The notes under the pieces: generated by a model | What the model was told of the DNA's origin: nothing | Seen by the model: only the letters and a program-made list of their open reading frames with translations | The model's database searches: none | IMG/VR virus record: IMGVR_UViG_2695420676_000011 | DNA from: a virus | Taxonomy: Duplodnaviria > Heunggongvirae > Uroviricota > Caudoviricetes | Length of the DNA stretch: 38,652 nt | Direction: 5' to 3' (one strand) | Made by a program: the position numbers and the translations under genes | Part shown: in pieces, positions 1 to 38,652 of the stretch | How positions within the stretch are numbered: position 1 is the first letter of the stretch | Layout of the letters: each line of letters starts with the position of its first letter

Positions 1-288
1 TCAATGGTTGGCGTCATTATCTTTTTCTCTTTCTGAACGTGAATATTGCGGTGGACGGTTCATCAGCTGTGGGGCAAGACGTTTTGCCACCTGAAGAATA
101 ACCACCACCGCAGCGGGAAGCATGAGCAAAACACCGAGAAAAATCATCAGAATCTGCACTTCTGGCCGAGAAAATGGCTCAGGCAGCGACAGGGAGTCGC
201 TTACCGACAGCAGCGCCACCGCCAGTAGCATCATTCCGATAAATTCCAGTATCAACACGCCTTTAGGCAATTTACCGATCGCGCGCAT
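1..288 (-). CDS. ybjC: Small inner-membrane protein YbjC (DUF1418 family)
   Basis: 95-aa hydrophobic ORF divergent from grxA, matching the conserved ybjC-grxA arrangement of Escherichia; stop codon at 1-3. Confidence 0.75.
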   Translation of the reverse strand: MRAIGKLPKGVLILEFIGMMLLAVALLSVSDSLSLPEPFSRPEVQILMIFLGVLLMLPAAVVVILQVAKRLAPQLMNRPPQYSRSEREKDNDANH

Positions 289-447
289 ACGCTTCCCTCT
301 GCAAAGTGAGCCTTCAGTCTAAAACTTTTCACTGTATTGTGTTTAACAGTTATAGCTTTTAGCAATTAATGCAACAGGTTAAACCTACTTTCAGCGAATA
401 CATTTTAGCGTGATCATTACAGGCATAAATCTATGAGGAGAGAAATA

Positions 448-705
448 ATGCAAACCGTTATTTTTGGTCGTTCGGGTTGCCCTTACTGTGTGCGTGCAAA
501 AGATCTGGCTGAGAAATTGAGCAATGAACGCGATGATTTTCAGTATCAGTATGTAGATATTCGTGCGGAAGGGATCACTAAAGAAGATCTACAACAAAAG
601 GCAGGTAAACCCGTAGAAACCGTGCCGCAGATTTTTGTCGATCAGCAACATATCGGCGGCTATACCGATTTTGCTGCATGGGTGAAAGAAAATCTGGACG
701 CCTGA
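448..705 (+). CDS. grxA: Glutaredoxin 1
   Basis: 85-aa product beginning MQTVIFGRSGCPYCVRAK with the CPYC redox motif; ATG at 448 preferred over the upstream in-frame start of the 433..705 ORF. Confidence 0.9.
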   Translation: MQTVIFGRSGCPYCVRAKDLAEKLSNERDDFQYQYVDIRAEGITKEDLQQKAGKPVETVPQIFVDQQHIGGYTDFAAWVKENLDA

Positions 706-714
706 TCGTCTGAC

Positions 715-747
715 AAGCCCTCGCGTTGAGGGCTTTACTGATTTTTT
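715..747 (+). terminator. Rho-independent terminator downstream of grxA, between convergent grxA and ybjM
   Basis: Hairpin aagccctc-gcgtt-gagggctt followed by a T-run (tactgattttttc). Confidence 0.6.
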
Positions 748-1112
748 CTGTGCTGTGGTTTAAACAAACTACTGATAAATAAGAAACACAGTGCCCCCAG
801 CGCACACCAGAACACCGCGCTTAGTAACCATGCCAGCTCTTGCCAGAATGAGCGCGTCGGTGAAAAAAACAGCCGCATAATGAGCATTGAACAGGGTGCC
901 GCCAGCATTGCGCCAAATAGAGGTTTCAGGACTTCTCTACGCTGTGAAAAGAAACTGGCAACTGCTCCAGGAAGAATGAAAAATAGCAAGCCGATTTCAG
1001 GATGCCCGGCAGCCCGAAAAGCGCCTTTCATGTGCGTCGCCAGAAAAAGGCACACCACAATGAAGAGGACAAAACAGCAGATTGCCCCCGCCCAACGTTG
1101 TTTATGTTTCAC
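735..1112 (-). CDS. ybjM: Inner membrane protein YbjM
   Basis: 125-aa multi-pass hydrophobic protein in the conserved position between grxA and ybjL. Confidence 0.75.
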   Translation of the reverse strand: MKHKQRWAGAICCFVLFIVVCLFLATHMKGAFRAAGHPEIGLLFFILPGAVASFFSQRREVLKPLFGAMLAAPCSMLIMRLFFSPTRSFWQELAWLLSAVFWCALGALCFLFISSLFKPQHRKNQ

Positions 1113-1381
1113 TCGTTCCTCCTGACACTGCGTCTATCGAACACATTTTTCGCCAGTGTGGCGTTCAGTAAGATAAAGCCGCTTCGCATTCCATGCTAAT
1201 ATAGGCCAACGCAATTCATATAGCCGTTGATACCTAATGTGATTACACTAGTAAAATATATTGTTACTTTACTATCGTTTAGGTGCGCTGAATGAATCTG
1301 CGCCCTGAATTCTGGTAAAAAACATTATCGTAAATTACCATTTCTTTCAACAGCTTACTAGTAAACAAGAAGTTAGCCTCC

Positions 1382-3067
1382 GTGAATATAAACGTCGCCG
1401 AATTGTTAAATGGGAATTACATTCTGTTATTATTTGTGGTCCTCGCGCTTGGGCTATGTCTCGGAAAGTTACGACTTGGTTCGATCCAACTGGGTAATTC
1501 CATTGGCGTTTTAGTCGTATCGCTGTTATTAGGCCAACAACATTTCAGCATTAACACCGATGCGCTTAATCTTGGCTTTATGCTGTTTATTTTCTGCGTC
1601 GGGGTCGAAGCCGGACCGAACTTTTTTTCCATTTTTTTTCGCGATGGGAAAAATTACCTAATGTTAGCACTGGTGATGGTTGGCAGTGCGCTGGTGATCG
1701 CCTTAGGGTTAGGTAAGCTGTTTGGCTGGGATATTGGCCTGACGGCCGGTATGTTAGCAGGCTCTATGACGTCGACACCGGTGCTGGTCGGTGCTGGCGA
1801 TACACTGCGTCATTTCGGCATGGAAAGCAGGCAGCTCTCACTGGCACTGGATAATCTGAGCCTCGGGTATGCCTTAACCTATTTAATCGGTCTGGTGAGT
1901 TTGATTGTTGGTGCGCGTTACTTGCCGAAATTGCAGCATCAGGACTTACAGACCAGCGCCCAGCAAATCGCCCGCGAACGTGGCCTGGACACTGATGCCA
2001 ACCGTAAGGTTTATTTACCGGTGATCCGCGCCTATCGCGTCGGCCCGGAGCTGGTGGCCTGGACCGACGGCAAAAATCTGCGTGAACTGGGTATTTATCG
2101 ACAAACCGGCTGCTACATTGAACGTATTCGACGTAACGGGATTCTGGCAAATCCAGACGGTGATGCCGTGCTACAAATGGGCGATGAAATAGCGTTGGTA
2201 GGCTATCCCGACGCCCATGCCCGACTCGATCCCAGCTTCCGTAACGGTAAAGAAGTTTTCGATCGTGACCTTCTCGACATGCGTATCGTCACTGAAGAAG
2301 TGGTCGTTAAAAACCATAACGCTGTAGGTAAACGTCTCGCACAACTGAAGTTGACCGATCACGGTTGCTTCCTTAACCGCGTCATTCGTAGCCAGATTGA
2401 GATGCCGATAGATGACAACGTCGTGCTTAACAAAGGTGACGTTTTACAAGTCAGCGGCGATGCCCGCCGCGTAAAAACCATCGCCGATCGCATCGGCTTT
2501 ATCTCGATTCACAGCCAGGTCACTGACCTGCTGGCATTCTGCGCCTTCTTTGTTATTGGGCTGATGATCGGGATGATCACCTTCCAGTTCAGCACATTCA
2601 GTTTCGGCATGGGGAACGCTGCCGGGTTGTTATTCGCCGGAATTATGCTGGGCTTTATGCGTGCTAACCACCCGACCTTCGGTTACATTCCGCAAGGTGC
2701 ATTAAGCATGGTGAAAGAGTTCGGCTTGATGGTGTTTATGGCAGGCGTTGGTCTGAGCGCCGGTAGCGGTATTAATAACGGCCTGGGCGCGATTGGCGGT
2801 CAGATGTTGATTGCCGGATTAATTGTCAGTCTTGTGCCCGTGGTTATCTGTTTCTTGTTCGGTGCTTATGTATTGCGAATGAACCGCGCACTATTGTTCG
2901 GCGCAATGATGGGCGCACGCACCTGCGCGCCGGCAATGGAGATCATCAGTGATACAGCTCGCAGTAACATCCCTGCGCTGGGCTATGCGGGCACCTACGC
3001 AATCGCCAACGTCCTGCTGACGCTGGCAGGGACAATCATCGTCATGGTATGGCCAGGATTAGGATAA
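1382..3067 (+). CDS. ybjL: Putative AAE-family transporter YbjL (two TrkA-C/RCK_C domains)
   Basis: 561-aa ORF with GTG start and N- and C-terminal membrane domains around a soluble core; length and N-terminus match YbjL. Confidence 0.85.
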
Positions 3068-3179
3068 AACTGAAGTTGCCCTGAAAATGAAATTTTTTTG
3101 CACAACCGCAGAACTTTTCCGCAGGGCATCAGTCTTAATTAGTGCCACTGCTTTTCTTTGATGTCCCCATTTTGTGGAG

Positions 3180-3222
3180 CCCATCAACCCCGCCATTTCG
3201 GTTCAAGGTTGATGGGTTTTTT
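3180..3222 (+). terminator. Rho-independent terminator about 110 bp downstream of ybjL
   Basis: Perfect 10-bp stem cccatcaacc / ggttgatggg with a 17-nt loop, followed by tttttt. Confidence 0.65.
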
Positions 3223-3302
3223 GTTGCCTGAAATTTATGCCGTTTAAAATCATGACGTTAGAAGCACTGTTTTTTAACGATGGCGACAAAATGGCGGCAG
3301 CG

Positions 3303-3521
3303 TCAAAGAGAGAGCGCCACCTGTCCTGATTTCATTGGATGCGGCTGAACCGGATTTGACTCTTTTGGCGTTGCAATCGAACGAACAAAAGTTTCATGGG
3401 TTACAAAAGTATGGCTGCAGTTAATATTCTGGCACTGGTTGTAACGCTCTTTGGTCAATGAAGATACCTGAAAACTGCTGCGAGTATGGGCGGCACTTCC
3501 ACACAGTGGGCAAATCATCAT
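3303..3521 (-). CDS. ogr: Late transcription activator Ogr/Delta family (C4 zinc finger)
   Basis: MMICPLCGSAAHTRSS...CQNINCSHTF zinc-finger pattern typical of P2 Ogr; start moved to an internal Met with a GGGAGAA RBS. Confidence 0.8.
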   Translation of the reverse strand: MMICPLCGSAAHTRSSFQVSSLTKERYNQCQNINCSHTFVTHETFVRSIATPKESNPVQPHPMKSGQVALSL

Positions 3522-3611
3522 TTTTCGAGTTCTCCCCATTTTTGCTAAATTCACAATAATGATACCGCATTATTCCATTTTGCAAACTTAAAAGTTCTCC
3601 ATTGCGAAGAA

Positions 3612-4712
3612 TCATTCCATTTCGAAATCATCAATCCTCACTTCAAGCTCCAGACTGGTTGTAAAACCGTTATCGGGGCTGACGGTATGCGTCAGAGTCG
3701 TAATGGTCCATTCCGCATCATCTATCGGTTGTTTAAAGCCACTAACTTTCACTGGCATTTCCGTGTAAAGATCTGCCCGCCCTTCCGCCAGTTGTAGCGA
3801 GAATGACGCAACGCCGCGTTGCAGGCGTTCCCACTGCATTTTCGCTGCCCGTTCAGCGTTGCTCCGGTTGGCATAAGTGCGATTAAGTACCAGCACGTTT
3901 TCATCCGTACCCACCAGGTAATCGCCCTGCTTCGCTTCCGGCTCTTTCTTCTGCTTCTTAGTTCTGCGCTTACGCTTCACCGTGGTGCTTTCTTTCTTCG
4001 CAGGTTCGCGGGTATGCAACCAGCTGGCAATTACGCCCGTGTAGGCTCCGCGATCTGCCAGGGTAAAGCGGTGACTGTCGCCGTCCTTGCGTGTGATAGT
4101 GATCACTGGCAGTGGTTTACCAGTGGCGCTTTTGCCCTGCCCCTGCCGGATGAATAACAGATTGCCATTTTTCACCGACGCGATGGCACCGTACTGTCGC
4201 GCCAGCCGCATCAGAAAACTACCGTCACTCTCATTAGTCTGGTCTATATGCTCCACGAGCTTATCCGACAGGTCTTTACCCAGTACCATCTTCAGCTTGT
4301 GCCGCGCGGCTATCTCCTTCACCACTTCCCCAATGGTGGTCTTGTGCCACGATTTTTCACGGCGGGTATTCAGCGTTTCCCGAAAATCAGCACTTCGCGC
4401 CCGGATAGTCAGGCGGTCCGGTGCGCCAGTGTGTTCAATCTCGTCCACCGTGAATGCCCCTTTCGGGAAAAGCGGCTGCCCCTTCCAGCCCAGCGCCAGC
4501 GTAATGACCGCACCACGGCGCGGCAGCACGATTTTCCCGTCGGCATCGTCCAGCTCCAGATCAAGCTGGTCTGCTTCAAAGCCCCGATTGTCCGTCAGAG
4601 TCAGACTCATCAGGCGGTTATCCAGCACAGTGGTGATATCCCTACCCTCAATACTGATGCTGAATGCCGGAGTTTTGTTGCTTTTGTTAAGCAGTTCAGA
4701 GCTGAAATTCAC
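3612..4712 (-). CDS. D: Tail protein gpD (late control gene D)
   Basis: 366-aa product in the P2 gpD position with recalled gpD-like sequence; 4-bp overlap with upstream U. Confidence 0.85.
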   Translation of the reverse strand: MNFSSELLNKSNKTPAFSISIEGRDITTVLDNRLMSLTLTDNRGFEADQLDLELDDADGKIVLPRRGAVITLALGWKGQPLFPKGAFTVDEIEHTGAPDRLTIRARSADFRETLNTRREKSWHKTTIGEVVKEIAARHKLKMVLGKDLSDKLVEHIDQTNESDGSFLMRLARQYGAIASVKNGNLLFIRQGQGKSATGKPLPVITITRKDGDSHRFTLADRGAYTGVIASWLHTREPAKKESTTVKRKRRTKKQKKEPEAKQGDYLVGTDENVLVLNRTYANRSNAERAAKMQWERLQRGVASFSLQLAEGRADLYTEMPVKVSGFKQPIDDAEWTITTLTHTVSPDNGFTTSLELEVRIDDFEME

Positions 4713-5194
4713 GACAGCAGCCCTCCCACCGTTTTACTGATATCGCTTAAGGCAGACGTTGCCGTTTCCTGCAGATTATTCAGTTGCGCACTGAGATCAC
4801 CGAACATATCGGACAGGGATTCATCCACCCGTTTGAGCGACAGGGTGAACTCAATCCGGCGCGGCATACCGTCGCGGAAAAACTCCGTTTTAGTCTGATT
4901 CAGTCCCTCAATCACATACATGCCATAAATCGTGCCGCTGCCTTCAATCAGGGGCCATGCTTTCCCCTGTTCTGCCATCTGCTCCAGTGCCAGCAACGAC
5001 AGCCTGCCACCTGTTATCTCCGGCATAAGAACACCGGAAAGCGTCAGCATGTCGTTGTCCGGTCCCAGAAACTGCGTGGACGGACGTCGGTTTACCCGGC
5101 TGTTTGCCGCATGTCGCCAGCTGCGTTGATACTGCAGCTCCTGATACGGCACGGTGCGCAGCATAAACACGTACAATCCCAGCACCATCATCAT
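4709..5194 (-). CDS. U: Tail protein gpU
   Basis: 161-aa product between T and D, as in P2. Confidence 0.8.
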   Translation of the reverse strand: MMMVLGLYVFMLRTVPYQELQYQRSWRHAANSRVNRRPSTQFLGPDNDMLTLSGVLMPEITGGRLSLLALEQMAEQGKAWPLIEGSGTIYGMYVIEGLNQTKTEFFRDGMPRRIEFTLSLKRVDESLSDMFGDLSAQLNNLQETATSALSDISKTVGGLLS

Positions 5195-6753
5195 GCGTCG
5201 TATCCCCCCTGATCGCTGTAGTTACTCCTGGCTTTTGCCTTCAGCCTACGTTCACGTTCATCAAGCTGGCGGGCCACCTCCCGCGCAATATCCTGCGCAC
5301 TTTGTCCTGGCTGCGTCTGAATGATGATCTGCATCGGTGCCTCAATCCGTTGAACGGGCGGCACAGTGGCTGCACGACTCACCATCGCTTCGCCGCCTTT
5401 CGCGGGAAGTGCCAAAGGGTGCAACGGTGGAAGCTCTGCAGGCGCGGCAGCAACGCCCATCATTCCGGCAACAACGGCAGCCAGTGCAGCTGTATTTCTC
5501 CGGCTGGTCACATTTGCCGGGCCGTTAACAATTTCCGGCCCGTTTTCACCGACGATGCCAAACTGCCCGCGCGGGATATAGCCGCCGCTGTCATACATCC
5601 CCGCAAAGCCATATCCCCATGACGGAAAACCACCCGATGGCATCATCACTTTACCGTCTGCATTCACCGTCGCAGGTTGCTGACGCGTCACGCTTTCCGG
5701 CAGTTTCGCCTTTGCAGCCTCTTTACTGACAATGCCGAGTTTATCCAGCAACCAGGAAACGCCAGATTTCAGGGAGTCCAGCGGATGCATAACCATATTC
5801 AGCCCTTCCGCCAGTGCCTCCCCGAATCGTCGCCCCATTGCCGCTGCGCTCTGCAGTTCGGCAGAAGTCGACTTAACGGGCGTCAGCAGATCAGTAAACC
5901 AGCCCCACAGCGCCTGCACTTTGTCACCAATCCACTGGAACACAGGCTTAAGCGGTTCGAACGCTGCACTGATGGGACCTGCCGCCGCTTTGAATCCTTC
6001 CACCACGCCACCGAGAAATGCGGTGATGGGTTGCCAGTATTTCCAGACAACCAGTGCCACACCCGCCAGTGCAGTAACCACAAGACCTATCGGACTGAGC
6101 AGAGCACCTAACAGACCAGATACGGCATACAGGGCAACGCGCAACATCGCCAGTGGACCAGATGCCAGTACTCGCAGCACCGTGCCTGCGGCAGCCAGCC
6201 CGCCGCGTAGTGCTGCCAGTGGATTCATAAACATCACAGCAACCGCACGTAAACCGGATAATCCAGACCGCAAAAGTGCAACCGGCGCACCTGCTACAGT
6301 TTTCAGGACATTTCCCGTCAGTGATGCCGTGCGGCGCAAAGACGACAACGGCGCAGTAAGTAAACCTGCGGCGTTGCCCGATGAAGCAAGCCCGCGTCGC
6401 AGCAGTGCCAGTGGTGCGCCAGCCAGCCAGGACAACGCGCTGCTGGTTCGAGTTACTGCTGCCGTAACGGAAGATAACGTTTTGATACCCAACACAGAGA
6501 ATCCCAGACGGATCACTGCCAGCGGCCCCAGCACTGCAGCCAGCGCCACCGCTAAGGTGCCGAGGCCGACGGTAACCGCAGCCACAACAGCCGATGCTTT
6601 CATCAGTGTGCCTGTCAGTTCCGGGTTAGCTTCCACCCAGCGACGCAACGCCCCCGTGACGCTTTTCACCGTGTACAGAATATCCATCAGCGGCTGGCGC
6701 AGCGTTTCGCCCAGGCTGCTGAAGGTGTTCTGCGCTCCGGTTTTGACCAGCAA
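5191..6753 (-). CDS. T: Tail tape measure protein gpT, C-terminal segment (separated from N-terminal segment by an in-frame TGA)
   Basis: 520-aa Ala/Gly/Leu-rich ORF beginning at a TTG immediately after the TGA at 6754-6756, in the same frame as 6754..8268. Confidence 0.7.
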   Translation of the reverse strand: MLVKTGAQNTFSSLGETLRQPLMDILYTVKSVTGALRRWVEANPELTGTLMKASAVVAAVTVGLGTLAVALAAVLGPLAVIRLGFSVLGIKTLSSVTAAVTRTSSALSWLAGAPLALLRRGLASSGNAAGLLTAPLSSLRRTASLTGNVLKTVAGAPVALLRSGLSGLRAVAVMFMNPLAALRGGLAAAGTVLRVLASGPLAMLRVALYAVSGLLGALLSPIGLVVTALAGVALVVWKYWQPITAFLGGVVEGFKAAAGPISAAFEPLKPVFQWIGDKVQALWGWFTDLLTPVKSTSAELQSAAAMGRRFGEALAEGLNMVMHPLDSLKSGVSWLLDKLGIVSKEAAKAKLPESVTRQQPATVNADGKVMMPSGGFPSWGYGFAGMYDSGGYIPRGQFGIVGENGPEIVNGPANVTSRRNTAALAAVVAGMMGVAAAPAELPPLHPLALPAKGGEAMVSRAATVPPVQRIEAPMQIIIQTQPGQSAQDIAREVARQLDERERRLKAKARSNYSDQGGYDA

Positions 6754-8268
6754 TCACTGCGCAGAAAGTGAATCCTTGTTAATGTCGGATTCTTTCTGCA
6801 TGGAGCCGAGCGCATCATTGCCCGCTGTCAGTTTTAACTGACGCTGCAGTTCCGGCAGGTTGTTTGCCAGTTTCGCCGCGTCATCGCCAAACTCTTTACC
6901 AAACAACATAGTCATGGCAGACAGGCGCTTGTCCTGCGGCAGCGCGTTTACCTTCTCCAGCACGCGCTGGATGGTTCCCATCGCATCCTTCGTCATCTGC
7001 TTTTCAATCACTTCAGGATTGAGTTTCAGCAGATTCATCCCTTCAAAGAAACTCTTGCTTTGCATGGTGGCAATGGACAATTCACGCACCATCGCGTTTG
7101 CTGCACTGGCTGCAACCTCTGGCGCAGCGCCCAGTGTCAGGAAGGTGGAACCCAGCGCCGCCGCTTTACGATAATCCAGACGGTCAGCCACACCGCCCAG
7201 ACGTTGCATCACATCAATGATGTCTGCCCCTTTCGACATGGCGTTATCATCCAGATAGTTCAGCGCATCACCGAGCTGTTCAATATTGCGGGTGGGGATT
7301 TTGTAGAGCTGGGCGATTTTCCCCAGACTTTCTGACAGTTCATCCGCTGGCAGCTCAAAGGCTGTTGCCGCCTTTGCTGCCGTACTGGCGAAGGCCAGCA
7401 GGTCACGTTTCTGATCTTCCCAGCTGTCGTCAGGGTTTGCGACGTTCATGCGCGCACCACCTTCAACCAGTGCAGCGAAGTCCACCGCACCGTTTTCCAT
7501 CGGCAACTGTTCGCTGGCAGCCTTGATGGCATCCTGCATTTCATAAAAACGTGCAGTGCGGTTGCCATTATCGTCACGCAGACCATTGACCTGCTTTGCC
7601 ACACCTTTCATGGCATCTTCCATGCTGGTATAGCTTTTTACTGCCGCCATCACTGGCGCACCCATTGCCAGCCCTGCAGCCGTGGTGGTGGCTCCGGCAC
7701 CTGCAATACGATCACGCACCTCCAGCGAACGGGCATAACTGGCACGCGCTGCATTCATCCTGCGCTGAGCTTCCCCCAGTCGCTTCAGCCGCGCCTCCTG
7801 TTTCGAAAGTTCCTGGTTATAACGTGATGTTTCACGGGCTAAACGGGCAGTTGCTCCCGCATCGTCTTTCGCAGAAATTCCCGCCCGGTACAGTTCAGCA
7901 CGCACAAGCGCCGTCTGCTGCTGCAGCTTTTTCTGGCGTTCTTCCAGGCGCTGAACAGCCAGCCGTTGACGGCCCAGAGCAACAACCTGACGTTGCGAAG
8001 GCGGCCCCATCGCTCCCAGTTCCTGACTGAGCAAATTTGCACGCTGGCGGGCATAGTTCAGCCTGTCGCCTAATTTCTGATTTTCTGCCTGCAGCTTTCG
8101 GAAGCTGTCCAGACTGCTCCCGGCCTGATCAAGCTGCTTTATTGCATCGCGGGATTTTTTGACAGCAGCAGCCAGTTCTCTTGAACTGGCCTGCGCAGAT
8201 CGAAATGGACGGGTGAGCTTGTCAACCGCATTAAGAATGACCTGCAGACGCAGGTTGTTATCACTCAT
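6754..8268 (-). CDS. T: Tail tape measure protein gpT, N-terminal segment (ends at in-frame TGA)
   Basis: 504-aa coiled-coil-like product starting MSDNNLRLQ; its ATG overlaps the E' stop as in P2. Confidence 0.75.
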   Translation of the reverse strand: MSDNNLRLQVILNAVDKLTRPFRSAQASSRELAAAVKKSRDAIKQLDQAGSSLDSFRKLQAENQKLGDRLNYARQRANLLSQELGAMGPPSQRQVVALGRQRLAVQRLEERQKKLQQQTALVRAELYRAGISAKDDAGATARLARETSRYNQELSKQEARLKRLGEAQRRMNAARASYARSLEVRDRIAGAGATTTAAGLAMGAPVMAAVKSYTSMEDAMKGVAKQVNGLRDDNGNRTARFYEMQDAIKAASEQLPMENGAVDFAALVEGGARMNVANPDDSWEDQKRDLLAFASTAAKAATAFELPADELSESLGKIAQLYKIPTRNIEQLGDALNYLDDNAMSKGADIIDVMQRLGGVADRLDYRKAAALGSTFLTLGAAPEVAASAANAMVRELSIATMQSKSFFEGMNLLKLNPEVIEKQMTKDAMGTIQRVLEKVNALPQDKRLSAMTMLFGKEFGDDAAKLANNLPELQRQLKLTAGNDALGSMQKESDINKDSLSAQ

Positions 8269-8697
8269 CGTTGGCCCCGCTTCTCTGAATCGCTTTATAC
8301 CGCCATTCCAGCACTTCGGTCAGCGGCATAACGTCAGTAACGGATGGCGGCCAGTGAAAAATGGTGGCGATATCTGCCACCAGATCGTCAACCGTCAGGC
8401 TGTCGGTAAACCGGCAAGCACCGACTTCTTCAACAAAAAAGTGACAACCTCAACCGACATGGCAGTGAGATCTGCCGGGTCCATCTCTGCAATTTCCTGT
8501 GCAGTCAGTGCCGGACTGGAGATGCGGGGGATCACGGTCATCATCGCGTTTACATCCATATCCATAATGGCCTGCAGGCGTGTACCGCGCAGCGCACCGG
8601 ACTGCGGTTTACGCAGCACAATTTCGGTGATTTCTGTTTTACCGCGCTTGATGGGGGTATCCAGTTGAATGGTCTTTTCAGTCTGCTTATCGCTCAT
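8261..8697 (-). CDS. E': gpE+E' fusion made by -1 programmed ribosomal frameshift
   Basis: Reading from the slippery site in the -1 frame gives an open extension ending at TGA 8261-8263, overlapping the T start codon. Confidence 0.6.
8395..8697 (-). CDS. E: Tail assembly chaperone gpE
   Basis: 100-aa ORF directly upstream of T with a T_TTT_TTG slippery heptamer near its 3' end. Confidence 0.85.
   Translation of the reverse strand: MSDKQTEKTIQLDTPIKRGKTEITEIVLRKPQSGALRGTRLQAIMDMDVNAMMTVIPRISSPALTAQEIAEMDPADLTAMSVEVVTFLLKKSVLAGLPTA
8434..8440 (-). other. Slippery heptamer T_TTT_TTG for the E/E' -1 frameshift
   Basis: Minus-strand TTTTTTG located 13 codons before the gpE stop. Confidence 0.6.
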
Positions 8698-8751
8698 TTT
8701 GCTGTCCTGTCAATTGGGTTCTGGCGCGGTATCCCGCGCCGTTCAGATATA

Positions 8752-9267
8752 TCAGAGGCCGAGGGCGTTGCGGTGCGCTTCCATCAGGTCCACACCGTCC
8801 ACAATTTCCACCATGTTGATAAGGTCCACTTCATAGAGCACCTCACCATTGATGGTCAGCTTCGCGTAGCTGTTGGTACTGGTCACTTTGGTGGTGTTGC
8901 TTTCGCCCGTCTTCCACTCGCCGGAATCCACTTCTTTGTGACGTCCACGCACGACAAGCTCCACGGCCTGCACTTCCCCGGTATCGTCACGCTGAATAGA
9001 GCCGGTAAAGCGCAGCTGGATGCCATCCACCGTGGCTTTACCCATCTGTTTAAACAGCAGCAATTCAGTACCACCAATGGAAAATTCTGTGTCCAGCGCA
9101 CTGTCATCAAGCCCCAGATCCACATCCACCGCACCCGGCATTCCGCCGCCGCGATACTTCTCATATTTGCGGGTAAATTTCGGCAGCGTCAGCGACTCAA
9201 CGATCCCCTGCCAGTTGTTCCCGTCGTTAAACAGGTTCAGGTGTTTTAATTTGCGTGGTAATGCCAT
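8752..9267 (-). CDS. FII: Tail tube protein gpFII
   Basis: 171-aa product starting MALPRKLKHLNLF, matching recalled P2 FII N-terminus. Confidence 0.9.
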   Translation of the reverse strand: MALPRKLKHLNLFNDGNNWQGIVESLTLPKFTRKYEKYRGGGMPGAVDVDLGLDDSALDTEFSIGGTELLLFKQMGKATVDGIQLRFTGSIQRDDTGEVQAVELVVRGRHKEVDSGEWKTGESNTTKVTSTNSYAKLTINGEVLYEVDLINMVEIVDGVDLMEAHRNALGL

Positions 9268-9276
9268 GTTGTCCCC

Positions 9277-10449
9277 TTACGCGCTGACCTGGCTGGCGAA
9301 ATTCACCAGGTACTGATCGGTGATGCGCTGACGCAGCATCAGGTTTTCAAGTGGCGGCACTGGCGTGTAGTCGTAGTCGATGGTGAGTTTTCCGGCTTTC
9401 AGCGTGTCTTTGTCGTTCACCGACTCATCCAGCCAGCAATCACCACCAATGAGATAGCCCTGACTGACCAGGCTGCGCATTTTGGCGCGGATACCTTCGA
9501 TAATGTCGCGGGCCAGCGACGGGTTAAGCGGTTTATCCACCGCCCACATGTGTGCTTCTGCCATCGTGTCCATCAGCACCTGCGCCGTGCGGGTGTAGTT
9601 TTCGAAGGCAAAGAGCGGGTCATCACTCAGGCAGCGGGAACCCCAGAAGCGGAAACCGTCTTTACGCACAAGCGTGGTGACGTCGTTCTGGTTCAGCAGA
9701 CCTGCATCGGTTGCCGGGTCCTGCAGATCCCAGAACACATCTGCAGAAATTCCGGTGACACCGTTCACGCCCACGTTGGACAGGCTTTTGTGCCATCCGG
9801 TCTGCTCGTCAATTTTGGCGCGCAGACCAAGCGCACGGGCGGTGGCATATGCCGTTGCTTCGGCATTCAGCACCGTGTCCCAACCAGTAAAGTCAGGCCA
9901 GATCAGCATCCCTTCGCGCTGGCTGAAGTTTTCGCGGTAAGTGATCGCCTCCTGCACTGTCTTGCAGCCATACGCTGACAGGTAAGCAAATCCACGCAGG
10001 CGTTGCGCCACGCTCAGCAACTCAGTAGCTACCGCCTTGGTGTCGTGGCCTGGCACGCCGAGAATGCGCGGTTTAACGCCGAGCTGTGACTGGGCAGATA
10101 ACAGGGCTTTCATACCTGTTTTTTTACCTTCAGCAGTCACTGCGCCGATGATATTGGTCGTGGTTTCGTCTTCCGTTTCACCCTGCGGCACACGCACAAC
10201 AATGGTCACGGGTTTTGCCTGGTCAGCGATGGCATCCAGCGAACGGGCCAGAGTACCTGACTCACCCGCTTTACCGCTGGCAGTCAGCACATCAGTGATC
10301 AGCACGGGTTTATTAAGAGGAAACATTTTTGCATCGGCATCATCGCCCGTGCAGACCATACCCACGATGGCGGTGCTCACCGTGGTAATAGATCGGGTGC
10401 CTTCGTTGACTTCAACAACGCGCACCCCGTGGTGGTAATCCTGAGCCAT
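9277..10449 (-). CDS. FI: Contractile tail sheath protein gpFI
   Basis: 390-aa product starting [19 protein letters not shown], resembling P2 FI. Confidence 0.9.
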
Positions 10450-10525
10450 AGTGGCGAACCTCCTGATTGGATTAGGCTTCGCCCTATGTTGAAGTGATTG
10501 TGCCTGACAAACAGCTAAGCGCAGT

Positions 10526-10543
10526 TGTGTCGTTATTCACACA
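10526..10543. promoter_or_regulatory. Candidate Ogr-dependent late promoter element (TGT-N12-ACA) upstream of FI
   Basis: TGTgtcgttattcacACA dyad about 80-95 bp upstream of the FI start codon. Confidence 0.5.
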
Positions 10544-10591
10544 AAATAACGGTATTTGTCTGCTTGCAGGGATAATCAACATAATGCTGAT

Positions 10592-11164
10592 TCAGGGGGA
10601 TTCATTGATCTTATTTGCCGGAAATTTTCTATAAATGGTAGAAACGCCTACATCAAAAATCAGTGCAATACGCTGTATTGATTCTCCGGCCTCGAGTAAA
10701 CGCCCAATCTGTGCCCACTGTTCGGTGGTCAACTTAGGACGGCGTCCACCTACTCTGCCTTTGGCACGAGCTGCAGCCAGCCCTGCCCTGGTACGTTCAA
10801 CTATCAGTTCGCGTTCCATTTCAGCCAGGGCACCCATGACATGAAAAAAGAAACGGCCCATTGGGGTACTGGTATCAATACTGTCAGTCAGGCTTCTGAA
10901 ATTCACACCACGCTGGCGCAACTCTTCTATCAGCGTAACAAGATGCCGCATACTGCGCCCCAACCTGTCCAGCTTCCAGACAACCAGCGTGTCTCCTGCC
11001 GATAGTGTCCTGAGTAGTTTTTTCAGCCCCGGTCTGTCGGACTTAGTGCCACTGATTTTGTCCTCAAAAATCCGCTCACATCCCGCGCAGTTCAGTGCAT
11101 TACGTTGCAAATCGGTGTTCTGGTCATTTGTTGACACGCGTACATAGCCAATAAGCATGATCAT
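10592..11164 (-). CDS. Serine DNA invertase (Hin/Gin/Cin/Pin family)
   Basis: 190-aa product with the IGYVRVSTNDQ catalytic-serine N-terminus and a C-terminal HTH. Confidence 0.9.
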   Translation of the reverse strand: MIMLIGYVRVSTNDQNTDLQRNALNCAGCERIFEDKISGTKSDRPGLKKLLRTLSAGDTLVVWKLDRLGRSMRHLVTLIEELRQRGVNFRSLTDSIDTSTPMGRFFFHVMGALAEMERELIVERTRAGLAAARAKGRVGGRRPKLTTEQWAQIGRLLEAGESIQRIALIFDVGVSTIYRKFPANKINESP

Positions 11165-11185
11165 CCCCCTGAATAAAAACCGGAG

Positions 11186-11521
11186 ATGATGCCAGTTAGC
11201 TGGTACCTCTGCATTTTCTTAAACGTTGGTTTTGGAGAAGGTGCTAACTGGGTTATGTTACCTGGAGGAATGATAATTCAGCGTGTTTATCTTGGATTTC
11301 CTATTGGCACCAATGCAAGACACATAACTTTCCCCCGGTCGTTTACAACAACGAACTATTCCATCTCAATTAACTGGAATGATATCGGTACTGTAACAAC
11401 TGAAACACAATCACCAGCAAATGTGGCGGTTGTTCATCAAACAAAATCATTAACAGGGGCCAGCATCTGGCAGGCAGGTCCCGGGGGATTTAATGTGGAC
11501 ATTATAGCGGTGGGGTATTGA
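11186..11521 (+). CDS. Alternative (silent) tail-fibre C-terminal cassette
   Basis: Plus-strand ORF running out of the left crossover site (FGEGANW junction), lacking its own N-terminus. Confidence 0.55.
11216..11244. repeat. Invertase crossover site (hix/gix-like), left
   Basis: ttcttaaacgttggttttggagaaggtgc; the 17-nt core ggttttggagaaggtgc recurs inverted at 12955-12971 with one mismatch. Confidence 0.6.
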
Positions 11522-11522
11522 T

Positions 11523-11951
11523 ATGTACGTATGGAGCGCTAAATCAAATGGCTTTTTCCCCATATCGGAGAAAGAAAAATTTGAGGCATCAGGTCTGTGG
11601 CCTGATGATGGTGTAATAGTCAGTGAGGAAGAACATAAAAAGTTATTTATGGATATTCCACCAGGAAAACAGATTGGAACACTGAATGGAAAACCAGCAC
11701 TGATAGATATTCCTCAGCCGACCAAAAAGGAATTAATAGCTATTGCTGAAGTTAAAAAATCCCAATTACGGGAAAAAGCTGACAGTGAAATATCCTGGCG
11801 TCAGGATGCTGTTGATGCTGATATCGCAACTGATGAAGAAACTTCAACTCTCACCGAATGGAAGAAATACCGTGTGCTGCTGATGCGTGTTGATACTTCA
11901 ACAGCACCCGATATTGAATGGCCTACGCCTCCGGCAGTTCAGGCCAGATGA
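11523..11951 (+). CDS. Alternative tail fibre assembly chaperone (Tfa/gpG family), inverted cassette
   Basis: 142-aa ORF immediately after the silent fibre cassette; C-terminus ([14 protein letters not shown]) parallels that of the minus-strand Tfa. Confidence 0.6.
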
Positions 11952-12516
11952 CATCCGGCGCGGTGCTGGTATCTGTTGCCGTCACCGCGTCAATGTAATC
12001 CAGCACGGTGTTAAGTCGGGTTGTTTCTGCCTGAGTCAGTTTCCGTCCGGCCTGTAATTTCAGCTGAATCAGACTAATGGAAGCCATTACTGCATCAATC
12101 AGTGACTGGCGCTGTGCTTCTGCTGCTTCTACTGCGGCGTTATGCTGTGCCTCAGTATCTGTCACCCATTTCTCACCATCCCATTTATCATATGGCGTTA
12201 ACGGTGAAAGCGTGACATAACCGTTTTTGATGGCACCGATATAATCCACTGTAACAGCTGCGCCATTTTCTGTTGAGTAAACAGTCTCATTGCGATGGTC
12301 TTCTTCATGGCTCCATCCCTTACCCGTAAATACTGCCACTTTCCCCGGAATGTTTTCGCCCGGGTCAATACCAGTGGAACAGGCGGGCATACTTACGCCA
12401 GTATTAATATATTCATCAGACCAGCCCGTATACTCAGATGTTTCAGCATCATAATAAAAACAACGCATATCGCCCGGCACTGTGGCCAGCCCATTTTCAT
12501 CAAAAACAGGTTTCAT
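11923..12516 (-). CDS. G: Tail fibre assembly chaperone (gpG/Tfa family), expressed cassette
   Basis: 197-aa ORF directly downstream of the tail-fibre gene, ending [15 protein letters not shown]. Confidence 0.75.
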
Positions 12517-13541
12517 TATTTAGCCCTCACCAGAAAGTTAAATGCAATATTTCGCGGTCTGACAGCAACAAAATTCACACCATCACCCACAGAGTTACTG
12601 GTGAAATTAAATCGTGAAAATCCTGGCTGATTTCCGGCGATGCCATCATGAAAGTTAATTGCGTGTCCCGCACCTCCGCCTATATTCCCGGCAAACTGAG
12701 AAAAGTTTGTAGCTTCCTGCCAGCTTAATAATTCGCGACCACCGTCTGCACCTCGCCCGTCATCCCAGATACGAATGAAATCACCGCGGGCTTCAGGTAA
12801 TACCAGCGAAGGAAATACTTTCGCCAGCACAGGATAATCAGTGGCAGAGAATTTCGCGCCGTTGAACTTCAAAAACACCATACTGGACCAGCTGTCGATT
12901 ACAGTATTTGGCATTGCAGCGGACGGCCAGAAGAACGGAACGCCAATAGCTGGAGCACCTTCTCCCAAACCAAGGTATGTGAGAAGACCAGCTACATCCT
13001 TTCCACTCAAATTGGTAAGCGTATTGTCCAGCGGTTGTTTACCTGCCAGCGCATTAAGCATTGTCGTGGCAAAGTTCGGATCATTCCCCAGTGCCGCCGC
13101 CAGTTCGTTCAGTGTATCCAGTGCAGCAGGTGCAGAACCCACCATTCCTGCAATCGCCGATTTCACAAAAGCCGTAGTGGCAATCTGTGTATTGTTGACC
13201 GACTGCGCCGCCGTGGGGGCTGTTGGCGTTCCGGTGAGTGCCGGACTCGACAACGGTGCTTTTAGTGCCAGCGCATTGTTAATGGTGGTACTGAAATTCG
13301 GATCATTGTTAATGGCTGCGGCTATTTCTTTCAGCGTGTCCAGCGTGGCTGGCGCACCATTAATAAGGGCCGTCAGTGCCGCCTGTACAAACGCAGTGGT
13401 CGCAACCTGCGTGGTATTATTCCCCGCCGCTGGCGTTGGCGCTTTGGGGGTTCCGGTAAATGTCGGGCTGGCTTTTGGCGCGTACTGTGAATGCGGGTCC
13501 GGTGCGGCAAGATGTTTTGCCATCTGATCATCCGCGTACAC
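12516..13541 (-). CDS. H: Tail fibre protein gpH, C-terminal segment (frameshifted relative to N-terminal segment)
   Basis: 341-aa repeat-rich ORF with no proper start, abutting 13544..14020 in a different frame. Confidence 0.7.
   Translation of the reverse strand: MYADDQMAKHLAAPDPHSQYAPKASPTFTGTPKAPTPAAGNNTTQVATTAFVQAALTALINGAPATLDTLKEIAAAINNDPNFSTTINNALALKAPLSSPALTGTPTAPTAAQSVNNTQIATTAFVKSAIAGMVGSAPAALDTLNELAAALGNDPNFATTMLNALAGKQPLDNTLTNLSGKDVAGLLTYLGLGEGAPAIGVPFFWPSAAMPNTVIDSWSSMVFLKFNGAKFSATDYPVLAKVFPSLVLPEARGDFIRIWDDGRGADGGRELLSWQEATNFSQFAGNIGGGAGHAINFHDGIAGNQPGFSRFNFTSNSVGDGVNFVAVRPRNIAFNFLVRAK
12955..12985. repeat. Invertase crossover site, right (inside the tail-fibre gene)
   Basis: Reverse complement gives ggtttgggagaaggtgc; encodes the GLGEGA junction of the tail fibre. 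Confidence 0.6.
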
Positions 13542-13543
13542 CT

Positions 13544-14020
13544 TCAGCTCCAGTGCCTTGTCTCCACATACTTGCGGGTTGCCAGCACTACAGCAGGGTC
13601 GATTTTCAGGGTGATATTGTCCGTGCTGCTGGTAATCAGCACCATGCGCACGGTCTGAGTGCGCCCGCTACCTTCAGCCAGTTGCGGCTTATAGCTTTCC
13701 GGGCAGTTGCCCACGGCAATCAATGCCCCGGACTCATCAAACAAGCCCACTTCACGTATCCACCAACCGCCCTCGTTTTCAGGGATCACCTGTTCGGCAA
13801 TAATCTGGCTGCTGTTCTGCGGGTCGATATAAAGCATATTCAGCGCAGCCCGGCGTTTCTCATTTACCAGTGCCGTCTGCTTTGCGTCCGGCGTTGGCAA
13901 TACTCCACCGCCATCGCCCACCGCCATATGGGTAATTTTTAGCGGCACACCGAGCGCGGCGGCGCTGGCAAGTTTCGCCGCGCCAATATCCGTCAGCAGG
14001 GTATAAAATTTTGTGCTCAT
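13544..14020 (-). CDS. H: Tail fibre protein gpH, N-terminal segment (truncated by apparent 1-bp deletion)
   Basis: 158-aa product starting MSTKFYTLLTDIGAAKLA, resembling the P2 gpH N-terminus; ends ...YVETRHWS* where P2 has YVDDK. Confidence 0.7.
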   Translation of the reverse strand: MSTKFYTLLTDIGAAKLASAAALGVPLKITHMAVGDGGGVLPTPDAKQTALVNEKRRAALNMLYIDPQNSSQIIAEQVIPENEGGWWIREVGLFDESGALIAVGNCPESYKPQLAEGSGRTQTVRMVLITSSTDNITLKIDPAVVLATRKYVETRHWS

Positions 14021-14622
14021 GGATTCACTCTCATTGTGTCAATAACATGGACCGCCCCGCCTTCATGCGCGGTGCCACCGGAAATAATCGTTTCGTTGAT
14101 ATACGGATAGATCGTGATTTCTTCGCCAAGATAGCTGGCGGCTCCCACCCAATGCGGGCCGCTGGTCTGCAGATTGATGGACATGCCGATCATGTGGCGG
14201 CTACATGGTTTGGCATCGCTTATCAGTCGCTCAAGTTCCAGATAGGTATCTTCAGTGATGCCCTGGTCCTGCACGCCGATATCCAGGCGAAACGTGCCCG
14301 GTGTTTCTCCGGTCTGCCACCACTCAATAATGCGGATCAGGAATCCGAACGGCTCCACCACCCGCCGCACGGCACTGGTGGTCCCTTTATGCTGATGAAT
14401 ATAAAAAGCATCCTTCACCACCTGGCGCTTGACGCTTTCTGTCCAGCCCTCGTCCCAGCGATCCACAGAGAACGCCCAGGCGAGATAAGGCAGGAAACTG
14501 ACCGGACAGGTTGCCGGATTCCACAAGTCACGAAGCGGCACCTGCAGATCAGAAATCCCGCTGCAGGTTTGCGCCAGTCGGCGCTCCAGTGGTGTTGAAC
14601 CCGGTGGCAGCAAACTATTCAT
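14017..14622 (-). CDS. I: Baseplate protein gpI
   Basis: 201-aa ORF in the P2 gpI position, overlapping neighbours by a few bases. Confidence 0.8.
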   Translation of the reverse strand: MNSLLPPGSTPLERRLAQTCSGISDLQVPLRDLWNPATCPVSFLPYLAWAFSVDRWDEGWTESVKRQVVKDAFYIHQHKGTTSAVRRVVEPFGFLIRIIEWWQTGETPGTFRLDIGVQDQGITEDTYLELERLISDAKPCSRHMIGMSINLQTSGPHWVGAASYLGEEITIYPYINETIISGGTAHEGGAVHVIDTMRVNP

Positions 14623-15523
14623 CCGTTCCTCCGTTGGTTACGCTCCACTGCGTACATGATGCCGCCTGTGTTTTGTTCAGGACCACATCCGCCAGAGGAG
14701 AAGCCAGCTCCACACGCTGCACCCCCTCAACATGCAGGGCGGCAAAGATGGCGCTACGGCGAATATCCCGACCAAGACGCGTCTGACTGGCGATGTACTT
14801 CTGCAGGCTGGCTTTTGCCGCTGCCATTACCGGCTCTGCTTCCGGTCCAGGATAGAGAAAAATGGTGGCTTCCACGCGATACGGGATGATTTCTGCGCTG
14901 CAAACCGTAAGACGGTCAGCCACCGGGCGGACGTTCTCACTGTTCAGAGCTTTTTCCACCACGTCCAGCAGGTCTTTTTCTGCAGTTCCATCGCCTTCGC
15001 GGCTAAGGACAGTCAGCACCACCTCTGCAGGTGCCGGGCTGGTTGCACTGGCATCCGCCACCCGACCGTCGGCGCTTCGGGCATGAAATTCATAAGCTGC
15101 AGTTGGCCCCGCAACAGAAAGCCCTTCAAAGGCTGCAGGCACACGCAGGCGTAACGCTTCATCGCTTTCCATCACAGCTGCAACGGGCGGCACAGCATCA
15201 TTATCAGCAGGCGTCACCGTCAGGCGTGTCACGTTGTAGTTGGCAGCGAGCTGGTCAAGATCGCCGCCCATCGCGTAAGCCACCATCACCGCCTGCGCGG
15301 CTTCGTTAATGCGCTGGCGCAGAAGCAACTCACGGTAAGCATTCTCCTGCAACAATTTAGTGGCGGGTTCAGATTCCAGTTCCAGCGTGCGGATCACTGC
15401 TTCCTGCTCATCTTTCGGATGAAGCGCCACAAATTCTGCCTTGCGTTCGGCAAGCAGCGTCTCAAAGTCCGGCACATCCACAATCTGCGGTGCAGGCAAC
15501 TGCGAAAGGTCAATCACTGCCAT
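14615..15523 (-). CDS. J: Baseplate protein gpJ
   Basis: Product starting MAVIDLSQLPAPQIV, like P2 gpJ; start moved to the internal Met with an AGGAG RBS. Confidence 0.85.
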   Translation of the reverse strand: MAVIDLSQLPAPQIVDVPDFETLLAERKAEFVALHPKDEQEAVIRTLELESEPATKLLQENAYRELLLRQRINEAAQAVMVAYAMGGDLDQLAANYNVTRLTVTPADNDAVPPVAAVMESDEALRLRVPAAFEGLSVAGPTAAYEFHARSADGRVADASATSPAPAEVVLTVLSREGDGTAEKDLLDVVEKALNSENVRPVADRLTVCSAEIIPYRVEATIFLYPGPEAEPVMAAAKASLQKYIASQTRLGRDIRRSAIFAALHVEGVQRVELASPLADVVLNKTQAASCTQWSVTNGGTDE

Positions 15524-15869
15524 TCTCTGCTCCTGTTGATACGGAAAGGGACACAGGCACACCGTTATTCCGCCGCCCGGTCAGCTCCACCACCATTGAA
15601 CCGTCAAAATTGCTGTTGATGGTGATGGAATCCAGCGTCAACCGTGGCTCCCAGCGACTCAGCGCCACATACACTGCCGACATGACCTGCAGGCGTAATG
15701 CCGGATTTTGTGGCTGATCTATCAGTGCCGACAGCAGGGAACCATATTCCCGGCGGGCAATACGGCTACCCTGCGGTGTCAGCAGAATGTCCCGCACCGA
15801 CTGGCGCAGATGATCAATATCAGTAATGACTTTGCCGCTGGTATTGTTCATCCCGCTATAAAGCGTCAT
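15510..15869 (-). CDS. W: Baseplate protein gpW
   Basis: 119-aa ORF between V and J. Confidence 0.8.
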   Translation of the reverse strand: MTLYSGMNNTSGKVITDIDHLRQSVRDILLTPQGSRIARREYGSLLSALIDQPQNPALRLQVMSAVYVALSRWEPRLTLDSITINSNFDGSMVVELTGRRNNGVPVSLSVSTGAENGSD

Positions 15870-16444
15870 ACCGGGCCTCCGGTTGTATCGCCGCCTTTCA
15901 GGACGCCAGTATGCTGATGCGCATCAACCACGATCCCGTTAGAACTCATCGCTCCGCCGCCCTGGGTAACGCCACCATTGATCACCACTTCGCTGTTAAT
16001 GCGCGTGCGGTCAGCCTCCAGTACAAACTCACTGGTTTTCATGGTGATGTTGTCAGCAGCCTCAATGACCATTGATTTGATGCCCCTGACATACCAGCGC
16101 CCGGTGGCGGGTTCGTATTCAAACCAGCCACCGTCAGGATGTTCTGTCACGCAGGCGTCCGCCGACGTCGACGGTGGTGCGAACTGATTCGAATAGACAG
16201 CGGGCAGCGCAAAGGCGGTTTCCAGATTGCCGCCCAGACTCAGCAGCACCACCTGCTCACCTTCCGATGGTCGCCACCATGTACGGGCATTCCCGGCACG
16301 CAGCGTCAGCCAGCTGATCCAGTTGGTTTCAAGCTCGCCCGTTTTCACCCGGCAAAGCCAGTTTTCCCTGTCCACTTCGGTGACTACCCCTGTGCGGATC
16401 AGGTTGGTGATAAGGCGCATGATTTCGGTTAATTGTGCGTTCAT
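15866..16444 (-). CDS. V: Baseplate spike protein gpV
   Basis: 192-aa ORF, first gene after a late-promoter element. Confidence 0.8.
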   Translation of the reverse strand: MNAQLTEIMRLITNLIRTGVVTEVDRENWLCRVKTGELETNWISWLTLRAGNARTWWRPSEGEQVVLLSLGGNLETAFALPAVYSNQFAPPSTSADACVTEHPDGGWFEYEPATGRWYVRGIKSMVIEAADNITMKTSEFVLEADRTRINSEVVINGGVTQGGGAMSSNGIVVDAHQHTGVLKGGDTTGGPV

Positions 16445-16490
16445 AGGGAAAGGTTGCCATCAGGGGAAGAAAGGCGGCAGTGCTGCAACT

Positions 16491-16508
16491 TGTATCAGTG
16501 CTGATACA
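16491..16508. promoter_or_regulatory. Candidate Ogr-dependent late promoter element (TGT-N12-ACA) upstream of V
   Basis: TGTatcagtgctgatACA dyad in the 68-bp S-V intergenic gap. Confidence 0.5.
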
Positions 16509-16512
16509 AAGA

Positions 16513-16959
16513 TCACCCCGCCAGCCATTGCAGAATCATGTCGCGGGTCATTGCCTCAACATCATCATTTACACCCAGAAGGCGACGCTCTGCGTAACGC
16601 ACCTCCGGTCCCTTACGACTGACGCGATCTCGCAGGCCGTAATGGTGAACGCGGGCAATGCGCTGCACCTTGCCTTCAAACTGCACGCTGGCAGAGTCGG
16701 TGCTGGCGGCAGTTTTCAGGTATTTTGTGGTGCGCAGCTTTGCAAACATCTGACGTTTGATACGGCCTTTTTTACTGCGTGCTGTTACCCGTCGCGGTTC
16801 ATAGCTGCTGCCGTCAGGGTTGCGCTGCATCCTGATATTCTGCTGCTGTGTCCGGCGAAGTTCCTGCGCCAGCTGGCGCATCATGCGGCTTCTCGAGGCT
16901 GGTTCCAGATTCGCCAGCAAGGCACTCAGCCAGTCGTCCACCTTCTGCAGTTCAGCCAC
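16513..16959 (-). CDS. S: Tail completion protein gpS
   Basis: 148-aa ORF in the P2 gpS position. Confidence 0.8.
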   Translation of the reverse strand: MAELQKVDDWLSALLANLEPASRSRMMRQLAQELRRTQQQNIRMQRNPDGSSYEPRRVTARSKKGRIKRQMFAKLRTTKYLKTAASTDSASVQFEGKVQRIARVHHYGLRDRVSRKGPEVRYAERRLLGVNDDVEAMTRDMILQWLAG

Positions 16960-17404
16960 GTTTCACCGTCCACATTTCTTCAGGTGCATCAGGTTCCGCT
17001 ATAGCTTCAACGCTCGACACACTGCCGTCAGTGCTGACCAGCACACGTTCCGTCAGTTGCAGGTTCAGGCTGATATCACAGACATCGTTGCGCAGAATAT
17101 CCACCTCAAAGGTGAATAGCTTTTCCCGTAACGCCGGGTTATTGATGGCATCGGGCTGGTTATCCCTCAGCCACAGCAAAACCGGGGCCATCAGCAGATT
17201 CTGGTCGCCGCTGAAATCCTCAATCACCGCGTTCAGTGTGTAACGGTACTCCCACGACATGGAGCTGGCCCCCGTGGCAACCAGCGAACCGTTATCCACA
17301 AACAGATGCAGTTTGTCCGGGTTATTGCGGACATAAGGCACCGCTTTATTGAGGGCGTGGCGCAGGGATTGTGGTTTGTTCACTGTTTCGCTCCTGACAC
17401 GCAA
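16952..17404 (-). CDS. R: Tail completion protein gpR
   Basis: 150-aa ORF in the P2 gpR position. Confidence 0.8.
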   Translation of the reverse strand: MRVRSETVNKPQSLRHALNKAVPYVRNNPDKLHLFVDNGSLVATGASSMSWEYRYTLNAVIEDFSGDQNLLMAPVLLWLRDNQPDAINNPALREKLFTFEVDILRNDVCDISLNLQLTERVLVSTDGSVSSVEAIAEPDAPEEMWTVKRG

Positions 17405-17636
17405 TAATCATGTCCACTTTGTCTGCACAGACCGCCCAGGCGGCCTCCGTTTCATCCAGCAACGCGTTCAGATCACCGTTAGTGCGCGGCGTTGCCTGAT
17501 CCAGCCGACACGGCGTCACTCGCGGACAACCACTGACGGTAAGCCATACCTCCGGTGAGTGCCGGACGTTTCCGCAGCCGGATAATGTCAGCAGGCAAAG
17601 GAGTATCAGCCCAGCGGCGTAAATCCTCGTTCTCAC
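17346..17636 (-). CDS. lysC: Outer-membrane spanin lipoprotein (LysC/Rz1-like)
   Basis: Signal peptide with lipobox LTLSGC and a Pro-rich tail; embedded out of frame in the 3' end of lysB. Confidence 0.65.
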   Translation of the reverse strand: MRTRIYAAGLILLCLLTLSGCGNVRHSPEVWLTVSGCPRVTPCRLDQATPRTNGDLNALLDETEAAWAVCADKVDMIIACQERNSEQTTIPAPRPQ

Positions 17637-17907
17637 GTTTCAGTTCCTCGATCCGGTGTTGTCGTTGTCTCAGCAGCGTGCTGGTCTGTTCTGCTTCGGC
17701 ATAGAGCCGCGCCTGCTCCCGGTTATTGGTTTCAGTCAGAATGGACAGGCTGATAAGCTGGCTGTTGCTCTTTGCCAGTGCCTGGCTTTTGCTCTGCAGC
17801 TCGTCTGCCTGCGTGCTGATGGTCTGGCTGGCATCAGCCAGCCGCCACGTCTGCCAGCCCAGCGCCGCCAGTAATAACGCCAGCACAACCAGCAGCAACC
17901 GGTTCAT
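17479..17907 (-). CDS. lysB: Inner-membrane spanin (LysB/Rz-like)
   Basis: N-terminal transmembrane segment followed by a coiled-coil-like region. Confidence 0.75.
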   Translation of the reverse strand: MNRLLLVVLALLLAALGWQTWRLADASQTISTQADELQSKSQALAKSNSQLISLSILTETNNREQARLYAEAEQTSTLLRQRQHRIEELKRENEDLRRWADTPLPADIIRLRKRPALTGGMAYRQWLSASDAVSAGSGNAAH

Positions 17908-18281
17908 GCTGCTACCTGTTTCGCCATCTGATTACGGGTGATCCAGAAGGCAATAACGGTCAGTAGATAAAAGACCAGGGTAATAGCCCACCCCGTCCAG
18001 GCGAGACTTACAACAATCAGCAATCGCATCACCCAACTGATAAATACGTTTTCTTTTCGGGTAATTGTCTTCAGTAAAGATGCCCTTAACTCCTGCCAGA
18101 GCGGGCCATTCTTAATTAACGCAGCCAGTGCTACCGGAATTACCGCCCATGTCAGCAAACAGGCTACCCAAACGCCGGACGCTGCCAGTACCGGAAAAAT
18201 CCCCTGCGGATACACCATTGCTGCGATTAACAGCGCCATCCATAACATCAGAAACAGTCCGCTGATTAATTTCTTTTTCAT
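17904..18281 (-). CDS. lysA: Lysis-timing membrane protein LysA
   Basis: Multi-pass membrane protein; start moved to MKKKLISG with a GGAG RBS, abutting the K stop. Confidence 0.7.
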   Translation of the reverse strand: MKKKLISGLFLMLWMALLIAAMVYPQGIFPVLAASGVWVACLLTWAVIPVALAALIKNGPLWQELRASLLKTITRKENVFISWVMRLLIVVSLAWTGWAITLVFYLLTVIAFWITRNQMAKQVAA

Positions 18282-18282
18282 T

Positions 18283-18795
18283 TCAGTTTGCTCCCTGTAA
18301 ACACCAGGCCATCTCCCGCGCACGGCGGTTATCCAGCCCCTGATTAAACACACCTTTTACATAAACCCAGCGCGGCAACTGTCGGCACGCATCCGCCCAG
18401 AGCCGCTGATTGAGTAATTTCACCAGTGTGGAACTGCAGGCATTGCCCGTTCCCACGTTGAAGGCAAACGACACCACCGCGTCATACACCTTTTGCGGCG
18501 GCTGTTGCTTCACACACCTTTCCAGTGCCCGCTCCACACGCAGCACGTTGGAAATCAGCCCTTCTGCTGCCTGTCGTTCCGTGATTGTTTTGCCGGGAAT
18601 GACGCCCGATGTATTACCAATGCCGTCGGTCCAGACACCTGCACTGCACTGATACGGCTGCAGACGGCAGCCTTCGTAATCGGCAATTAGTTTCAGCCCC
18701 TCCACGGAGGTGTGAAGCTGCTGAAAACCCGGCAACGTAGCTGCAATAGCCAGCACGGCCCCGACAAGGCAGCGTTTAACGATTGATGGATTCAT
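18283..18795 (-). CDS. K: Endolysin gpK (lysozyme-type, N-terminal signal-anchor)
   Basis: 170-aa product with a hydrophobic N-terminus, in the P2 K position. Confidence 0.8.
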   Translation of the reverse strand: MNPSIVKRCLVGAVLAIAATLPGFQQLHTSVEGLKLIADYEGCRLQPYQCSAGVWTDGIGNTSGVIPGKTITERQAAEGLISNVLRVERALERCVKQQPPQKVYDAVVSFAFNVGTGNACSSTLVKLLNQRLWADACRQLPRWVYVKGVFNQGLDNRRAREMAWCLQGAN

Positions 18796-18991
18796 AGTCC
18801 TCCCGCGAGATCTGCCCGTCGCGCAGAAGCTGGTAGGCTTTATGTTTGTAGTACCAGTTGATAGCCAGCATCAGCACACCAATCATCAGGCCGCCCAGCG
18901 TTGAGGCATCCTTGATGGACAAATCGCCCAGCCAGGCCAGCACGACGGCGATGCAATACGTGATAAAGGCGCTGATTCGCTCAAGCGTCAT
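18776..18991 (-). CDS. Y: Holin (gpY position)
   Basis: 71-aa protein with two hydrophobic segments and a charged C-terminus, directly upstream of the endolysin. Confidence 0.7.
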   Translation of the reverse strand: MTLERISAFITYCIAVVLAWLGDLSIKDASTLGGLMIGVLMLAINWYYKHKAYQLLRDGQISREDYESINR

Positions 18992-18994
18992 AAT

Positions 18995-19198
18995 TCAGTC
19001 CCATAGCTGGACGGTCTGCACGGTGGTGGTGGTCGGAATGTCCGGCAGCTCCACCTGCAGCCCGTGAGGTAAAAAGGGGCCGTATTCGGCAAGCCCCGGA
19101 TTTGCCTTCAGTACCTGCTCCGTGACACCCTGCGTGCGCCCGTAATGACGCCAGCAAAGTGCGTCCACCGTGTCATACTGATGCGCACGCACTTTCAT
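18995..19198 (-). CDS. X: Tail protein gpX
   Basis: 67-aa ORF between L and the holin, as in P2. Confidence 0.75.
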   Translation of the reverse strand: MKVRAHQYDTVDALCWRHYGRTQGVTEQVLKANPGLAEYGPFLPHGLQVELPDIPTTTTVQTVQLWD

Positions 19199-19662
19199 CA
19201 GATAAGCTCCACTGTGCAGTGCGGCGCATCCTGCACCCGGCTGATGGCCCAGCGGGCGTCACGCCATAAATCACCGCTTGCTTCCGCCAGTTCCTCGCCT
19301 CGCTTCGCACCGGATGCCGTGGCGTCATAGTCCTGGTAACGTTCGTTGAGCATGGCGCGTGCCCAGCAGTAAACCGCGTTGAAATAGTGCTGAATGCGCT
19401 CGCTTTTGCCGTCCAGTTGTTCCGCCGGGACTTCTGCCAGCGAGGCATACCCCAGCATCTGCTGGCGTCTGCGAAACTCATACAGCTCTGCGTTGACCTC
19501 CGAAATTGCCGACAGCGCAACCTGCTTTAAACGCGGCTGCGTCACCGTGCCGTCAGTGCGCATGACACTGCGAAACTCCGACAGGTCCACATCAGGCCAG
19601 AACGGCGTATTTCTGATGATTTCCGCCTGTTCCGGTGCCTGTTCTGGCGCAACAAACTTCAT
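19198..19662 (-). CDS. L: Head completion protein gpL
   Basis: Start placed at MKFVAPEQ, preceded by an AGGAGAAAG RBS; the ORF track offers an upstream start at 19725. Confidence 0.75.
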   Translation of the reverse strand: MKFVAPEQAPEQAEIIRNTPFWPDVDLSEFRSVMRTDGTVTQPRLKQVALSAISEVNAELYEFRRRQQMLGYASLAEVPAEQLDGKSERIQHYFNAVYCWARAMLNERYQDYDATASGAKRGEELAEASGDLWRDARWAISRVQDAPHCTVELI

Positions 19663-19757
19663 GCTGCTTTCTCCTGAAATAGAGGGCGGTGGACGGGGTT
19701 TTGATGTGGCAGTGCCTTTCGCCACCCCGTGCCGCCCGTGCGCGGGGGCACGTTCTG

Positions 19758-20408
19758 TCAGCGGCTGTCATTGCGCAGTCTGCGCTCCAGCTGCTGTTTG
19801 TCTTTTTTCACGCCACAGCGGGGATCGAGCTGTAACGCATGGTTGAGATGATTAAGGGCAGACGCCGGATTGCCTTCACTCAGGACCGCGCCAATCGCTT
19901 TATGCAGACGCGCCCGTGACTGATCCGGCATATCCAGACCGTCTGTCAGCTCCAGCGTCTGCAGCAACAGATCGGCATCAAAGCCGGTGGCAGCAAGCAT
20001 TGCGCTCTGCGCCGCGTCTGCCATTTCCTCTGCCAGCACGGTCTGCACGTTGCGGTTACCCAGCGGCATCACCCAGCCATGACGCAGGGCATGACGCCCG
20101 ATCTCCAGCGCCCCGGCATAATCTCCGGCATCAATGCGCCACAGCATCACGTACATCAGCACGTCATCCTGTTGAGCGCCTCCGGCAGCCAGAACGCCCT
20201 CCGCCCAGGCGGCATATTTCGGCAGCAGCTCCACCTTTATTTCCGCTTTTTTCACCGTGGACTGAACGCCCTTGAGACGGCGGCGGTCTTCCGCCAGTTG
20301 CAGCAGCATCAGGTCATAGCCCGACGCGTGGCGAACACTGCCGCCCTCACGGGCGGCCTGTTCAGCCTGAACGCGCAGGCGATGCTGCCGTGCGGGACTC
20401 AGGCTCAT
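19758..20408 (-). CDS. M: Terminase endonuclease/small subunit gpM
   Basis: 216-aa ORF immediately downstream of the capsid gene, as in P2. Confidence 0.75.
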   Translation of the reverse strand: MSLSPARQHRLRVQAEQAAREGGSVRHASGYDLMLLQLAEDRRRLKGVQSTVKKAEIKVELLPKYAAWAEGVLAAGGAQQDDVLMYVMLWRIDAGDYAGALEIGRHALRHGWVMPLGNRNVQTVLAEEMADAAQSAMLAATGFDADLLLQTLELTDGLDMPDQSRARLHKAIGAVLSEGNPASALNHLNHALQLDPRCGVKKDKQQLERRLRNDSR

Positions 20409-20411
20409 GGA

Positions 20412-21470
20412 TTACGCTCCGGTTTCTGCTGCGGCGGCGCTGAAGTCGCCAATCTGGATGTTTTCCACCAGTGCGGCGCAGCGGTAGTCCTCAACCACAT
20501 AGGCTTCGTTAACGGATTCAAAATTTTCAATCCGGTCACGTTTCGGGTTGTCGATAACTGAACGGCGGCGGGTGTCTTCCTGCCAGTAGATGGACAGGTT
20601 ATCCAGACGGGTGATTAGCAACGCATTCGGCGGGAAGAACGGCGCACGCACGGCCTGCAGGCCACCCATGCGTTTCTGACTGATGATCATATCGGCAGCG
20701 AGTTTTTCACTGTTTTCCTGCTCTTTGTTGACCAGCGGGAAATACTTGTCAGACAGCAGTTCACGACCGCAAATCACCACCAGATCGTCATCGTCCTGGT
20801 AGACCACGTCGATAAGCTCATTAACGGCATCCATCACCACGGCGTCCAGGTTGGCATATTCGCCACCTTTACCGACTTTCACCGCGCCCGGTGTGGTTTC
20901 ACCGCCCGTGGTGGTGCTGCCCATGACGTGATCCGGTGCATCCTCACGGATTTTCTGCAGCCAGCCTTTATTCACATCCTGCAGCAGCGGGTTTTCGCTA
21001 CGGTTGGAGGTTTTCGCACGCTTCACGCCGTTAAAGCCGATCATGATGCGGTCCAGTGCCTGACGTTTCACGATGGCGTTACGGATACGCACCTGGAAAT
21101 CCTGAAACTTCGCCCACAGGTCCAGCTTCGCGTAGGTCAGCACCGTGTCAAAGTTAGTCTGCTCGCATTTATATTCCACATCGACCATCAGCGTCGGATC
21201 GACAGGCTCACGCTCTTTCGCGGTGGTATCAGTGGTTCCGGCAATGGTGCTGCCAACACCCAATCCAAGCAGCTGACCGGACTGCTCAGTCACTGGCGTA
21301 ACGTTAATCAGCGTCAGGAATGCGGCGGACTGCTGGATCTGGTCTTCCAGCGTCTGCTGTACAGACGGCTCTACGGTGAATTTGCTGGACAGTTCTTCAA
21401 CTGCCACACCGTTCAGACGCGCCAGCTGCTGCAGGTAAGCGTTAAAAGCAAAGCGGGTATTCTTCTTCAT
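20412..21470 (-). CDS. N: Major capsid protein gpN
   Basis: 352-aa product starting MKKNTRFAFNAYLQQLARLNG, resembling the P2 gpN N-terminus. Confidence 0.9.
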   Translation of the reverse strand: MKKNTRFAFNAYLQQLARLNGVAVEELSSKFTVEPSVQQTLEDQIQQSAAFLTLINVTPVTEQSGQLLGLGVGSTIAGTTDTTAKEREPVDPTLMVDVEYKCEQTNFDTVLTYAKLDLWAKFQDFQVRIRNAIVKRQALDRIMIGFNGVKRAKTSNRSENPLLQDVNKGWLQKIREDAPDHVMGSTTTGGETTPGAVKVGKGGEYANLDAVVMDAVNELIDVVYQDDDDLVVICGRELLSDKYFPLVNKEQENSEKLAADMIISQKRMGGLQAVRAPFFPPNALLITRLDNLSIYWQEDTRRRSVIDNPKRDRIENFESVNEAYVVEDYRCAALVENIQIGDFSAAAAETGA

Positions 21471-21486
21471 CAGGTTTTGTGCTCCA

Positions 21487-22299
21487 TCAGCAATTGGTCA
21501 GAGTGTCAGCGGGGGCGTTACCGCCTGTTGCACGTTGGCGGTAGTCCTGGCGGCTGTCTTCATGACTCAGCTTATTCACCAGTTCGTTAAAGGCGGTCTG
21601 CTGTGCCTGCAGGGCAGTCTCCAGCTCAGACAGGGATTTTTCGGTACGCACACTCAGGTTTTGCTGCTCAGTGGCGACCAGCTCCACGGCCTTATGCACA
21701 TCAGAGAACCGGGCGTCATCGGACTGCTCTTTTTTGGTAAACAGCGCCGTGACACGGGCAAACAGGGACGGTTTGTCCTCCTGGATTTCTTCCAGTTCGA
21801 TCACCGTTTCCTCTGCAGCGGTAAAAAGATTGGCGGGATTCTGCTTGCGGTTTGCCAGCGGGTTATGGGCTGCACTGGCGCTGAATGTCAGCATTTCCGT
21901 ACCCAGACTGGCAGGGTCATCAGTGGCAGCCAGGCCGACCAGGTAGGCTTTGCCCGTATCAGCAAACTTCGGGCTGACTTCCATAGAGGTGAATAATTTC
22001 TGGCCTTTTTTCACCAGTTCCACCAGGGACTCCGTTGGCTCAACGTCGGCATACAGCGCCATCTTGCCTGCCAGCGGACCTTCCGTGATTTCTTCAGCAA
22101 ACAGCGCCGTCACCTTGCCGTAGCGGTTAAAGGTGCTGTCCGGCAGATAAGACTTGATGTGCTCAAGGTTAATCAGCGCGGTATACACCGCCGGGTTGTA
22201 GCTGGCTGCCATCTGTTCCAGCCATTCACGCTGGATTTCGCGTCCGTCGGTGGTGGCACCTTCCACCCCGATGCGAAAACGCTTTGTTTTCACTGTCAT
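21487..22299 (-). CDS. O: Capsid scaffolding protein gpO
   Basis: 270-aa product with the FRIGVEGATTDGREI N-terminus typical of P2 gpO. Confidence 0.85.
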   Translation of the reverse strand: MTVKTKRFRIGVEGATTDGREIQREWLEQMAASYNPAVYTALINLEHIKSYLPDSTFNRYGKVTALFAEEITEGPLAGKMALYADVEPTESLVELVKKGQKLFTSMEVSPKFADTGKAYLVGLAATDDPASLGTEMLTFSASAAHNPLANRKQNPANLFTAAEETVIELEEIQEDKPSLFARVTALFTKKEQSDDARFSDVHKAVELVATEQQNLSVRTEKSLSELETALQAQQTAFNELVNKLSHEDSRQDYRQRATGGNAPADTLTNC

Positions 22300-22377
22300 G
22301 AGCCGTGCTCCGTTAGAAAAAACTTACTGGAGCCTTATGGTTGCGGTGATGGGGGCAGTGAAACAATGCGCGGTATT

Positions 22378-22395
22378 TGTACCGACAACCACACA
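22378..22395. promoter_or_regulatory. Candidate Ogr-dependent late promoter element (TGT-N12-ACA) in the divergent O/P region
   Basis: TGTaccgacaaccacACA dyad in the 142-bp gap between the O and P start codons. Confidence 0.5.
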
Positions 22396-22441
22396 AACCG
22401 CAGGCGGGGAAAGCCGTCATTCAAGGCTGTAGGTTTGTGCC

Positions 22442-24208
22442 ATGAACACCACACTGACACCCGCAGATCTCGATCCCCGTCGGCAGGCCATGCTGCTGTA
22501 CTTTCAGGGATACCGCGTAGCCCGCATTGCTGAAATGCTGGGCGAGAAAGTTGCAACCGTTCACAGCTGGAAAAAACGCGACAAGTGGGGTGACTATGGG
22601 CCGCTGGATCAGATGCAGCTCACCACCGCCGCACGCTACTGCCAGCTCATTATGAAGGAGCACAAAGAAGGGAAAGATTTCAAAGAAATTGACCTGCTGG
22701 CGCGCCAGTCGGAGCGCCACGCGCGCATCGGCAAGTTTAACAATGGCGGTAACGAAGCCGACTTAAACCCTAACGTCGCCAACCGCAACAAAGGCCCGCG
22801 CCGTCAGCCGGAAAAGAACGTTTTCACCGATGAACAAATTGAGAAGCTGGAAGAAATCTTCCACTCCTCCATGTTCAACTACCAGCGCCACTGGTGGGAA
22901 GCCGGAAAAACCAACCGCATCCGCAACCTGCTGAAGTCACGCCAGATCGGCGCGACCTTTTACTTTGCCCGTGAAGCCCTGATTGACGCCCTGCTGACCG
23001 GACGTAACCAGATTTTCCTTTCCGCCAGTAAGGCACAGGCCCACGTCTTTAAGCAGTACATCATCGACTTCGCCAAAGAAGTGGAGGTGGAGCTGAAAGG
23101 CGATCCGATGGTGCTTCCTAACGGGGCCACGCTTTACTTCCTCGGCACCAATGCCCGCACAGCCCAGAGTTATCACGGTAACCTGTATCTGGATGAATAT
23201 TTCTGGATACCGAAATTCCAGGAGCTGCGCAAAGTGGCTTCCGGTATGGCTATTCACAAAAAATGGCGACAAACCTATTTTTCCACGCCATCCAGCCTGA
23301 CCCACAGTGCTTATCCGTTCTGGTCCGGTGCGCTGTTCAACCGTGGACGCAACAAAGCCGACAAGGTGGACATCGACCTGTCCCACAGCAATCTGGCCCC
23401 CGGCCTGCTGTGCGCAGACGGGCAGTACCGCCAGATAGTCACTGTGGAAGATGCGGTGCGCGGCGGCTGCAACTTGTTCGACCTCGACCAGTTACGCATG
23501 GAATACAGCCCGGATGAATACCAGAACCTGCTGATGTGTGAGTTCGTGGACGATCTCGCGTCCGTGTTCCCGCTCAGCGAGCTGCAGGGGTGCATGGTGG
23601 ACAGCTGGGAAGTCTGGACCGACTTTCATGCACTGGCGCTGCGCCCGTTTGGCTGGCGCGAAGTGTGGATCGGTTATGACCCGGCAAAAGGTACGCAAAA
23701 CGGCGACAGCGCCGGGTGCGTGGTGGTGGCACCGCCAGCCGTGCCGGGCGGTAAGTTCCGCATTCTTGAGCGTCACCAGTGGCGCGGAATGGACTTCCGC
23801 GCCCAGGCTGACGCCATCAAAAAACTGACCGAGCAGTACAACGTGACCTATATCGGCATTGACTCGACAGGCGTCGGTCACGGGGTTTATGAGAACGTGA
23901 AAGCGTTCTTTCCTGCCGTCCGGGAGTTTGTCTACAACCCCAACGTTAAAAACGCTCTGGTACTCAAGGCCTACGACATTATCAGCCACCGCCGTCTGGA
24001 GTTTGACGCCGGACACACCGACATAGCGCAGTCATTTATGGCAATCCGTCGCGCCACCACCGCCAGTGGCAACCGCCCGACCTATGAAGCCAGCCGCAGC
24101 GAAGAAGCCAGCCACGCCGATCTGGCCTGGGCAACAATGCACGCACTGTTTAACGAACCACTGCAAGGCGAGTCCGCCAATACCAGTAATATTGTGGAGA
24201 TTTTTTGA
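22442..24208 (+). CDS. P: Terminase large (ATPase) subunit gpP
   Basis: 588-aa ORF divergent from O and followed by the portal gene, as in P2. Confidence 0.9.
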   Translation: MNTTLTPADLDPRRQAMLLYFQGYRVARIAEMLGEKVATVHSWKKRDKWGDYGPLDQMQLTTAARYCQLIMKEHKEGKDFKEIDLLARQSERHARIGKFNNGGNEADLNPNVANRNKGPRRQPEKNVFTDEQIEKLEEIFHSSMFNYQRHWWEAGKTNRIRNLLKSRQIGATFYFAREALIDALLTGRNQIFLSASKAQAHVFKQYIIDFAKEVEVELKGDPMVLPNGATLYFLGTNARTAQSYHGNLYLDEYFWIPKFQELRKVASGMAIHKKWRQTYFSTPSSLTHSAYPFWSGALFNRGRNKADKVDIDLSHSNLAPGLLCADGQYRQIVTVEDAVRGGCNLFDLDQLRMEYSPDEYQNLLMCEFVDDLASVFPLSELQGCMVDSWEVWTDFHALALRPFGWREVWIGYDPAKGTQNGDSAGCVVVAPPAVPGGKFRILERHQWRGMDFRAQADAIKKLTEQYNVTYIGIDSTGVGHGVYENVKAFFPAVREFVYNPNVKNALVLKAYDIISHRRLEFDAGHTDIAQSFMAIRRATTASGNRPTYEASRSEEASHADLAWATMHALFNEPLQGESANTSNIVEIF

Positions 24209-25245
24209 TGGGAAAGCGTAAGAAAAACCGCGCAGCGGCGATGAATCAGATCCAGCATAAAAGCCAGACTTCAGCCGAAGCATTCAGCTTCGGCGATCCC
24301 GTTCCTGTTCTGGACCGCCGCGAATTACTGGACTATGTGGAATGCGTACAGATGGACCGCTGGTATGAGCCACCAGTGAGTTTCGACGGACTGGCGCGAA
24401 CCTTCCGCGCCGCCGTGCATCATAGCTCACCGATTGCGGTGAAATGCAACATTCTGACCAGCACCTACATCCCTCACCCGCTGCTCAGCCAGCAGGCTTT
24501 TTCACGTTTTGTGCAGGACTATCTGGTATTTGGTAACGCCTACCTGGAGAAACGCACGAACCGGTTCGGTGAAATTATCGCCCTTGAGCCTGCGCTGGCA
24601 AAATACACCCGACGCGGGTTAGACCTGGATACCTACTGGTTTGTGCAATACGGTATGACAACCCAGCCGTATCAGTTCACGAAAGGCAGCATCTTTCATC
24701 TGATGGAACCCGATATCAACCAGGAGATCTACGGCCTGCCCGGCTATCTTTCTGCCATTCCGTCAGCCCTGCTCAACGAGTCCGCCACGCTGTTCCGACG
24801 CAAATATTATATTAATGGCAGCCATGCAGGATTCATAATGTACATGACCGATGCCGCTCAGAACCAGGAGGATGTGAACAACCTCCGCAACGCGATGAAA
24901 AGCGCCAAAGGTCCGGGCAACTTCCGCAACCTGTTTATGTACTCGCCTAACGGCAAAAAGGACGGGCTTCAGATCATCCCGCTGTCAGAAGTGGCGGCAA
25001 AGGATGAGTTTCTGAACATCAAGAACGTAAGCCGGGACGACATGATGGCGGCGCATCGTGTGCCGCCGCAAATGATGGGGATTATGCCGAATAATGTTGG
25101 GGGGTTTGGGGATGTGGAGAAGGCAAGCCGTGTATTCGTCCGAAATGAGCTAATGCCACTACAAAAGCGATTACAGGAGATGAATGATTGGCTTGGCAAG
25201 GAGGCGATACAGTTTAATACCTACTCGCTAGATATAGTCCCATAA
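24205..25245 (+). CDS. Q: Portal protein gpQ
   Basis: 346-aa ORF with 4-bp overlap with P. Confidence 0.9.
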   Translation: MMGKRKKNRAAAMNQIQHKSQTSAEAFSFGDPVPVLDRRELLDYVECVQMDRWYEPPVSFDGLARTFRAAVHHSSPIAVKCNILTSTYIPHPLLSQQAFSRFVQDYLVFGNAYLEKRTNRFGEIIALEPALAKYTRRGLDLDTYWFVQYGMTTQPYQFTKGSIFHLMEPDINQEIYGLPGYLSAIPSALLNESATLFRRKYYINGSHAGFIMYMTDAAQNQEDVNNLRNAMKSAKGPGNFRNLFMYSPNGKKDGLQIIPLSEVAAKDEFLNIKNVSRDDMMAAHRVPPQMMGIMPNNVGGFGDVEKASRVFVRNELMPLQKRLQEMNDWLGKEAIQFNTYSLDIVP

Positions 25246-25249
25246 TAAG

Positions 25250-25273
25250 AAAAGCCACCGTTTGGTGGCTTTT
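25250..25273. terminator. Bidirectional rho-independent terminator between Q and the HIRAN-domain gene
   Basis: aaaagccacc-gttt-ggtggctttt: GC stem flanked by A-run and T-run, between convergent genes. Confidence 0.6.
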
Positions 25274-25279
25274 CTTCAT

Positions 25280-26020
25280 TTACTCAATAGGTTCAAACTC
25301 ATCCTGAGGAATCAGCGTCGATTGACAGGCTTGGCTTAGTACTCCTGATAATTTACATAATAACCGATAGTTATGAGGAGCATCATCGCTAATCTTTTCG
25401 ACCGTTAAAGTGATTGATTTTGGATCATCCAATAACATCTTCTTGATATCATTACTTAAATACCTAGGGCAGTAACCAACGATTTCAGCTGGTTTATCTG
25501 CACGAACGACAACAGCATCCCCATCGTATTCATTTTGAAGATCCAAGCAAAGACGCAAAATTTGCCCCGGTTTCAATTCAGATACACGAGCATTAGCTAA
25601 GCTATTTAAGTAACCAAGTCCATGTAAGAAGAAAAAATGCTCAAAGTTACCATCAGAATCAACATCAATTTTTTTGAAAATCTGCAGCTGATCAGTGCTT
25701 CGTAAGCCTCCCGAGCGAGCAAGAATATCGATAGGATTTACCTTATCTTCTTCAAATCCAAGCCATTTAATGAAACTCGGATACTCTGGACGTCTCGGTG
25801 ATAAAAGGCGATTTTTAAAAAGAGGAAACAATTCTTCCGAAACATAAGTTTCACGAACATCACTCATGCCGCTAAACTTTGTAAATTTAGTAGATTTGAG
25901 AGCACCTTTGGTATACCTGAAAACATACCCCGATTTGCGCTCTTGCAAGTTACCAACAACATGCCAGTCTCTGGTATCTGGTGCCTGCCATGCGACGTAA
26001 ACGGAGTTTGTATTAGTCAT
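25280..26020 (-). CDS. HIRAN-domain protein, putative partner of the HipA-like kinase
   Basis: 246-aa ORF overlapping the upstream kinase gene by 4 bp; C-terminal ~100 aa resemble a HIRAN domain (ILRLCLDLQNEYDGDAVVVRAD...EIVGYCPRYLSNDIKKML); AT-rich. Confidence 0.55.
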   Translation of the reverse strand: MTNTNSVYVAWQAPDTRDWHVVGNLQERKSGYVFRYTKGALKSTKFTKFSGMSDVRETYVSEELFPLFKNRLLSPRRPEYPSFIKWLGFEEDKVNPIDILARSGGLRSTDQLQIFKKIDVDSDGNFEHFFFLHGLGYLNSLANARVSELKPGQILRLCLDLQNEYDGDAVVVRADKPAEIVGYCPRYLSNDIKKMLLDDPKSITLTVEKISDDAPHNYRLLCKLSGVLSQACQSTLIPQDEFEPIE

Positions 26021-26931
26021 TCTAGTAACCTTCTGCGATTTTCCATTACCATTAACGTTGCAAATCTACGTGCGCTGTCGGATATACACGATGAAGGCAC
26101 TTGGTTAAACACATCTGTAATGGAATCTTCTGTTAAAACGCTCAACTTACCTAACCAATGGTCGCGAGCGGCAACTCTCCCTTCAACTGCATGTTGAAAT
26201 GCTTCAACGGTCAGCAAGGGCTTTTTATCAGTTTTTGCTTTGAATAGCTCAGAGCGAGCTTTTCTTACAAAACATGGGATTTGTCGATTTTTATCTTTAG
26301 TATTAAGCCGTTCGTTACGCTCATCATCTAACATCTCCCTTCCTAAACTAGCGGCATGATCGTATGTTGGACACAAAAACTGCTCACCAGTTTCATTGTT
26401 AAGCATGATCGCCCAATTTTCATGATGGCGATCTTGATTACTCACAAGTGCATCGAGCATCAAATATCCACAAAATACATCTGCTGCATTTAGCCCGGTT
26501 AGATCATATACACTCGGAGGAGGCTTGATAGATTCCCTATCTAAACAACCCAATACCCTTGTGACAGTGTGTTCTCTGACCCTTACCGGCTTTTCCCCGG
26601 CTTGTAAAGGCCCAGGATAATCGAATGTCGAACTGTGAAGCACTTCATTTCCCATTACCATCCGGAAACCAGATGGAATGATATTCTGAGTCACCACACC
26701 GAATCGACCATTGTATCGCGCCAAATCATAGCTAGCATGTGGAATGTTAAGCAAATGACATAACTCAGCAGCACACTTTTCAGACCAATGCTCGCCAGTA
26801 CCTGGCCTAGAGTACTTAAACAACTGCAAATTTACAGTGTCATCGGAGAAATAGAACCAAAACTTCTCTTTGGTTCCTAACTGTTCAAGATCGTTAGCTA
26901 CGGGGCTAAGCTCTACCAATTGGTATGGCAT
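26017..26931 (-). CDS. HipA-like serine/threonine kinase (kinase core only)
   Basis: 304-aa product with a HipA-type catalytic loop VSNQDRHHENWAI and downstream CPTYDHAASLG; AT-rich; first gene of a two-gene operon. Confidence 0.6.
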   Translation of the reverse strand: MPYQLVELSPVANDLEQLGTKEKFWFYFSDDTVNLQLFKYSRPGTGEHWSEKCAAELCHLLNIPHASYDLARYNGRFGVVTQNIIPSGFRMVMGNEVLHSSTFDYPGPLQAGEKPVRVREHTVTRVLGCLDRESIKPPPSVYDLTGLNAADVFCGYLMLDALVSNQDRHHENWAIMLNNETGEQFLCPTYDHAASLGREMLDDERNERLNTKDKNRQIPCFVRKARSELFKAKTDKKPLLTVEAFQHAVEGRVAARDHWLGKLSVLTEDSITDVFNQVPSSCISDSARRFATLMVMENRRRLLE

Positions 26932-27083
26932 CTGACATCCCTGTTTAGCGGATTATGAATAAGTTAGGTTCCATTTTATCCAAACATTGTCAAATACTCT
27001 AAGATTTATTAGATGATAGAGCGATACTGTATGCATGTCCAGCAATCAAATCAATATATAACTCTTATATGACTTAGCGCGCG

Positions 27084-27102
27084 CTCGTATCCCCGCCACG
27101 CC
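27084..27102 (-). other. Candidate cos (cohesive-end) site of the prophage
   Basis: Minus strand reads GGCGTGGCGGGGATACGAG; the first 13 nt match the P2/186 cohesive end as I recall it; isolated GC-rich island in an AT-rich intergenic region in the expected Q-to-A interval. Confidence 0.3.
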
Positions 27103-27526
27103 TGCCCGCTTTATGTAGTGGTTTTCATGCACCTGCATGACATAAGCAAAAGCACGCCAGTTCTGGCTGACTTCAGCAAAAACGATCCTCAAACGATCAT
27201 GCGATCTCATGCGTCATAGTCATGCGCTGCCAAGGGAAGCGTAAATCCGTATCTGAATGACTGCTGAAAAGCGAATCATACGGGTTTACAAAGATGAAAG
27301 TTCGCTGTGAGCGAGAAGCGAACCTTGCAACTTTGTTGGCACAGTTTTAACACCAATTTTTTGAGGATAGCTAGAAAACTTGTGGCATAAAGGATCAGTT
27401 TCCCGATCGAACTTTTTATCAAGAAGGGCTCATAGCAATCGCCAGAAGAAGTGATGTTAAAGTATTGAGCTCGGCGTTAAGATTAAATAAATTACAGACT
27501 AATCCAATGTTTTGTGGAAGGATAAG

Positions 27527-28570
27527 ATGGCAGTCAAGCGCGCATACTACGGTAACGATAGTGACCGAGACTACTTAGAGCGGATATTTCAGTCAGCTAA
27601 CATTAACTTTCTCATCGGATCAGGTGCATCCCTCCCAGCGATTAAAGTACTGGGGACAATCGAAACGGATCTTCAGCAGCTTATTAATGATGAACAGGAA
27701 GATGAATACTTAAGGATGGCAGCTGACTTTTTGTCAGATGTTTGGCTACCTCATGAATGCATGTTGAAGCGCGGCTACGGCACCCCCTTCGCACCTCAGG
27801 TGATCACCGATTTGGAATGTACCCGTGCAAATTATGATGCATTTATGTCTTCACTGGAAAAGATACTGACCCGCCGCCGAACTGGCCTACTTCCGAGGCG
27901 TATTAACGTTTTTACAACTAATTATGATTTATTCATCGAAGAAGCTGCCACACGTAATAACAATATTCTTTTTAATGATGGATTCAATAGAAGAGCAAGT
28001 ATTTTGGGAGATGCGGAATTTGATGCGGGTAGCTTTAATCATTCTGTAAGTGCAACCGGAAATCTGTATAATTATAAAGTTGAGCTTCCTACTGTTAACC
28101 TTATAAAACTTCATGGTTCGCTCTCTTGGCAGCATTCTAAAGGGAAAATCATTTATCGTATTGCAGATATTAAGCCGCTTGACTTTCCCACCCTAGCCGA
28201 AATGAAAGGATGGGTACTTGCTCATGCACTTATTCTTCCACGTAAGGAGAAGTTTAAAGAGACTCTACTACAGAACGTTTATTATGATTTACTGAGAACC
28301 TATTCCAACGAGCTTGATAAAGAAGCAACTTTACTAATTGTCTTTGGGTTCTCGTTTGCTGATGAGCACATTGAAACGATAACTAAAAAAGCCCTGCGCA
28401 ACGCCACCCTGAAGCTACTGATCTTTGCTTTCGATGAGGCCAGTGTTAACGGCTTTATGGAGAAATTTCGGGATTACTCAAACGTAGAGATTATTTATCG
28501 GCCGGGAAGAAATGTTGATTTTCCGGTAATGAATAACATTATCACGTGCTATCTGGGAGGCTCGAGATGA
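27527..28570 (+). CDS. SIR2-family NADase of a SIR2-HerA anti-phage system
   Basis: SIR2-like motifs NFLIGSGAS, TTNYD and KLHGS; ATG at 27527 with RBS (ORF track start 27512 is TTG); stop overlaps the HerA start (ATGA). Confidence 0.8.
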   Translation: MAVKRAYYGNDSDRDYLERIFQSANINFLIGSGASLPAIKVLGTIETDLQQLINDEQEDEYLRMAADFLSDVWLPHECMLKRGYGTPFAPQVITDLECTRANYDAFMSSLEKILTRRRTGLLPRRINVFTTNYDLFIEEAATRNNNILFNDGFNRRASILGDAEFDAGSFNHSVSATGNLYNYKVELPTVNLIKLHGSLSWQHSKGKIIYRIADIKPLDFPTLAEMKGWVLAHALILPRKEKFKETLLQNVYYDLLRTYSNELDKEATLLIVFGFSFADEHIETITKKALRNATLKLLIFAFDEASVNGFMEKFRDYSNVEIIYRPGRNVDFPVMNNIITCYLGGSR

Positions 28571-30426
28571 GCAGGCATTTTACTGAAGAGGAAGCGGTGC
28601 TCCGTATAGGCGAAGTCTGTGAGGTTTCTGGACGCGCTGTGACAATTTTGGTCGATAAAAACAAAAATCTCAGTGACTTGTTTTATCAGGGAAAAGTTCT
28701 AAGAAATGTATCAGTGGGTAGCTTCATTGAGATCAAAAAAGGTTTCATGAGCCTGATCGGCAAGGTTGAAGCGGAACGAATCATTGAGGAAAAACATCTC
28801 GCTGGGAGCGGCAGTGATGCCTGGCGATATCGGCGATACCTGACCTCTACTCTTACGGGTTACATTGATCGTACTGGTTGCTTCATTGGTGGTTCGCGTG
28901 AACTACCTCTCATCGGCAATGAAGTCTTCGTGGTAACTGAAGAGATGATACAAACGGTTCATCAGATAGCTAATGCAGACGAAACTGTAATGAGGTTTAC
29001 TCGTACAGATCTTGAAGATATTGAAATTGCACTACCAATCAATGGTCTTATTAATTCCCACATTGCCATTTTCGGTAATACAGGCAGCGGAAAGTCAAAT
29101 ACCCTAGCCGCGCTATACAAAGCAGGTATTGCCCAAGTTAAACATATTCTCGGCAACCACTTTAGTGAAAGATGCAAATTTATTCTATTCGACTTTAATG
29201 GAGAATATACTGCCCCACGCTGTATTACTGACGAGAAGACGGTTTATAATCTCAACACGCACCATGCAAATGGTGACAAACTTCCTCTACCCAGAGAGGT
29301 TCTACTTGAGCATGATATGCTCTCAGTTCTAACCGATGCAACAGACAAAACACAGAAACCTTTCCTGAAGAGAGTTCTTGAGTTTCGCAAGAAAGTGATG
29401 ACTGCTGATAATCCTCTTGAGTTTATGCGCAATATCCTGAAGAAAAAAGTCAGACAAAATCTCTTTAGTAGCGACAAACCCAAATGCGATACTATAAATC
29501 AGTTTCTTAGCCCAATTTTCAAAGATGACCCAGAACTTATATCTGATCTTGAGTATCATTCAACTGCATATAAATGGAAATTGAGGGGTGGTAGTATTTT
29601 CAATACAGAAGCTGATACTGAGCGCTCCTATCTATTCAGTCTTGCAAGCAATTTTTTATTTAAAACTGATATGATTGAAGAACTGTTGGACTTTATGTAC
29701 TTACAGTTAATACAGGAATATTTATCTAACAAGTCTAACCCTGAACATATTTCACCAGTTATAAATAGAATGAGTGCTAACCGTAAAGATATAGCCAAAA
29801 TATTTGATACTTCCGGACAGTCTGACTTTTGGGGTGAACATAATTTCACGGTTGTGAATCTAAATATGGTTAATATAACCATGAAAAAAACGCTTCCTCT
29901 TTTGATAGCCAAGTGGGCTTACAATATGAAGAAAATGTCTACAGAGAAATCTACACTGCACATCATTATAGATGAAGCCCACAATATTTTGTCTAATACT
30001 TCTTTTCGGGAAACGGAAAGTTGGAGAGATTATCGTCTGGAAACTTTTGAGGAAATCATAAAGGAGGGGAGAAAATTTGGAGTTTTTATCACAATTTCCA
30101 GTCAACGCCCTAATGATATATCGTCGACAATCATATCCCAAGCACACAATTATTTTATTCATCGCCTTATTAATCAGAATGATCTGTACGCAATTGAAAA
30201 ATCAGTATCATATATAGATCGACTGACTGAAGAGTCGATTCCAACGCTATCTACAGGAACCTGTATTTTTAGTGGTATCGTCTGCCCCATGCCGCTCAAA
30301 TTAAGGGTAGCTGAACTTCCAATTGAAGAAAAACCTAAGAGTAATACTATTTCCTTCAACGATTTAATACCTGAGAGGCTGGGAGAGGATGACCAGAGCG
30401 ACTACGTAATAACCAGCCCTCACTAA
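28567..30426 (+). CDS. HerA-like (FtsK/HerA superfamily) ATPase of a SIR2-HerA anti-phage system
   Basis: Walker A IAIFGNTGSGKSNT and Walker B LHIIIDEAHN; GGGAGG RBS; translationally coupled to the SIR2 gene. Confidence 0.85.
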   Translation: MSRHFTEEEAVLRIGEVCEVSGRAVTILVDKNKNLSDLFYQGKVLRNVSVGSFIEIKKGFMSLIGKVEAERIIEEKHLAGSGSDAWRYRRYLTSTLTGYIDRTGCFIGGSRELPLIGNEVFVVTEEMIQTVHQIANADETVMRFTRTDLEDIEIALPINGLINSHIAIFGNTGSGKSNTLAALYKAGIAQVKHILGNHFSERCKFILFDFNGEYTAPRCITDEKTVYNLNTHHANGDKLPLPREVLLEHDMLSVLTDATDKTQKPFLKRVLEFRKKVMTADNPLEFMRNILKKKVRQNLFSSDKPKCDTINQFLSPIFKDDPELISDLEYHSTAYKWKLRGGSIFNTEADTERSYLFSLASNFLFKTDMIEELLDFMYLQLIQEYLSNKSNPEHISPVINRMSANRKDIAKIFDTSGQSDFWGEHNFTVVNLNMVNITMKKTLPLLIAKWAYNMKKMSTEKSTLHIIIDEAHNILSNTSFRETESWRDYRLETFEEIIKEGRKFGVFITISSQRPNDISSTIISQAHNYFIHRLINQNDLYAIEKSVSYIDRLTEESIPTLSTGTCIFSGIVCPMPLKLRVAELPIEEKPKSNTISFNDLIPERLGEDDQSDYVITSPH

Positions 30427-30570
30427 TTAACAAAGTGCTGAAGCGGTAACGACCGCTTCTAGCACAAAGCGGACGATCACTTATCAAAATGCCCGCCCAC
30501 CTTACGCCTCGTTTCACTCGTTGCCCAAACTAGCCCCCATCAGAATGAATCCTCCTGGAGGCAACGTTTC

Positions 30571-30804
30571 TTAATGCAGCCAGCTGTCGTCTTCCCACAC
30601 TTTCTGCATAATTTTCATCACTTGTTTTCTTTCTTCATCCAGTTGCAGTCCGGTCAGTTCCACACCGTTAGAGCTACCTTTGCGGATACGAATTACCGTT
30701 TTGGGATACAGGGGGCGCAGATTGCGGTAAAGCTCGGATTCAAGGGCGTCCAGGGTAGACTGGCTAATCTTCTGCTCTTTATCGATCATTATTTCAATGC
30801 GCAT
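30571..30804 (-). CDS. DinI-family protein
   Basis: 77-aa product MRIEIMIDK...VWEDDSWLH resembling DinI; GAGGTGA RBS; second gene of a LexA-box-preceded operon. Confidence 0.7.
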   Translation of the reverse strand: MRIEIMIDKEQKISQSTLDALESELYRNLRPLYPKTVIRIRKGSSNGVELTGLQLDEERKQVMKIMQKVWEDDSWLH

Positions 30805-30814
30805 AAAAGTCACC

Positions 30815-31003
30815 TCAACTGATGACATCCATTGAGCGGTTGTATTCGTGGGTTCTGATTTTTGCCATGAGTTCATCAGTCAATTCAGAAACCCACTGCA
30901 GAGCCAGCCCCTTCTCTTCATCACTACACTCACTAGCCGCTACAAGCTTAAGAAAAAAATCAATGCGCTGGAGCTTCAAAGACTCCAAAAAATAGTCCTG
31001 CAT
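30815..31003 (-). CDS. Small SOS-regulated protein of unknown function (position of the 186 tum operon)
   Basis: 62-aa ORF directly downstream of a consensus LexA box and upstream of the DinI-like gene. Confidence 0.45.
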   Translation of the reverse strand: MQDYFLESLKLQRIDFFLKLVAASECSDEEKGLALQWVSELTDELMAKIRTHEYNRSMDVIS

Positions 31004-31044
31004 CTTTCCTCCTATGACACCAAAGCGATACTGTATACATAACC

Positions 31045-31062
31045 ACTGTTTATATTTACAGT
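31045..31062. promoter_or_regulatory. LexA operator (SOS box)
   Basis: aCTGTttatatttACAGt: CTGT-N8-ACAG with an all-A/T spacer, about 40-60 bp upstream of the 62-aa ORF. Confidence 0.7.
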
Positions 31063-31155
31063 ATATAATAATCTTACTGATGTAAAACGTTTTTTTACGT
31101 TCATCAGCCAGAAATGCCTGGTATTATTAAGAGCACGAATTGTTAACCCGCGTAA

Positions 31156-33570
31156 TTAATACAGGTTCCGCCACTTATCATCTTCCTGCAAACGCTGGTT
31201 CCGATAGAAGATACGCAGGCCTGCTCCTGACGGAATACTGCCGCCGCGAAGGAGTAAATCGACCTCTTTCTCGCTGCCATCAAATCCCCTGGACTTCAGT
31301 TCATACACGAGCTGCTGTCGCTGATGATCTGTAATTCGCTGTTTGTAGTCTTTACGCCGTTTCGGTTTCACCAGGCGTAACCTTGCTGCCAGTTCCCGGC
31401 GCTCTTTTTTGCTCATACTGTGCAGGTAATCGTGCAACTCCTTGTCATCCATACGGGTGATATCAGTTCTGGTATCTCCATCAGCTGATTTGTCTTTCCC
31501 TTGTTGGTACAAATTTTCAGCAAGGGGACAGTTATTGCCACGAGTCCAAGGGGCGCAAGCGCCCTGGTCGGCTGCCGCCTCCTGAACGTCAACGGCCTTA
31601 CGAACCATTTTCCACTTCACTGCATGAGTGCAGATCTTGCCCTCTGCAATGGGTGACCAGATGCCATAAATACGAATGCCGTGATCGCCATAGGCTGTCG
31701 GCTCTTCGTTGATTTCATAAGCGGTTCTGATCAAGTGATATTTGCGGGGAACCAACACGCCGCCCTGCTTCATAATGTAGGTGGCAAAACAGCCAGCATC
31801 AGCAGCAGCCAGAATGGCATCAAGGCGCGGGTTATCCAGTACCGGAGCACCTGCTTTTTTGTCACCCTGTTGCCTTGCCGCCTGACCAGCCAGCAATCGC
31901 AGTTCACGGTAAGCCTGACGCCCCGGAATGCCAAAGAAGCGGAATTGCTGAACACGATGCAGAGACGCCCAGACATTAACGTATTCAGCGTTATCACGCA
32001 GAGATTTACCCGTTTCCTTGCTGATCTCGCCAGCCAGACCACGCCCGTCAATGTTCTTACTGATATATTTCGCGATGTAGCTTGTCGGCGTTCCTTTGCG
32101 CGGGTTAATCAACTCAGACTTAAAGCGCGGCCCAGTGTTATTGCCCAGCTCCTCGCGGTCTTCACGGATGGCAAACTTACGCAGTAATGCAGTGATGGCG
32201 CGGCGGTCTTTTTTGCGCATAAAACACAACAGGTGCCAGTGAACTGTACCGTCATGATGCGGCTCAGCCACCCGCACGCCATACCAGCGCAATCCGGCTT
32301 TGTGCATCGCCTTACGAAATGCAGCAAACATGCCGACCAGATAGTCGCTGCTTTGTCTTACCGTCGAGTTTGTCCAGGTCGGGTTGGGTCTGCCGTTATT
32401 GAGCGTGGAATGGAAACGCGACGGACAGGTGATAGTGTAGAAAACGGCGCAGTCACTGCGCATTTCCGCGATAAGCTCCAGACCTTTAACACAGGCCATC
32501 ATCTCATTGCGGCGATGCGCCGGGTTGCTGCTGCTGGCGTTTACCACATCTTCCATATCCAGCGTGTCGCCGTCTTCGTTCACCAGTTCATGAGAACGGA
32601 AAAACTCCAGCGACTTACGGCGCTGCTCACGTTTATGCATCACGGCTTCATAGCTGACATAGGGGGATGCTTTTTTGCTGACCAGGCAGACAGCACGCAA
32701 CTGCTCTTCCCGCCATTCACAACGCATCTTCCATAATTTCCGATACCACCAGTCGGCACACAACATACGCGCCAACGAACCCGGAATGAGTTCATAGGGC
32801 ACGGGTTTACGGCGGTTTCTTTTCCGACGGAGTTGCTCAAACGCAGGTGGGATGACATCCAGACGCAGGGTTTCCGCTGCCACCTTTTCCCATGTCTTGC
32901 GGATTTCTTCTGGCTTAACGTCATCGGTGGCATACAAATCACCACAAGCTGCATCAAGGCACATACTCATATGCGCAGCTACCAGGGTGGACAGGCGTTT
33001 CACCTGATCCTGACTCATTTCAGGCAGGATCAGCAGGCCGTCCAGCCCTTCATGGCTTGCCATAAAGCGAAAAGATGCAGATAGCTGACTGTCGCGTACA
33101 TGCTCCAGTCGTTCCAGACATGGCTTAATCGTCTCACGTAAATAGCGGGAATAAGCCTTTGGCTTGCCCAGGCTGCTGAAGTATTCAATACGTTGCATCA
33201 GCGGCTTGCTGATATGGGAAGGCTGGGCGTTGACGTCCGCCAGAATGACCATGTCTGAATTAAAACGCTGCTGCTCATGCGCCAGCTTTGCCCGGCTAAT
33301 GAGCTTATCCTGCTCCATTTCGCGCTGGACAGGATCACGTGATTCATTAAAGAAATAACGCTCCCAGACCTGATCACTCAGTGCCTCGCGGCGCAACTGT
33401 TCCTGCTCGTTATCGGCAGCGTACAGAGTGATCAGGTTTGAAAGCGTAGAAACCGGCGCAACTTCCGCCGGGTCCAGATAAGGGTTAATGGCCTTTTTCG
33501 GGCTGTTCCATGAGAATGCTGCAGCAGCCTCGTTAAAGCCGCAGCAGTTGTTCATATCGGCATGACTCAT
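31156..33570 (-). CDS. A: Replication initiation protein gpA (rolling-circle nickase)
   Basis: 804-aa ORF at the end of the early operon, in the P2/186 gene A position. Confidence 0.85.
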
Positions 33571-34424
33571 GCACGTACTCCGTACACGGCAGAACTATCC
33601 ACGCCACGCGAATAATCAAATCCCATCCAGCAGCGCGGCCCGGAAACAGCAATGATTTCTGTTGCTGATTTACCCTCGCCAGCTGCCACACCGATGCTGC
33701 GTTTTACCTTGATATAGTGGTGAGTAAAATTGCGATACAGCGAACGGATCAGGGATGTGTCACTGTTAGAAACAATGACTGGATGTCCTTCTGATGACCG
33801 ATGTTCAAGAACGGATGCCAGGTGATACTGGTCATCTTCAGTGAAACCATCAGTGTGATAGCCGGAAAACGTACCGTCATACGGCGGATCGCAATACACC
33901 ACATCTCCCGCCTTCAACATCGCCAGCGTTTCATCAAAGCTGGCGCAGATAAACGTTGCTCGCTGGGCTTTTTCTGCAAATGTGCGAAGTTCTTTTTCAG
34001 GGAAATACGGATTTTTATAATTACCGTAGGGGATGTTGAAATGCCCGCTCTTGTTATAGCGACATAAACCACGGTAACCGTGACGATTAAGATACAGGAA
34101 ATATACCGCTTTCATGAAATCAGTAATTTCAGTTGAGCAGTTAAACTCCTGCCTTATGTTGTAATAAGCCACCTCCCTGTTTGCGATCTCAAATAAAACT
34201 CTGGCGCGAGATATAAACGATTCACAATCAGCGGAAACCTTTTTATAGAGGTTGATTAAATCAGGATTAATATCCGCAACCAGATAGCTGGGATAATCCG
34301 TTTCCATCATCACAGCACAGGAACCCGCGAAAGGTTCAACCAGTCGCGGGCCAGCAGGAAGGTATTTTTTCAGTTCTGGCATAATGGCGGTTTTATTTCC
34401 CGCCCATTTCAGGATGGTGCTCAT
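33567..34424 (-). CDS. DNA N6-adenine methyltransferase (Dam-like)
   Basis: DPPY catalytic motif ([10 protein letters not shown]) and N-terminal AdoMet-binding region ([10 protein letters not shown]); start set at [11 protein letters not shown] with GGAGGTG RBS, overlapping the upstream stop. Confidence 0.8.
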
Positions 34425-34648
34425 ACAGCACCTCCGTTGTAATGTTTGCCTTTCAGTTCTGCGATTTCCTGACAGGTAATGCAAAGCTGCACTCCCGGAA
34501 TGGCGCGGCGTCGTGCTGGCGGAATTGGCGCTTCACATTCAATGCAAAGTACGCGTGACACGCCCGGTGATTTGGCACGGGCTGCACGGATATGGCGCTG
34601 GCGTTCTTCTTCAACGCGCTGCTGTACGAGATCCATTGCATCAGCCAT
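34421..34648 (-). CDS. TraR/DksA-family C4 zinc-finger protein
   Basis: 75-aa product with CIECEAPIP...CITCQ four-cysteine motif. Confidence 0.7.
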   Translation of the reverse strand: MADAMDLVQQRVEEERQRHIRAARAKSPGVSRVLCIECEAPIPPARRRAIPGVQLCITCQEIAELKGKHYNGGAV

Positions 34649-34887
34649 TAGTGGATCTCCTGCGCTTCGTTCTGGATTGCTTCAGCAGTCACGCGCAGCA
34701 GTTCTGCCGCTTCCACGTGGGTTAGCTGGCGGGATGTGATATGACACGCCAGGCTATCAAGGCGAGCAGCCATTGCTTCAGCCCTTGCCCGGCGTTCTTC
34801 CAGACGAGCCTCTGTCAGTAAAATATTAAGCCCTGCGTCATCCGGTCCGGTTTTAGTCGTGAGGGTTTCAATATTACGCATAATCAA
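34648..34887 (-). CDS. Hypothetical early-operon protein
   Basis: 79-aa ORF abutting neighbours in the early operon. Confidence 0.5.
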   Translation of the reverse strand: MIMRNIETLTTKTGPDDAGLNILLTEARLEERRARAEAMAARLDSLACHITSRQLTHVEAAELLRVTAEAIQNEAQEIH

Positions 34888-34948
34888 TTCTCCTGAATTT
34901 AGATAAAGGGATGCCCGGCGGGTTTACGCCATTAATTTCATTAGTTGG

Positions 34949-35290
34949 TTAATTCGGCATGGTTAGCCGTCTGGGAAATAAGCTCACCACTGCACGAAAA
35001 TGATTCATTGCTTTAATCAGCTCCCGCTTTTCGTCAGTGGTCAGCTCATTAATGCTGATGCTATGACGTTCAGCTGGAATTTTTGCCATAAAGAATATGG
35101 CAGCCAGTGCCCGTTTATTTTGTTCATTATTGCTATCCCGTGGATCACGCATATCTTTAATAAACCGCTCAAGCTCTGACTCAATATTCAGGCCAAAAAC
35201 TTTCGCCCTTAACTCTGCAATGTGATTAAGTCCATTCAGGCGTTCACCGGGGCTTAATGGAACAGTTGCTGCAGCGCCATTAATTGCCAT
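34949..35290 (-). CDS. Hypothetical early-operon protein
   Basis: 113-aa ORF in the early operon. Confidence 0.5.
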   Translation of the reverse strand: MAINGAAATVPLSPGERLNGLNHIAELRAKVFGLNIESELERFIKDMRDPRDSNNEQNKRALAAIFFMAKIPAERHSISINELTTDEKRELIKAMNHFRAVVSLFPRRLTMPN

Positions 35291-35312
35291 ACTTCATATC
35301 CCCCAAACGCAG

Positions 35313-35537
35313 CTATCGTTCTTTGTTCTTACGGTAACGCTCAAGAGGAGATACATTTTTTCGTATCGTCTCTTTAACCTGCTCTCCCCGTAAAAACGTC
35401 CCATCCTTTAACGTGAAAAAGTAACTGCCATCGCCCGACAATGACGGATAGCAACAGAGCAAATCATCTTCAGGTACTGAATAACTCTCCCCTCTGTAAC
35501 GAAACTGATAAACCACTTCACTTTCTGCCGCATACAT
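35313..35537 (-). CDS. Hypothetical early-operon protein
   Basis: 74-aa ORF with an upstream GGAG RBS. Confidence 0.5.
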   Translation of the reverse strand: MYAAESEVVYQFRYRGESYSVPEDDLLCCYPSLSGDGSYFFTLKDGTFLRGEQVKETIRKNVSPLERYRKNKER

Positions 35538-35704
35538 TTGGACTTTCTCCGTTTCCTCGTGGTCAATTCAGACAGCAATTCATCTTGTGAATGACATGGA
35601 TGCCAGCGTTTTCCATCCTCACCCGTGATCCAGCCGTGACCGTAGTGCATTGCCGGGCTTTGTTTTACCAGCAGCGATGCAAATGATGGTTCTTTCGTCA
35701 GCAT
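35408..35704 (-). CDS. Hypothetical early-operon protein (overlaps 35313..35537 in another frame)
   Basis: ORF starting MLTKEPSF just downstream of the cII stop; the 3' 130 bp overlap the next ORF, so the true extent is uncertain. Confidence 0.3.
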   Translation of the reverse strand: MLTKEPSFASLLVKQSPAMHYGHGWITGEDGKRWHPCHSQDELLSELTTRKRRKSKCMRQKVKWFISFVTEGRVIQYLKMICSVAIRHCRAMAVTFSR

Positions 35705-35711
35705 AAGCACC

Positions 35712-36221
35712 TCACAGCAAACCGAATGAAGCACCGAGGCCAGTCACGGTATCAACTGCACTCGCCATCGCAGGATTAGCCTGTAAACGGGCCTGCAATG
35801 AAACAGCAGCCAGCGCCATCAGTCGTGTTACAGAGTTAATGCTGCTGATAGCATCACGACGACCGGCACTAGTTTTTACATCACCAGATACCGCACCTGC
35901 TGCAACACGCCCGATCTCTGCAGTTGCGCTCATGACGTAATGCGGCAGTTTCTCTTTTGCTACCTCATTAATCGGTACACATGGCAGACAATGAATCTGT
36001 GCCAGAAAACCATCTACCAACGTTGAATCTTCAGTCAGATCGGTAAGCAGCCAGATTTCTGGTGCGGTTAATAAATGAGGTTGAGCTGGGTTCAGCTTGT
36101 TCCGCAGAATCTGCACATTCATGCCCGCACGTTCTGCCAGTTGCACCAGATTGTGGCGCAGTGTGAATGCACGACAGGCTTCATCAAAATGTGGATGTTT
36201 GGAAACTTGGTAATCAAACAT
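35712..36221 (-). CDS. cII: CII-like lysogeny establishment activator (phage 186 type)
   Basis: Product [19 protein letters not shown]... resembling 186 CII over its length; start set at the ATG matching the 186 N-terminus (ORF track start 36230 is TTG). Confidence 0.8.
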
Positions 36222-36285
36222 GGTTTTCAACTCCGAACTTATCGCAAAATCGAACTCAGCGTCTTATTGCGAAAATAGACGTCTA

Positions 36286-36489
36286 TTAAGCAGACAAAGC
36301 ATCAACAGTCAGAGCAGCCATGTTAATCATTACCTTTTCACGTTTTTTGTCTTTACGAAGACGATGACGAGGTAGTCGGCCATCAGCCAACATGTCGTTA
36401 ATCGTATCAATAGAAAGGCCAGTCAGTTCGCTATAACGTTCGATTGTGACATGTGGTGTATTCAGAGTAATTGAAATGTTAGGTGTCAT
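36286..36489 (-). CDS. apl: Apl/Cox-like excisionase and switch regulator
   Basis: 67-aa basic HTH-like protein, first gene of the rightward lytic operon, divergent from the repressor. Confidence 0.65.
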
Positions 36490-36634
36490 AAGGCAACATT
36501 CCTTCTAGATATGGCTTGTGGCGAGCCGTTGTTTGTCGTGATTAGTAGTGAAGGCTCCAAAAGAACACTTCTGGTTCAACTTTAAGATCGCTTTTGGAAT
36601 CTGTCAACGAATTTTGGATTTCTTTGGAGGACTT

Positions 36635-37204
36635 GTGGATTTCAATAGCGGCGGTAAGAAAGCCATAGAACGTTTAGTTGAAGCATATGGGTTCGGTACC
36701 CGTCAGGCTCTATGTGATCATTTAGGTGTTTCTAAGAGCACCATGGCAACGCGCTATATGCGTGATATTTTTCCAGCAGATTGGGTAATCCAGTGCGCCC
36801 TTGAAACGGGCACCTCGCTTAATTGGCTAACAACAGGGCATGGTTCAAAGCAAGCATCAGCAAATACAAATACTATAGAAGTAGAAAAATATTTATTGTC
36901 TGATGGAGCATTGCAGAAAGACGGTTTTTATATTTTTGATAAGGGATTTCTACCCTCTACGTTTAAAAAACCTTTTGTCATCACAGATAACAATTCTGAA
37001 TTTATTTGTGATAAAGAATTTGATGATATACGTGATGGTAAATGGGTAATAAGTATTGATGGCGAAATAACTATCCGTGACATTACTCGTTTACCCGGTG
37101 GAAGAATCTTCGTCGAGGGTGGAAACAGAGCCTTCGAATGCAAGATAGAAGACATTGAAATAATTGGTAAAATTATAAGTTTAACAGTCAAGTATGTTAA
37201 ATAG
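36635..37204 (+). CDS. cI: CI-like immunity repressor (phage 186 type)
   Basis: Product resembles 186 CI (EAYGF...CALETG...); start placed at in-frame GTG 36635 with GGAGG RBS rather than 36548. Confidence 0.7.
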   Translation: MDFNSGGKKAIERLVEAYGFGTRQALCDHLGVSKSTMATRYMRDIFPADWVIQCALETGTSLNWLTTGHGSKQASANTNTIEVEKYLLSDGALQKDGFYIFDKGFLPSTFKKPFVITDNNSEFICDKEFDDIRDGKWVISIDGEITIRDITRLPGGRIFVEGGNRAFECKIEDIEIIGKIISLTVKYVK

Positions 37205-37219
37205 TACCGGGAGGAAACT

Positions 37220-37411
37220 ATGCTTGGTAAGGTATTTTTTGTGGTTTTGTCATGTTCTTTGTTATTAAACCCACTAACTACCTATGCTAGAAATTATCCC
37301 TGCTCAGGGAAAAAGGGAGGTGTTTCTCACTGTACCTCAGATGGCAAATTCGTTTGCAATGATGGAACTATTAGTAAATCCAAAAAAATCTGTACTAAAA
37401 ACTCACGATAA
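37220..37411 (+). CDS. Small secreted cysteine-rich protein (cargo between cI and int)
   Basis: 63-aa ORF with GGGAGG RBS, N-terminal signal peptide and four Cys in a ~40-aa Lys-rich mature part. Confidence 0.55.
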
Positions 37412-37599
37412 CTTTTGCTTTTATATCTGCGTCTAAAATAAAAATGAGCCGCAGGTTAACCGCAAAAGTTACATGCTCACATAGCAAAAAGAATAGCCAA
37501 CTTAATTATGGCTTCAGTGAGATGTATGGTCGTAGGATTTCATACATTGACACTGGTTATACATACAGTGAAAATGCTCTCTACTGGAGGGCATTTTTT

Positions 37600-38652
37600 A
37601 TGGCAGTACGAAAACTCACCACTGGGAAATGGCTTTGCGAATGTTACCCCGCCGGACGAAGTGGGCGTCGTGTGCGTAAACAATTCGTCACCAAAGGCGA
37701 AGCACTGGCTTTTGAGCGCCACACGATGGAAGAAACCGAAGCAAAGCCCTGGCTGGGTGAATCAGTGGATCGTCGAACACTGAAAGACGTGGTTGAGCTA
37801 TGGTTCAAACTACATGGTAAATCTCTGACAGCTGGGCAGCATGTCTATGACAAATTGCTGTTGATGGTTGACGCTCTGGGCAATCCTCTTGCAACCGATC
37901 TCACCTCTAAAATGTTTGCCCACTATCGAGATAAACGCCTGACAGGCGAGATCTACTTCAGCGAGAAATGGAAGAAAGGAGCAAGCCCGGTCACCATTAA
38001 CCTGGAGCAAAGCTATCTAAGTAGTGTTTTTAGCGAACTATCCCGTCTGGGCGAATGGTCGTATCCGAACCCACTGGAGAACATGCGAAAATTCACCATC
38101 GCAGAAAAAGAGATGGCATGGCTTACCCATGAGCAGATTGTTGAATTGCTGGCTGATTGCAAACGTCAGGACCCAATTCTGGCACTGGTAGTTAAGATAT
38201 GCTTAAGCACAGGCGCACGCTGGCGTGAAGCCGTAAATCTTACCCGCTCACAGGTGACCAAATACCGAATTACCTTTGTCAGAACGAAGGGGAAGAAAAA
38301 CAGAAGCATCCCTATCAGTAAAGAGCTTTACGAAGAGATCATGGCGCTTGATGGGTTCAATTTCTTCACAGACTGCTATTTTCAATTTTTATCCGTGATG
38401 GAAAAAACGTCTATCGTACTCCCTCGCGGTCAACTCACACACGTTCTGCGCCATACGTTTGCGGCGCACTTCATGATGTCGGGTGGAAACATTCTGGCCT
38501 TACAAAAAATTCTCGGACACCACGATATAAAAATGACTATGCGTTACGCACATCTGGCACCGGATCATCTGGAAACGGCGCTCCGTTTCAATCCTCTGGC
38601 AACGCTGCCAAGTGGCGACAAAGTGGCGGCAGCGGTTGGCATTACCCCGTAA
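37600..38652 (+). CDS. int: Tyrosine integrase
   Basis: Start at MAVRKLTTGKW with GGAGGG RBS; C-terminal catalytic region with LRHTFA...HHDIKMTMRYAHL; stop codon is the last three bases of the window. Confidence 0.85.
   Translation: MAVRKLTTGKWLCECYPAGRSGRRVRKQFVTKGEALAFERHTMEETEAKPWLGESVDRRTLKDVVELWFKLHGKSLTAGQHVYDKLLLMVDALGNPLATDLTSKMFAHYRDKRLTGEIYFSEKWKKGASPVTINLEQSYLSSVFSELSRLGEWSYPNPLENMRKFTIAEKEMAWLTHEQIVELLADCKRQDPILALVVKICLSTGARWREAVNLTRSQVTKYRITFVRTKGKKNRSIPISKELYEEIMALDGFNFFTDCYFQFLSVMEKTSIVLPRGQLTHVLRHTFAAHFMMSGGNILALQKILGHHDIKMTMRYAHLAPDHLETALRFNPLATLPSGDKVAAAVGITP

Follow-up and report, generated by a model that had tools for sequence, protein, structure and literature searches.

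A single in-frame TGA codon interrupts the tape measure gene in a P2-like prophage (Peduoviridae) located beside rybB/ybjL in E. coli. It is very probably a genuine nonsense mutation, passed on by vertical descent, in a grounded prophage that is decaying. The window, i.e., the whole stretch of 38,652 nucleotides analyzed here (IMG/VR record IMGVR_UViG_2695420676_000011), contains two large open reading frames on the minus strand, 6754..8268 (504 aa) and 5191..6753 (520 aa). A first-pass annotation had proposed that both lie in the same frame and are parted by the TGA alone, which was confirmed on the sequence and its translation. The minus strand around the stop reads ...GAT TCA CTT TCT GCG CAG TGA TTG CTG GTC AAA ACC GGA GCG CAG..., corresponding to ...DSLSAQ*LLVKTGAQ..., and continuous translation of 8268..5191 gives 1025 codons with this TGA as the sole internal stop. 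The gene is composed as follows:

8268..5191, minus strand: tape measure gene, gpT homologue; 3078 nt, 1025 codons including the internal stop.
6757..8268, minus strand: 5' portion of the gene, covering codons 1-504 and holding the PhageMin_Tail domain.
6756..6754, minus strand: premature TGA stop at codon 505 of the 1025-codon gene; wild type codon TGG (Trp505).
5191..6753, minus strand: 3' portion of the gene, covering codons 506-1025 and the native stop, with hydrophobic repeats and the C-terminal region.

The mutation is a G>A change at nucleotide 1515 of the gene, equivalent to C>T at position 6754 on the plus strand. The supposed TTG start of the 520-aa reading frame is Leu506 of the intact gene. 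No Shine-Dalgarno sequence precedes this TTG directly 3' of the TGA or the next in-frame starts of the 3' half, and a start signal of its own was not found for this half. An internal restart was rejected, as no start bears a Shine-Dalgarno sequence. Codons 1-504 are expected to be the only tape measure segment with efficient translation. Two in-frame reading frames of ~500 codons with one stop between them, which in relatives form a single gene, do not arise by chance.

In a search with Pfam profiles, the 504-aa reading frame scored 69.3 bits for PF10145 (PhageMin_Tail; cut-off 33.2) over residues 246-457. The whole frame 8268..5191 runs colinear with tape measure proteins of 1025 aa from E. 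coli L73 and the phages 500465-1 and Cartapus, and residues 1-1025 align in one frame and over the full length with T of Cartapus at 88.6% identity. The joint product of about 1,025 aa, earlier judged tape-measure-like from its composition, can thus be assigned to this family. A single uninterrupted ruler polypeptide is not encoded, owing to the TGA at codon 505.

Codon 505 is TGG in E. coli L73 and likewise in phage 500465-1; the sequences L001 and L002 read TGG. The gene differs from that of E. coli L73 at 42 nucleotides, with TGG to TGA as the sole nonsense difference, and the protein at 9 amino acids, stop included. Trp505 is kept among P2-like tape measure proteins and beyond, down to ~30% identity. 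All homologues examined (nine phages and E. coli L73, 99% to ~28% identity) carry one CDS spanning the site, and there is thus no natural gene boundary at codon 505. Alignment to these intact genes gives TGG (Trp) as the expected sense codon, and a single G>A transition suffices to account for the stop, in agreement with the nonsense mutation that the first-pass annotation had ranked first.

The gene order FI, FII, E, E', T, U, D, ogr matches that of P2-like phages and places the tape measure gene between the frameshifted chaperone pair (E/E+E') and gpU/gpD, the position of its family:

8264..8697, minus strand: tail chaperone genes E and E+E', directly upstream of T; PF10109 and PF06528, both intact.
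4709..5194, minus strand: gpU homologue, tail protein; PF06995.
3612..4712, minus strand: gpD homologue, last gene of the FETUD tail operon; PF05954, intact.

E and E' are 100% identical to those of Cartapus. The native T stop (TGA, 5193..5191) overlaps the gpU start (ATG, 5194..5192) in the motif ATGA, an arrangement indicating that translation of gpU is coupled to that of the 3' end of T. About 1.56 kb of mRNA upstream of gpD is predicted to be largely untranslated owing to the stop. In comparison to the functional phage Cartapus, all late genes are full length except T and H. Cartapus served as the reference for intactness because the record of phage 500465-1 (NC_049342) was dropped for this purpose; it holds host genes, IS fragments and split genes. 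Judged from its sequence, the locus derives from the gpT family and is at present a pseudogene.

The exact TGG version of the local 61-mer was found in 339 complete-genome records; no TGA or TAG version turned up in 5,426 complete E. coli genomes. A further look-up on the rarity of the stop, among GTDB species representatives, returned 0 matches. The identical 3078-nt gene with the TGA is present in seven other public contigs (L004-L008, L011 and L012), derived from 4 NCBI assemblies, 2 Logan runs (SRA/ENA) and 1 ENA metagenome assembly and covering at least three studies; outside the gene, these contigs show 0-3 SNPs relative to the window. The exact 504-aa product has already been deposited (CTS44822.1 and others). 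The carriers are distinct isolates of one clone, with the same insertion site, near-identical flanks and zero SNPs across about 8 kb of tail genes. To judge from these records, the TGA allele is heritable in a small clone and no assembly artefact. Since the prophage is otherwise remarkably intact and its tail genes are free of SNPs within the clone, the TGA appears to be recent.

The second late gene that is not full length is the tail-fibre gene H:

13544..14020, minus strand: truncated 5' reading frame of H, 158 aa, its frame shifted by a 1-nt deletion.
12516..13541, minus strand: out-of-frame remainder of H, a 341-aa reading frame extending into the invertible segment.

The deleted nucleotide lies between 13563 and 13562 and converts GTGGATGACAAGG to GTGGAGACAAGG. 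Against Cartapus, H aligned in two HSPs in different frames. The frameshift is found in the window and in contig L005 and is absent from the sister isolate L007, which carries the TGA, so that the TGA must have arisen first. The isolate behind GCA_001284165 is an example with the TGA and an intact H. The H deletion is, by this comparison, a second inactivating lesion of the prophage, and it strengthens the earlier reading of a defective tail. The H lesion itself had escaped the first-pass annotation.

Taken together, the locus displays the hallmarks of a nonsense pseudogene, i.e., a single-nucleotide change from the sense codon of its relatives, a heritable allele and a further lesion, in H. 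The term decay is grounded here in two lesions only, in a prophage whose immunity genes are intact and in which the invertase and the SIR2-HerA pair are present.

Ribosomes would terminate at codon 505 and free a 504-aa N-terminal fragment, which would lack the hydrophobic repeats and the C-terminal region that docks on the baseplate spike in P2; there, the C-terminal helices of the tape measure protein rest on the spike gpV (bioRxiv 10.64898/2026.09.14.750843). Tube polymerization would then be untemplated and normal tails would not be built; by homology with P2, we infer a loss of tail formation. Expression of U and D would probably be lowered by the lost translational coupling together with Rho-dependent polarity, and gpU is likely under-expressed because of the upstream stop. 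The H frameshift in the window would block infectivity regardless. The grounded prophage may be kept along with its defence cargo, namely the pairs SIR2-HerA and PDC-M03 located at the gpA-gpQ hotspot (PMC9122126), while its tail genes decay.

Of the competing explanations, a functionally meaningful leaky stop survives best, even if we consider it improbable. Here, decoding by Trp-tRNA would keep the phage viable at a very low burst wherever H is intact, maybe as a throttle responding to growth state. Read-through of UGA in E. coli amounts to 1e-3 to 1e-2, is set by the competition of Trp-tRNA with RF2 and varies with metabolism (PMC10570021; PMC4989110; PMC7918605). As UGA read-through inserts Trp, it would produce traces of exactly the wild type tape measure protein, and 3-6 chains of this protein suffice per tail (bioRxiv 10.64898/2026.09.14.750843). 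The remainder of the prophage is intact. UGA being the leakiest stop, isolates without the H frameshift might release rare infective particles, which speaks against a complete loss of function.

However, the TGA is confined to one clone and occurs in 0 of the 339 complete-genome records sharing the 61-nt context. The next base is U, and among the UGA-N termination signals UGAU works most efficiently. A hairpin brackets the stop (z = -2.1), but TGG alleles differ from its sequence at the stop codon alone, which argues that it was not selected for read-through; a signal specific to the mutant allele was not found. That all carriers share one chromosomal site with near-identical flanks fits vertical descent over infection, and the later H frameshift in the clone suggests relaxed selection. 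Assembly would be depressed further by the surplus of N-terminal fragment as well as by polarity affecting U and D.

As a programmed feature, read-through is likewise unsupported, since the stop is absent from functional relatives, close and distant ones carrying TGG, and no mutant-specific signal accompanies it. Neither the hairpin nor the scans for RNA families and tRNAs revealed a dedicated stimulatory element or tRNA. RybB was the only match of the Rfam scan, with no RNA family or SECIS at the stop; the window holds no tRNA genes, no suppressor tRNA was found, and no internal promoter or terminator was detected near the stop. The read-through codon, which the first-pass annotation had listed as the less likely option, does not hold as a programmed feature, although low-level background read-through of the UGA must still occur. 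Under the favored reading of a nonsense mutation, near-cognate decoding by Trp-tRNA at roughly the above rate would remake trace amounts of wild type protein as a by-product, not by design.

Still less credible is an adaptive grounding, in which the host selected loss of the tail at Trp505, keeping immunity and defence cargo and shedding the cost of phage production, with TGA and TAG as parallel outcomes. Contig L009 (SRR3240968) indeed has TAG as codon 505. Its prophage is of another haplotype (44 differences in the tape measure gene), and its host flank likewise differs (10 SNPs in 3.3 kb). The prophage in the window, for its part, bears the two defence pairs described above. However, no codon is turned into a stop more easily than that of Trp, for which two transition routes are available. 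In control look-ups, candidate truncated products ending before other nonsense-prone codons were present at 6 of 10 positions, each in 2-7 contigs, some of them 20-67 kb long, and contig-end partials alone appeared at 4 of 10 control positions where no single-base change yields a stop. These controls, together with the two transition routes, render an extra event at codon 505 unremarkable in a collection of ~15 billion proteins. Moreover, a tail defect leaves induction and lysis working, so that a benefit to the host is doubtful.

A mutational hotspot at codon 505 was rejected, as the controls show truncated forms at other codons also; on sequence, the site lies outside any Dcm (CCWGG) site. 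Contigs L010 and L013, considered as further carriers, have no stop at codon 505 and simply end at codon 504/505. We give as little credence to the idea that an opal codon at Trp constitutes a "self-correcting" lesion, with isolates lacking the H frameshift releasing rare infective particles according to the balance of Trp-tRNA and RF2, and with codon 505 (TGA here, TAG in the other lineage) as a recurrent host throttle of a defence-carrying prophage.

The two remaining explanations carry next to no weight. A sequencing or assembly error with TGG as the true codon, also put forward in the first-pass annotation, could account for a one-base difference from all complete genomes, judged here from assemblies, but is effectively excluded by the seven contigs from different projects, which share the base yet differ from the window at other positions, and by the 339 TGG records of the same 61-nt context, which make a context-driven systematic error unlikely. 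A natural two-gene arrangement, or programmed recoding by selenocysteine or a suppressor tRNA, might be suggested by the long adjacent reading frames, the TTG right after the stop and the bracketing hairpin, but is contradicted by the single CDS of the homologues, by the lack of a Shine-Dalgarno sequence, of tRNA genes in the window and of Rfam matches other than RybB, and by the TAG at the same codon in a second lineage, which UGA-specific recoding cannot explain.

For annotation, the two reading frames should be treated as one disrupted tape measure pseudogene and not as two proteins. Prophage-calling and phage-induction studies should score this prophage as probably defective. The locus provides a clean, datable case of early prophage decay, with the nonsense mutation in T followed by the frameshift in H. 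It involves no new mechanism; lesions of this kind are commonplace when a prophage degenerates at its insertion site.

T is an essential tail gene in P2, and a premature stop in T is a classical route to tail-defective P2. P2 gene T belongs to the PF10145 family, as does the tape measure gene of the window, and its amber mutants affect the same place in the operon, after E/E+E' and before U and D. Whereas the P2 mutants are laboratory ambers, the stop in the window is an opal that arose naturally and is fixed in a clone of wild E. coli. The window's protein of 1025 aa (815 aa for P2 gpT) has as its nearest relatives the tape measure proteins of Cartapus (Elveevirus) and 500465-1 (Wadgaonvirus) rather than P2 gpT.

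The A1 read-through protein of Qbeta and leaky opal mutants offer a second comparison, as UGA is decoded as Trp in these cases; here, Trp is the native residue. Qbeta needs both the stop-terminated and the read-through product. Its stop is conserved, whereas that of the window is absent from all functional relatives and carries no sign of selection for read-through.

A third parallel is found in defective, "grounded" or cryptic prophages, in which point lesions build up serially in structural genes, here the TGA in T and then the H frameshift, and regulatory, immunity and accessory or defence genes remain intact, as they do here. Bobay, Touchon and Rocha (2014, cited in PMC7918605) reportedly described defective prophages decaying via point mutation. 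Such decay by point mutation is documented for defective prophages (PMC6379469), and mobilome genes are where in-frame stops occur most often (PMC7918605). In comparison to grounded prophages in general, the prophage in the window represents a very early stage, with two lesions, no deletions and all other late genes at full length.

Translation of the minus strand from 8268 to 5191 in one piece yielded 1025 codons with a single internal stop, a TGA at codon 505 (6756..6754). In the mechanical ORF list the same stretch appears as two same-frame minus-strand ORFs, 6754..8268 (504 aa) and 5191..6753 (520 aa), and the sequence around the stop, ...TCA CTT TCT GCG CAG TGA TTG CTG GTC AAA ACC..., reads ...SLSAQ*LLVKTGAQ.... 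The first-pass annotation had described this TGA-split pair correctly, including its coordinates, and had taken it for a tape measure gene of about 1,025 aa. This identity holds, as the 504-aa ORF matches Pfam PF10145 (PhageMin_Tail) with 69.3 bits (cut-off 33.2) and the gene, T, is a single 3078-nt CDS of 1025 codons in E. coli L73, phage 500465-1 and phage Cartapus. When the 601 nt surrounding the stop were searched, they matched tape measure genes in about 1000 complete E. coli genomes as well as in Klebsiella phages and Escherichia phage 500465-1 (Wadgaonvirus); the top matches have a single mismatch in 601 (99.8% identity).

A P2-like (Peduoviridae) prophage fills almost the whole window, with gpU and gpD homologues and ogr downstream of the stop and the E', E, tube and sheath genes upstream. 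The RybB sRNA gene (3147..3225, plus strand; Rfam, 105 bits), the only Rfam family in the window, lies between ybjL and ogr just beyond the ogr end of the prophage, and is probably at or adjoining the attachment site. The opposite window end stops just past the aligned integrase coding region, and the second attachment site falls outside the view. In the RefSeq 'complete phage genome' of 500465-1 (NC_049342.1), host genes (smpB, recN, nadK, grpE, ffh) take up about 10 kb, IS21 fragments are present, and the portal and terminase genes are split. As a raw prophage prediction, this record serves poorly as a standard of intactness.

Alignment to intact homologues, suggested in the first-pass annotation, identified TGG (Trp) as the expected sense codon. 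Base-by-base comparison with E. coli L73, which has TGG at codon 505, places a G>A change at gene nt 1515 (plus-strand 6754). The Gln-Trp pair is kept in the tape measure proteins of Yersinia MLG42 and Salmonella SEN8 (85% identity over the aligned segment), Salmonella SEN4 (59%), Aeromonas LPM4 (55%), and Pseudomonas Persinger and Achromobacter Mano (~32-34%); in the protein alignment, Shigella SfIV and one Pasteurella phage have Leu at this position. A natural gene boundary, which would have spoken against a split gene, is not seen, since one annotated CDS crosses the site in every distant tape measure record aligned. In a Klebsiella phage KP12 clone (OM835953.1, 1..2584) the annotation divides the homologous gene into two overlapping CDSs; the frameshift there is near gene nt 1930, a site other than the codon-505 stop. 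The record is classed as Vequintavirinae, yet this segment is P2-like.

The 3078-nt gene with TGA, identical to that of the window, was found in seven other contigs (L004-L008, L011 and L012) from four NCBI assemblies (GCA_001285585, GCA_001284985, GCA_001284025, GCA_001284165), Logan assemblies of ERR4783774 and SRR18174172, and one ENA metagenome assembly. L005 matches window 1..18268 at 100% identity and is probably the window's source or twin; the other carriers have 1-3 SNPs relative to the window, most of them in the chromosomal flank, and all share one insertion site. Gene identity, 0-3 SNPs and the common insertion site indicate that the TGA allele belongs to one small, repeatedly sampled clone. 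Several GenBank accessions (CTS44822.1 and others) in the public protein collection also correspond to the exact 504-aa product, named tape measure protein. Judged from sequence comparison, the TGA is a real, heritable nonsense mutation in the prophage tape measure gene, the option ranked first in the first-pass annotation: relatives have TGG, a single G>A separates the alleles, and the TGA gene recurs identically in seven contigs.

Within this clone, chromosomal nfsA carries a nonsense change (C362A, Ser121 to stop) in L005 (18252..18974), the member matching the window, and in L008 (11216..11938), and is intact in L004. This gene is located beyond the window, some 15 kb from the T stop. NfsA loss is known as a step on the way to nitrofurantoin resistance.

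A read-through codon had been ranked as less likely, and programmed read-through is unsupported, the stop being unconserved and rescue signals lacking. No tRNA gene was found in the window, and no promoter-like or terminator-like sites within 250 nt of the stop. The TTG directly after the stop is Leu506 of intact T, and a Shine-Dalgarno sequence is lacking both there and at the next in-frame start codons. A hairpin in the minus-strand RNA (6690..6766) encloses codon 505 with an 8-bp outer stem (UUCUGCGC/GCGCAGAA) and a 5-bp inner stem (dG -34.7 kcal/mol for 91 nt, z = -2.1). TGG alleles have the same sequence except for the stop codon, and the hairpin has no SECIS resemblance and no known role. 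The base after the TGA is U, and UGA followed by U is the most efficient UGA termination context. UGA is also the leakiest E. coli stop, with quoted read-through of 1e-3 to 1e-2 and insertion of Trp (PMC10570021; PMC4989110; PMC7918605), so among nonsense changes only TGG to TGA yields the wild-type protein by background read-through, and trace amounts of full-length T protein are expected. We regard such read-through as a by-product and not a design, because the stop is unconserved, all carriers look vertically related and U follows the stop.

Sequencing error, the remaining option, is excluded for practical purposes by the seven identical genes, and a systematic error is very unlikely because the same context was read as TGG hundreds of times (339 records contain the otherwise identical 61-mer). 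The TGA form is rare: its 61-mer occurs in 0 of 5,426 complete E. coli genomes and had no exact match in GTDB species representatives.

A mutational hotspot at codon 505 was considered and dropped. A contig from Logan SRR3240968 (L009, 2877..5954) has TAG at the same Trp codon, in another prophage haplotype (44 differences in T) and another host flank (10 SNPs in 3.3 kb), and is thus an independent event; the TAG 61-mer is absent from complete E. coli genomes. Two further contigs, L010 and L013, break off at gene nt 1514 and 1512, respectively. As a control, N-terminal truncations of T ending before other codons were looked up in a collection of ~15 billion proteins. Candidate truncations occurred at 6 of 10 other nonsense-prone codons (2-7 contigs per position, some contigs 20-67 kb) and at 4 of 10 codons unable to become stop in one step (1-2 contigs per position, all labelled partial, contigs 2-6 kb); the latter indicate that contig-end partials account for L010 and L013. 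A Trp codon has two transition routes to stop, and one extra nonsense event there is within expectation for a collection of this size.

The nonsense mutation should affect more than T itself. At 5194..5191 an ATGA joins the native end of T to the start of gpU, so premature termination 1.56 kb upstream would be expected to lower U, and probably D, through lost coupling and Rho-dependent polarity, as in nonsense polarity generally. The P2 tape measure protein occupies the tube lumen with C3 symmetry, its C-terminal helices resting on the spike gpV inside the baseplate (bioRxiv 10.64898/2026.09.14.750843). We infer that normal tails should not form from a 504-aa fragment without this spike anchor and the hydrophobic repeat region.

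Every protein of Cartapus, which has a defined cos site and intact genes, was compared with the window. All late genes are full length except T, with its internal stop, and the tail-fibre gene H, which aligns in two pieces in different frames and runs into an invertible segment:

13544..14020 and 12516..13541, minus strand: pieces of H, split by a 1-nt deletion
11214..12985: invertible tail-fibre segment with 32-nt inverted repeats (11214-11245, 12954-12985)
10592..11164, minus strand: Gin/Cin-like invertase, adjoining the invertible segment

The deletion, GTGGATGACAAGG to GTGGAGACAAGG, falls between window 13563 and 13562 (GATGAC to GAGAC). Because it precedes the invertible segment and lies in the part of H that stays constant, it abolishes both fibre variants. 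It is common to the window and L005 and absent from Cartapus, 500465-1 and the TGA-carrying sister L007, which over 7.6 kb has one mismatch to the window in addition to the H gap. Since L007 carries the TGA with an intact H, the TGA is the older lesion and the H frameshift a second, later inactivating hit in a sub-lineage, the order that relaxed selection after a first inactivating mutation would give. In the window, the H frameshift would block infectivity regardless of T read-through. The invertible segment lies in the opposite orientation in the sister isolates L004, L006 and L007, indicating that the invertase is active, or recently was, in the clone despite the broken fibre gene. Two sister contigs also connect the prophage unexpectedly to other sequence: L007 (GCA_001284165.2 CYDZ01000025) joins gpD at window 4372 to H at 12590 (8350..8362), and L004 has a 666-aa ORF and yehR-side genes upstream of the invertase (4549..7080). 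Such connections reflect either true rearrangement or assembly across P2-like sequence that is repeated.

The region between portal gene Q and replication gene A is a known P2 defence hotspot (PMC9122126), and two pairs lie there in the window:

27512..28570 and 28546..30426, plus strand: SIR2 and HerA anti-phage defence pair (PADLOC SIR2 697 bits, HerA 885 bits; Pfam SIR2_2, DUF87)
25280..26020 and 26017..26931, minus strand: HIRAN-domain protein and HipA_C-like protein, matching components B (310 bits) and A (406 bits) of the PADLOC candidate system PDC-M03, adjoining the portal gene

The split T gene is no new kind of feature, and its truncated product is already deposited as a tape measure protein. 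In-frame stops are commonest in mobilome genes (PMC7918605). The TGA allele parallels, in nature, the nonsense mutants of P2 gene T obtained in the laboratory, and the prophage that carries it represents a textbook early stage of prophage decay.

Follow-up and report, generated by a model that had tools for sequence, protein, structure and literature searches.

A DNA inversion switch of the Din family (Gin/Cin/Pin/Hin-type), which exchanges the tip of a tail fibre together with its assembly chaperone by the site-specific mechanism proposed below, very probably resides in a P2-like prophage next to ybjL in E. coli. It was identified in the window, i.e. the whole 38.6-kb stretch of DNA analysed, and its parts, its geometry, the in-frame fibre fusion in both orientations and the actual inversion in close relatives were all directly seen. 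The evidence on orientation comes from the close relatives, while the window's own locus is known from one sequence. Although structurally intact, the switch in this copy has probably lost its effect on the host range of a viable phage, given a frameshift in the fibre gene and a nonsense codon in the tape-measure gene.

Two convergent fibre modules occupy a 1,748-bp invertible segment

The elements of the locus, in the order of their coordinates, are as follows.

10526–10543: TGT-N12-ACA dyad upstream of the sheath gene FI, where P2 annotates the activator-binding site for the late promoter pF
10592–11158, minus strand: DNA invertase gene, 188 aa, beginning MLIGYVRVS; an in-frame ATG also lies at 11164 (ORF 10592–11164)
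11073–11140, minus strand: putative recombinational enhancer (Fis-binding 'sis' element) at nt 19–86 of the invertase gene, in its 5′ end, assigned by position
11214–11239: invertase-proximal 26-bp crossover site, TTTTCTTAAACG-TT-GGTTTTGGAGAA, crossover dinucleotide 11226–11227
11226–12973: invertible segment, 1,748 bp with both core dinucleotides included
11228–11521, plus strand: silent alternative fibre C-terminus Sv′, 97 aa, FGEGANW…AVGY, Pfam Gp53-like_C (5.5e-6)
11523–11951, plus strand: tail-fibre assembly chaperone U′ of the silent module, 142 aa, Pfam Caudo_TAP (7.4e-34), PHROG 188 (3.9e-55)
11923–12516, minus strand: tail-fibre assembly chaperone U of the expressed orientation, 197 aa, Pfam Caudo_TAP (3.5e-27), PHROG 105 (5.4e-84)
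12516–12971, minus strand: fibre C-terminus Sv, now joined to the constant part, 151 aa, LGEGAPAIGVPFFWP…LVRAK
12960–12985: fibre-internal 26-bp crossover site, TTCTCCCAAACC-AA-GGTATGTGAGAA, crossover dinucleotide 12972–12973
12974–14020, minus strand: fibre constant part Sc (P2 gene-H-type), Pfam Phage_tail_fib N-terminal domain (5.9e-66)

A Gin/Hin-family invertase adjoining an invertible segment of about 1.7 kb had been predicted by the sequence-only reading, and a 188-aa serine invertase and a segment of 1,748 bp (11226–12973) were indeed found. The segment comprises two convergent modules, each made of a fibre C-terminus and a chaperone gene, and the 3′-ends of U and U′ overlap by 29 bp. 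In the present orientation the whole fibre gene spans 12516–14020 on the minus strand. Its C-terminus Sv matched PHROG 3100 ('tail fiber protein', 3e-52) and PHROG 523 ('tail collar fiber protein', 5.9e-42) and shares 41% identity with e14 StfE, and the chaperone U shares 63% with e14 TfaE.

The predicted plus-strand cassette with a chaperone of its own was confirmed as well, with a Gp53-like_C tip (11228–11521) followed by a Caudo_TAP protein (11523–11951). Sv′ lacks its own start at the junction, the start given for its ORF (11186) being mechanical, and was assigned by PHROG to tail fibre / virion structural proteins; U′ matched PDB 5yvq_B (Mu 'Tail fiber assembly protein U', 1.4e-6) and is 51% identical to a Mu-type chaperone. 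Sv′ was found fused to the fibre constant part in five E. coli genomes at a coverage of at least 80%, and in at least 14 further genomes among the matches listed (77%), and it adjoins the invertase in 82 genomes. A promoter scan detected no consensus sigma-70 promoter for Sv′-U′, which fits a silent cassette. A PDB search with the fibre (12516–13541) and the silent tip Sv′ yielded no solved structure matching either tip domain; the two tips presumably bind different receptors.

Two inverted crossover sites bound the segment

The 17-nt repeat that had been read from the letters was retrieved with its one mismatch, as GGTTTTGGAGAAGGTGC at 11228–11244 and GGTTTGGGAGAAGGTGC in the reverse complement of 12955–12971. 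It extends to a 32-nt inverted repeat (11214–11245/12954–12985) that is 81% complementary, with arms 1,708 nt apart, and is the longest inverted repeat of the region. The crossover dinucleotides abut the 17-mer, in which the inner half-site is joined to 5 nt of coding sequence common to both copies; the functional unit is best described as two 26-bp sites. These are inverted relative to each other, and both cores are AA when read from the TTCTCC half.

The Din-type site pattern matched only twice in the 38.6-kb window, compared with a mean of 0.10 matches in shuffled sequences, none of 100 shuffles having two or more. Scanning the whole window with the 20-position consensus likewise returned only the same two sites at ≥14/20, the left site as a whole agreeing at 18 of the 20 specified positions. 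A third crossover site, which would give a shufflon-like, four-state layout as in the second EPEC P2-like locus, was therefore rejected.

That a flip exchanges the fibre C-terminus and its chaperone, as had been proposed, was reproduced in silico: the inverted fibre stays in frame, passing from …LLTYLG|LGEGA… to …LLTYLG|FGEGANW…, so that the GLGEGA and FGEGANW junctions noticed earlier are in frame in either orientation.

In the mechanism we propose, the small serine invertase would bind both inverted 26-bp sites, presumably assisted by a Fis-bound enhancer within the 5′ end of its own gene. Both sites would be cut at the central AA/TT dinucleotide and the strands rotated and religated, flipping the 1,748 bp. 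The fibre promoter and the first ∼350 codons lie outside the segment. Whichever module faces the constant part would be translated as the fibre tip and its chaperone co-transcribed, the other module remaining silent. With one module expressed per orientation, lysogens would therefore release two kinds of particles differing in receptor specificity.

The invertase belongs to the Gin/Cin/Pin/Hin group and may carry an enhancer in its 5′ end

By homology, the enzyme is classified as a small serine recombinase of the Gin/Cin/Pin/Hin group. It comprises the Pfam Resolvase (2.9e-53) and HTH_7 (6.4e-16) domains and falls into PHROG 125 ('DNA invertase', 1.4e-100). The Gin structures 3uj3/4m6f matched its residues 1–184 with E = 1e-91, aligning Ser9 (YVRVS) with the catalytic serine, and its score was 308 bits against Gin versus 122 bits against gamma-delta resolvase. 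Among the classical invertases, PinE is closest to it (83% identity), followed by Cin (76%) and Gin (74%), and 186 of its 188 residues are identical to those of the enzyme from strain NRZ14408.

Residue 161, located in the DNA-binding (helix-turn-helix) domain, is Ile. Ten compared invertases all have Arg there, namely PinE, Cin, Gin, the enzyme of EPEC and six out of seven close homologues; Ile161 recurs only in L001, whose locus has the orientation of the window. An invertase with Ile161 would presumably still be active. The promoter scan returned no consensus sigma-70 promoter for the invertase either, a result that says little about this gene.

The putative enhancer (11073–11140) corresponds, in a gap-free alignment with cin and gin, to the stretch annotated as 'putative enhancer' of cin in the P7 record, and it holds two G-N13-C 15-mers (gene nt 22–36 and 71–85) 49 bp apart. 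By its position, the stretch may act as an enhancer in the invertase 5′ end. A synonymous-site comparison of the window invertase, pinE, cin and gin counted 5 of 18 invariant codons in codons 7–29 and 9 of 78 in codons 30–138, a difference that lies in the direction expected for an enhancer and is not significant (p = 0.13).

A perfect inverted repeat of 12 nt at the two ends of the invertase ORF (10590–10601/11163–11174) was treated as a coincidence. By estimate, chance alone would produce about 0.3 repeats of this kind per 3.3 kb; the repeat is imperfect in two close relatives and absent at the EPEC, e14, P7 and Mu loci, and its arms were treated as a Shine-Dalgarno sequence on one side and the invertase's last codons on the other.

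Homologous segments are inverted in close relatives

Both orientations of the locus were found in homologues, even within one strain. Strain NRZ14408 has been sequenced twice (LT599825 and CP158426), and between flanks of 3,791 and 4,143 identical nt the two assemblies differ by a block of 1,807 nt that matches its own reverse complement with no mismatch. Similarly, the sister strains ZF34 and ZF31 differ by an inverted block of 2,272 nt, again with no mismatch, whose breakpoint is confined to a shared TTGGTTT that holds the left-site core. Measured core to core, the exactly inverted segments of the same-strain assemblies and of the sister strains are 1,807 and 2,286 bp, respectively. A further pair, CUVET23-CCU12 and WP8-S17-ESBL-05, has flanks of 99.8–99.9% identity around an inverted middle block of 1,814 nt; the right site of WP8-S17-ESBL-05, the genome in the opposite orientation, reads TTCTCCAAAACC-AA-GGTATGTGAGAA, which is exactly the hybrid to be expected from inner half-sites that move together with the segment.

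At a coverage of at least 80% of the whole locus, 10 genomes had the orientation of the window and 12 the flipped one, and a synthetic flipped junction made from the window found a natural match at 99.7% identity. The fusion is in frame in both orientations in the window (in silico) and in six relatives, in which the junction lies at the identical in-frame position, with full fibres of 447–618 aa across both orientations. The two outcomes that the sequence-only reading had named as refuting it are both contradicted by these homologues. The best match to the locus among RefSeq complete genomes was S1-CAM-01-A (99.4%), and for positions 1–25000 of the window, which cover the host flank and prophage late genes, the best RefSeq complete-genome match reached 97.9%.

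Alternatively, the switch could be frozen in the window strain, with an inactive or unexpressed invertase (e.g. through Arg161 → Ile) and only the present orientation in existence. In favour of this are the replacement of the Arg common to the ten invertases named above, the orientation of L001, which is that of the window and which belongs to the sole other Ile161 genome seen, and the outcome of the promoter scan for the invertase. We nevertheless consider it unlikely: the other 187 residues, catalytic domain included, are identical or nearly identical to those of enzymes from inverting prophages, and the cores of the two sites match. Moreover, sites of this type can be recombined in trans by a Din invertase that another prophage of the same cell encodes. 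The action of PinQ on e14 is an example of such inversion in trans (PMC12529663).

The switch sits in a P2-like prophage with two broken tail genes

Based on collinearity with the annotation of a 98% identical relative and with the P2 reference layout, the host of the switch is classed as a P2-like (Peduoviridae) prophage. Its late genes follow the P2 order, i.e. ogr, D, U, T, E/E+E′, FII, FI … H, I, J, W, V, S, R, the lysis genes, X, L, M, N, O, P and Q. The switch had been stated to be absent from P2 itself, and canonical P2 has fun(Z), with no invertase, between G and FI; in the P2 record the same slot holds fun(Z) and the activator-binding site for pF. The dyad at 10526–10543 has the form of an Ogr site, and as it lies at the position of the activator-binding site for P2 pF, the invertase and the spare cassette fill the slot between the fibre and F operons.

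Comparison of 32 genes (late genes, switch genes and three flanking host genes) showed 30 of them to be intact and 95–100% identical to those of relatives. The two exceptions are the fibre and tape-measure genes, structural genes that a functional phage needs intact. One nucleotide of the fibre gene is deleted between 13562 and 13563, at a point 590 nt upstream of the switch where five homologues read GTGGATGAC and the window reads GTGGAGAC; the N-terminal ORF consequently stops at 13544–13546 after 158 aa, whereas the constant part is intact in all five homologues. In the tape-measure gene, TGG is changed to the nonsense codon TGA at 6754–6756. The fibre deletion, the tape-measure nonsense codon and Ile161 had all been missed by the sequence-only reading. 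With these two lesions, the copy is not expected to yield a functional fibre or tail. The earlier label of a host-range switch thus holds for the design of the element but probably not for its present effect. Unless the lesions are sequencing errors, this is a tail-defective prophage carrying a structurally intact switch, much as the e14 P segment, and the lesions suggest an early stage of decay.

Should both lesions be errors of sequencing or assembly, the prophage would be fully functional and the switch would work on host range. The switch itself has no lesion and the 30 other compared genes are intact and closely related to those of relatives. This reading is nevertheless unlikely, as there are two independent lesions of different kinds, a substitution (TGG → TGA) and a deletion (GGATGA → GGAGA) that lies outside any homopolymer run and is shared by none of the five homologues.

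A takeover by the host, in which the invertase and both cassettes persist in a tail-defective prophage because the inversion product benefits the cell, appears much less probable still. The cell might conceivably profit by flipping the segments of other prophages in trans, or from a fibre-derived protein that blocks the adsorption of unrelated phages. The switch is intact in spite of two inactivating tail lesions, the expressed module is related to e14 StfE/TfaE (41% and 63%), and a truncated P2-like remnant in EPEC still inverts; a precedent has also been published, in that e14 StfE2, a fibre fragment obtained after PinQ-mediated inversion, is reported to block the adsorption of other phages (PMC12529663). 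Nevertheless, the lesions are few and may be recent, so selection need not be invoked, and the frameshift takes the natural translation start from both possible fusion products.

Finally, that the inverted repeat is a mere coding motif (…G(L/F)GEGA…) common to two fibre genes beside an unrelated recombinase, to which the overlap of the inner half-sites with coding sequence conserved among fibres lends some appeal, can practically be dismissed, since it is already contradicted by the exact inversions of relatives, which break within the 7-nt stretch holding the core, and by the one-base difference between inner half-sites that moves with the segment, and since the outer half of the left site (11214–11225) lies outside the fibre-tip coding sequence and still fits the Din consensus.

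The locus resembles the Mu, e14 and P1/P7 switches and known P2-like loci

The locus is an ordinary Gin/Cin/Pin-type DNA inversion switch for a fibre tip and its chaperone, and its likeness to the G segment of Mu, drawn earlier from the sequence, was upheld by the arrangement Sc-Sv-U, U′-Sv′ and an invertase reading away from the segment. The Mu G segment/Gin system shares the constant fibre part, Sv-U, the inverted U′-Sv′, an invertase reading away with its 5′ end beside a site, and 26-bp sites of one type; Gin is the 74% identical enzyme named above. In contrast, the window segment is 1.75 kb versus about 3 kb in Mu, its host element is a P2-like prophage, and its core is AA, compared with GA in the Mu-type phage Mu_3F6 (TTCCTGTAAACC-GA-GGTTTTAGATAA at the equivalent position); the fibre tips have no relation to Mu-type tips at the sensitivity used.

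Another known system is the e14 P segment of E. coli K-12, whose PinE is the closest classical invertase (83%), whose StfE/TfaE resemble the expressed module and whose convergent chaperone genes (tfaE and tfaP) overlap by 29 bp, as U and U′ do. The core of the e14 inverted repeat was published as AAACCTTGGTTTGGGAGAAGG, a sequence that the window's right site includes when it is reverse-complemented. Both switches lie in defective prophages, but e14 is a lambdoid remnant, whereas the P2-like prophage has nearly all its late genes intact, and the silent cassette is a short Gp53-like domain here and StfP in e14.

For the C segment of P1/P7, Cin is 76% identical to the window invertase, and the constant part of the window fibre adjoining the site shares 81% identity with P7 Sc. 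Annotated in the P7 record are cix sites, Sv, Sv′, U and U′, together with an enhancer at cin nt 19–86. However, cin of P7 reads towards the segment and cixL overlaps the cin 3′ end, whereas the 5′ end of the window invertase faces the segment, and the C segment of P1/P7 is about 4 kb.

Loci of the same element type and architecture, in the same slot between the fibre chaperone and the sheath gene, are known in P2-like prophages, i.e. those of EPEC E2348/69, Fels-2 (Fin) and phage 500465-1, with cassettes that vary between prophages. Inversion in the P2-like prophages of EPEC E2348/69 has been published, PCR validation being stated for the four-variant locus, and the simpler locus, at 2,977,580–2,979,467, was shown to be phase-variable (PMC4272514). 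This simpler EPEC locus has the gene order of the window and an invertase-proximal site one base off the window's, but its invertase is only about 75% identical (145/194 aligned positions); the second EPEC P2-like locus, with three repeats, can adopt four states, compared with two sites and two states in the window. Fin of Salmonella Fels-2 has been described (PMC7953296). At the DNA level, Escherichia phage 500465-1 is 98.6% identical across 61% of the locus; its invertase, annotated as 'DNA invertase', is 98.9% identical.

Implications

This type of switch is textbook for Mu, P1 and e14, and its flipping in P2-like prophages has already been published (EPEC E2348/69, Fels-2), so the locus adds one more copy of a known switch and beyond annotation matters little. 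For annotation, prophage assemblies may differ or be garbled at such loci purely from mixed culture, and in RefSeq a fibre gene that is intact is often split into annotated pseudogene fragments when the segment lies in one of its orientations. Host-range prediction for P2-like prophages must take in both fibre tips.

Organization of the switch region in the prophage

Around the switch, the minus strand carries most of the genes, which follow the P2 late-gene order, i.e. T, E/E+E′, the tube gene FII, the sheath gene FI (9277-10449), the switch region, the fibre gene H (12516-14020) and the baseplate genes I, J, W and V. The window starts with the host genes grxA, ybjM and ybjL, and its right end holds an integrase together with a CI/CII-type immunity region; the element is therefore a P2-like prophage that has integrated next to ybjL in E. 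coli. The slot between FI and H, the fun(Z) site in P2, is filled here by an invertase gene and a spare tip-chaperone module. In canonical P2, fun(Z) separates G from FI and an invertase is absent, which bears out the statement of the sequence-only reading that P2 itself is without the switch. A TGT-N12-ACA dyad is present upstream of FI (10526-10543), where the P2 record annotates the pF activator-binding site.

Features of the switch region (coordinates, strand, description)
10592-11158, minus, invertase gene (Resolvase + HTH_7), between FI and H
11214-11239, left crossover site, invertase-proximal, TTTTCTTAAACG-TT-GGTTTTGGAGAA
11228-11521, plus, Gp53-like fibre C-terminal domain, last 97 codons of its ORF (silent tip, Sv′)
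11523-11951, plus, Caudo_TAP chaperone of the silent module
11923-12516, minus, Caudo_TAP chaperone of the expressed module, 29-bp 3′-end overlap with the plus-strand chaperone
12516-12971, minus, last 151 codons of the fibre gene (expressed tip)
12960-12985, right crossover site, fibre-internal, TTCTCCCAAACC-AA-GGTATGTGAGAA

Elsewhere in the prophage, the immunity region (35712-37204) codes for a CII/CP76 regulator as well as a CI repressor (Phage_CI_repr + Phage_CI_C). We take both to resemble phage 186 immunity genes rather than P2 C/Cox, which gives the prophage a mosaic appearance, with late genes of the P2 type and early genes of the 186 type. Between the portal gene Q and the replication gene A, a slot presumably corresponding to the old/tin cargo region of P2, two anti-phage defence systems are found (27512-30426, plus; 25280-26931, minus); one of them is a pair of SIR2 (E = 6e-211) and HerA (E = 7e-267), and the other is the PADLOC candidate PDC-M03A/B, comprising a HipA-like and a HIRAN-domain protein.

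Two crossover sites define an in-frame exchange of fibre tip and chaperone

The longest inverted repeat in the region measures 32 nt (11214-11245 and 12954-12985) and includes the 17-mer pair with one mismatch that the sequence-only reading had reported, found exactly where it had been placed. Both copies can be read as 26-bp imperfect palindromes of the gix/cix/hix type, which are inversely oriented and share an identical non-palindromic core; at the equivalent place a Mu-type phage carries TTCCTGTAAACC-GA-GGTTTTAGATAA. A 19-nt pattern derived from the sites matched only these two positions in 38.6 kb (0.10 matches expected), and a 20-position consensus scan of the window detected no third crossover site, so the locus is a simple two-state switch.

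In silico inversion of the segment (11226-12973, 1,748 bp core to core) kept the fibre frame, namely that …DVAGLLTYLG, joined in the window to LGEGAPAIGVPFFWP… with a 151-aa tip, became joined to the start of the 97-aa Sv′ tip, and the chaperone downstream of the tip switched together with it. The same junction codon was found in six related loci, with full-length fibres of 447-618 aa in both orientations.

The invertase and its upstream region

The invertase aligned to the Gin crystal structures over residues 1-184 (E = 1e-91), with the catalytic serine in YVRVS, and showed identities of 83%, 76% and 74% to PinE of e14, Cin and Gin, respectively, 186/188 to the NRZ14408 invertase and 188/188 to RefSeq WP_000905030.1 of strain S1-CAM-01-A. 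Residue 161 in the DNA-binding domain is Ile in the window and S1-CAM-01-A, and Arg in Gin, Cin, PinE, the EPEC enzyme and six other close homologues. A stretch matching the putative cin enhancer of P7 (gene nt 19-86) is present at 11073-11140; conservation at its synonymous sites did not significantly exceed that of the rest of the invertase gene, so the enhancer is assigned by position and is putative.

The interval separating the left site from the start of the invertase gene contains a weak terminator-like hairpin with a T run (11178-11197, minus). It is overlapped by the motif ATGATGCCA (11186-11197), which is conserved at the corresponding position ahead of pinE and the EPEC invertase, the counterpart upstream of gin reading ATCATGCCA; motif and hairpin might represent a promoter for the invertase or an element insulating it from read-through of the late operon. 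In addition, a perfect 12-nt inverted repeat (10590-10601, ATTCAGGGGGAT; 11163-11174, ATCCCCCTGAAT) exactly flanks the invertase ORF. As two close relatives have only an imperfect copy and the EPEC, e14, P7 and Mu loci have none, this repeat is probably due to chance.

Both orientations occur in related genomes

As the window is a single sequence, relatives were examined for flipping. In a search of 5,426 complete E. coli genomes at a coverage of at least 80%, 10 carried the 3.65-kb locus in the window orientation and 12 its in silico flipped version. Two assemblies of the strain NRZ14408 (LT599825 versus CP158426) agree completely over flanks of 3,791 and 4,143 nt and differ in a 1,807-nt block, its sequence in one being the exact reverse complement of that in the other. 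The same kind of difference, over 2,272 nt, was seen between the sister isolates ZF34 and ZF31, the breakpoint being confined to the 7-nt TTGGTTT containing the core dinucleotide. For the window's own silent cassette, CUVET23-CCU12 and WP8-S17-ESBL-05 have 99.8-99.9% identical flanks and an inverted middle block, and the fibre-internal site of the flipped WP8-S17-ESBL-05 is TTCTCCAAAACC-AA-GGTATGTGAGAA, precisely the hybrid predicted for an exchange at the core in which the inner half-sites move along with the segment.

A 300-nt synthetic junction made from the window, Sv′ fused to Sc (the constant fibre part), was matched in nature at 99.7% identity. This fusion was found in 5 genomes at a coverage of at least 80% and, among the matches listed, in another 14 at 77%, whereas the silent cassette adjoins the invertase in 82 genomes; thus the silent position is the commoner one for Sv′. 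These results confirmed the observation of the sequence-only reading and supported its interpretation as an invertible tail-fibre switch.

In E. coli CUVET23-RF4, a single assembly matched both junction types (2884-4600 of the locus). Its segment aligned to that of a clonal sister isolate at 93.6% with 135 gaps in one orientation and 83.5% in the other, with flanks at 99.97%, and looks like a consensus from a culture of mixed orientations. Separately, the window-orientation fibre genes of three homologous loci (L001 5067-6572, L004 5156-6661 and L006 12734-14039) are each given in RefSeq as two ‘incomplete’ pseudogene fragments, one labelled ‘integrase’; their ORFs are nonetheless intact (501-507 aa), and the calls look like an annotation artefact from the variable C-terminus.

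Relationship to known inversion systems

The switch belongs to a well-known kind of system. Its gene order and invertase gene direction are those of the Mu G segment, whereas in P7 cin is directed towards the segment with cixL over its 3′ end. Its expressed module is related to StfE/TfaE of e14, its silent chaperone to the Mu type, and its constant part beside the site to P7 Sc. Inversion in P2-like prophages is already documented: EPEC E2348/69 has two phase-variable P2-type loci (Goldberg et al. 2014, PMC4272514), and Fels-2 of Salmonella has Fin (PMC7953296). The one EPEC locus compared has the same architecture as the window, an invertase-proximal site one base off and an invertase of about 75% identity, and the invertase of Escherichia phage 500465-1, annotated ‘DNA invertase’, is 98.9% identical to that of the window. 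Klebsiella pneumoniae phages and prophages (OM835953, OK4903xx, OK4904xx) matched ∼61% of the locus at ∼96% DNA identity, in the invertase, chaperones and fibre constant part, which indicates that the P2-like phages of Escherichia and Klebsiella have recently exchanged the module.

An intact switch beside disrupted tail genes

In H, five homologues read GTGGATGAC and the window reads GTGGAGAC, with a 1-nt deletion between 13562 and 13563 (minus strand, GGATGAC to GGAGAC). The missing base shifts the frame, so the N-terminal ORF ends after 158 aa (stop 13544-13546) and the remainder of H lies in another frame; since the deletion is 590 nt upstream of the switch, no full-length fibre results from either orientation. 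In the tape-measure gene T, an in-frame TGA (6754-6756, minus) replaces the TGG (Trp) of a 98% identical relative and divides the 1,025 codons into ORFs of 504 and 520. Compared with this relative, the other 30 genes, comprising late genes, switch genes and three flanking host genes, are intact. Sequencing errors are an unlikely cause of these lesions; the two are more likely real, as they differ in kind and neither falls within a homopolymer run.

An intact switch beside broken tail genes could also mean that the host has taken the switch over, as reported for PinQ/StfE2 (PMC12529663), which we regard as very improbable here. With the lesions more likely real, the switch is best regarded as a module that is still intact within a prophage whose tail became defective only recently; the P segment of e14 and the truncated remnant in EPEC, both of which still invert, are comparable cases.

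Follow-up and report, generated by a model that had tools for sequence, protein, structure and literature searches.

Does the interrupted reading frame in the tail fibre gene of this prophage record a true mutation, or does it reflect an assembly error, a recoded message, or a fibre made from two separate genes? We addressed this in a window, meaning the whole stretch of DNA of 38,652 nucleotides that was analyzed, which holds a P2-like (Peduoviridae) prophage of an E. coli isolate. The late genes of the prophage are carried on the minus strand. The host gene ybjL (1382-3067) stands on one side of it and the phage integrase on the other, and the window ends with the stop codon of the integrase. 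Our best explanation, with a probability of about 0.85, is that this isolate alone has recently and genuinely lost one T from codon 153 of a gpH-type fibre gene, most simply as a neutral second hit in this P2-like prophage.

The fibre gene and its intact relatives

The fibre gene was identified on the minus strand at 12516-14020, with gpI (Tail_P2_I, 14017-14622) directly before it and a Caudo_TAP fibre assembly gene after it. At the lesion it reads GTGGA followed immediately by GACAAG, whereas all relatives read GTGGATGACAAG. A single T, that of codon 153 (GAT, Asp), is absent between window bases 13563 and 13562 (GTGGA being 13567-13563; deletion site 13562-13563, minus strand), and its loss turns GTGGATGACAAG into GTGGAGACAAG. 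When 161 nt spanning the site were aligned with the prophage of E. coli ATCC 8739 and the record "Escherichia phage 500465-1", 1 difference appeared in 162 columns, the T gap itself, in a context (GGA-T-GAC) with no homopolymer. The preliminary description, made from the letters alone, had proposed a 1-bp deletion in this gene with the base lost after GTGGA at 13562/13563, and the alignment to intact relatives bore out that exact position. Its further statement that one base added after GTGGA restores KYVDDKALELK agreed with P2 gpH and all close relatives, and the YVDDK that it gave for P2 was right, P2 gpH having ATQDYVDDKIAE aligned to the restored ATRKYVDDKALE.

In the window, the minus strand at 13580-13540 reads ACC CGC AAG TAT GTG GAG ACA AGG CAC TGG AGC TGA, that is, TRKYVETRHWS and a stop. 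The predicted truncated product (13544-14020, minus strand) is 158 aa long, made up of 152 native residues plus ETRHWS, and it ends in ATRKYVETRHWS at the stop codon TGA (13544-13546). By ORF translation and profile match it contains the PF12571 domain (N-terminal Phage_tail_fib / tail-collar fibre domain) only, at residues 1-150 with 150/150 profile positions covered (E = 5.9e-66). Domains of the PF12571 type anchor the fibre to the baseplate in P2 and in R-type pyocin fibres. The adjacent frame continues at the lesion with GDKALELKVYADDQMAKHLAAPDPH and DKALELKVYADDQMAKHLAAPDPH and runs about 1 kb on, up to the stop at 12516. This out-of-frame remainder (12516-13561, minus strand, from the reading frame) holds the shaft repeats and the currently joined receptor-binding end, and the 341-aa minus-strand ORF that the ORF caller opens with a GTG start at 13541 is a mechanical call. 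The single ORF that joins the N-terminal domain to the shaft and the receptor-binding end is broken at codon 153, and the whole gene at 12516-14020 encodes 501 aa only with the T put back.

The nearest well-known counterpart is P2 gpH (NP_046775.1), which occupies the same place after gpI and before the fibre assembly gene and has the same N-terminal domain. BLASTP of the restored protein against it gave 51% identity over 381 aa (E = 9e-95), reaching beyond the N-terminal domain. The two genes differ in that the window gene is broken by the 1-nt deletion and the P2 gene is whole, and in that the C-terminal end of the window gene is different and lies on an invertible segment, whereas P2 lacks such a segment and carries fun(Z) there.

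Among close relatives, the intact gene is widespread. The restored 501-aa protein was found letter for letter on 8 contigs of the public collection, and 3 accessions of the exact protein share the accession series of the source assembly. The intact sister fibre (P0061; for example CTS73220.1, CTT42252.1, CTZ14163.1) is identical at the amino acid level to the restored window gene but has the T and forms one ORF. When the restored sequence was used as a homology query, more than 100 different proteins with the full length of 501 aa were recovered at 98-100% identity, each encoded by a single ORF. The identical gpI is encoded in 10 distinct neighbourhoods, all of which read through RKYVDD(K/E) in one ORF of 385-518 aa. 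At the nucleotide level, the best 40 complete-genome hits to a 721-nt query all span 722 nt. A 61-nt probe centred on the lesion matched 636 complete-genome E. coli records, and the deletion occurs in 0 of the 636; no record reached 99% identity, 600 of the 636 fell in the 95-99% band, and each of the 8 matches listed aligned 61 nt against 62 nt with one gap.

These comparisons bear directly on whether the N- and C-terminal parts of the fibre are naturally two genes in this phage group, as the two CDS annotated by gene callers in the source assembly (CTV73132.1, CTV73102.1) might indicate. Every intact homologue examined is one gene of 425-518 aa that starts with PF12571, and P2 gpH is likewise a single gene with this start. 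The 10 neighbourhoods and the more than 100 501-aa homologues rule out a natural two-gene organization, to which we assign practically no probability, and the deletion reading stands, although separate genes at this boundary had been named in the preliminary description as the finding that would overturn it. Compared with intact orthologues, the window has an indel whose length is not a multiple of three; there is a premature stop, and the frame further downstream still codes for the orthologous protein. To judge from its sequence, the gene is a pseudogene of the P2 gpH-type (PF12571) tail fibre family.

Origin of the deletion and fate of the two frames

The exact 158-aa product was found on two contigs only, in the NCBI assembly GCA_001284985.1 (CYDJ01000009.1, E. 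coli) and in the Logan assembly of run ERR178167. The former matches the window at 100% identity over 20.5 kb and the latter does so over 11.1 kb; the two entries may come from the same sample or from different ones, and their pipelines differ (NCBI vs Logan). The accession series of ERR178167 suggests Illumina data, and Illumina consensus indels are rare in non-homopolymer contexts such as GGA-T-GAC. An assembler artefact is unlikely because the separate Logan assembly of ERR178167 shows the same deletion, and the deletion is presumably present in the reads.

The probability that the isolate truly has the T and an intact 501-aa fibre, and that the gap arose in sequencing or assembly, is low, yet it is the largest among the competing explanations. 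A consensus error would likewise be expected in a single isolate with otherwise identical sisters, as is the case for this deletion, and draft scaffolds of the same project series hold mis-joined pieces and runs of N around the invertible segment. Weighing against an error are the recovery of the same deletion by two pipelines (CYDJ01000009.1 and Logan ERR178167) over 11 kb of identical sequence, the N count of 0 in the window, and the position of the lesion outside a homopolymer, homopolymers being the usual sites of indel errors.

If the deletion is real, the two frames might still be used together. A split but usable fibre would require reinitiation at GTG 13541, so that a free 341-aa shaft and tip joins the 158-aa stub. 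The layout at the break has some appeal for this, with the stop TGA (13544-13546), a Shine-Dalgarno-like GGAG (6 nt upstream of GTG 13541), and the GTG all within 15 nt, and with the break falling at the end of the PF12571 domain. However, the arrangement occurs in no relative, all of which have a single ORF; a promoter scan found no minus-strand promoter near the lesion for independent expression of the downstream part; the two parts would have to associate non-covalently; and the tape measure nonsense codon described below would stop tails anyway. A working split fibre is thus improbable in our view, clearly more so than an artefact. There is a small chance of some reinitiation at GTG 13541, which would yield a free C-terminal fragment without the anchor domain, because GGAG-N6-GTG adjoins the stop codon of the stub. 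Still less probable is that programmed -1 ribosomal frameshifting or other recoding joins the frames, as in P2 E/E'. With a 124-nt overlap between the frames, a shift by -1 would bring translation back into the downstream frame, but a scan of that overlap identified no slippery heptamer of the form X XXY YYZ, and the relatives all have a single frame with the extra T, the two-frame arrangement not being conserved. Rescue by recoding is unlikely because of the missing slippery heptamer in the overlap together with the missing minus-strand promoter nearby.

Under the preferred reading, the loss of the T would shift the frame into a stop six codons on and leave a 158-aa PF12571 stub, and the shaft and the receptor-binding part would not be made.

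The invertible fibre switch

We identified next to the fibre gene the parts of a Din-family switch, with an adjacent serine invertase, inverted crossover sites of which one lies in the fibre gene, and exchange at a central dinucleotide. The serine DNA invertase (Resolvase PF00239 plus HTH_7 PF02796, by profile match) is at 10592-11164 on the minus strand, and an invertase homologue of 188 aa maps to 10595-11158. By inverted arm match, the right crossover site lies inside the fibre gene at 12954-12985 (minus strand TTCTCACATACCTTGGTTTGGGAGAA), and the left one lies at the start of the alternative fibre end, at 11214-11245. Profile matches placed between and beside them the tail fibre assembly protein (Caudo_TAP) that pairs with the currently joined end (11923-12516, minus strand), the alternative fibre C-terminal end (Gp53-like_C; 11186-11521, plus strand), which joins the constant part after inversion, and a second tail fibre assembly protein (Caudo_TAP; 11523-11951, plus strand) that pairs with the alternative end.

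The predicted flipped fibre, in which the constant part and the alternative end are joined at the central TT, is 447 aa long and was found exactly on 25 contigs, which confirms the anatomy of the switch. Both orientations exist in nature, given the exact 501-aa and 447-aa forms, and two contigs that are otherwise near-identical to the window (L018 and L019) are flipped, L018 with its recombinant joint at the central TT. The ERR178167 Logan contig breaks off at 12967, exactly the final base that both orientations of the segment have in common, which suggests a mixture of the two among the reads of that run. Apparent large inversions of the tail region in L019 (at 8351-8361) and in sister contig L038 (at 11538) were rejected, their junctions being runs of N at scaffold gaps. 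These junctions join the gpU/gpD region to the fibre region and are probably mis-scaffolding around the invertible segment.

The Mu G segment with Gin, the P1 C segment with Cin, and the e14 P segment with Pin have the same adjacent serine invertase, the same imperfect inverted crossover sites with a central TT/AA, and the same constant N-terminal part with two alternative C-terminal ends, each having a Caudo_TAP chaperone. The window differs from these switches in the frameshift in its constant part, so that switching changes no expressed fibre. Because the frameshift is upstream of the crossover site, in the constant region, both switchable versions of the fibre would be lost. The invertase appears to be still active though the fibre gene is dead, flipping a segment without an expressed product.

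The tape measure stop and the rest of the prophage

The preliminary description had also placed a stop in the tape measure gene, and this proved real. The gene (5191-8268, minus strand) has an in-frame stop at codon 505, where W505 is changed from TGG to TGA (6754-6756) and relatives have TGG/Trp. A TTG directly follows the stop, and gene callers start a 520-aa second half there. The TGA is common to at least 8 further contigs from other samples (L011, L012, L016, L018, L019, L020, L023, and L024), which are 99.97-100% identical to the window where they overlap it. Two 4484-nt Logan contigs (L014 and L015, from SRR35898252 and ERR1100982) start on the invertase side and stop at the end of tape measure codon 504, one base short of the codon mutated in the window; these ends may mark an assembly-graph branch at a polymorphic site. 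In contig L021 (SRR3240968), which is 1.2% diverged, the same tape measure codon is TAG, an independent nonsense hit, found through a look-up of the exact 504-aa product that returns only truncations at that codon and is therefore ascertainment-biased.

Sister contigs allowed the order of the two lesions to be considered. Over 12,788 nt, the T is all that separates contig L040 (GCA_050520485.1) from the window. Contig L038 (GCA_001286445.1), which belongs to the same sequencing project series, combines an intact fibre with TGG at the tape measure codon. It otherwise shows 1-2 differences from the window, a base at 22282 and another within the crossover arm at 11233, its two pieces being joined by a scaffold gap and linked only as the same assembly. 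Both lesions would be very young because sister assemblies differ from the window by 0-3 bases over 11-13 kb. The tape measure stop probably arose before the fibre deletion because it is present in at least 8 further samples. Parsimony favours a start from an intact prophage, next a tape measure stop that spread in a clonal group, and last a fibre frameshift in one isolate.

The annotation of P2 lists the tape measure as an essential protein of the tail, and in the window it is truncated. We infer on this ground that tails fail to assemble, that the prophage makes no infectious particles, and that losing the fibre frame was selectively neutral. The nonsense codon, already there when the T was lost, should by itself block tail assembly, and the simplest view would make the fibre frameshift a neutral second hit in a module no longer selected for virion production.

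We compared the window by tblastn with the closest prophage locus from a complete genome (NZ_CM151382), using as queries all 50 CDS of that locus and of the host genes beside it. The head, lysis, tail, baseplate, replication, lysogeny, and shared cargo genes with a counterpart are full length, mostly at 94-100% amino acid identity, and apart from the tape measure and the fibre, no other stops or frameshifts were found by tblastn in the genes with a window counterpart. The reference CDS DUF3850, GmrSD, and HEPN gave no tblastn hit in the window. The element is an almost intact prophage with two young lesions. The preliminary description had seen in these lesions a tail function that decays while the cargo modules are retained; the two tail lesions are real, but cargo is not preferentially retained because all other genes with a reference counterpart are full length too. 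We also rejected the idea that two hits in the tail exceed chance, since the tail module makes up about 39% of the prophage coding DNA and two hits there by chance have a probability of about 0.15.

Several further differences between the window and its relatives were observed. Two defence-type cargo modules, at 25280-26931 and 27512-30426, occupy a hotspot between the portal gene Q and the replication gene A, a location that agrees with the P2 hotspot of PMC9122126. They are a HipA-like plus HIRAN pair (PADLOC candidate system PDC-M03) and a SIR2 plus HerA pair, the latter with near full-length, very strong PADLOC matches and absent from the closest complete-genome prophage. The CI-type repressor of the window (36548-37204, 218 aa) is of a diverged type, sharing only about 50% identity with its counterpart in the closest complete-genome prophage. 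That prophage has in addition GmrSD and HEPN between repressor and integrase (L006 43266-45988), a variable spot where the window has neither. The scaffold gene O (21487-22299) has an in-frame 21-nt length difference, 270 aa vs 277 aa in several relatives, and the 270-aa form also occurs in sisters L038 and L040. In the host DNA, nfsA (nitroreductase) is split into calls of 120 and 117 aa, which share a frame and are separated by 6 nt, in the source assembly (L017 18252-18974, on the source contig just outside the left end of the window) and in ERR4783774 (L020 11216-11938), and it is intact at 240 aa in other sister assemblies. Loss of nfsA is associated with nitrofuran resistance.

Selection rather than drift might also account for the two lesions, the host lineage disarming the virion module stepwise and keeping the carrier of the defence systems (PDC-M03, SIR2+HerA) along with its lysogeny functions. 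Two of the 3 point differences from L038, the nearest fully intact sister, are knock-outs, when about 3.7% of random substitutions give a stop, and the TAG of L021 is an independent hit at the same codon; these hints come from tiny numbers, in a window that may have been picked for its lesions, and the L021 look-up is biased. We therefore consider selection doubtful, slightly more so than a sequencing artefact.

The preferred reading, a true loss of one T in a tail module already disabled, amounts to ordinary early prophage pseudogenization with nothing new in anatomy. Defective prophages in general share with it premature stops in essential virion genes and a rest of the element that is kept; compared with them, the window is at a very early stage, with two lesions only, no deletions or IS insertions, and near-identical intact sisters. 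The finding has little significance beyond annotation, where the 158-aa and 341-aa CDS should be treated as a single frameshifted pseudogene of the fibre and the prophage is to be scored as probably unable to make infectious particles. As an example of how prophage inactivation begins, it is small and clean. Public assemblies that lie a handful of bases apart contain the ancestral allele, the intermediate with only the tape measure stop, and the double mutant, and the case may serve as a natural control for studies of defence-carrying P2-like prophages.

Follow-up and report, generated by a model that had tools for sequence, protein, structure and literature searches.

What do the two genes between the portal gene Q and the cos-like site of a P2-like prophage encode, and what role might they play there? 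The locus lies in a 38,652-nt stretch of Caudoviricetes DNA (IMG/VR record IMGVR_UViG_2695420676_000011; the whole stretch is called the window below), in which Q ends at position 25245 and the two-gene cassette stands between Q and the cos-like site. In P2, cosL occupies positions 1-19 and Q positions 187-1221, with only a terminator (tQ) in between. The initial annotation had described the two genes as an undescribed module of a HipA-like kinase and a HIRAN-domain protein. Both ORFs were present exactly at the coordinates that it gave, with the 4-nt overlap that it reported (ATGA), and its remark that P2 has no gene between cos and Q was correct.

Results

Genomic context of the cassette

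The features of the locus are collected in Table 1. The cos-equivalent site was located by alignment of the junction, within a 59-nt block of 78% identity to the P2 cos junction; a search with the P2 cos 19-mer that allowed at most 3 mismatches gave no match, the site itself having 5 mismatches. The end of Q and this site together confirm the placement of the cassette between Q and a putative cos, and no third gene is present between them in the ORF list of the window. The GC content is 0.40-0.43 over positions 25001-27000 versus 0.52-0.63 in the phage structural genes, which agrees with the AT-richness ascribed to both genes and marks the cassette as foreign to the backbone.

Table 1 Features of the two-gene cassette and its surroundings (positions in the window)
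Feature	Position	Strand	Remarks
Kinase gene	26017..26931	minus	304 aa; ORF call with PADLOC, Pfam and Foldseek matches
Partner gene	25280..26020	minus	246 aa; ORF call with PADLOC match
HipS-like domain of partner	25664..26020	minus	aa 1-119; HipA N-subdomain-1 / Couple_hipA fold
HIRAN domain of partner	25337..25642	minus	aa 127-228
ATGA overlap of kinase stop and partner start	26017..26020	minus	4 nt
Sigma-70-like promoter match	27013..27041	minus	TGGACA-17-TATCAT, 10/12; consensus match only
Perfect 13-bp hairpin	25247..25276		Between the convergent stops of Q and the partner gene
cos-equivalent	27084-27102		14/19 matches to P2 cosL

The gpA-gpQ hotspot of P2 prophages holds anti-phage systems (Rousset 2022), and the idea that the genes occupy a prophage cargo slot therefore fits a known cargo and defence hotspot. 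The cassette adjoins genes that PADLOC identified as SIR2+HerA. A single four-gene system made of SIR2+HerA and the kinase pair was considered and rejected, since both occur together in 1 of 57 related loci; other carriers have a KAP NTPase, DarTG or small unknown genes at the SIR2+HerA place.

The upstream gene encodes a HipA-type kinase core

The two kinase motifs singled out at the outset were found at aa 163-175 (VSNQDRHHENWAI) and aa 187-197 (CPTYDHAASLG). The catalytic motif D167-x4-N172 and the Mg-binding Asp D191 are invariant among 20 homologues, as is a Gly-rich loop (LGTKEK, aa 18-23), and the catalytic residues D155 and D179 of CtkA align to D167 and D191. The Pfam HipA_C model is matched by 20 of 20 family members, although the kinase of the window scores 20.7 bits, under the gathering score of 30.5 bits. 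NCBIfam holds no model for the kinase or the partner. Since HMMER searches of the PDB with both proteins, by single sequence and by profile, did not reach HipA, HipT, HipS or HLTF and returned CtkA weakly, lp_0118 weakly and crystallins by chance, a comparison of folds was needed.

The AF2 model of the kinase (pLDDT 83, pTM 0.86) was compared with the PDB by Foldseek, which matched CtkA (E=1.5e-9), HipA (about 1e-5) and HipT (4e-4). CtkA is the closest solved structure (TM 0.62-0.72), and the model is ~110-135 aa shorter than the matched HipA chains. By sequence and predicted fold, the product of gene 1 is a HipI-like Ser/Thr kinase core of the HipA superfamily, with its catalytic residues intact and without the HipA N-terminal lid, as the initial annotation had proposed.

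The downstream gene encodes a HipS-like domain fused to HIRAN

Relatives of the partner form 318 clusters at 50% identity (E<=1e-30), and the best 150 of these 318 are mostly about 230-270 aa long with most of the profile covered. When the partner and 23 homologues were searched against Pfam, only HIRAN and Couple_hipA were matched, apart from chance matches. The score of the partner is above the gathering threshold of HIRAN (PF08797) and the HIRAN fold is present, so the C-terminal HIRAN domain recognized at first stands; it takes up ~45% of the protein at its C-terminal end, more than the third first estimated. The HipS-like domain at the N terminus, which corresponds to HipA N-subdomain-1, had been missed. 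Judged from these matches and the AF2 model (pLDDT 88, pTM 0.84), gene 2 is the missing HipA lid, a HipS-like domain, fused to HIRAN, and HipA is thus split in two.

The HIRAN half was aligned by hhalign with HLTF (E=4e-4, 46 columns), the HLTF query being an approximate sequence. With this approximate query, partner residues Q162, N163, Y165, D166 and R186 align to HLTF N90/N91, Y93, D94 and K113, and all of them are invariant among partner homologues except Y165 (Y or H). The N-terminal RYY motif and F142 of HLTF lie outside the 46-column aligned block. With the roles of the 3'-end-pocket residues taken from the HLTF literature, the HIRAN half retains residues aligned to the 3'-OH pocket, and DNA-end binding is predicted.

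The two genes are inherited together and move between elements

Database homologues number 955 for the kinase and 535 for the partner, with mean column identities across genera of 69% and 67%, so both are genuine genes rather than chance ORFs. The partner lies directly downstream of the kinase in all 56 evaluable IMG/VR loci, and the stop/start overlap (4, 8, 11 or 14 nt) is kept in 55 of these 56 viral loci, even at identities as low as 42%. The pair is inherited as one unit, and the early view of the ORFs as a single module holds. The ATGA arrangement suggests translational coupling.

The same gene pair was found in Vibrio, Ectopseudomonas, Shewanella, Serratia and a second E. coli lineage. 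Among 5,426 complete E. coli genomes the cassette is present in 21, while flanking Q or cos sequence was matched in 1,287. In all 21 copies the alignment spans the full 1,652 nt with at least 98.9% identity, and the annotation gives two protein-coding genes; decay into pseudogenes was rejected on these grounds. The Q-proximal slot is kept in 35 P2-like loci, even with Q at only 62% identity. Beyond these, a lambdoid Serratia prophage, a Vibrio prophage that is not P2-like, non-phage islands and bare chromosome also carry the pair. Some copies, such as the one in V. cholerae, stand by themselves amid housekeeping genes and lack defence neighbours; another adjoins the toxin-antitoxin genes FitA/PIN on an island with an integrase. 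Horizontal transfer has placed the cassette in cargo slots of several prophages and islands unrelated to one another. No close copy is present in GenBank phage records, the only match being 84 nt at 77% identity in Vibrio 'PE' elements.

Expression signals

The only sigma-70-like promoter match in the region lies in the interval that separates cos from the kinase gene, ~80 nt ahead of the kinase start codon, and is a putative cassette promoter by its match to the consensus. Within positions 26932-27080 no operator-like inverted repeat was found; of the one pair touching this interval, the other arm falls within the kinase gene. At the opposite end, the hairpin between Q and the partner gene has a folding energy of -21 kcal/mol (z=-5.9), and 0 of 200 shuffles were as stable. 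The terminator tQ of P2 sits at the equivalent place, and the hairpin is probably a bidirectional terminator that replaces it. The cassette is oriented opposite to the late operon. A putative promoter and terminator of its own, opposed orientation and low GC are typical of cargo expressed in the lysogen.

The cassette corresponds to predicted modules

The cassette is not undescribed; it had already been predicted as a toxin-antitoxin or anti-phage module. The hipIN family, consisting of the kinase HipI and HipN, was established on the basis of just 14 modules (Gerdes, Baerentsen & Brodersen 2021, mBio, PMC8262856). HipI, a subclade of main clade XI, is a core kinase of 279-321 aa without N-subdomain-1 and with a Gly-rich loop near the N terminus (PMC8262856), and the cassette kinase is alike in its length, its N-terminal Gly-rich loop and its lack of N-subdomain-1. 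The cassette thus fits hipIN, with placement in the HipI clade made by architecture only. DNA-end-triggered abortive infection was proposed for hipIN by its authors (PMC8262856), so this idea was not new either when it was raised for the present locus. The initial annotation was also right that HIRAN partners appear in surveys of HipA homologues but had not been characterized functionally, as in Gerdes 2021, and no functional test of any hipIN module was found in the literature searched.

The cassette also matches PDC-M03 of PADLOC-DB v2, in which A is HipA-like and B is HIRAN: PDC-M03A matches the kinase over aa 2-304 (E=2.1e-122) and PDC-M03B the partner over aa 1-244 (E=3.4e-93), nearly end to end and with the genes adjacent. 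PDC stands for 'phage defence candidate', and PDC-M03 is a computational prediction; a 2026 genome paper reads it as HipA + HIRAN proteins. The exact proteins of the cassette, WP_001146828 and WP_000185757, are in Table S5 of Rousset 2022 for the P2 hotspot, and these accessions were not found in the supplementary text of Gerdes 2021.

Comparison with other Hip-type systems

Canonical HipBA of E. coli K-12 (type II) shares with the cassette the kinase superfamily, the DxxxxN motif and the downstream Mg-binding D. It has the HTH antitoxin HipB upstream and a HipA of ~440 aa with N-subdomain-1, whereas the cassette has no HTH antitoxin and a shorter kinase. HipBST of E. coli O127 is tricistronic (hipB-hipS-hipT) with a free-standing HipS of ~100 aa; the cassette is bicistronic, lacks a HipB gene, has the kinase first (the reverse order) and carries its HipS-like domain fused to HIRAN. 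Profiles do not reach HipS or HipT in the PDB, the sequence similarity being too low, and the cassette kinase is structurally nearer to CtkA than to HipT. CtkA (JHP0940) of Helicobacter pylori, described as cell-translocating, is a stand-alone Ser/Thr kinase and, unlike the cassette kinase, has no HipS or HIRAN partner. Its PDB entry is titled 'proinflammatory kinase'.

In HipL kinases and in the pFR108 system 'Exonuclease + HipA', the kinase, HipS-like and HIRAN domains are in one polypeptide, whereas they are split in the cassette. This fusion of all three domains gives Rosetta-stone support that the parts work together. The fused forms are often joined by a DEDD exonuclease gene; searches of the window and of 80 fetched loci for a homologue of the pFR108 enzyme gave no match. 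pFR108 comes from an E. coli P2 hotspot, the same hotspot that holds the cassette, and was cloned by Rousset 2022; it is absent from the three additional P2 systems that showed defence there. Since the pFR108 kinase is only 37% identical to that of the cassette over 51 aa (the HipS-like part, 34% over 29 aa), this result is weak evidence against a defence role.

The best functional precedent is HipAD/DS-6 of E. coli (Brenes & Laub 2025; DefensePredictor 2026, PMC13092281), which like the cassette combines a HipA-family kinase with a non-HipB partner. Its phage defence requires the kinase catalytic residue (PMC13092281). The HipAD partner has DUF3037 and DUF1829, neither of which is matched by the cassette partner.

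Discussion

We propose that the cassette is a hipIN-type kinase toxin with its regulator, carried as cargo of a P2-like prophage and, by analogy with characterized Hip systems, most likely acting as an abortive-infection or toxin-antitoxin-like anti-phage system, a reading to which we give a probability of about 0.5. HipS neutralizes HipT, HipT targets TrpS and HipA targets GltX (PMC8262856). As HipS does on HipT in HipBST, the HipS-like domain would bind the kinase and keep it inactive. Infection would produce free DNA 3' ends on incoming or replicating phage DNA, or as short DNA breakdown products, and their capture by HIRAN would lift the restraint on the kinase. The freed kinase might then phosphorylate an essential host factor, an aminoacyl-tRNA synthetase by analogy with HipA and HipT, and translation would halt before the phage cycle is completed.

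For the defence reading we counted the kinase fold and active site, the HipS-like and HIRAN partner, the obligate pairing, the defence context, the PDC-M03 match, the lysogen-type signals, the precedents of HipS/HipT, HipA and HipAD, and the independent proposal of Gerdes 2021. Isolated copies among housekeeping genes without defence neighbours, as in V. cholerae, were counted against it. The HipS-like domain need not be inhibitory, because HipA's own N-subdomain belongs to the active enzyme. The particular sensor that would trigger defence is a tentative proposal of low probability, namely that HIRAN senses free DNA 3'-OH ends or short deoxy-oligonucleotides and that this signal is turned into phosphorylation by releasing or activating the split HipA kinase. 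In the three-gene relatives, a linked deoxydinucleotide-specific DEDD nuclease would clear the signal, by analogy with the ring nucleases of type III CRISPR. More remotely, the substrate of the kinase might be the captured DNA end itself, or proteins attached to that end, instead of a tRNA synthetase.

The roles of the two partner domains could also be assigned differently. HIRAN of HLTF and Rad5 acts in recruitment, and the partner could be a targeting or activating subunit, its HipS-like domain supplying N-subdomain-1 in trans and its HIRAN domain bringing the kinase to DNA 3' ends, where end- or fork-bound proteins (of phage replication, recombination or packaging, or host repair factors) would be the targets. 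A kinase gene placed first with the partner coupled behind it favours equimolar assembly, and the HipL and pFR108 proteins carry the three domains in one chain, but the only characterized free-standing HipS inhibits its kinase, and the targets of characterized Hip kinases are soluble aminoacyl-tRNA synthetases, not proteins bound to DNA; we regard such a subunit as possible but unlikely. It is rather improbable, in our judgement, that the cassette works as a plain toxin-antitoxin for addiction or persistence that stabilizes a prophage or island, with HIRAN in place of HipB as autoregulator and without phage sensing. Its authors classed hipIN among toxin-antitoxin modules with DNA-binding proteins as putative antitoxins (Gerdes 2021, PMC8262856), some copies are isolated two-gene islets like classical toxin-antitoxins, and the copy beside FitA/PIN points the same way. 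HIRAN domains, however, recognize DNA ends and not specific operators (PMC8262856), no operator-like repeat was found within positions 26932-27080, and the cassette has landed repeatedly in prophage cargo slots and defence hotspots and was chosen as a phage-defence candidate by the PADLOC authors.

Proximity to cos raises the further thought that the cassette serves the P2-like phage's own cycle, acting on cohesive ends, packaging, host takeover or interference with P4-type satellites through the shared cos. The cohesive ends of P2 have 5' overhangs and their 3'-OH ends are therefore recessed, HIRAN binds 3' ends, the cassette lies 153 nt from the cos-equivalent, and the Q-proximal slot persists in P2-like loci with diverged Q. 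Against this, the same pair resides in prophages unrelated to P2, in islands and in bare chromosome, and its GC content is foreign to the backbone. Its presence in so few of the E. coli genomes with flanking Q/cos sequence indicates that P2-like phages can dispense with it, and we consider a role in the phage's own cycle very improbable.

Characterized Hip kinases are known mainly as persistence toxins (PMC8262856), and HipAD is so far the only HipA-family system shown to defend against phage (PMC13092281). The cassette couples such a kinase to a domain whose ligand, the DNA 3' end, is simple and defined. It consists of two genes, in E. coli and in a well-studied type of phage, and with this defined HIRAN ligand it lends itself to studying how infection is sensed by a toxin kinase. 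If the end-sensor proposal were true, the cassette would represent the first alarm in bacterial immunity that couples DNA ends to a kinase. With its mechanism inferred, we rate the cassette a good experimental candidate of moderate novelty. The locus also reveals a second cargo slot of P2-like prophages, on the Q side of cos, filled independently of the old/tin slot opposite.

Organization of the kinase–HIRAN cassette

Both minus-strand genes of the cassette, a short HipA-type kinase and its partner, were found exactly where the initial annotation had placed them, and the coordinates of these and associated features are listed in the table. The stop codon of the kinase gene shares the four nucleotides ATGA with the start codon of the partner gene, which is convergent with the portal gene Q (end at 25245). 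The AT-richness remarked on earlier was also seen, with a GC content of 0.40–0.43 over 25001–27000 versus 0.52–0.63 for the adjoining structural genes. The promoter match and the hairpin, as read from the DNA, are likely the cassette's own signals.

Features of the cassette and of the region around the cos-equivalent site
Feature	Position	Strand	Details
Kinase gene	26017–26931	-	304-aa ORF
Partner gene	25280–26020	-	246-aa ORF
Sigma-70-like promoter match, TGGACA-17-TATCAT	about 80 nt upstream of kinase start codon		sole such match in the region
Perfect 13-bp hairpin	3' of partner stop codon, before convergent Q		dG -21 kcal/mol, z = -5.9
cos-equivalent	27084–27102		14 of 19 positions match P2 cosL; inside a 59-nt block
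Q-side slot	25246–27083		empty in P2; kinase pair in the window
gpA-side slot	27103–31155		classical old/tin slot
SIR2 (352 aa) and HerA (626 aa) genes	27512–30426	+	25-nt overlap; PADLOC models

Domain analysis of the two proteins

At the sequence level alone, the kinase bears only a weak resemblance to HipA: it scored 20.7 bits against Pfam HipA_C, below the gathering score of 30.5 bits, a search of NCBIfam returned no model for it, and CtkA was the sole PDB protein reached by the family profile. The remaining evidence is clear-cut: HipA_C was matched by all 20 aligned kinase homologues (best E = 3.4e-8), and the AlphaFold model, which is of high confidence (pLDDT 83, pTM 0.86), matched the folds of H. 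pylori CtkA (E = 1.5e-9, TM 0.62–0.72), E. coli and Shewanella HipA (about 1e-5) and Legionella HipT, in that order. In the alignment, the catalytic D155 and the Mg-binding D179 of CtkA correspond to D167 and D191, which are invariant in the family together with N172, K39 and the loop near the N terminus, L18-G19-T20-K21-E22-K23; the motifs quoted in the initial annotation are present at aa 163–175 and 187–197. The homologue matches, the fold matches and the invariant residues identify the protein as a HipA-superfamily kinase core that lacks the N-terminal lid.

The partner is composed of two domains, one HipS-like and one HIRAN. The domain calls made at first sight, a HipA-like kinase and a HIRAN domain, were right; an important feature, the HipS-like domain, had been overlooked. 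In HLTF, the pocket that holds the 3'-OH end of DNA is lined by residues N91, Y93, D94 and K113. A profile-to-sequence alignment matched N163, Y165, D166 and R186 of the partner to these four residues, respectively (E = 4e-4; HLTF numbering agrees with the published residues), and the family keeps D160, Q162, N163, D166 and R186 unchanged. Taken as a pair, the genes encode HipA in split form, with the detached lid joined to a putative DNA-end-binding domain.

Pairing and distribution of the cassette

The kinase and its partner are one unit. The partner lies directly downstream in 56 of the 57 IMG/VR loci with a kinase relative, the lone exception being cut off by a contig end, and the kinase stop and partner start overlap by 4, 8, 11 or 14 nt in 55 of these 56 loci, down to 42% protein identity. 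The same adjacency was observed in V. cholerae, Ectopseudomonas, Shewanella, Serratia, V. parahaemolyticus and a second E. coli lineage. When the partner profile was searched exhaustively with HMMER, 318 clusters (50% identity) reached E ≤ 1e-30 and 1,009 reached E ≤ 1e-10; among the 150 best-scoring clusters, the majority are about 230–270 aa long and match over most of the profile.

The cassette is rare, being present in 21 of 5,426 complete E. coli genomes (all full length, at least 98.9% identity), whereas 1,287 genomes gave a match to at least part of the Q or cos flank. Among 50,697 GenBank phage records, the sole cassette DNA matches were 84-nt stretches of 77% identity; these come from 'PE' records of Vibrio cyclitrophicus, about 14.6 kb in length (PQ189286, PQ189287 and PQ189331). 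The pair is also cargo of a lambdoid prophage in Serratia, where the NinG region lies on one side and the lysis genes on the other, of a Vibrio prophage of a different, non-P2-like type, where it adjoins head genes whose portal and F-protein domains are Mu-type, and of resolvase or integrase islands. In V. cholerae it stands alone as a two-gene islet. In the second E. coli lineage (81 index blocks; kinase 71% identical to that of the window), an AlpA/DUF3987 (P4-like) island carries the pair beside a two-partner-secretion/contact-dependent inhibition locus (contigs L006–L010, 8001–9663).

Relationship to known systems

The pair had been put forward as an undescribed system, which did not hold. 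The hipIN modules were defined (Gerdes 2021, PMC8262856) by a short kinase, HipI, with HipN (a HipS-like domain plus HIRAN) after it, the pair is catalogued in PADLOC-DB as candidate PDC-M03, and Table S5 of Rousset 2022 contains these very accessions, labelled 'hypothetical + HIRAN'. By its architecture, the cassette is a member of an already named, computationally predicted family. Rousset 2022 established the gpA-gpQ region as a hotspot of defence, and its Table S6 has an entry 'HIRAN-kinase' for a hotspot in a Vibrio prophage; a distantly related fused version was cloned there with a DEDD exonuclease (pFR108), which is not included in the three additional P2 systems giving defence. No study on the function of a HipA-HIRAN pair turned up in full-text literature searches. 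DS-6/HipAD is a different HipA-family pair, whose partner carries DUF3037 and DUF1829; it is a validated, kinase-dependent defence system (PMC13092281). We consider the cassette a sound target for experiments, of moderate interest.

In E. coli P2 hotspots and in Actinobacteria, the HipA and HIRAN genes of some relatives are joined by an adjacent third gene for a DEDD exonuclease, which is either DUF5051 or a 'diDNase' specific for deoxydinucleotides (Rousset 2022 Tables S2 and S5; PMC11706625). For the deoxydinucleotide-specific DEDD nucleases beside HipA and HIRAN genes in Actinobacteria, the link was left open (2025, PMC11706625). This neighborhood hints that the ligand may be short DNA fragments. 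No homologue of the pFR108 exonuclease was found in the window or the 80 fetched loci.

Possible mechanism of the kinase pair

Based on protein anatomy and analogy, from which all three steps are drawn, the best-supported reading (probability about 0.5) is that the HipS-like domain would hold the kinase back, as HipS does HipT, that HIRAN would capture free DNA 3' ends arising in infection and so relieve the restraint, and that the kinase would then phosphorylate an essential factor and arrest translation, by analogy with HipA-GltX and HipT-TrpS. Gerdes 2021 likewise suggested that HIRAN recognises invading or replicating phage DNA ends, leading to kinase activation and abortive infection, an idea that 'can now be tested experimentally' (PMC8262856).

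Since the equivalent subdomain belongs to the active enzyme in intact HipA, the main alternative is that the partner might instead complete the kinase and target it to DNA ends without inhibiting it, which we regard as rather unlikely. A simple toxin-antitoxin pair of the addiction type, in which HIRAN would substitute for HipB, would suit the isolated chromosomal copies but fits poorly with HIRAN's lack of sequence specificity, and an operator search of the cassette promoter region found none, making this reading improbable. That the pair serves the carrier phage's own cos biology is very improbable, because it is rare among P2-like prophages and occurs in elements unrelated to P2.

Cargo slots flanking the cos site

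The cos-equivalent 19-mer (minus strand, GGCGTGGCGGGGATACGAG) was missed by a 3-mismatch search because it differs from P2 cosL at 5 positions; the 59-nt block around it (27076–27134) shares 78% identity with the P2 cos junction. In phage P2, 167 nt separate cosL from Q and hold the terminator tQ only, so that the cassette adds about 1.7 kb to a slot that P2 leaves empty. The pair adjoins a convergent P2-type Q in 35 viral loci, even at 62–65% Q identity.

On the gpA side of cos, the window carries what its sequence identifies as the known SIR2+HerA anti-phage system (PADLOC E = 6e-211 and 7e-267), which is independent of the kinase pair, since both occur together in only 1 of 57 related loci. 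Other carriers have a KAP NTPase and IS903B (strain CT29), small unknown genes (A41 and EC361) or DarT and Macro genes (DarTG; a Rousset-listed contig) at this side. Given these varied genes among carriers of one kinase pair, two separately filled cargo slots appear to flank cos in P2-like prophages. The IS903B transposase of CT29 (contig L070, 8554–9522) lies just past cos, between the kinase pair and the KAP-family NTPase gene.

At the left end of the window, positions 1–3100 look like host chromosome rather than prophage on the basis of ORF sequence alone, with a glutaredoxin-like ORF (433–705) and a 561-aa membrane transporter-like ORF (1382–3067), and ORF 3612–4712 is read as the putative first prophage gene.

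Follow-up and report, generated by a model that had tools for sequence, protein, structure and literature searches.

Two gene cassettes of an Escherichia coli prophage, a kinase/HIRAN pair and SIR2-HerA, are separated by a GC-rich 19-mer that resembles the cohesive ends of phages P2 and 186. Is this motif the cos site of the prophage, and do the two cassettes lie at opposite ends of its virion DNA? The initial annotation had raised this possibility and had left it uncertain in view of a second cos-like match in the same DNA. Here, the question was followed up in the whole stretch of 38,652 nucleotides (IMG/VR record IMGVR_UViG_2695420676_000011, referred to as the window) and in related loci. 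Our comparisons argue strongly that 27077-27228 is the P2-family cos site of a Fels-2/SEN8-type prophage, a reading to which we assign a probability of about 0.93.

Gene order around the 19-mer

The left end of the window (1-3067) carries E. coli host genes (DUF1418, glutaredoxin, ybjM, and a ybjL-type permease), followed by a P2-family prophage that is inverted relative to the P2 map. The genes and cassettes that bear on the location of cos are:

3303-3554: ogr
19758-20408 (-): gpM, terminase small subunit (Phage_term_smal, 2e-40)
22442-24208 (+): gpP, terminase large subunit (Terminase_6N, Terminase_6C, and Terminase_5 domains)
24205-25245 (+): gpQ, portal gene, conserved left border of the cos-proximal hotspot
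25280-26931 (-): left-slot cargo at the predicted left virion end, HIRAN protein (25280-26020) and HipA-like kinase (26017-26931); PADLOC PDC-M03
27512-30426 (+): right-slot cargo at the predicted right virion end, SIR2 (27512-28570) and HerA (28546-30426); PADLOC
30571-30876 (-): DinI/Tum-like gene, within the conserved right border of the hotspot
31156-33570 (-): replication gene A (gpA), within the conserved right border of the hotspot
33567-34484 (-): Dam methylase gene, adjoining gpA

Tail and lysis genes lie between ogr and gpM, the capsid gene N and the scaffold gene O lie between gpM and gpP, and the CI repressor and the integrase come last. As in other P2-family members, the cognate terminase (gpM plus gpP) is encoded on the same element as cos; gpP, whose N terminus is an HTH-like Terminase_5 domain, would be the subunit that cuts. 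The 19-mer (27084-27102) lies between Q and the DinI and A genes, and its minus strand reads toward Q, which is the location and orientation of cos in the P2 family. The genes for morphogenesis, lysis, terminase, replication, and immunity are all intact ORFs. The presence of a DinI/Tum-like gene suggests that the SOS response may induce the prophage. Apparently, this is a complete Fels-2/SEN8-type P2-family (Peduoviridae) prophage in the E. coli chromosome, completeness being read within the window, outside which the prophage end beyond the integrase falls. The segment 25200-30900 is present as a whole in three complete E. coli genomes with 99.8% identity, and the PGAP annotation of one of them lists a full P2-like gene set.

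The integrase (37444-38652, plus strand; 402 amino acids) ends exactly at the end of the window. A prophage of E. coli strain 2c3, whose hotspot is 99.8% identical, has a 349-amino-acid integrase instead (locus L021, 32115-33164), followed by a DUF2971 gene, and therefore, a common cos region can go with different immunity/integration modules. Elsewhere in the window, a serine recombinase (Resolvase plus HTH_7; 10592-11164, minus strand) adjoins oppositely oriented tail-fiber-assembly ORFs (11186-12516), among them Caudo_TAP (11523-11951, plus strand); the locus (10592-12516) looks like a Gin/Cin-type invertible tail-fiber host-range switch.

The 19-mer and its homology to known cos sites

On the minus strand, positions 27084 to 27102 read GGCGTGGCGGGGATACGAG, as the initial annotation had reported, and the plus strand reads CTCGTATCCCCGCCACGCC. 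The first 13 nt had been described as matching the 19-nt cohesive end of P2/186 and the last 6 as differing from it. Comparison with the P2 and 186 records bears out the former, the P2-family start GGCG(A/T)GGCGGGGA being matched at 13/13 positions over the core, but only four of the last six positions differ from 186; identity over the whole 19-mer is 15/19 to 186 and 14/19 to P2. The 13-mer GGCGWGGCGGGGA occurs a single time in the 38.6-kb window, even at 1 mismatch (expected, 0.06), and the full 19-mer is likewise unique even at 3 mismatches, with matches in 0 of 100 shuffles. The surrounding intergenic region (26932-27511) does measure 580 bp, as had been stated, but it is AT rich solely outside the conserved block: the GC content is 32% to the left of the block, 53% within its 152 bp (27077-27228), and 40% to the right.

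To compare whole junctions, the right and left ends of P2, 186, P4, and SEN8 were joined and compared with the minus strand of the window. The P2 and 186 records annotate the cohesive ends at 1-19, with the portal gene ending ~170 bp away. The junction reads ...TCATGCAGGTGCATGAAAACCACTACATAAAGCGGGCA/GGCGTGGCGGGGATACGAG/CGCGCGC... in the window, ...TCATGCAACTGCATTAAAACCGACCCATAAAGTGGGCA/GGCGTGGCGGGGAAAGCAT/TGCGCGC... in 186, and ...AAGGTGCATTAAAACCGCCCCGTGAAGCGGGCG/GGCGAGGCGGGGAAAGCAC/TGCGCGC... in P2. The alignment with the P2, 186, and P4 junctions takes in AAAGCGGGCA upstream and GCGCGC downstream as well as the TGCATGAAAACC element and the distal GCAT repeats, and all core elements of the family are present (TGCAT(T/G)AAAACC, N10, and AA(A/G)(C/T)GGGC(A/G) upstream and (C/T)GCGCGC downstream). 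Over a 57-bp core, identity to the window is 44/57 for P2, 43/57 for P4, and 44/57 for 186, on a scale on which P2 and 186 share 48/57. P2 and P4 have been described as sharing a ~55-bp cos region (Ziermann & Calendar 1990, as cited in PMC9594776 and PMC3931495), to which, on homology, window 27077-27133 corresponds. The proposal that the motif may be cos gains from this homology, which extends well beyond 13 nt, and from the canonical position between Q and A; in the alignment with P2, 186, and related cos regions, the conserved cos of the family falls at 27084-27102. The features of the conserved block are:

27077-27228 (-): whole conserved putative cos block, 152 bp, between two variable cargo slots (blastn break points and conservation profile)
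27077-27133 (-): 57-bp cos core, GGTGCATGAAAACC, N10, AAAGCGGGCA, the 19-mer, and CGCGCGC (homology to the ~55-bp cos of P2/P4)
27084-27102 (-): predicted 19-nt cohesive-end sequence GGCGTGGCGGGGATACGAG, equivalent of cosN (base-for-base alignment with the annotated P2 and 186 cohesive ends)
27125-27140 (no strand): palindrome TCATGCA-CC-TGCATGA, two inverted GCATGA motifs ~22-38 nt from the cut, candidate terminase recognition element
27156-27171 (-): terminator-like site, short GC hairpin followed by a T-run, at the position of the 186 terminator t95b
27180-27198 (-): two GATCGTTT direct repeats, 11 bp apart (repeat search)
27197-27226 (-): three CGCATGA direct repeats with spacings of 10 and 13 at the distal block edge, candidate gpM/gpP binding repeats, cosB-like

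CGCGCGC is on the left-arm side of the 19-mer, and AAAGCGGGCA and AAAACC are on its right-arm side. GCATGA occurs 5 times in the block, compared to 0.11 expected from its density in the window. The palindrome is conserved as TGCA..TGCAT in 186, P4, and P2, and the three distal repeats (27197-27226), ~95-125 nt from the cut, align with GCAT-containing repeats at matching positions in the same three genomes. A third GATC at 27203-27206 forms, with the two GATCGTTT repeats, a Dam-site cluster specific to this cos type. The 186 record has t95b at 30436-30463; the stem of the hairpin is weaker in the window than in relatives, which read GCCCGCCAG-AA-CTGGCGGGC TTTT. A small inverted repeat (CCGCCC...GGGCGG) across the right-arm flank of P2 and P4 is not conserved in the alignment with the window, and we assign it no role.

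Among 34 distinct IMG/VR sequences that contain this 19-mer, the well-conserved stretch extends from -126 to +26, counted from the first G (window 27228 to 27077), and the profile is near background outside; as the search pattern itself set positions -5 to +26, the independent evidence of conservation is that from -126 to -6. Identity is 0.93 to 1.00 in the 19-mer and its immediate flanks and 0.68 to 0.82 in the hairpin stretch.

An identical 19-mer with both flanks is found in Fels-2, SopEPhi, vB_EcoM-813R9, vB_YpM_MLG42, Cartapus, and SEN8; MLG42 and SEN8, at the least, represent isolated phages. Cartapus and vB_YpM_MLG42 are Escherichia/Yersinia Elveevirus phages, and Fels-2, SopEPhi, and SEN8 are Salmonella phages. 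In these five, the flanks are AAAGCGGGCA and CGCGCGC as in the window, identity over the 152-bp block is 89 to 93%, and cos likewise lies between Q and DinI-A, flanked by a cargo slot on either side. Apart from the slot cargo, only a few base changes within the hairpin stretch set the window apart from this Fels-2/SEN8 type. The SEN8 record begins at the first G of the 19-mer, which it annotates as "putative cos site," and the Cartapus record annotates the 19-mer as a putative cos homologous to that of P2. The identical 19-mer has been published as the SEN8 cos (PMC5427200), and similar "...ACGAG" ends are described for Smp131 (PMC3931495) and SEN4/5. A literature search with the literal sequence found no end-sequencing of an "...ACGAG" cos, the assignments in SEN8, SEN4/5, and Smp131 being made by analogy with P2.

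186 and P2, whose 19-nt 5' cohesive ends are GGCGTGGCGGGGAAAGCAT and GGCGAGGCGGGGAAAGCAC, agree with the window in the first 13 nt (with one A/T difference in P2), in the flanks, AAAACC element, and GCAT repeats, in the gene neighborhood, and in the terminase gene families; they differ at overhang positions 14, 16, 17, and 19, their gpP is ~63% identical to that of the window, and their cos lacks the GATC/GATCGTTT repeat cluster. The cos of the P4 satellite resembles that of the window not only in its core but also in having a defense hotspot directly beside it. In three 186-like records, PV287706.1 (Midge), MK972710.1 (SI22), and NC_049459.1 (SW9), the sequence does not stop exactly at the aligned 19-mer but a few bases inside it or just before it, which suggests that ends are assigned inconsistently among deposited 186-like genomes.

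Cargo slots, cos variants, and satellites

The initial annotation had the motif separate the two cargo modules and, if it is cos, had placed kinase/HIRAN at the extreme left and SIR2-HerA at the extreme right of the virion DNA. We agree with both: the block is the sole conserved DNA between Q and DinI-A, and the homology-based orientation puts kinase/HIRAN at the left virion end in the P2 convention and SIR2-HerA at the right. The kinase/HIRAN pair matches the PADLOC models PDC-M03A (2e-122) and PDC-M03B (3e-93), and the right-hand pair matches SIR2 (6e-211) and HerA (7e-267). To our knowledge, PDC-M03 is a candidate defense system only. Both cassettes are transcribed away from cos, and a sigma-70-like promoter site (27041-27013, minus strand) precedes the kinase gene; old/tin of P2 is arranged like SIR2-HerA, with a promoter near cosR.

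Where homology to relatives breaks off is sharply defined. The blastn break points are at 27077/27078 and 27225-27228 in comparisons with Fels-2, SopEPhi, 813R9, 500465-1, MLG42, EC812A1, and SCU-106, and in the first five of these, only 27077 to ~27228 is shared between Q and DinI. E. coli EC812A1 shares 27078-31200 at 99.95% and has a different gene to the left of cos; in E. coli SCU-106, the shared stretch is 25000-27228, with DinI following at once, the right slot being empty; and E. coli MB06022 shares 25000-27326, followed by a restriction endonuclease and an ASCH protein. These breaks at the edges of the block in E. coli relatives indicate two slots that are exchanged independently. Several E. 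coli prophages have the PDC-M03 pair together with a right slot that is empty or differently filled.

The occupancy of the slots varies with the type of cos. Among the IMG/VR matches listed, the distance from cos to Q exceeds 500 bp in 20 of 24 loci with the cos type of the window and in 4 of 30 P2-type loci; the slot is usually filled in the former (20/24) and usually empty, with ~185 bp, in the latter (26/30). Cargo on the A side is found in about half of the loci of the window type among the same matches. In one locus with the same cos (L075, 1730-2960), an IS3-family element (transposase ORFs, 1840-2960) lies ~90 bp beyond the 19-mer on the left-arm side, and therefore, the left slot also accepts insertion sequences.

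This layout is that of a known hotspot. Rousset et al. (2022) described the cos-proximal gpA-gpQ region of P2-like phages as a defense hotspot with 1,650 gene arrangements, whose loci often hold more than one system, and speculated that cos ends promote exchange (PMC9122126); a 2026 NAR study confirmed the GpA-GpQ hotspot across thousands of P2-like prophages. In the window, too, variable accessory/defense genes that differ among relatives lie between gpA and gpQ, beside cos.

A degenerate cos scan of IMG/VR gave at least 120 matches, and the 120 loci listed, which are not phylogenetically independent, were compared. ATACGAG, the variant of the window, is the commonest overhang end (36), followed by the P2-type AAAGCAC (34), ATAGCAT (21), and the 186-type AAAGCAT (14). 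Among these matches, identity to the gpP of the window is 84 to 100% within the ATACGAG group and 61 to 70% in the other variants; for the N-terminal 100 amino acids, the values are 89 to 100% and 48 to 57%. The co-segregation of cos variant and gpP clade is explained by shared ancestry and also fits a co-evolved specificity.

P4-like satellites were retrieved through Psu (80 among the matches listed, IMG/VR loci L142-L221), and in none of the 74 with a readable cos was ATACGAG found; all are of the A[A/G]AGCA[C/T] type. AAAGCAC (59) and AGAGCAT (9) prevail, besides minor variants; in addition to these nine, all six loci with a divergent Psu have AGAGCAT. Nine P4-like loci in the 120-locus sample agree in being without ATACGAG. 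It may be that P4-clade satellites do not use Fels-2-type phages as helpers; alternatively, the overhang difference may be tolerated by the terminase. Two unclassified IMG/VR loci had been considered as satellites with ATACGAG: L075 was rejected, being a fragment of P2-like type in which cos has DinI upstream and the IS3 element just downstream, and L105 gave no evidence of a satellite and is too short to classify.

The Dam sites also differ between cos types in the matches listed. Of the 35 IMG/VR loci that carry the 19-mer of the window, 21 contain GATCGTTT-N3-GATCGTT, which is absent from all P2-type and 186-type loci, and the right-arm part has at least 2 GATC in 34 of 35 loci of the window type, whereas 30 of 34 P2-type loci have none. 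A dam gene beside gpA occurs in 14 loci of the window type and in no P2- or 186-type locus, a weak comparison, as most P2-type loci do not cover the region. It is imaginable that the ATACGAG cos is not a neutral variant and represents a distinct packaging-specificity class, possibly gated by Dam. The divergence of gpP (~63% identity to the P2 type; ~52% in the N-terminal HTH), the 0/74 satellites, and the GATC cluster together with dam led us to consider this, and we regard it as rather unlikely. Such a cos could be an escape from, or a barrier to, cos piracy of the P4 type, and a methylation-gated binding or cutting by the terminase, as at the pac site of P1, is possible.

Packaging model and alternative explanations

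In our model, which draws on the biology of P2 and 186, the terminase (gpM plus gpP) would recognize the 27077-27228 block during lytic growth, likely contacting, on the right-arm side, both the GCATGA repeats and AAAACC-N10-AAAGCGGGCA. By analogy, we infer that recognition resides in these repeats and AAAACC...AAAGCGGGCA, and nicking in the 19-mer. The two nicks, spaced by 19 nt, would separate 27103 from 27102 on the minus strand and 27083 from 27084 on the plus strand; the positions are predicted from the 186 record, which notes that the top strand is cut at the 5' end and the bottom strand at the 3' end. The packaged genome would be linear with complementary 19-nt 5' overhangs, which would anneal after injection to re-form the circle, and the two cassettes, transcribed away from cos, would sit at the two termini of the virion DNA. 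Phage lambda has a cos site (cosQ-cosN-cosB) with a nicking site, adjacent terminase-binding repeats, and 5' cohesive ends. The functional logic at the cos of the window would be analogous, with no sequence homology; the overhang is 19 nt instead of the 12 nt of lambda, and the conserved recognition DNA is, unlike that of lambda, on the mature right-end side of the nicks.

The second 13-nt cos-like match, which had been taken to make the assignment uncertain, does exist, although at 22402-22414 (plus strand) and not at 22397-22415. It reads AGGCGGGGAAAGC, 13 contiguous nucleotides identical to positions 5-17 of the P2 cos, and with only 0.05 such matches expected by chance, it might be asked whether the real cos lies here, between the scaffold (O) and terminase (P) genes. 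To this we give almost no credence. The motif matches the phage's own 19-mer at 10/19 positions only, and it is accompanied neither by the flanks AAAGCGGGCA and GCGCGC nor by GCAT repeats. It is located within the 142-bp divergent O/P late-promoter region, directly preceded by an Ogr-type activator site (TGT-N12-ACA, 22378-22395), and in P2, the O/P region is annotated with a binding site for the activator of pO and pP and contains no such motif. Among relatives with the same cos, the motif drifts (AGGCGGGGAAAGC in 9, AGCCGGGGAAAGC in 3, AGCCGGGGAAAGG in 2, and AGTCAGGGAAAGG in 1), and no P2-family record puts cos in the O/P region. Flanks, the 10/19 match, promoter context, and drift together exclude this site and remove the uncertainty it had caused; 22402-22414 is probably promoter-region sequence.

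The function of the 19-mer at 27084-27102 could still be doubted in two ways. It might be a decayed relic, homologous to cos and no longer cut, in a defective prophage; several departures from the clade consensus in the hairpin part and the location of one prophage end outside the window would agree with this. However, isolated phages have exactly the same 19-mer, flanks, and GCATGA repeats, all of which are intact in the window; the phage genes named above are present as intact ORFs; and the block, at 99.9% identity, adjoins left cargos that vary among more than 10 E. coli genomes, pointing to recent mobility. Decay is very improbable. Alternatively, the block might be kept mainly as a terminator or insulator of the DinI/Tum operon, as a platform for divergent cargo promoters, or as a recombination anchor for cassette exchange. 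The terminator-like hairpin does match t95b of 186 in position, the homology break points are exactly at the block edges, and recombination at cos ends is what Rousset et al. speculate about (PMC9122126). Such roles would add to packaging and not replace it: it is the 19-mer and its flanks that are most conserved, with the hairpin stretch well below them, and P2 retains the core without having the hairpin. That they are the main reason for the conservation of the block seems to us extremely unlikely, and a packaging site remains by far the best explanation.

The cos site and its layout are already known, given the hotspot described by Rousset et al. in 2022 and in the 2026 NAR study and the annotation of the 19-mer as the SEN8 cos; the assignment is a correct annotation, not a discovery, and current understanding is unchanged by it. 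What it provides is the placement of cos, which defines the ends of the virion genome, and with it a gpA-gpQ hotspot that, in this prophage, consists of two slots split by a 152-bp packaging signal and swapped independently. This is useful for the annotation of prophage cargo and for delimiting defense cassettes, such as the candidate PDC-M03 beside SIR2-HerA.

Follow-up and report, generated by a model that had tools for sequence, protein, structure and literature searches.

The P2/186-like Escherichia coli prophage in our window (the whole stretch of DNA that was analysed, 38,652 nucleotides) carries two adjacent genes resembling SIR2 and HerA beside its cos site, which raises the question of whether they form an anti-phage defence system and, if so, of which kind. 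The host element has full late genes, CI/CII, gene A, and an integrase, and its tape measure gene carries a nonsense codon. An earlier note had described a SIR2-like protein with NFLIGSGAS, TTNYD, and KLHGS motifs and a 619-aa HerA-like ATPase with Walker A and Walker B motifs, encoded by two translationally coupled genes with an ATGA overlap, had called this pairing the signature of SIR2-HerA defence, and had let the reading stand or fall with domain searches and with HMM and structure comparison to characterised SIR2-HerA pairs. All of these points were borne out by the results given below. The features of the locus are listed in Table 1.

Table 1. Features of the SIR2-HerA locus and its surroundings (positions in the window)
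Feature	Position	Strand	Basis or remark
SIR2-family gene	27527..28570	+	ATG start, 347 aa (ORF list)
HerA-family ATPase gene	28567..30426	+	ATG start, 619 aa (ORF list)
GGAAGGA, Shine-Dalgarno-like, for the SIR2 gene	27516..27522	+	direct reading of sequence
GGGAGG, Shine-Dalgarno for HerA, within the end of the SIR2 gene	28555..28560	+	direct reading of sequence
Candidate sigma-70-like promoter TTGAGC-17-TAAATT	27465..27493	+	8/12, own relaxed scan
Perfect 8-bp stem-loop GAAGCGGT-AACG-ACCGCTTC	30440..30459		direct reading of sequence
SIR2-HerA cargo cassette	27229..30560		3332 bp, 40.5% GC, blastn borders
cos cohesive-end site GGCGTGGCGGGGATACGAG	27084..27102	-	likeness to phage 186 cos
SOS operon, backbone flank	30571..31063	-	convergent with HerA
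LexA box CACTGTTTATATTTACAGTA	31044-31063	-	0 expected by chance
62-aa ORF of SOS operon	30815..31003	-	
DinI-like gene	30571..30804/30876	-	Pfam DinI 1.3e-22
Gene A (replication)	31156..33570		ORF list and annotation
Portal gene (Q)	24205..25245		ORF list and annotation
Terminase	22442..24208		annotation
HipA-like kinase gene	26017..26931	-	neighbouring cargo, other side of cos
HipS-like/HIRAN gene	25280..26020	-	neighbouring cargo; Pfam HIRAN 1.1e-13

The start and stop codons of the two genes overlap as ATGA at 28567-28570, indicating translational coupling. The mechanical ORF start of the SIR2 gene is a TTG further upstream, at 27512, and the ATG was taken as the start; the RefSeq annotation of identical loci contains two CDS with ends equal to those of both ORFs. 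The standard promoter scan returned no plus-strand site of 9/12 or better upstream of the SIR2 gene, and neither promoters nor terminators were enriched in the standard scans compared with shuffled sequences. The relaxed scan gave a sole candidate promoter in this region, ∼34 bp upstream of the SIR2 ATG, which may serve the pair as a weak promoter. The stem-loop begins 14 bp past the HerA stop codon, where the HerA and DinI genes converge, and could possibly act as a transcription stop; it has no T-run on the plus strand and was not reported by the terminator scan. SOS control of the pair was considered and rejected, because the window contains a single LexA-box match, which lies upstream of the DinI operon and not upstream of SIR2. 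Rfam and tRNA scans found nothing inside or beside the cassette; RybB, identified by the Rfam scan, is located far from it at 3147-3225.

The SIR2 protein contains the NAD-binding GSGAS (GxGAS) motif at residues 31-35, TTNYD at 130, and KLHGS at 194, the last two contributing the catalytic residues Asn-132/Asp-134 and His-196, respectively. Asn-132 and His-196 align with Asn-226 and His-287 of SaSir2, and the three residues correspond to Asn-163, Asp-165, and His-212 of PsSIR2; GSGAS and all three residues are invariant in 44 homologues. The protein matches the Rossmann domain Pfam SIR2_2 above the gathering score (E 1.3e-12, 48.4 bits, with the cut-off at 24.5) and the PADLOC SIR2 model PDLC04080 over its full length (E 6.1e-211, residues 1-347 of 347), and the best match in the PDB sequence search is 8yhx_G (E 3.5e-21). 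With the AF2 model (pLDDT 85.6) as the Foldseek query, the first 39 ranks are occupied exclusively by SIR2 chains from solved SIR2-HerA complexes (8yhx, 8su*, 8uae, 8j4u, 8wld, 8w9l, 8woc, and 8sxx), with E values of 6e-16 to 1e-9 and TM-scores of at most 0.68, whereas the other defence sirtuins DSR2 and ThsA rank below these, from E ∼1e-6. The predicted fold is thus nearer to the SIR2 chains of SIR2-HerA complexes than to ThsA or DSR2.

The HerA protein is an ASCE/RecA-like ATPase with a β-rich N-terminal domain (residues ∼13-122), a Walker A motif GNTGSGKS at 170-177 (Lys-176), and a Walker B motif IIIDEAH at 466-472 (Asp-469/Glu-470), both motifs being invariant in 44 homologues. It matches Pfam DUF87, the HerA central domain (E 3.7e-19, 70.2 bits against a cut-off of 23.2), and nearly the whole of the PADLOC HerA model PDLC04097 (E 6.5e-267, positions 3-616 of 618). 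The PDB sequence search gave 8wiv (E 3.3e-28) and 8yho (E 4.6e-26), and the AF2 model (pLDDT 80.1) is closest in Foldseek to 8wld_M (E 7e-27) and 8yhx_A (E 1.4e-25).

The Pfam and PADLOC E values of the two proteins exclude chance similarity, and sequence matches of the two proteins go to the corresponding chains, SIR2 or HerA, in the three solved complexes, from S. aureus (8yhx/8yho), E. coli (8j4u/8su9), and Paenibacillus (8w9l/8wiv/8wld), whose chains are also the best matches of the predicted folds. The genes are adjacent and co-oriented, and the same SIR2_2 to DUF87 order is kept at 42-43% identity in unrelated bacteria. The homologous pair in Steroidobacter also has a 4-bp overlap, that on a metagenome contig is separated by 25 bp, and both adjoin integrases or a relaxase; in the Photorhabdus homologue HerA is split. 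Sequence comparison and modelled folds together support the recognition of the gene pair as a SIR2-HerA anti-phage defence pair. Filing it under the NCBIfam equivalogs was rejected, as the scores fall far below the cut-offs, with 99.8 bits against 500 for SIR2_antiphage (NF042942) and 137.5 against 800 and 117.6 against 850 for HerA_antiphage (NF042943/4). The pair is the same kind of system in a differing subfamily and, at only ∼16-20% identity to the solved systems in Foldseek alignments, a subtype distinct from these as well. Searching the literature for WP_028985770, WP_029364119, and WP_086482717 turned up no publication that names these proteins.

The cassette is flanked by the DinI/SOS operon on one side and by cos on the other, and its genes are read in the direction leading away from cos. 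It is variable, low-GC content between gene A and the portal gene Q, which places it in the cos-proximal gpA-gpQ hotspot of P2-like phages as defined in PMC9122126. The first 13 bases of the cos site are those of the annotated phage 186 cos (NC_001317 1-19), and 150 bp around it (27077-27228) are kept in all compared loci and in 91 P2-like phage records; the place equivalent to the SOS operon in phage 186 is taken by the p95/LexA/tum operon. The earlier note had put the pair at the right end of the phage genome, beside the SOS operon, in the old/tin slot of P2, and had called the operon AT-rich relative to the phage backbone. Position, at the right-hand end of the DNA in the virion, and direction of transcription agree with this placement, and the cassette has 40.5% GC (41.8% for SIR2, 39.1% for HerA) compared with 56.5% for the structural genes, 52.7% for gene A, and ∼56% for the prophage overall. 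The HipA-like/HIRAN pair on the other side of cos matches PADLOC PDC-M03A (2.1e-122) and PDC-M03B (3.4e-93), is near-identical to P2 hotspot system #20 of Rousset et al. 2022, and occurs in many genomes without SIR2-HerA. We rejected it as a part of the SIR2-HerA system, because it lies across cos on the opposite strand and each module is found without the other. The hotspot comprises two slots that exchange independently of each other, a SIR2-HerA slot and a hipIN slot, divided by the site cos.

The borders of the cassette were set by blastn of positions 24300-31200 of the window against six E. coli loci. The one locus that carries hipIN alone matches 24300..27228 and then resumes at 30561..31200, whereas five SIR2-HerA loci with differing left neighbours all match 27077..31200. 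One prophage that is otherwise collinear lacks the cassette, which moves as a unit between loci. The identity of the cassette is 99.4-99.95% among the five other loci compared directly and at least 99% in 13 genomes, and on its left it adjoins at least six different neighbours. Only 18 of 5426 complete E. coli genomes contain it, the backbone hotspot being present in ∼1293; together with its varied left neighbours and its GC contrast, this marks the cassette as mobile cargo. Megablast found no match to it among 50,697 phage records, so the subtype is absent from sequenced, deposited phage genomes; prophages and other elements are the only places where it is seen, and it is widespread in Enterobacterales and beyond.

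The locus is very probably a self-contained SIR2-HerA abortive-infection cassette of two genes, carried as lysogenic-conversion cargo of a P2/186-like prophage between the SOS/DinI operon and cos. In homologous systems the NADase is switched on by HerA binding, both activities are required for defence, NAD+ is depleted on infection, and NADase-dead mutants lose defence (PMC11514289, PMC11472057). By analogy, both proteins would be made at a low level in the lysogen from the weak promoter of the cassette itself, and the hexameric HerA ATPase ring would bind a SIR2 ring by way of its N-terminal barrel, in a complex that is kept inactive in healthy cells. Infection by another phage would then cause the SIR2 subunits to hydrolyse NAD+ through Asn-132, Asp-134, and His-196, possibly accompanied by ATP-sensitive DNA cleavage. 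The infected cell would no longer support phage growth, protecting the lysogen population and the prophage. NAD+ depletion and phage protection by this pair are what we infer from these homologues.

An improbable variant of this scheme is that the SIR2-HerA pair confers immunity chiefly by DNA cleavage or translocation, in a nuclease/helicase mode, and not by NAD+ depletion. The Paenibacillus and E. coli complexes do show ATP-inhibited ssDNA nuclease and helicase activity in vitro (PMC11472057), and the HerA motifs are fully conserved here; however, the subfamily keeps the NADase catalytic residues without exception, and in homologues NADase-dead mutants lose defence and NAD+ falls on infection. 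It is less probable still that the pair rides along as a passenger, silent or decayed, with intact-looking ORFs that are unexpressed or no longer protective in this host. The lack of a strong promoter upstream of SIR2, the nonsense codon in the tape measure gene, and the split HerA in Photorhabdus are consistent with decay, but both ORFs are full length with every catalytic motif, and the near-identity of the cassette in five loci with unrelated left neighbours and its presence at this level in 13 genomes argue against it; in addition, PMC13586616 reports that defence pseudogenes are rare in P2 hotspots. A role of the HerA-type translocase in prophage packaging or replication, suggested by the DNA translocase fold and by the position of the cassette 425 bp from cos, has a negligible likelihood and was rejected, because P2, 186, and the vast majority of the P2-like prophages that share this backbone lack the cassette, whereas non-phage elements bearing a relaxase or integrase also carry the pair, and P2 packaging relies on its own terminase, which is present here.

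As abortive-infection cargo, the pair is a correct but ordinary finding, since SIR2+HerA is already listed as a common resident of the gpA-gpQ hotspot, where it is system #14 with 188 occurrences (Rousset et al. 2022, Table S5B). The HerA of the solved E. coli system is the representative of this system #14 (E 1.2e-202). Beyond correct annotation the locus has little significance, adding one more P2-like prophage that probably carries abortive-infection cargo beside cos. The subtype would provide a cheap extra comparator for the signal that switches SIR2-HerA on.

The pair shares features with each of the solved complexes at low identity. S. aureus SaSir2-HerA (PDB ID 8YHX/8YHO; PMC11514289) is the best match of our SIR2 protein both in sequence (3.5e-21) and in fold (6.4e-16), and shares the two-gene arrangement, the catalytic Asn and His, and in HerA the Walker A/B motifs and C-terminal ATPase core. 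In contrast to the protein described here, SaSir2 is 428 aa rather than 347 aa long, with ∼20% identity, SaHerA is without ATPase activity, and the system comes from a Gram-positive host, outside any P2 context. EcSIR2-HerA, or Nezha (PDB ID 8SU9, 8SXX, 8J4U, and 8UAE), has the E. coli host and the P2 gpA-gpQ hotspot in common with our pair, and no chain reaches a higher TM-score against the SIR2 model than EcSIR2 (0.68, 8uae_B). Nevertheless, identity is only 16-19% in Foldseek alignments (phmmer 1.5e-11 for SIR2 and 2.4e-20 for HerA), PADLOC and NCBIfam assign it to another subfamily, and EcSIR2 (415 aa) has a C-terminal helix that serves dodecamer assembly, compared with the 347 aa of our protein. 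SIR2-HerA of Paenibacillus sp. 453MF (PDB ID 8W9L, 8WIV, and 8WLD; PMC11472057), which assembles as a tetradecamer:hexamer, is the best match of our HerA in sequence (3.3e-28) and fold (7e-27), the fold match taking in the N-terminal barrel region. Its HerA is 696 aa long with a C-terminal arm domain, whereas HerA here has 619 aa and no arm, and the sequence similarity between the SIR2 proteins is weak (8.5e-5).

Stoichiometry and activation details already vary among the three solved systems, and since SIR2 is shorter here than in any of them (347 aa against 381-428 aa), they may differ in this subtype too. That the compact enterobacterial subtype assembles or is activated unlike the solved complexes, in SIR2 ring stoichiometry or infection signal, is an unlikely though not far-fetched proposal; it might be tuned to competitors for cos, because the cassette lies beside a cos that P4 satellites hijack and that rival P2-like phages have too. 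The old-tin pair of P2 occupies the same slot, from gene A and the accessory ORFs to cosR, and has the same orientation, from near cos toward A. It also excludes other phages, the role that SIR2-HerA would have here, but its proteins are unrelated, Old being an OLD-family ATPase/nuclease and Tin blocking the growth of T-even phages. In the HerA-DUF4297 defence system (PDB ID 8XAU, 8ZIQ, and 9C1M) the fold of the HerA partner is the same and its scores are similar, whereas the effector is a DUF4297 protein and that of the present pair is clearly SIR2.

The gene pair that the earlier note read as a SIR2-HerA anti-phage system consists of two coupled ORFs, and the observation of the pair is confirmed in full. 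The HerA ATG and the SIR2 stop codon share the ATGA at 28567-28570, and a Shine-Dalgarno-like sequence precedes this ATG, both read directly in the sequence; the RefSeq CDS ends of both genes are identical in matching loci of other E. coli genomes. All quoted motifs are present, with GSGAS at 31, TTNYD at 130 and KLHGS at 194 of SIR2, and GNTGSGKS (Walker A) at 170 and IIIDEAH (Walker B) at 466 of HerA. The block is AT-rich relative to the phage backbone, as described, with 40.5% GC versus 56.5% in the late genes. The cassette has only weak expression signals, with a sole promoter candidate, and a LexA-box search of the window found none upstream of SIR2.

Both proteins exceed the Pfam gathering score, as SIR2_2 (1.3e-12) and DUF87, "Helicase HerA central domain" (3.7e-19), and both are matched end to end by PADLOC system-specific models (PDLC04080, 6.1e-211; PDLC04097, 6.5e-267), so that a standard defence annotator would call exactly this SIR2-HerA subfamily. 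Against the NCBIfam equivalogs SIR2_antiphage and HerA_antiphage, the pair scores far under the cut-offs (99.8 versus 500 and 137.5 versus 800); judged by sequence, the pair is a subfamily other than these. In the PDB, every match of SIR2 is a SIR2 chain from a solved SIR2-HerA complex (8yhx 3.5e-21, 8j4u 1.5e-11, 8w9l 8.5e-5), and HerA matches HerA chains of such complexes together with HerA-DUF4297 and archaeal HerA; the entries are the S. aureus, E. coli and Paenibacillus systems (PMC11514289, PMC11472057). AlphaFold2 models have pLDDT values of 85.6 (SIR2) and 80.1 (HerA). The best 39 Foldseek matches of the SIR2 model are all SIR2 chains of these three systems (E 6e-16 to 1e-9, TM up to 0.68), clearly set apart from DSR2 and ThsA (about 1e-6), and the best matches of the HerA model are the HerA chains of 8wld, 8yhx, 8xau and 8j4u. 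Pfam, PADLOC, PDB and Foldseek thus agree on the SIR2 and HerA assignments. Residues N132 and H196 of SIR2 align with N226 and H287 of S. aureus SaSir2, both required for NADase activity (PMC11514289), and N132/D134/H196 correspond to N163/D165/H212 of Paenibacillus PsSIR2 (PMC11472057). In alignments of 44 homologues (identity 100-40% for SIR2, 100-50% for HerA), N132/D134/H196 of SIR2 and the Walker A (G170-K176) and Walker B (D469, E470) residues of HerA are invariant. The SIR2_2-DUF87 order is retained in homologues with 42-43% identity, in Steroidobacter with the 4-bp overlap and next to a relaxase and an integrase, and on a metagenome contig with a 25-bp gap and next to an integrase. The family comprises 1954 and >7500 database clusters in Enterobacterales, rhizobia and others. 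In Photorhabdus, where SIR2 is 82% identical, the HerA gene is broken into ORFs of 352 aa and 214/247 aa in an island that also carries transposases and a RelE/HTH pair, and this copy is likely pseudogenised.

Coordinates of the features in the window and of the split HerA in two Photorhabdus comparison loci
Feature	Position	Strand	Remarks
SIR2 gene	27527..28570	+	longest ORF from 27512; ATG start, 347 aa
HerA gene	28567..30426	+	longest ORF from 28546; ATG start, 619 aa
Sigma-70 candidate	27465-27493		8/12; upstream of SIR2
GGAAGGA		+	5' of SIR2 ATG
GGGAGG	28555-28560	+	5' of HerA ATG
Stem-loop	30440-30459		3' of HerA
cos	27102..27084	-	GGCGTGGCGGGGATACGAG; first 13 bases identical to annotated phage 186 cos
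LexA box	31044-31063	-	CACTGTTTATATTTACAGTA; none expected by chance
62-aa ORF, then DinI-like gene	30571..31003	-	3' of LexA box; Pfam DinI
HipA-like kinase, HipS-like/HIRAN protein	25280..26931	-	304 and 246 aa; overlapping genes; cos-to-portal interval
Split Photorhabdus HerA	L015 7041..8891; L016 6294..8144
Tape measure ORF pieces	6754..8268; 5191..6753	-
Serine invertase	10592..11164	-	Resolvase + HTH_7, 2.9e-53
Alternative fibre C-terminus/tail-fibre-assembly genes	11186..11521, 11523..11951 (+) vs 11923..12516 (-)		oppositely oriented; adjoin invertase
Dam-like D12-class N6-adenine methyltransferase	33567..34484	-	Pfam 5e-75; directly downstream of gene A

The window contains host ybjM, ybjL and RybB, followed by the P2/186-like prophage from ogr to integrase. 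Positions 24300-31200 were compared by blastn with six E. coli loci. Five carry the same SIR2-HerA pair and share 27077..31200, with different left-hand neighbours (retron Ec67; ParA + RelA/SpoT; retron St85; AIPR; hypothetical proteins). The sixth, which has the HipA-like/HIRAN pair without SIR2-HerA, matches 24300..27228 and resumes at 30561, a jump that delimits the insert as 27229..30560. The cos site lies inside a 150-bp segment (27077-27228) that is common to the compared loci and kept in 91 P2-like phage records, so that the A-to-Q hotspot is two slots parted by cos. SIR2-HerA occupies the right-end slot (DinI to cos) and the HipA-like/HIRAN pair, resembling the hipIN type, the left-end slot (cos to portal); counting that pair, at least six left-slot modules are found beside the same cassette. 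These varied partners suggest recombination within or beside the conserved cos segment. Both modules occur together in only 3 of 5426 complete genomes, and the two slots exchange independently. The right-end slot is filled by orf97 in phage 186 and by old-tin in P2, and SIR2-HerA is transcribed away from cos exactly like old-tin, which fits the earlier note's placement in the old/tin slot. The SOS operon named as its neighbour is also found, with a LexA box, a 62-aa ORF and DinI, and corresponds to the phage 186 p95 operon, which has the 146-aa Tum in place of the short ORF.

The HipA-like/HIRAN pair is a candidate second defence or toxin-antitoxin module. It matches the PADLOC candidate PDC-M03A/B (2e-122 and 3e-93), is almost identical in sequence to P2-hotspot system #20 of Rousset et al. 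2022 and is similar to the hipIN modules described by Gerdes et al. 2021; no anti-phage test of it was found in the literature text and tables consulted. The best promoter-like site on the minus strand, TGGACA-17-TATCAT (27041..27013), lies some 100 bp upstream of the HipA-like gene and is overlapped by a CTG-N10-CAG motif (CTGTATGCATGTCCAG, 27028-27043). Because the motif does not match the stricter LexA pattern, CTGT-N8-ACAG, SOS control of the module is only a weak possibility.

Elsewhere in the prophage, an in-frame TGA (6754..6756, minus strand) divides the tail tape measure gene in two, with CAG TGA TTG where an intact homologue has CAG TGG TTG; tail assembly may fail in this prophage, or the TGA may be a sequencing error. 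A putative invertible tail-fibre region spans 10592..12516. The Dam-like methyltransferase gene is a common accessory of 186-like phages. The RybB sRNA gene (3147..3225, plus strand, 105 bits) directly adjoins the ogr end, and rcdA is next after the integrase end in a related genome, so that the prophage family appears to be inserted beside, or into the end of, rybB.

The interpretation as a SIR2-HerA system is supported. For the pair itself, the analysis shows that the genes are coupled and their pairing retained, that the catalytic sites are intact, that the fold fits and that the cassette is mobile; its whole mechanism we infer from characterised homologues (PMC11514289, PMC11472057). A HerA hexamer would bind a ring of SIR2 subunits via the N-terminal regions of both, binding would relieve SIR2 autoinhibition, infection would lead to NAD+ hydrolysis, and ATP would hold the complex back in uninfected cells; ATP-inhibited nuclease activity is also reported in the homologues. 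Stoichiometry and activation differ among the three solved systems and so are not assumable for the 347-aa SIR2; it is considered unlikely that this subtype, compact and divergent as it is, departs from those systems in its assembly or its trigger.

Among 5426 complete E. coli genomes, 18 carry the subtype, with an identity of >=99% in 13 and of about 91% in the other 5; it was not found among deposited phage genomes. It has its own PADLOC models and RefSeq annotation; a literature search by protein accession found no paper on it. The pair is to be regarded as already known, in system, location and biology, with the subtype described from sequence. The gpA-gpQ hotspot of P2-like phages was defined by Rousset et al. 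2022 (PMC9122126), whose Table S5B gives SIR2 with DUF87, as "SIR2 + HerA (Gao et al. 2020)", as system #14 (188 occurrences) and HipA_C with HipA_C/HIRAN as #20 (150 occurrences). Fast modular swapping at P2-like hotspots is described by Moura de Sousa et al. 2026, and the six-locus comparison shows the same swapping. The HerA sequence given for system #14 is that of the E. coli complex in PDB 8J4U/8SU9. The E. coli system with a solved structure is therefore a resident of the P2 hotspot too, as a subtype other than that of the window.

Follow-up and report, generated by a model that had tools for sequence, protein, structure and literature searches.

The window, which is the whole stretch of viral DNA that was analysed (38,652 nt), contains a small operon comprising a gene for a 62-aa protein and a gene for a 77-aa DinI-like protein (Table 1), hereafter called tumA and tumB for the homologies described below. 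The initial annotation had proposed a near-consensus SOS box upstream of the 62-aa ORF, a DinI-like gene following it and an adjoining defence island. All three are borne out: the box is found in that position with a score of 23.2 bits, the second gene matches Pfam DinI with an E-value of 6.6e-23, and the island is made up of SIR2-HerA and PDC-M03. The location of the whole operon on the minus strand had been missed. The gap between the replicase gene and tumA measures 152 nt and holds the promoter and the LexA boxes. The order gpA-type replicase, then tumA, is found in the tabulated phage and genomic loci wherever the contig extends that far.

The Shine-Dalgarno sequence of tumA is kept in all 23 aligned promoters. 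The ribosome-binding site of tumB, GAGGTGA (30816..30810), overlaps the TGA stop codon of tumA and is followed ten nucleotides on by an ATG. This ATG, at 30804, was taken as the start of tumB, and the start of a longer ORF of 101 aa was set aside. The 151-nt region on the 3' side of tumB has a folding z of -4.75, and Rfam returned no RNA family in this structured region. From the G+C-rich hairpin listed in Table 1 we infer a probable terminator, the U tract of which is weak. A program-called terminator at 30826..30809 was not adopted, as it covers both the stop codon of tumA and the ribosome-binding site of tumB. A gene for the host small RNA RybB is found at 3147-3225 (plus strand; Rfam, 105 bits). 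The DNA at the left of the window is therefore chromosomal, and the prophage is situated near rybB.

Table 1. Coordinates of the tumA-tumB operon, its control elements and associated features in the window
Feature	Coordinates	Strand	Evidence or remarks
PDC-M03B and PDC-M03A	25280-26931	-	HIRAN-domain M03B, HipA-like M03A
LexA box TACTGTATGCATGTCCAGCA	27025-27044		19.6 bits; intergenic, 94 nt upstream of the minus-strand PDC-M03A gene (26931..26017)
SIR2-HerA	27512-30426	+	PADLOC, E 6e-211 and 7e-267
G+C-rich hairpin GAAGCGGU-CGUU-ACCGCUUC	30441..30460	-	Between the convergent dinI-like and herA genes
tumB-like gene, 77-aa DinI-family protein	30571..30804	-	Pfam DinI
tumA-like gene, 62-aa predicted CI antirepressor, orthologue of Fels-2 STM2728	30815..31003	-	Homology, dN/dS
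Shine-Dalgarno AGGAGG of tumA	31008..31013	-	4 nt before the ATG; read from the sequence
LexA box 2, CAGTGGTTATGTATACAGTA	31029..31048	-	16.3 bits; offset by 15 nt from box 1, CAGTG common to both
LexA box 1, TACTGTAAATATAAACAGTG	31044..31063	-	23.2 bits; perfect CTGT-N8-ACAG core
-35 hexamer TTTACA of the tum promoter	31081..31086	-	17 nt upstream of TACTGT
P2 gpA-like replicase gene	33570..31156	-	Directly upstream of tumA, same strand
186-type CI repressor, presumed target of the 62-aa protein	36548..37204	+	Pfam Phage_CI_repr (3e-31) and Phage_CI_C (5e-29)
LexA box CACTGGTTATACATACAGTG	37551-37570		21.6 bits; about 30 nt upstream of the int start codon (37601)

With regard to the promoter, the core of LexA box 1, CTGTTTATATTTACAG (31046-31061), is the sole exact match to CTGT-N8-ACAG in the window. 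Such a match is not significant alone, because 0.59 are expected per window and at least one occurs in 47 of 100 shuffles. Furthermore, a consensus promoter scan found no sigma-70 site; the tum promoter was missed because its -10 hexamer TACTGT (31063..31058), which lies inside box 1, matches the consensus at three of six positions. Both observations would fit a chance match, with the two genes being read through from the replication operon without LexA control. This explanation is extremely improbable in view of the complete box, which is the top site of the window with a LexA matrix made from 17 E. coli sites (0.005 sites of this score expected per shuffled window), and of the second box that overlaps it. 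It is also at odds with the boxes being conserved in about 200 loci amid variable flanking sequence, and with the Fels-2 orthologue, in which the mutagen MX induced STM2727 5.5- to 14.8-fold and STM2726-2728 acted as one operon (PMC2225428).

For the predicted control of the operon by LexA, this conservation is the decisive evidence. Of 199 related loci from three diverged TumA families, only 2 have no LexA box in front of the homologous gene. Comparison of 23 distinct Fels-2-type promoters shows variation in the spacer and the leader against conservation of TACTGT, the CAGTGG junction, box 2 and the -35 hexamer; TTTACA itself is found at identical spacing in 21 of the 23. The box thus agrees with known members of the LexA regulon in three respects: it follows the enterobacterial consensus, it overlaps the promoter and it is conserved in orthologous promoters.

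The two boxes form a double operator of 35 nt, TACTGTAAATATAAACAGTGGTTATGTATACAGTA (31063..31029). When CAGTG was extended with 200,000 random AT-rich 15-nt sequences of intergenic composition, none reached the score of box 2. The layout, with two boxes, a 15-nt offset and a CAGTG junction, is that of the colicin operators, which bind two LexA dimers and show very tight repression, with expression in few cells and a delayed, high-threshold induction (PMC2994835). By analogy, two LexA dimers would bind cooperatively at the tum operator. This double arrangement was seen in none of 80 loci of the 186 type, 186 and PSP3 themselves having a single box.

The protein encoded by tumB matches Pfam DinI (PF06183) over its full length with 81.3 bits, the cut-off being 24.2. 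It also matches E. coli DinI (1GHH; E 3e-6), and the alignment includes the C-terminal W-E-acidic-W helix. It is 78% identical to PSP3 TumB and 41% identical to residues 71-145 of 186 Tum (E 3e-24). As a member of this family, the protein is expected to bind or modulate RecA filaments.

Profile comparisons identify the 62-aa protein as a divergent homologue of PSP3 TumA and of the N-terminal half of 186 Tum, the half with antirepressor activity. Profiles were needed to establish this link, since pairwise BLASTP against these two proteins found nothing. With hhalign, the 62-aa family matched the family of the Tum N-terminal half with a probability of 96.5% and an E-value of 7e-10, and the link rests on these profiles and an alignment of 48 columns. 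The 62-aa protein belongs to PHROG 698 and cross-matches phrog_8554 (2e-8) and phrog_1993 (2e-3); the N-terminal half of 186 Tum matches phrog_698 at 6e-6, so that the PHROG hits are reciprocal. Diverse members of the 62-aa family become gradually more Tum-like. One intermediate member, P0170, is visibly so, with ...QRIELVARLV...C..SDKELALNWIAEL compared with ...ERVEMIARLT...C..RDREIALNLIAEI in 186. Taken together, the 62-aa and 77-aa proteins correspond to the 146-aa Tum split in two. A stop codon splits tum in Fels-2 and PSP3, and the upstream gene of PSP3 encodes the antirepressor (PMC3121763); this split explains the difference in size from 186 Tum. The initial suggestion of a compact or unrelated antirepressor is consequently correct as to compact, whereas the homology to the Tum N-terminal half contradicts unrelated.

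Other searches with the 62-aa protein were less informative. Pfam contained no family for it, and a profile search of PDB sequences returned nothing. AlphaFold predicted a two-helix hairpin (pLDDT 88.5), for which Foldseek found only generic helical hairpins in the PDB (best E 0.39). A phmmer search of 1.8 billion representatives yielded 66 clusters, almost all of them proteins of about 50-90 aa, with a few longer ones matching outside the N-terminal position. None of these clusters combined the domain at the N-terminus with an extension of DinI length, and the search did not retrieve 186 Tum. The dN/dS of the gene against its orthologues is 0.04-0.12, with dS near saturation, and the ORF is therefore a real coding gene under strong purifying selection. 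TumA is also kept where the DinI gene is missing, as in ESSI2_ev015 (ESSI2-type phages) and more than 15 genomic loci, all with the LexA box retained. Of the two genes of the module, that for the 62-aa protein is the constant one.

The resident repressor is of the 186 CI type, as opposed to the P2 C or the self-cleaving lambda type, and this TumA presumably acts on it. It is 43% identical to Fels-2 CI overall, with 70% in the N-terminal domain and 28% in the C-terminal domain, compared with 98% for TumA. Mosaicism is high in the immunity module (CI C-terminal domain and Apl; 36286-37204) of loci L005-L046, which otherwise share replicase, CII and TumA proteins that are about 85-90% identical. 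At 50% identity, at least 17 clusters of CI C-terminal domains can be distinguished within the single 62-aa TumA family. In the sequences compared here, TumA is thus decoupled from the immunity type.

This decoupling raises the possibility of a LexA-controlled antirepressor that is mismatched with the resident CI, provides little or no self-induction and acts mainly in trans on co-resident Fels-2-type prophages. Phages whose TumA is 98-100% identical to that of the window have CIs only 41-57% identical to the resident one, and this range holds for those in which TumA is 100% identical. In the 871 locus pairs whose TumA proteins are at least 95% identical, the CI C-terminal domains have a median identity of 33%, and antirepressors acting in trans are documented for Gifsy and Fels-1 (PMC3121763). 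Nevertheless, we consider such a mismatch unlikely, given that the same CI and the same TumA recur in an independent genome (L014) and that the locus is under strong purifying selection. In addition, the CI N-terminal domains in the loci whose TumA is closest to that of the window share the recognition-helix and FPADW motifs, and a conserved target surface is therefore available.

If TumA acts on these CIs, it must recognize something conserved. The obvious candidate would be the CI N-terminal domain, which has a median identity of 73% in the same 871 pairs and shares the motifs S[KQ]STMANR and FPA[DE]W. The first of these, the predicted recognition helix, is near-constant in close genome-derived relatives and more variable in distant IMG/VR members. 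Across families, a 186-type TumA is accompanied by an SYDF-type CI N-terminal domain in 65 loci and by another type in 4, whereas a TumA of the 62-aa family is accompanied by an SYD-type domain in 1 locus and by another type in 96. This co-segregation was rejected as specific support, as the replicase type co-segregates equally well. One locus, in Pantoea stewartii ATCC 8199 (L035; NZ_CP046558), has a Fels-2-type TumA (84% identical) with a double LexA box and a CI N-terminal domain of the 186 type (60% identical to 186 CI). It constitutes a natural test case for antirepressor specificity.

Within the family, the covariation test showed that TumA divergence follows the two CI domains no more closely than it follows CII or gpA. 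The partial r with TumA divergence was 0.19 (CI N-terminal domain), 0.15 (CI C-terminal domain) and 0.21 (CII). These correlations are weak, and those with CI are no better than those with unrelated neighbours, so there is no co-evolution signal specific to TumA and CI. The lack of specific covariation, together with the lack of a Pfam domain, a solved relative or an informative fold match, would be compatible with the 62-aa protein having another SOS-linked role here, for instance as a DinI partner or on a host target, with induction following another route. We give little credence to this explanation, because the protein is homologous to a Tum half that has antirepressor activity (PMC3121763) and because, in the tabulated loci, TumA of this family always occurs in prophages with a 186-type CI. 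The persistence of the protein in phages without a DinI gene also indicates that it is not merely a DinI partner.

The operon is accordingly best read as an antirepressor operon, and it is very probably the SOS-induction switch of a Fels-2/186-type P2-like prophage, with tum split into tumA and tumB. As long as the cell is undamaged, the promoter would be shut by LexA dimers bound to the two overlapping boxes, which span the -10 hexamer and the region where transcription starts. Upon DNA damage, activated RecA would trigger the self-cleavage of LexA, and both genes would be transcribed and translated together. The two-helix 62-aa protein would then bind the prophage CI and prevent it from binding its operators, allowing the lytic promoter to fire and the prophage to be induced without CI cleavage. 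Meanwhile, the DinI-like protein may act on RecA filaments and tune the strength or duration of the SOS signal. The window contributes the anatomy, homologies, synteny and operator conservation to this reading, and the experimental support comes entirely from orthologues. Such an operon would decide the exit from lysogeny after DNA damage, including that caused by quinolones, in very common prophages of E. coli, Salmonella and Klebsiella. Of 5426 complete E. coli genomes, 1125 carry the locus, its two genes being annotated there as 'hypothetical protein' and 'DinI-like family protein'.

Downstream of the operon, a cargo hotspot (25280-30426) lies between the portal gene (24205-25245) and the DinI-like gene, and contains two systems in divergent orientation. 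A LexA box is also found in front of PDC-M03A. Among IMG/VR loci, 39 of 43 distinct upstream regions have such a box at a distance of about 90-113 nt from the start codon. These 39 are all the regions whose M03A is at least 67% identical, and the box sequence varies between loci. The box is absent from the other four distinct upstream regions (five loci), in which M03A is 56-58% identical. This pattern suggests that PDC-M03 is an SOS-controlled candidate defence system.

A further LexA box, in front of int, overlaps a TTGACA hexamer (37547-37552). Of 46 loci that have a TumA of the 62-aa family and a similar integrase (40-100% identity), 45 have a box at this distance, compared with none of 6 loci of the 186 family, which suggests a separate SOS-inducible int promoter. 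Between cI and int, a 63-aa ORF (37220-37411, plus strand) encodes a product with a signal-peptide-like N-terminus, several cysteines and no Pfam match. Fels-2 has nothing at this position and PSP3 has a DUF2511 gene. Possibly, this ORF is a moron that keeps int apart from the cI transcript.

Combining these elements, we tentatively propose that a near-invariant antirepressor could serve many heteroimmune CIs through their N-terminal domain, with the double operator setting a high threshold and with three promoters, those of tumA-tumB, int and the PDC-M03 candidate defence operon, forming a LexA regulon. If this was the case, cross-induction of P2-like prophages that differ in immunity could result from one SOS signal or from one prophage. 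A colicin-like double operator would make these prophages late, high-threshold inducers. The LexA timing of the integrase and of the defence candidate would place prophage induction and anti-phage defence on one signal.

Several known systems can be compared with this operon. Gifsy-1 and Gifsy-2 also have a LexA-repressed operon encoding a DinI homologue and a small non-cleaving antirepressor (gfoA/gftA; PMC3121763). These are, however, lambdoid phages with a different repressor family. In their operons dinI precedes the antirepressor gene, the reverse of the order here, and comparison with the present operon revealed no sequence relationship. The ColE1 cea double operator has the same register and the same shared CAGTG junction, with 29 of 35 bases identical, and Fels-2 box 2 is identical to ColE1 box 2. 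The ColE1 operator sequence used here agreed exactly with NC_001371 over 117 nt. In contrast to the prophage antirepressor controlled here, the ColE1 operator controls a toxin and lysis operon.

The initial annotation had referred to the tum operon at the equivalent position of phage 186, and rightly so: in 186, p95, the LexA site over the -10 hexamer and tum come directly after gene A. The p95 layout, TTCACA / TACTGT, matches the tum promoter of the window. Tum, annotated as 'inhibits CI DNA binding', sequesters CI once LexA de-represses p95 (PMC7708051). Its binding to CI blocks operator binding reversibly and is needed for SOS induction, and the same has been reported of PSP3 TumA (PMC3121763, PMC7708051). 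In 186, the two halves are fused into a protein of 146 aa, with internal starts giving DinI-like products, whereas they are split here; 186 further differs in its one LexA box and in having orf97 downstream in the operon. PSP3 is closer in organization, with a split tumA (60 aa; annotated 'UV induction of prophage') and a DinI-like tumB under a LexA box after the replicase gene. Its TumA belongs to another subfamily (phrog_1993 as opposed to phrog_698 here) and is related at the profile level only, its LexA box is single and its CI is longer (286 aa).

The closest relative is Fels-2 (STM2728 and STM2726.1/STM2727), the locus of which shows 97.6% nucleotide identity. The gene order (A, 62-aa gene, DinI gene) and the double LexA operator are the same, the two 62-aa proteins are distinguished by a single residue and the DinI-like proteins by none. 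The similarity ends at the DinI stop codon, and the cargo on its 3' side comprises SIR2-HerA and PDC-M03 here as opposed to STM2726 and STM2723.1 in Fels-2. Fels-2 Apl is only 22% identical to the resident Apl. The passage of PMC12626290 that describes Bunny et al. 2002 states that the surviving lexA-null isolates of Salmonella LT2 were all without Fels-2; the presence of this prophage renders a lexA-null mutation lethal. Homology, position, LexA promoter and CI type all agree with this relationship. The element can be classed with the published split tum locus of Fels-2, of which it is very nearly a duplicate, and is as such already known, an arrangement that had been overlooked at first, as had the double operator and the strong unlikeness of the CI to Fels-2 CI. 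The basic mechanism is established, and the double operator and the decoupling of TumA from CI represent modest additions to it.

Follow-up and report, generated by a model that had tools for sequence, protein, structure and literature searches.

A YdcA-family gene directly behind the cI repressor of a 186-like Escherichia coli prophage: identity, setting and possible role in hindering DNA entry

[quoted passage not shown] The question is raised by the window, a stretch of 38,652 nucleotides of viral DNA (IMG/VR record IMGVR_UViG_2695420676_000011), for which a first-pass annotation had suggested a lysogenic-conversion factor acting, for example, in superinfection exclusion or envelope modification. 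The reading that we tentatively prefer, at a probability of roughly 0.4, is that the gene encodes a periplasmic, disulfide-bonded cargo protein that would be made together with CI in lysogens and would hinder the entry of foreign DNA. The setting, the family and the domain relatives of the gene are set out below, together with the explanations that compete with this reading.

The lysogenic operon and its small second gene

The element is a 186-like (Peduoviridae) E. coli prophage, which adjoins rcdA/ybjJ in E. coli chromosomes. The features that surround and make up the small gene are as follows.

35712..36230, minus strand: CII (CP76) gene, by which the phage is recognised as 186-like (Pfam Phage_CP76, 2e-41)
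36286..36489, minus strand: Apl/Cox-like gene, divergent from cI, at the start of the lytic operon (weak HTH_17 and Phage_Cox matches; position as 186 apl)
36635..37204, plus strand: cI repressor gene of the 186 type, first gene of the lysogenic operon (Phage_CI_repr 3e-31, Phage_CI_C 5e-29)
37210-37214, plus strand: Shine-Dalgarno sequence GGAGG of the small ORF, 5 nt 5' of its ATG and 6 nt 3' of the cI TAG stop
37220-37411, plus strand: ydcA-family ORF of 63 codons, ATG to TAA (read from the sequence)
37220..37288, plus strand: predicted signal-peptide codons, residues 1-23 (hydrophobic core, -3/-1 rule)
37289..37408, plus strand: mature YdcA-family domain, 40 aa (NF007463, PHROG 6000, invariant columns)
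37409..37411, plus strand: stop codon TAA of the ydcA ORF (read from the sequence)
37412..37521, plus strand: AT-rich spacer, which travels with the cI-ydcA cassette (absent from phages sharing only the integrase)
37522..37599, plus strand: conserved int leader of 78 nt (common to sibling phages whatever the cargo)
37600..38652, plus strand: tyrosine integrase gene, last gene of the operon and end of the prophage (Int_N 3e-32, Phage_integrase 1e-21)

The 63-aa ORF with a strong ribosome-binding site that the first-pass annotation had placed here was recovered at exactly the same coordinates, and its location in the lysogenic operon between cI and int held as well, the ORF beginning 15 nt after cI. 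The longest-ORF starts that had been taken for the two flanking genes were replaced by those of RefSeq: cI begins at the GTG at 36635 in the RefSeq-equivalent annotation, and int at the ATG at 37600. Because of this int start, the ORF is followed by a structured spacer of 188 nt and not immediately by int, and the gene order reads cI, ydcA as second gene, spacer, int. A scan revealed neither a terminator-like site in the 15-nt gap between cI and ydcA nor a promoter-like site on the plus strand just upstream of ydcA, and co-transcription of the two genes is the simplest reading of this arrangement. Since ydcA follows cI so closely and has a Shine-Dalgarno sequence of its own, with no terminator-like site between the two genes, its product should be made in lysogens. 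A near-consensus promoter-like site on the minus strand (37200-37172; TTAACA-17-TATAAT, 11/12) is directed, in antisense orientation, towards the 3' end of cI; it may be due to chance, because such sites are no more numerous in the region than in shuffled sequence and the DNA is AT-rich.

The annotated lysogenic operon of phage 186 consists of the promoters pL/pE followed by cI, int and Orf69; the stop of its cI overlaps the start of its int, and its cI-int slot holds no gene. Given this overlap, the window carries an insertion, composed of ydcA and the spacer, inside the operon. The G + C content amounts to 33-37% over positions 36800-37600, compared with about 47-53% for int. Among 5,426 complete E. 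coli genomes, 848 match the segment 36500-37620, and in 592 of these the match extends over 80% or more of it. The whole cI-ydcA segment is present in about 11% of the complete genomes; the gene is thus found in roughly one in nine of them, and has relatives in many Proteobacteria.

Behind ydcA, the sequence is homologous to that of integrase-sharing phages only from 37522 onwards, and in a carrier of the defence gene PD-Lambda-1 the cargo ends 83 nt before int. The spacer as a whole (37405-37605) folds with z = -5.65 relative to shuffled sequences. A long imperfect hairpin (37409-37471, plus strand) begins at the ydcA stop codon; no compensatory changes occurred in it among 30 spacer variants, and, as the changes in diverged alleles break pairs, there is no evidence for selection on this structure. 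A second hairpin at approximately 37566-37602 (plus strand; AAAAUGCUCUCU-ACU-GGAGGGCAUUUU, then UU-AUG) resembles an intrinsic terminator placed immediately before int. Its stem is invariant in the same 30 variants. The hairpin sequesters GGAGGG (37586-37591), the Shine-Dalgarno sequence of int, and a run of T comes after it. This int-leader hairpin may keep int expression low in lysogens. A search of positions 36200-37700 against Rfam gave no match.

The suggestion that the product starts with a signal peptide was borne out by prediction. The call, for a peptide of the signal peptidase I type, was rule-based and relied on the -3/-1 rule, the hydrophobic core and an alignment of homologues. 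The predicted Sec-type peptide comprises 23 residues, one of them a lysine, with a basic n-region, a hydrophobic core and T-Y-A before the cut; position -1 is Ala in all 32 aligned homologues, and position -3 is A, S, T or V in 32 of 32. The homologue alignment is variable before the predicted cut and highly conserved after it. The mature part consists of 40 residues (4.3 kDa, pI 9.7, net charge +7), including seven Lys, two Arg, two Asp and four Cys. The earlier description of a Lys-rich region of about 40 residues with four cysteines therefore fits the mature part (C28, C38, C46 and C58, all invariant), but not the whole protein, which has five cysteines; the fifth, Cys12, is unconserved and lies in the signal peptide. 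An AlphaFold2 model reached a mean pLDDT of 90 for residues 31-40 and of 92 for residues 41-50. The product would leave the cytoplasm by way of Sec, lose its signal peptide after Ala23 and acquire two disulfides in the periplasm. Lipid attachment at Cys12 (VLSC) was considered and rejected: the residue is too near the N-terminus, a lipidated Cys being expected some 15-35 residues from the start, only seven hydrophobic residues precede it, and the putative lipobox is unconserved, homologues having LLFC, LLIC or no Cys at this place.

Membership of the YdcA family and purifying selection

The translated ORF matched the NCBIfam model NF007463 (PRK10040.1-2) with 115.8 bits, against a cut-off of 93 (E = 5e-34; 58 of 58 profile positions covered), and PHROG 6000 with E = 2e-34. 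For Pfam PF27300, precomputed matches exist on the cluster representative (P0001, 98% identical to the window protein) and on nearly all homologues; the Pfam copy that was searched predates this entry and gave nothing for the ORF beyond a GULLO2-like match below threshold. The window protein contains the family core PCSGxKGG(V/I)xxC...F(V/I)CxDGxxSxSxxxC with its four cysteines, as well as every invariant column of the alignment (P, C, S, G, G, C, F, C, G, S, S, C). In RefSeq, an identical protein at the identical place is labelled 'YdcA family protein' (WP_000900883.1). As the family is known and named and this label exists, the gene itself is not new as an object but a member of the YdcA family. 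Two further bearers of the name are namesakes only, the ydcA product of plasmid pS88 being an unrelated methylase and YdcA of B. subtilis an unrelated rhomboid protein.

A profile search of 1.84 billion representative proteins yielded 449 homologues at E <= 0.001, of which 264 reached E <= 1e-10. When alleles were compared with the window over 33 codons of the mature domain, several E. coli alleles differed by eight or nine synonymous and no non-synonymous changes, another allele by 11 synonymous changes and one non-synonymous change, and one allele by about 20 synonymous and 2.5 non-synonymous changes. The mature YdcA domain is thus under strong purifying selection. Together with the HMM and PHROG matches, this selection excludes a chance ORF. 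That the ORF might be spurious or decaying within an AT-rich spacer could have been suspected from its shortness and from the low G + C content of the region. This idea was left with practically no probability, as it is already refuted by conservation: the score exceeds a curated HMM cut-off, homologues are numerous, synonymous changes (8-20) far outnumber non-synonymous ones (0-2.5), and the ribosome-binding site is canonical.

The closest known relative is YdcA of E. coli K-12 (b1419; NCBIfam NF007462), which shares with the window protein the signal peptide, the motif PCSGxKGG(V/I)xxC...F(V/I)CxDGxxSxSKKxC, the four cysteines and a length of about 57-63 aa. It differs in being encoded by a chromosomal gene that adjoins cybB outside any prophage, and with the K-12-type model NF007462 the window protein reaches 68.5, short of the required 118. 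Over the 33-residue mature core the two proteins are 76% identical. According to one report, deletion of E. coli ydcA makes cells sensitive to 3-hydroxypropionate, and acid induces the gene through YdcI (PMC7642389). Apart from these weak phenotypes, no functional study of the YdcA family was found in the literature searched.

From this relationship it could be argued that the prophage protein is, like chromosomal YdcA, a host-fitness factor that serves envelope homeostasis or stress resistance, such as tolerance of acid or organic acids, and does not act on phages or DNA at all. Besides the high identity of the mature core and the published phenotype, the many family members in ordinary chromosomal contexts favour such a role, and the domain has evolved so slowly that a conserved host target seems likelier than an arms race. 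On the other hand, the phenotype is weak and stems from a single study, the slot is taken in sister phages by systems dedicated to anti-phage defence, and a stress role leaves the recurring fusions to nucleases, described in the following section, unexplained. We regard a pure host-fitness role as rather unlikely, though as the likeliest of the alternatives.

Secreted nucleases and Legionella Dis2 as domain relatives

YdcA-like N-terminal domains are fused to nucleases of three unrelated secreted folds: SNase (P0119 and a Methylococcales ORF, L146 4569-5321), Endonuclease_NS (P0184, P0212, P0216) and a PLD-type nuclease (P0214). In the long proteins scanned, no fusion partner other than these nuclease domains was recognised, the remaining architectures consisting of tandem repeats, Lys/Ala-rich tails and a Cys-rich basic extension. 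In Providencia proteins (L107, L119, L144, L148) a YdcA-like domain is joined to long Lys/Ala-rich repeats. That periplasmic nucleases of mobile elements prevent the uptake of DNA is known (PMC12378983). Such proteins, namely IdeA and SxnA of Vibrio ICEs and Dns of a Campylobacter prophage, resemble what is proposed for the window protein in being extracytoplasmic, encoded by mobile elements and active on incoming DNA, but the window protein has no catalytic domain.

A second relative is Dis2 (Lpg0823; PDB 7MUC/7MUD chain AN) of Legionella, which was matched by the full-length YdcA profile with E = 5e-5 and still ranked first, with a marginal E = 0.011, when only the mature part was used. A Foldseek search with the YdcA model likewise placed Dis2 at the top (probability 0.97, 38-39% identity over 39 columns), the remaining hits being noise; hhalign aligned YdcA with Dis2 at E = 9e-6, and PF27300 is recorded on a Dis2 homologue. 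LDL-receptor class A repeats scored close to Dis2 with the mature-only profile. Since only Dis2 was also found by Foldseek, hhalign and PF27300, the LDL-receptor match was judged to be noise caused by cysteine spacing and dismissed.

Dis2 consists of two similar disulfide-pinned lobes and resides in the periplasm, close to the outer membrane, where it touches the lipoproteins DotC, DotD and DotK (PMC8486379, PMC12716638). The literature calls it Legionella-specific and without homologues. Each lobe carries a ...KMGG(I/V)xxC...G..VCN(N/D)G..S motif, and Dis2 is the only solved structure that resembles the YdcA model. Dis2 thus appears to be a tandem of two YdcA/PF27300 domains. Dis2 differs from the prophage protein in having two lobes and five disulfides and in being a stoichiometric part of a type IV secretion system (T4SS), whereas the prophage protein is a single free domain with four cysteines. 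No T4SS genes were detected in the window or among the neighbours of homologues. Neither the nuclease fusions nor the relationship to Dis2 was found to be described in the literature searched.

Taken together, the nuclease fusions, the kinship with Dis2 and a net charge of +7 hint at a binding module outside the cytoplasm, with DNA or an outer-membrane-proximal machinery for the passage of DNA as its possible target. The prophage protein would then be a stand-alone copy of this module. In the fusion proteins the same module would deliver nucleases to DNA outside the cytoplasm or hold them there, and in Dis2 it would dock under the outer membrane on the lipoproteins of a secretion machine derived from DNA transfer.

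Small size, a high positive charge and four cysteines are also the composition typical of antimicrobial peptides, and the family is widespread on mobile elements of host-associated bacteria. The product could accordingly be imagined as a secreted cationic peptide that acts on other cells, either as a bacteriocin- or defensin-like agent or directed at eukaryotes, after leakage or release in vesicles. A Sec signal alone delivers only to the periplasm, however; the neighbour survey revealed no accompanying immunity or export gene, and both the nuclease fusions and the structural role of Dis2 in the envelope point to a binding module that works within the producing cell. This explanation is considered very improbable.

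The cI-int slot, its occupants and possible exclusion of foreign DNA

To what extent the position of ydcA is shared among close relatives was apparent from 80 IMG/VR prophage contigs whose integrases are at least 99% identical to that of the window. Their cI-int slots are occupied as follows.

41 of 80 contigs: ydcA alone (no PADLOC model)
5 of 80 contigs: ydcA followed by PDC-S20 / KAP NTPase (PADLOC 1e-171)
12 of 80 contigs: PD-Lambda-1 (PADLOC 3e-120)
3 of 80 contigs: Old (PADLOC 9e-235)
2 of 80 contigs: PDC-S20 alone (PADLOC 7e-78)
2 of 80 contigs: PDC-M18A with a second gene (PADLOC 2e-36)
2 of 80 contigs: AriA/Old-like ATPase (PADLOC 2e-23)
remaining 13 of 80 contigs: various unknown genes (no PADLOC match)

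Because prophages with nearly identical integrases carry different defence genes at this place, the cI-int slot is a variable hotspot for cargo and defence genes. Within the surveyed sample ydcA is its commonest occupant; wherever present, it directly follows cI, and any extra cargo sits downstream of it. The window protein itself matched no family of PADLOC-DB 2.0 at E <= 0.01. In some siblings (L187 2394-3921, L223 2372-3918) the PDC-S20 / KAP-NTPase gene, which encodes 443-446 aa, is inserted 2-13 nt after ydcA and replaces the spacer, resulting in the order cI, ydcA, PDC-S20, int.

Hotspots of this kind are known from P2-like prophages, where different defence systems also occupy a fixed position in close relatives, and a cI-int defence hotspot has been described in K139-like Vibrio phages (Rousset et al., 2022, PMC9122126). 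The case of ydcA differs from the P2-like hotspots in that the gene is no recognised defence gene and stays glued to cI. No description of its position in the cI-int hotspot of E. coli 186-type phages was encountered in the literature searched. The closest functional analogue, judged solely by position and compartment, is Glo of the Vibrio phage K139 (Peduoviridae), a small periplasmic protein encoded between cI and int and annotated for phage exclusion. Glo differs in its length of 137 aa and in that another gene separates glo from cI; homology between the two proteins was rejected (BLASTP E = 0.16, 7/30 identities). The hotspot slot and the Glo precedent provide circumstantial support, by analogy, for a protective role of ydcA in lysogenic conversion.

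Homologues at the same position in other P2-family prophages, which had been proposed as a check of the first-pass annotation, do exist: cI is followed by ydcA in Yersinia, in Pasteurellaceae and in the distant P2-family phage HP2 of Haemophilus. In HP2 (NC_003315) an intact YdcA-family gene of 60 codons lies at 2920-3102, unannotated in the RefSeq record. Its ATG overlaps the cI stop (TAATG), an overlap seen in Haemophilus phages, and the order is cI, the ydcA homologue, orf1(S) (254 aa with a signal-peptide-like start) and int. Across the cI-ydcA phages CI is only 34-37% identical to that of the window, compared with 73-85% identity for mature YdcA, and the gap between the genes ranges from -4 to +47 nt in all but one of the loci compared. 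This tight linkage of ydcA and cI across P2-family phages is likewise not described in the literature searched.

A survey of neighbouring genes at 76 species-representative loci with a YdcA homologue placed these phages in a wider context. A 186-type CI gene lies directly upstream in six of the 76 loci (Escherichia, three Yersinia, Pasteurellaceae) and an integrase gene directly downstream in five, and no recurring partner gene was found among the flanking genes of these species-level loci. Many homologues are chromosomal, with unrelated neighbours and no adjoining mobile-element genes, as in the cybB-ydcA pair of E. coli. Plasmids rarely carry a homologue (58 of 72,556, mostly from Acinetobacter and Rhizobium). 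A link to conjugation, as implied by the UniRef name 'Conjugal transfer protein' and by ydcA in the gonococcal genetic island of Neisseria, was considered and found to be unsupported given the lack of T4SS neighbours; it is further weakened by the fact that only 14 of the 58 matched plasmids are conjugative.

In Moraxella (Mcat) and Acinetobacter phages the homologue is found among the structural (head and tail) genes, in the same orientation and outside the lysogeny module. Such a location would make sense if the protein served the phage itself during infection, lysis or virion release, for instance by binding peptidoglycan or the outer membrane to tune lysis or by stopping the re-adsorption of virions to debris, and did not confer a trait on the lysogen. 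This function would also agree with the annotation of the CII-dependent promoter pE of phage 186, which drives the lysogenic operon early in infection as well. However, in P2-family phages ydcA is tied to cI and not to the lysis or late operons, closely related phages without the gene indicate that it is dispensable for the phage life cycle, and chromosomal and small-plasmid copies exist without any phage. A phage-serving function therefore appears improbable.

Our preferred reading remains the hindrance of foreign-DNA entry. If ydcA is co-transcribed with cI, the product would be made continuously in the lysogen, and the free domain might bind either incoming DNA or an entry apparatus close to the outer membrane, so that the entry of foreign DNA would be hindered in a manner resembling superinfection exclusion. 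Lysogen and prophage alike would be protected, as they are by the defence genes that sister phages carry in the same slot. Several observations weaken this reading: many family members are chromosomal, the Moraxella and Acinetobacter copies lie among structural genes, and there is no PADLOC match. The nuclease fusions, moreover, fit an anchor in the cell envelope as well as a DNA binder, and according to the literature the loss of Dis2 has only subtle effects, which also counts against the proposed function. Phage DNA normally crosses the periplasm inside a channel derived from the tail, so that simple DNA binding might not exclude phages.

A bolder and rather doubtful extension is that the YdcA domain in general constitutes an unrecognised module that binds DNA or docks at the outer-membrane-proximal apparatus of DNA entry, the prophage copies being exclusion factors of about 40 residues. 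If so, one-gene factors expressed together with the repressor would block phage, conjugative or transforming DNA in the periplasm, and both Legionella Dis2 and the domains found at the N-termini of several secreted nucleases would be accounted for by this one module. As an exclusion factor, the prophage protein would be among the smallest known and would give a function to E. coli YdcA and to Dis2. Independently of function, no other gene in the sample occupies this defence hotspot as often as ydcA, and the YdcA domain is now linked to secreted nucleases and to a solved T4SS component.

The window harbours further genes related to defence at other places. An anti-phage pair of SIR2 (352 aa, PADLOC 6e-211) and HerA (626 aa, 7e-267) is encoded at 27512-30426 on the plus strand. 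The portal/terminase genes lie to one side of the pair and the replication gene to the other, so that its location is that of the classical P2 tin/old hotspot. Adjoining it, a candidate two-gene defence system on the minus strand (25280-26931) consists of PDC-M03B (246 aa, 3e-93) and PDC-M03A (304 aa, 2e-122). A Dam-like orphan methyltransferase is encoded at 33567-34484 on the minus strand.
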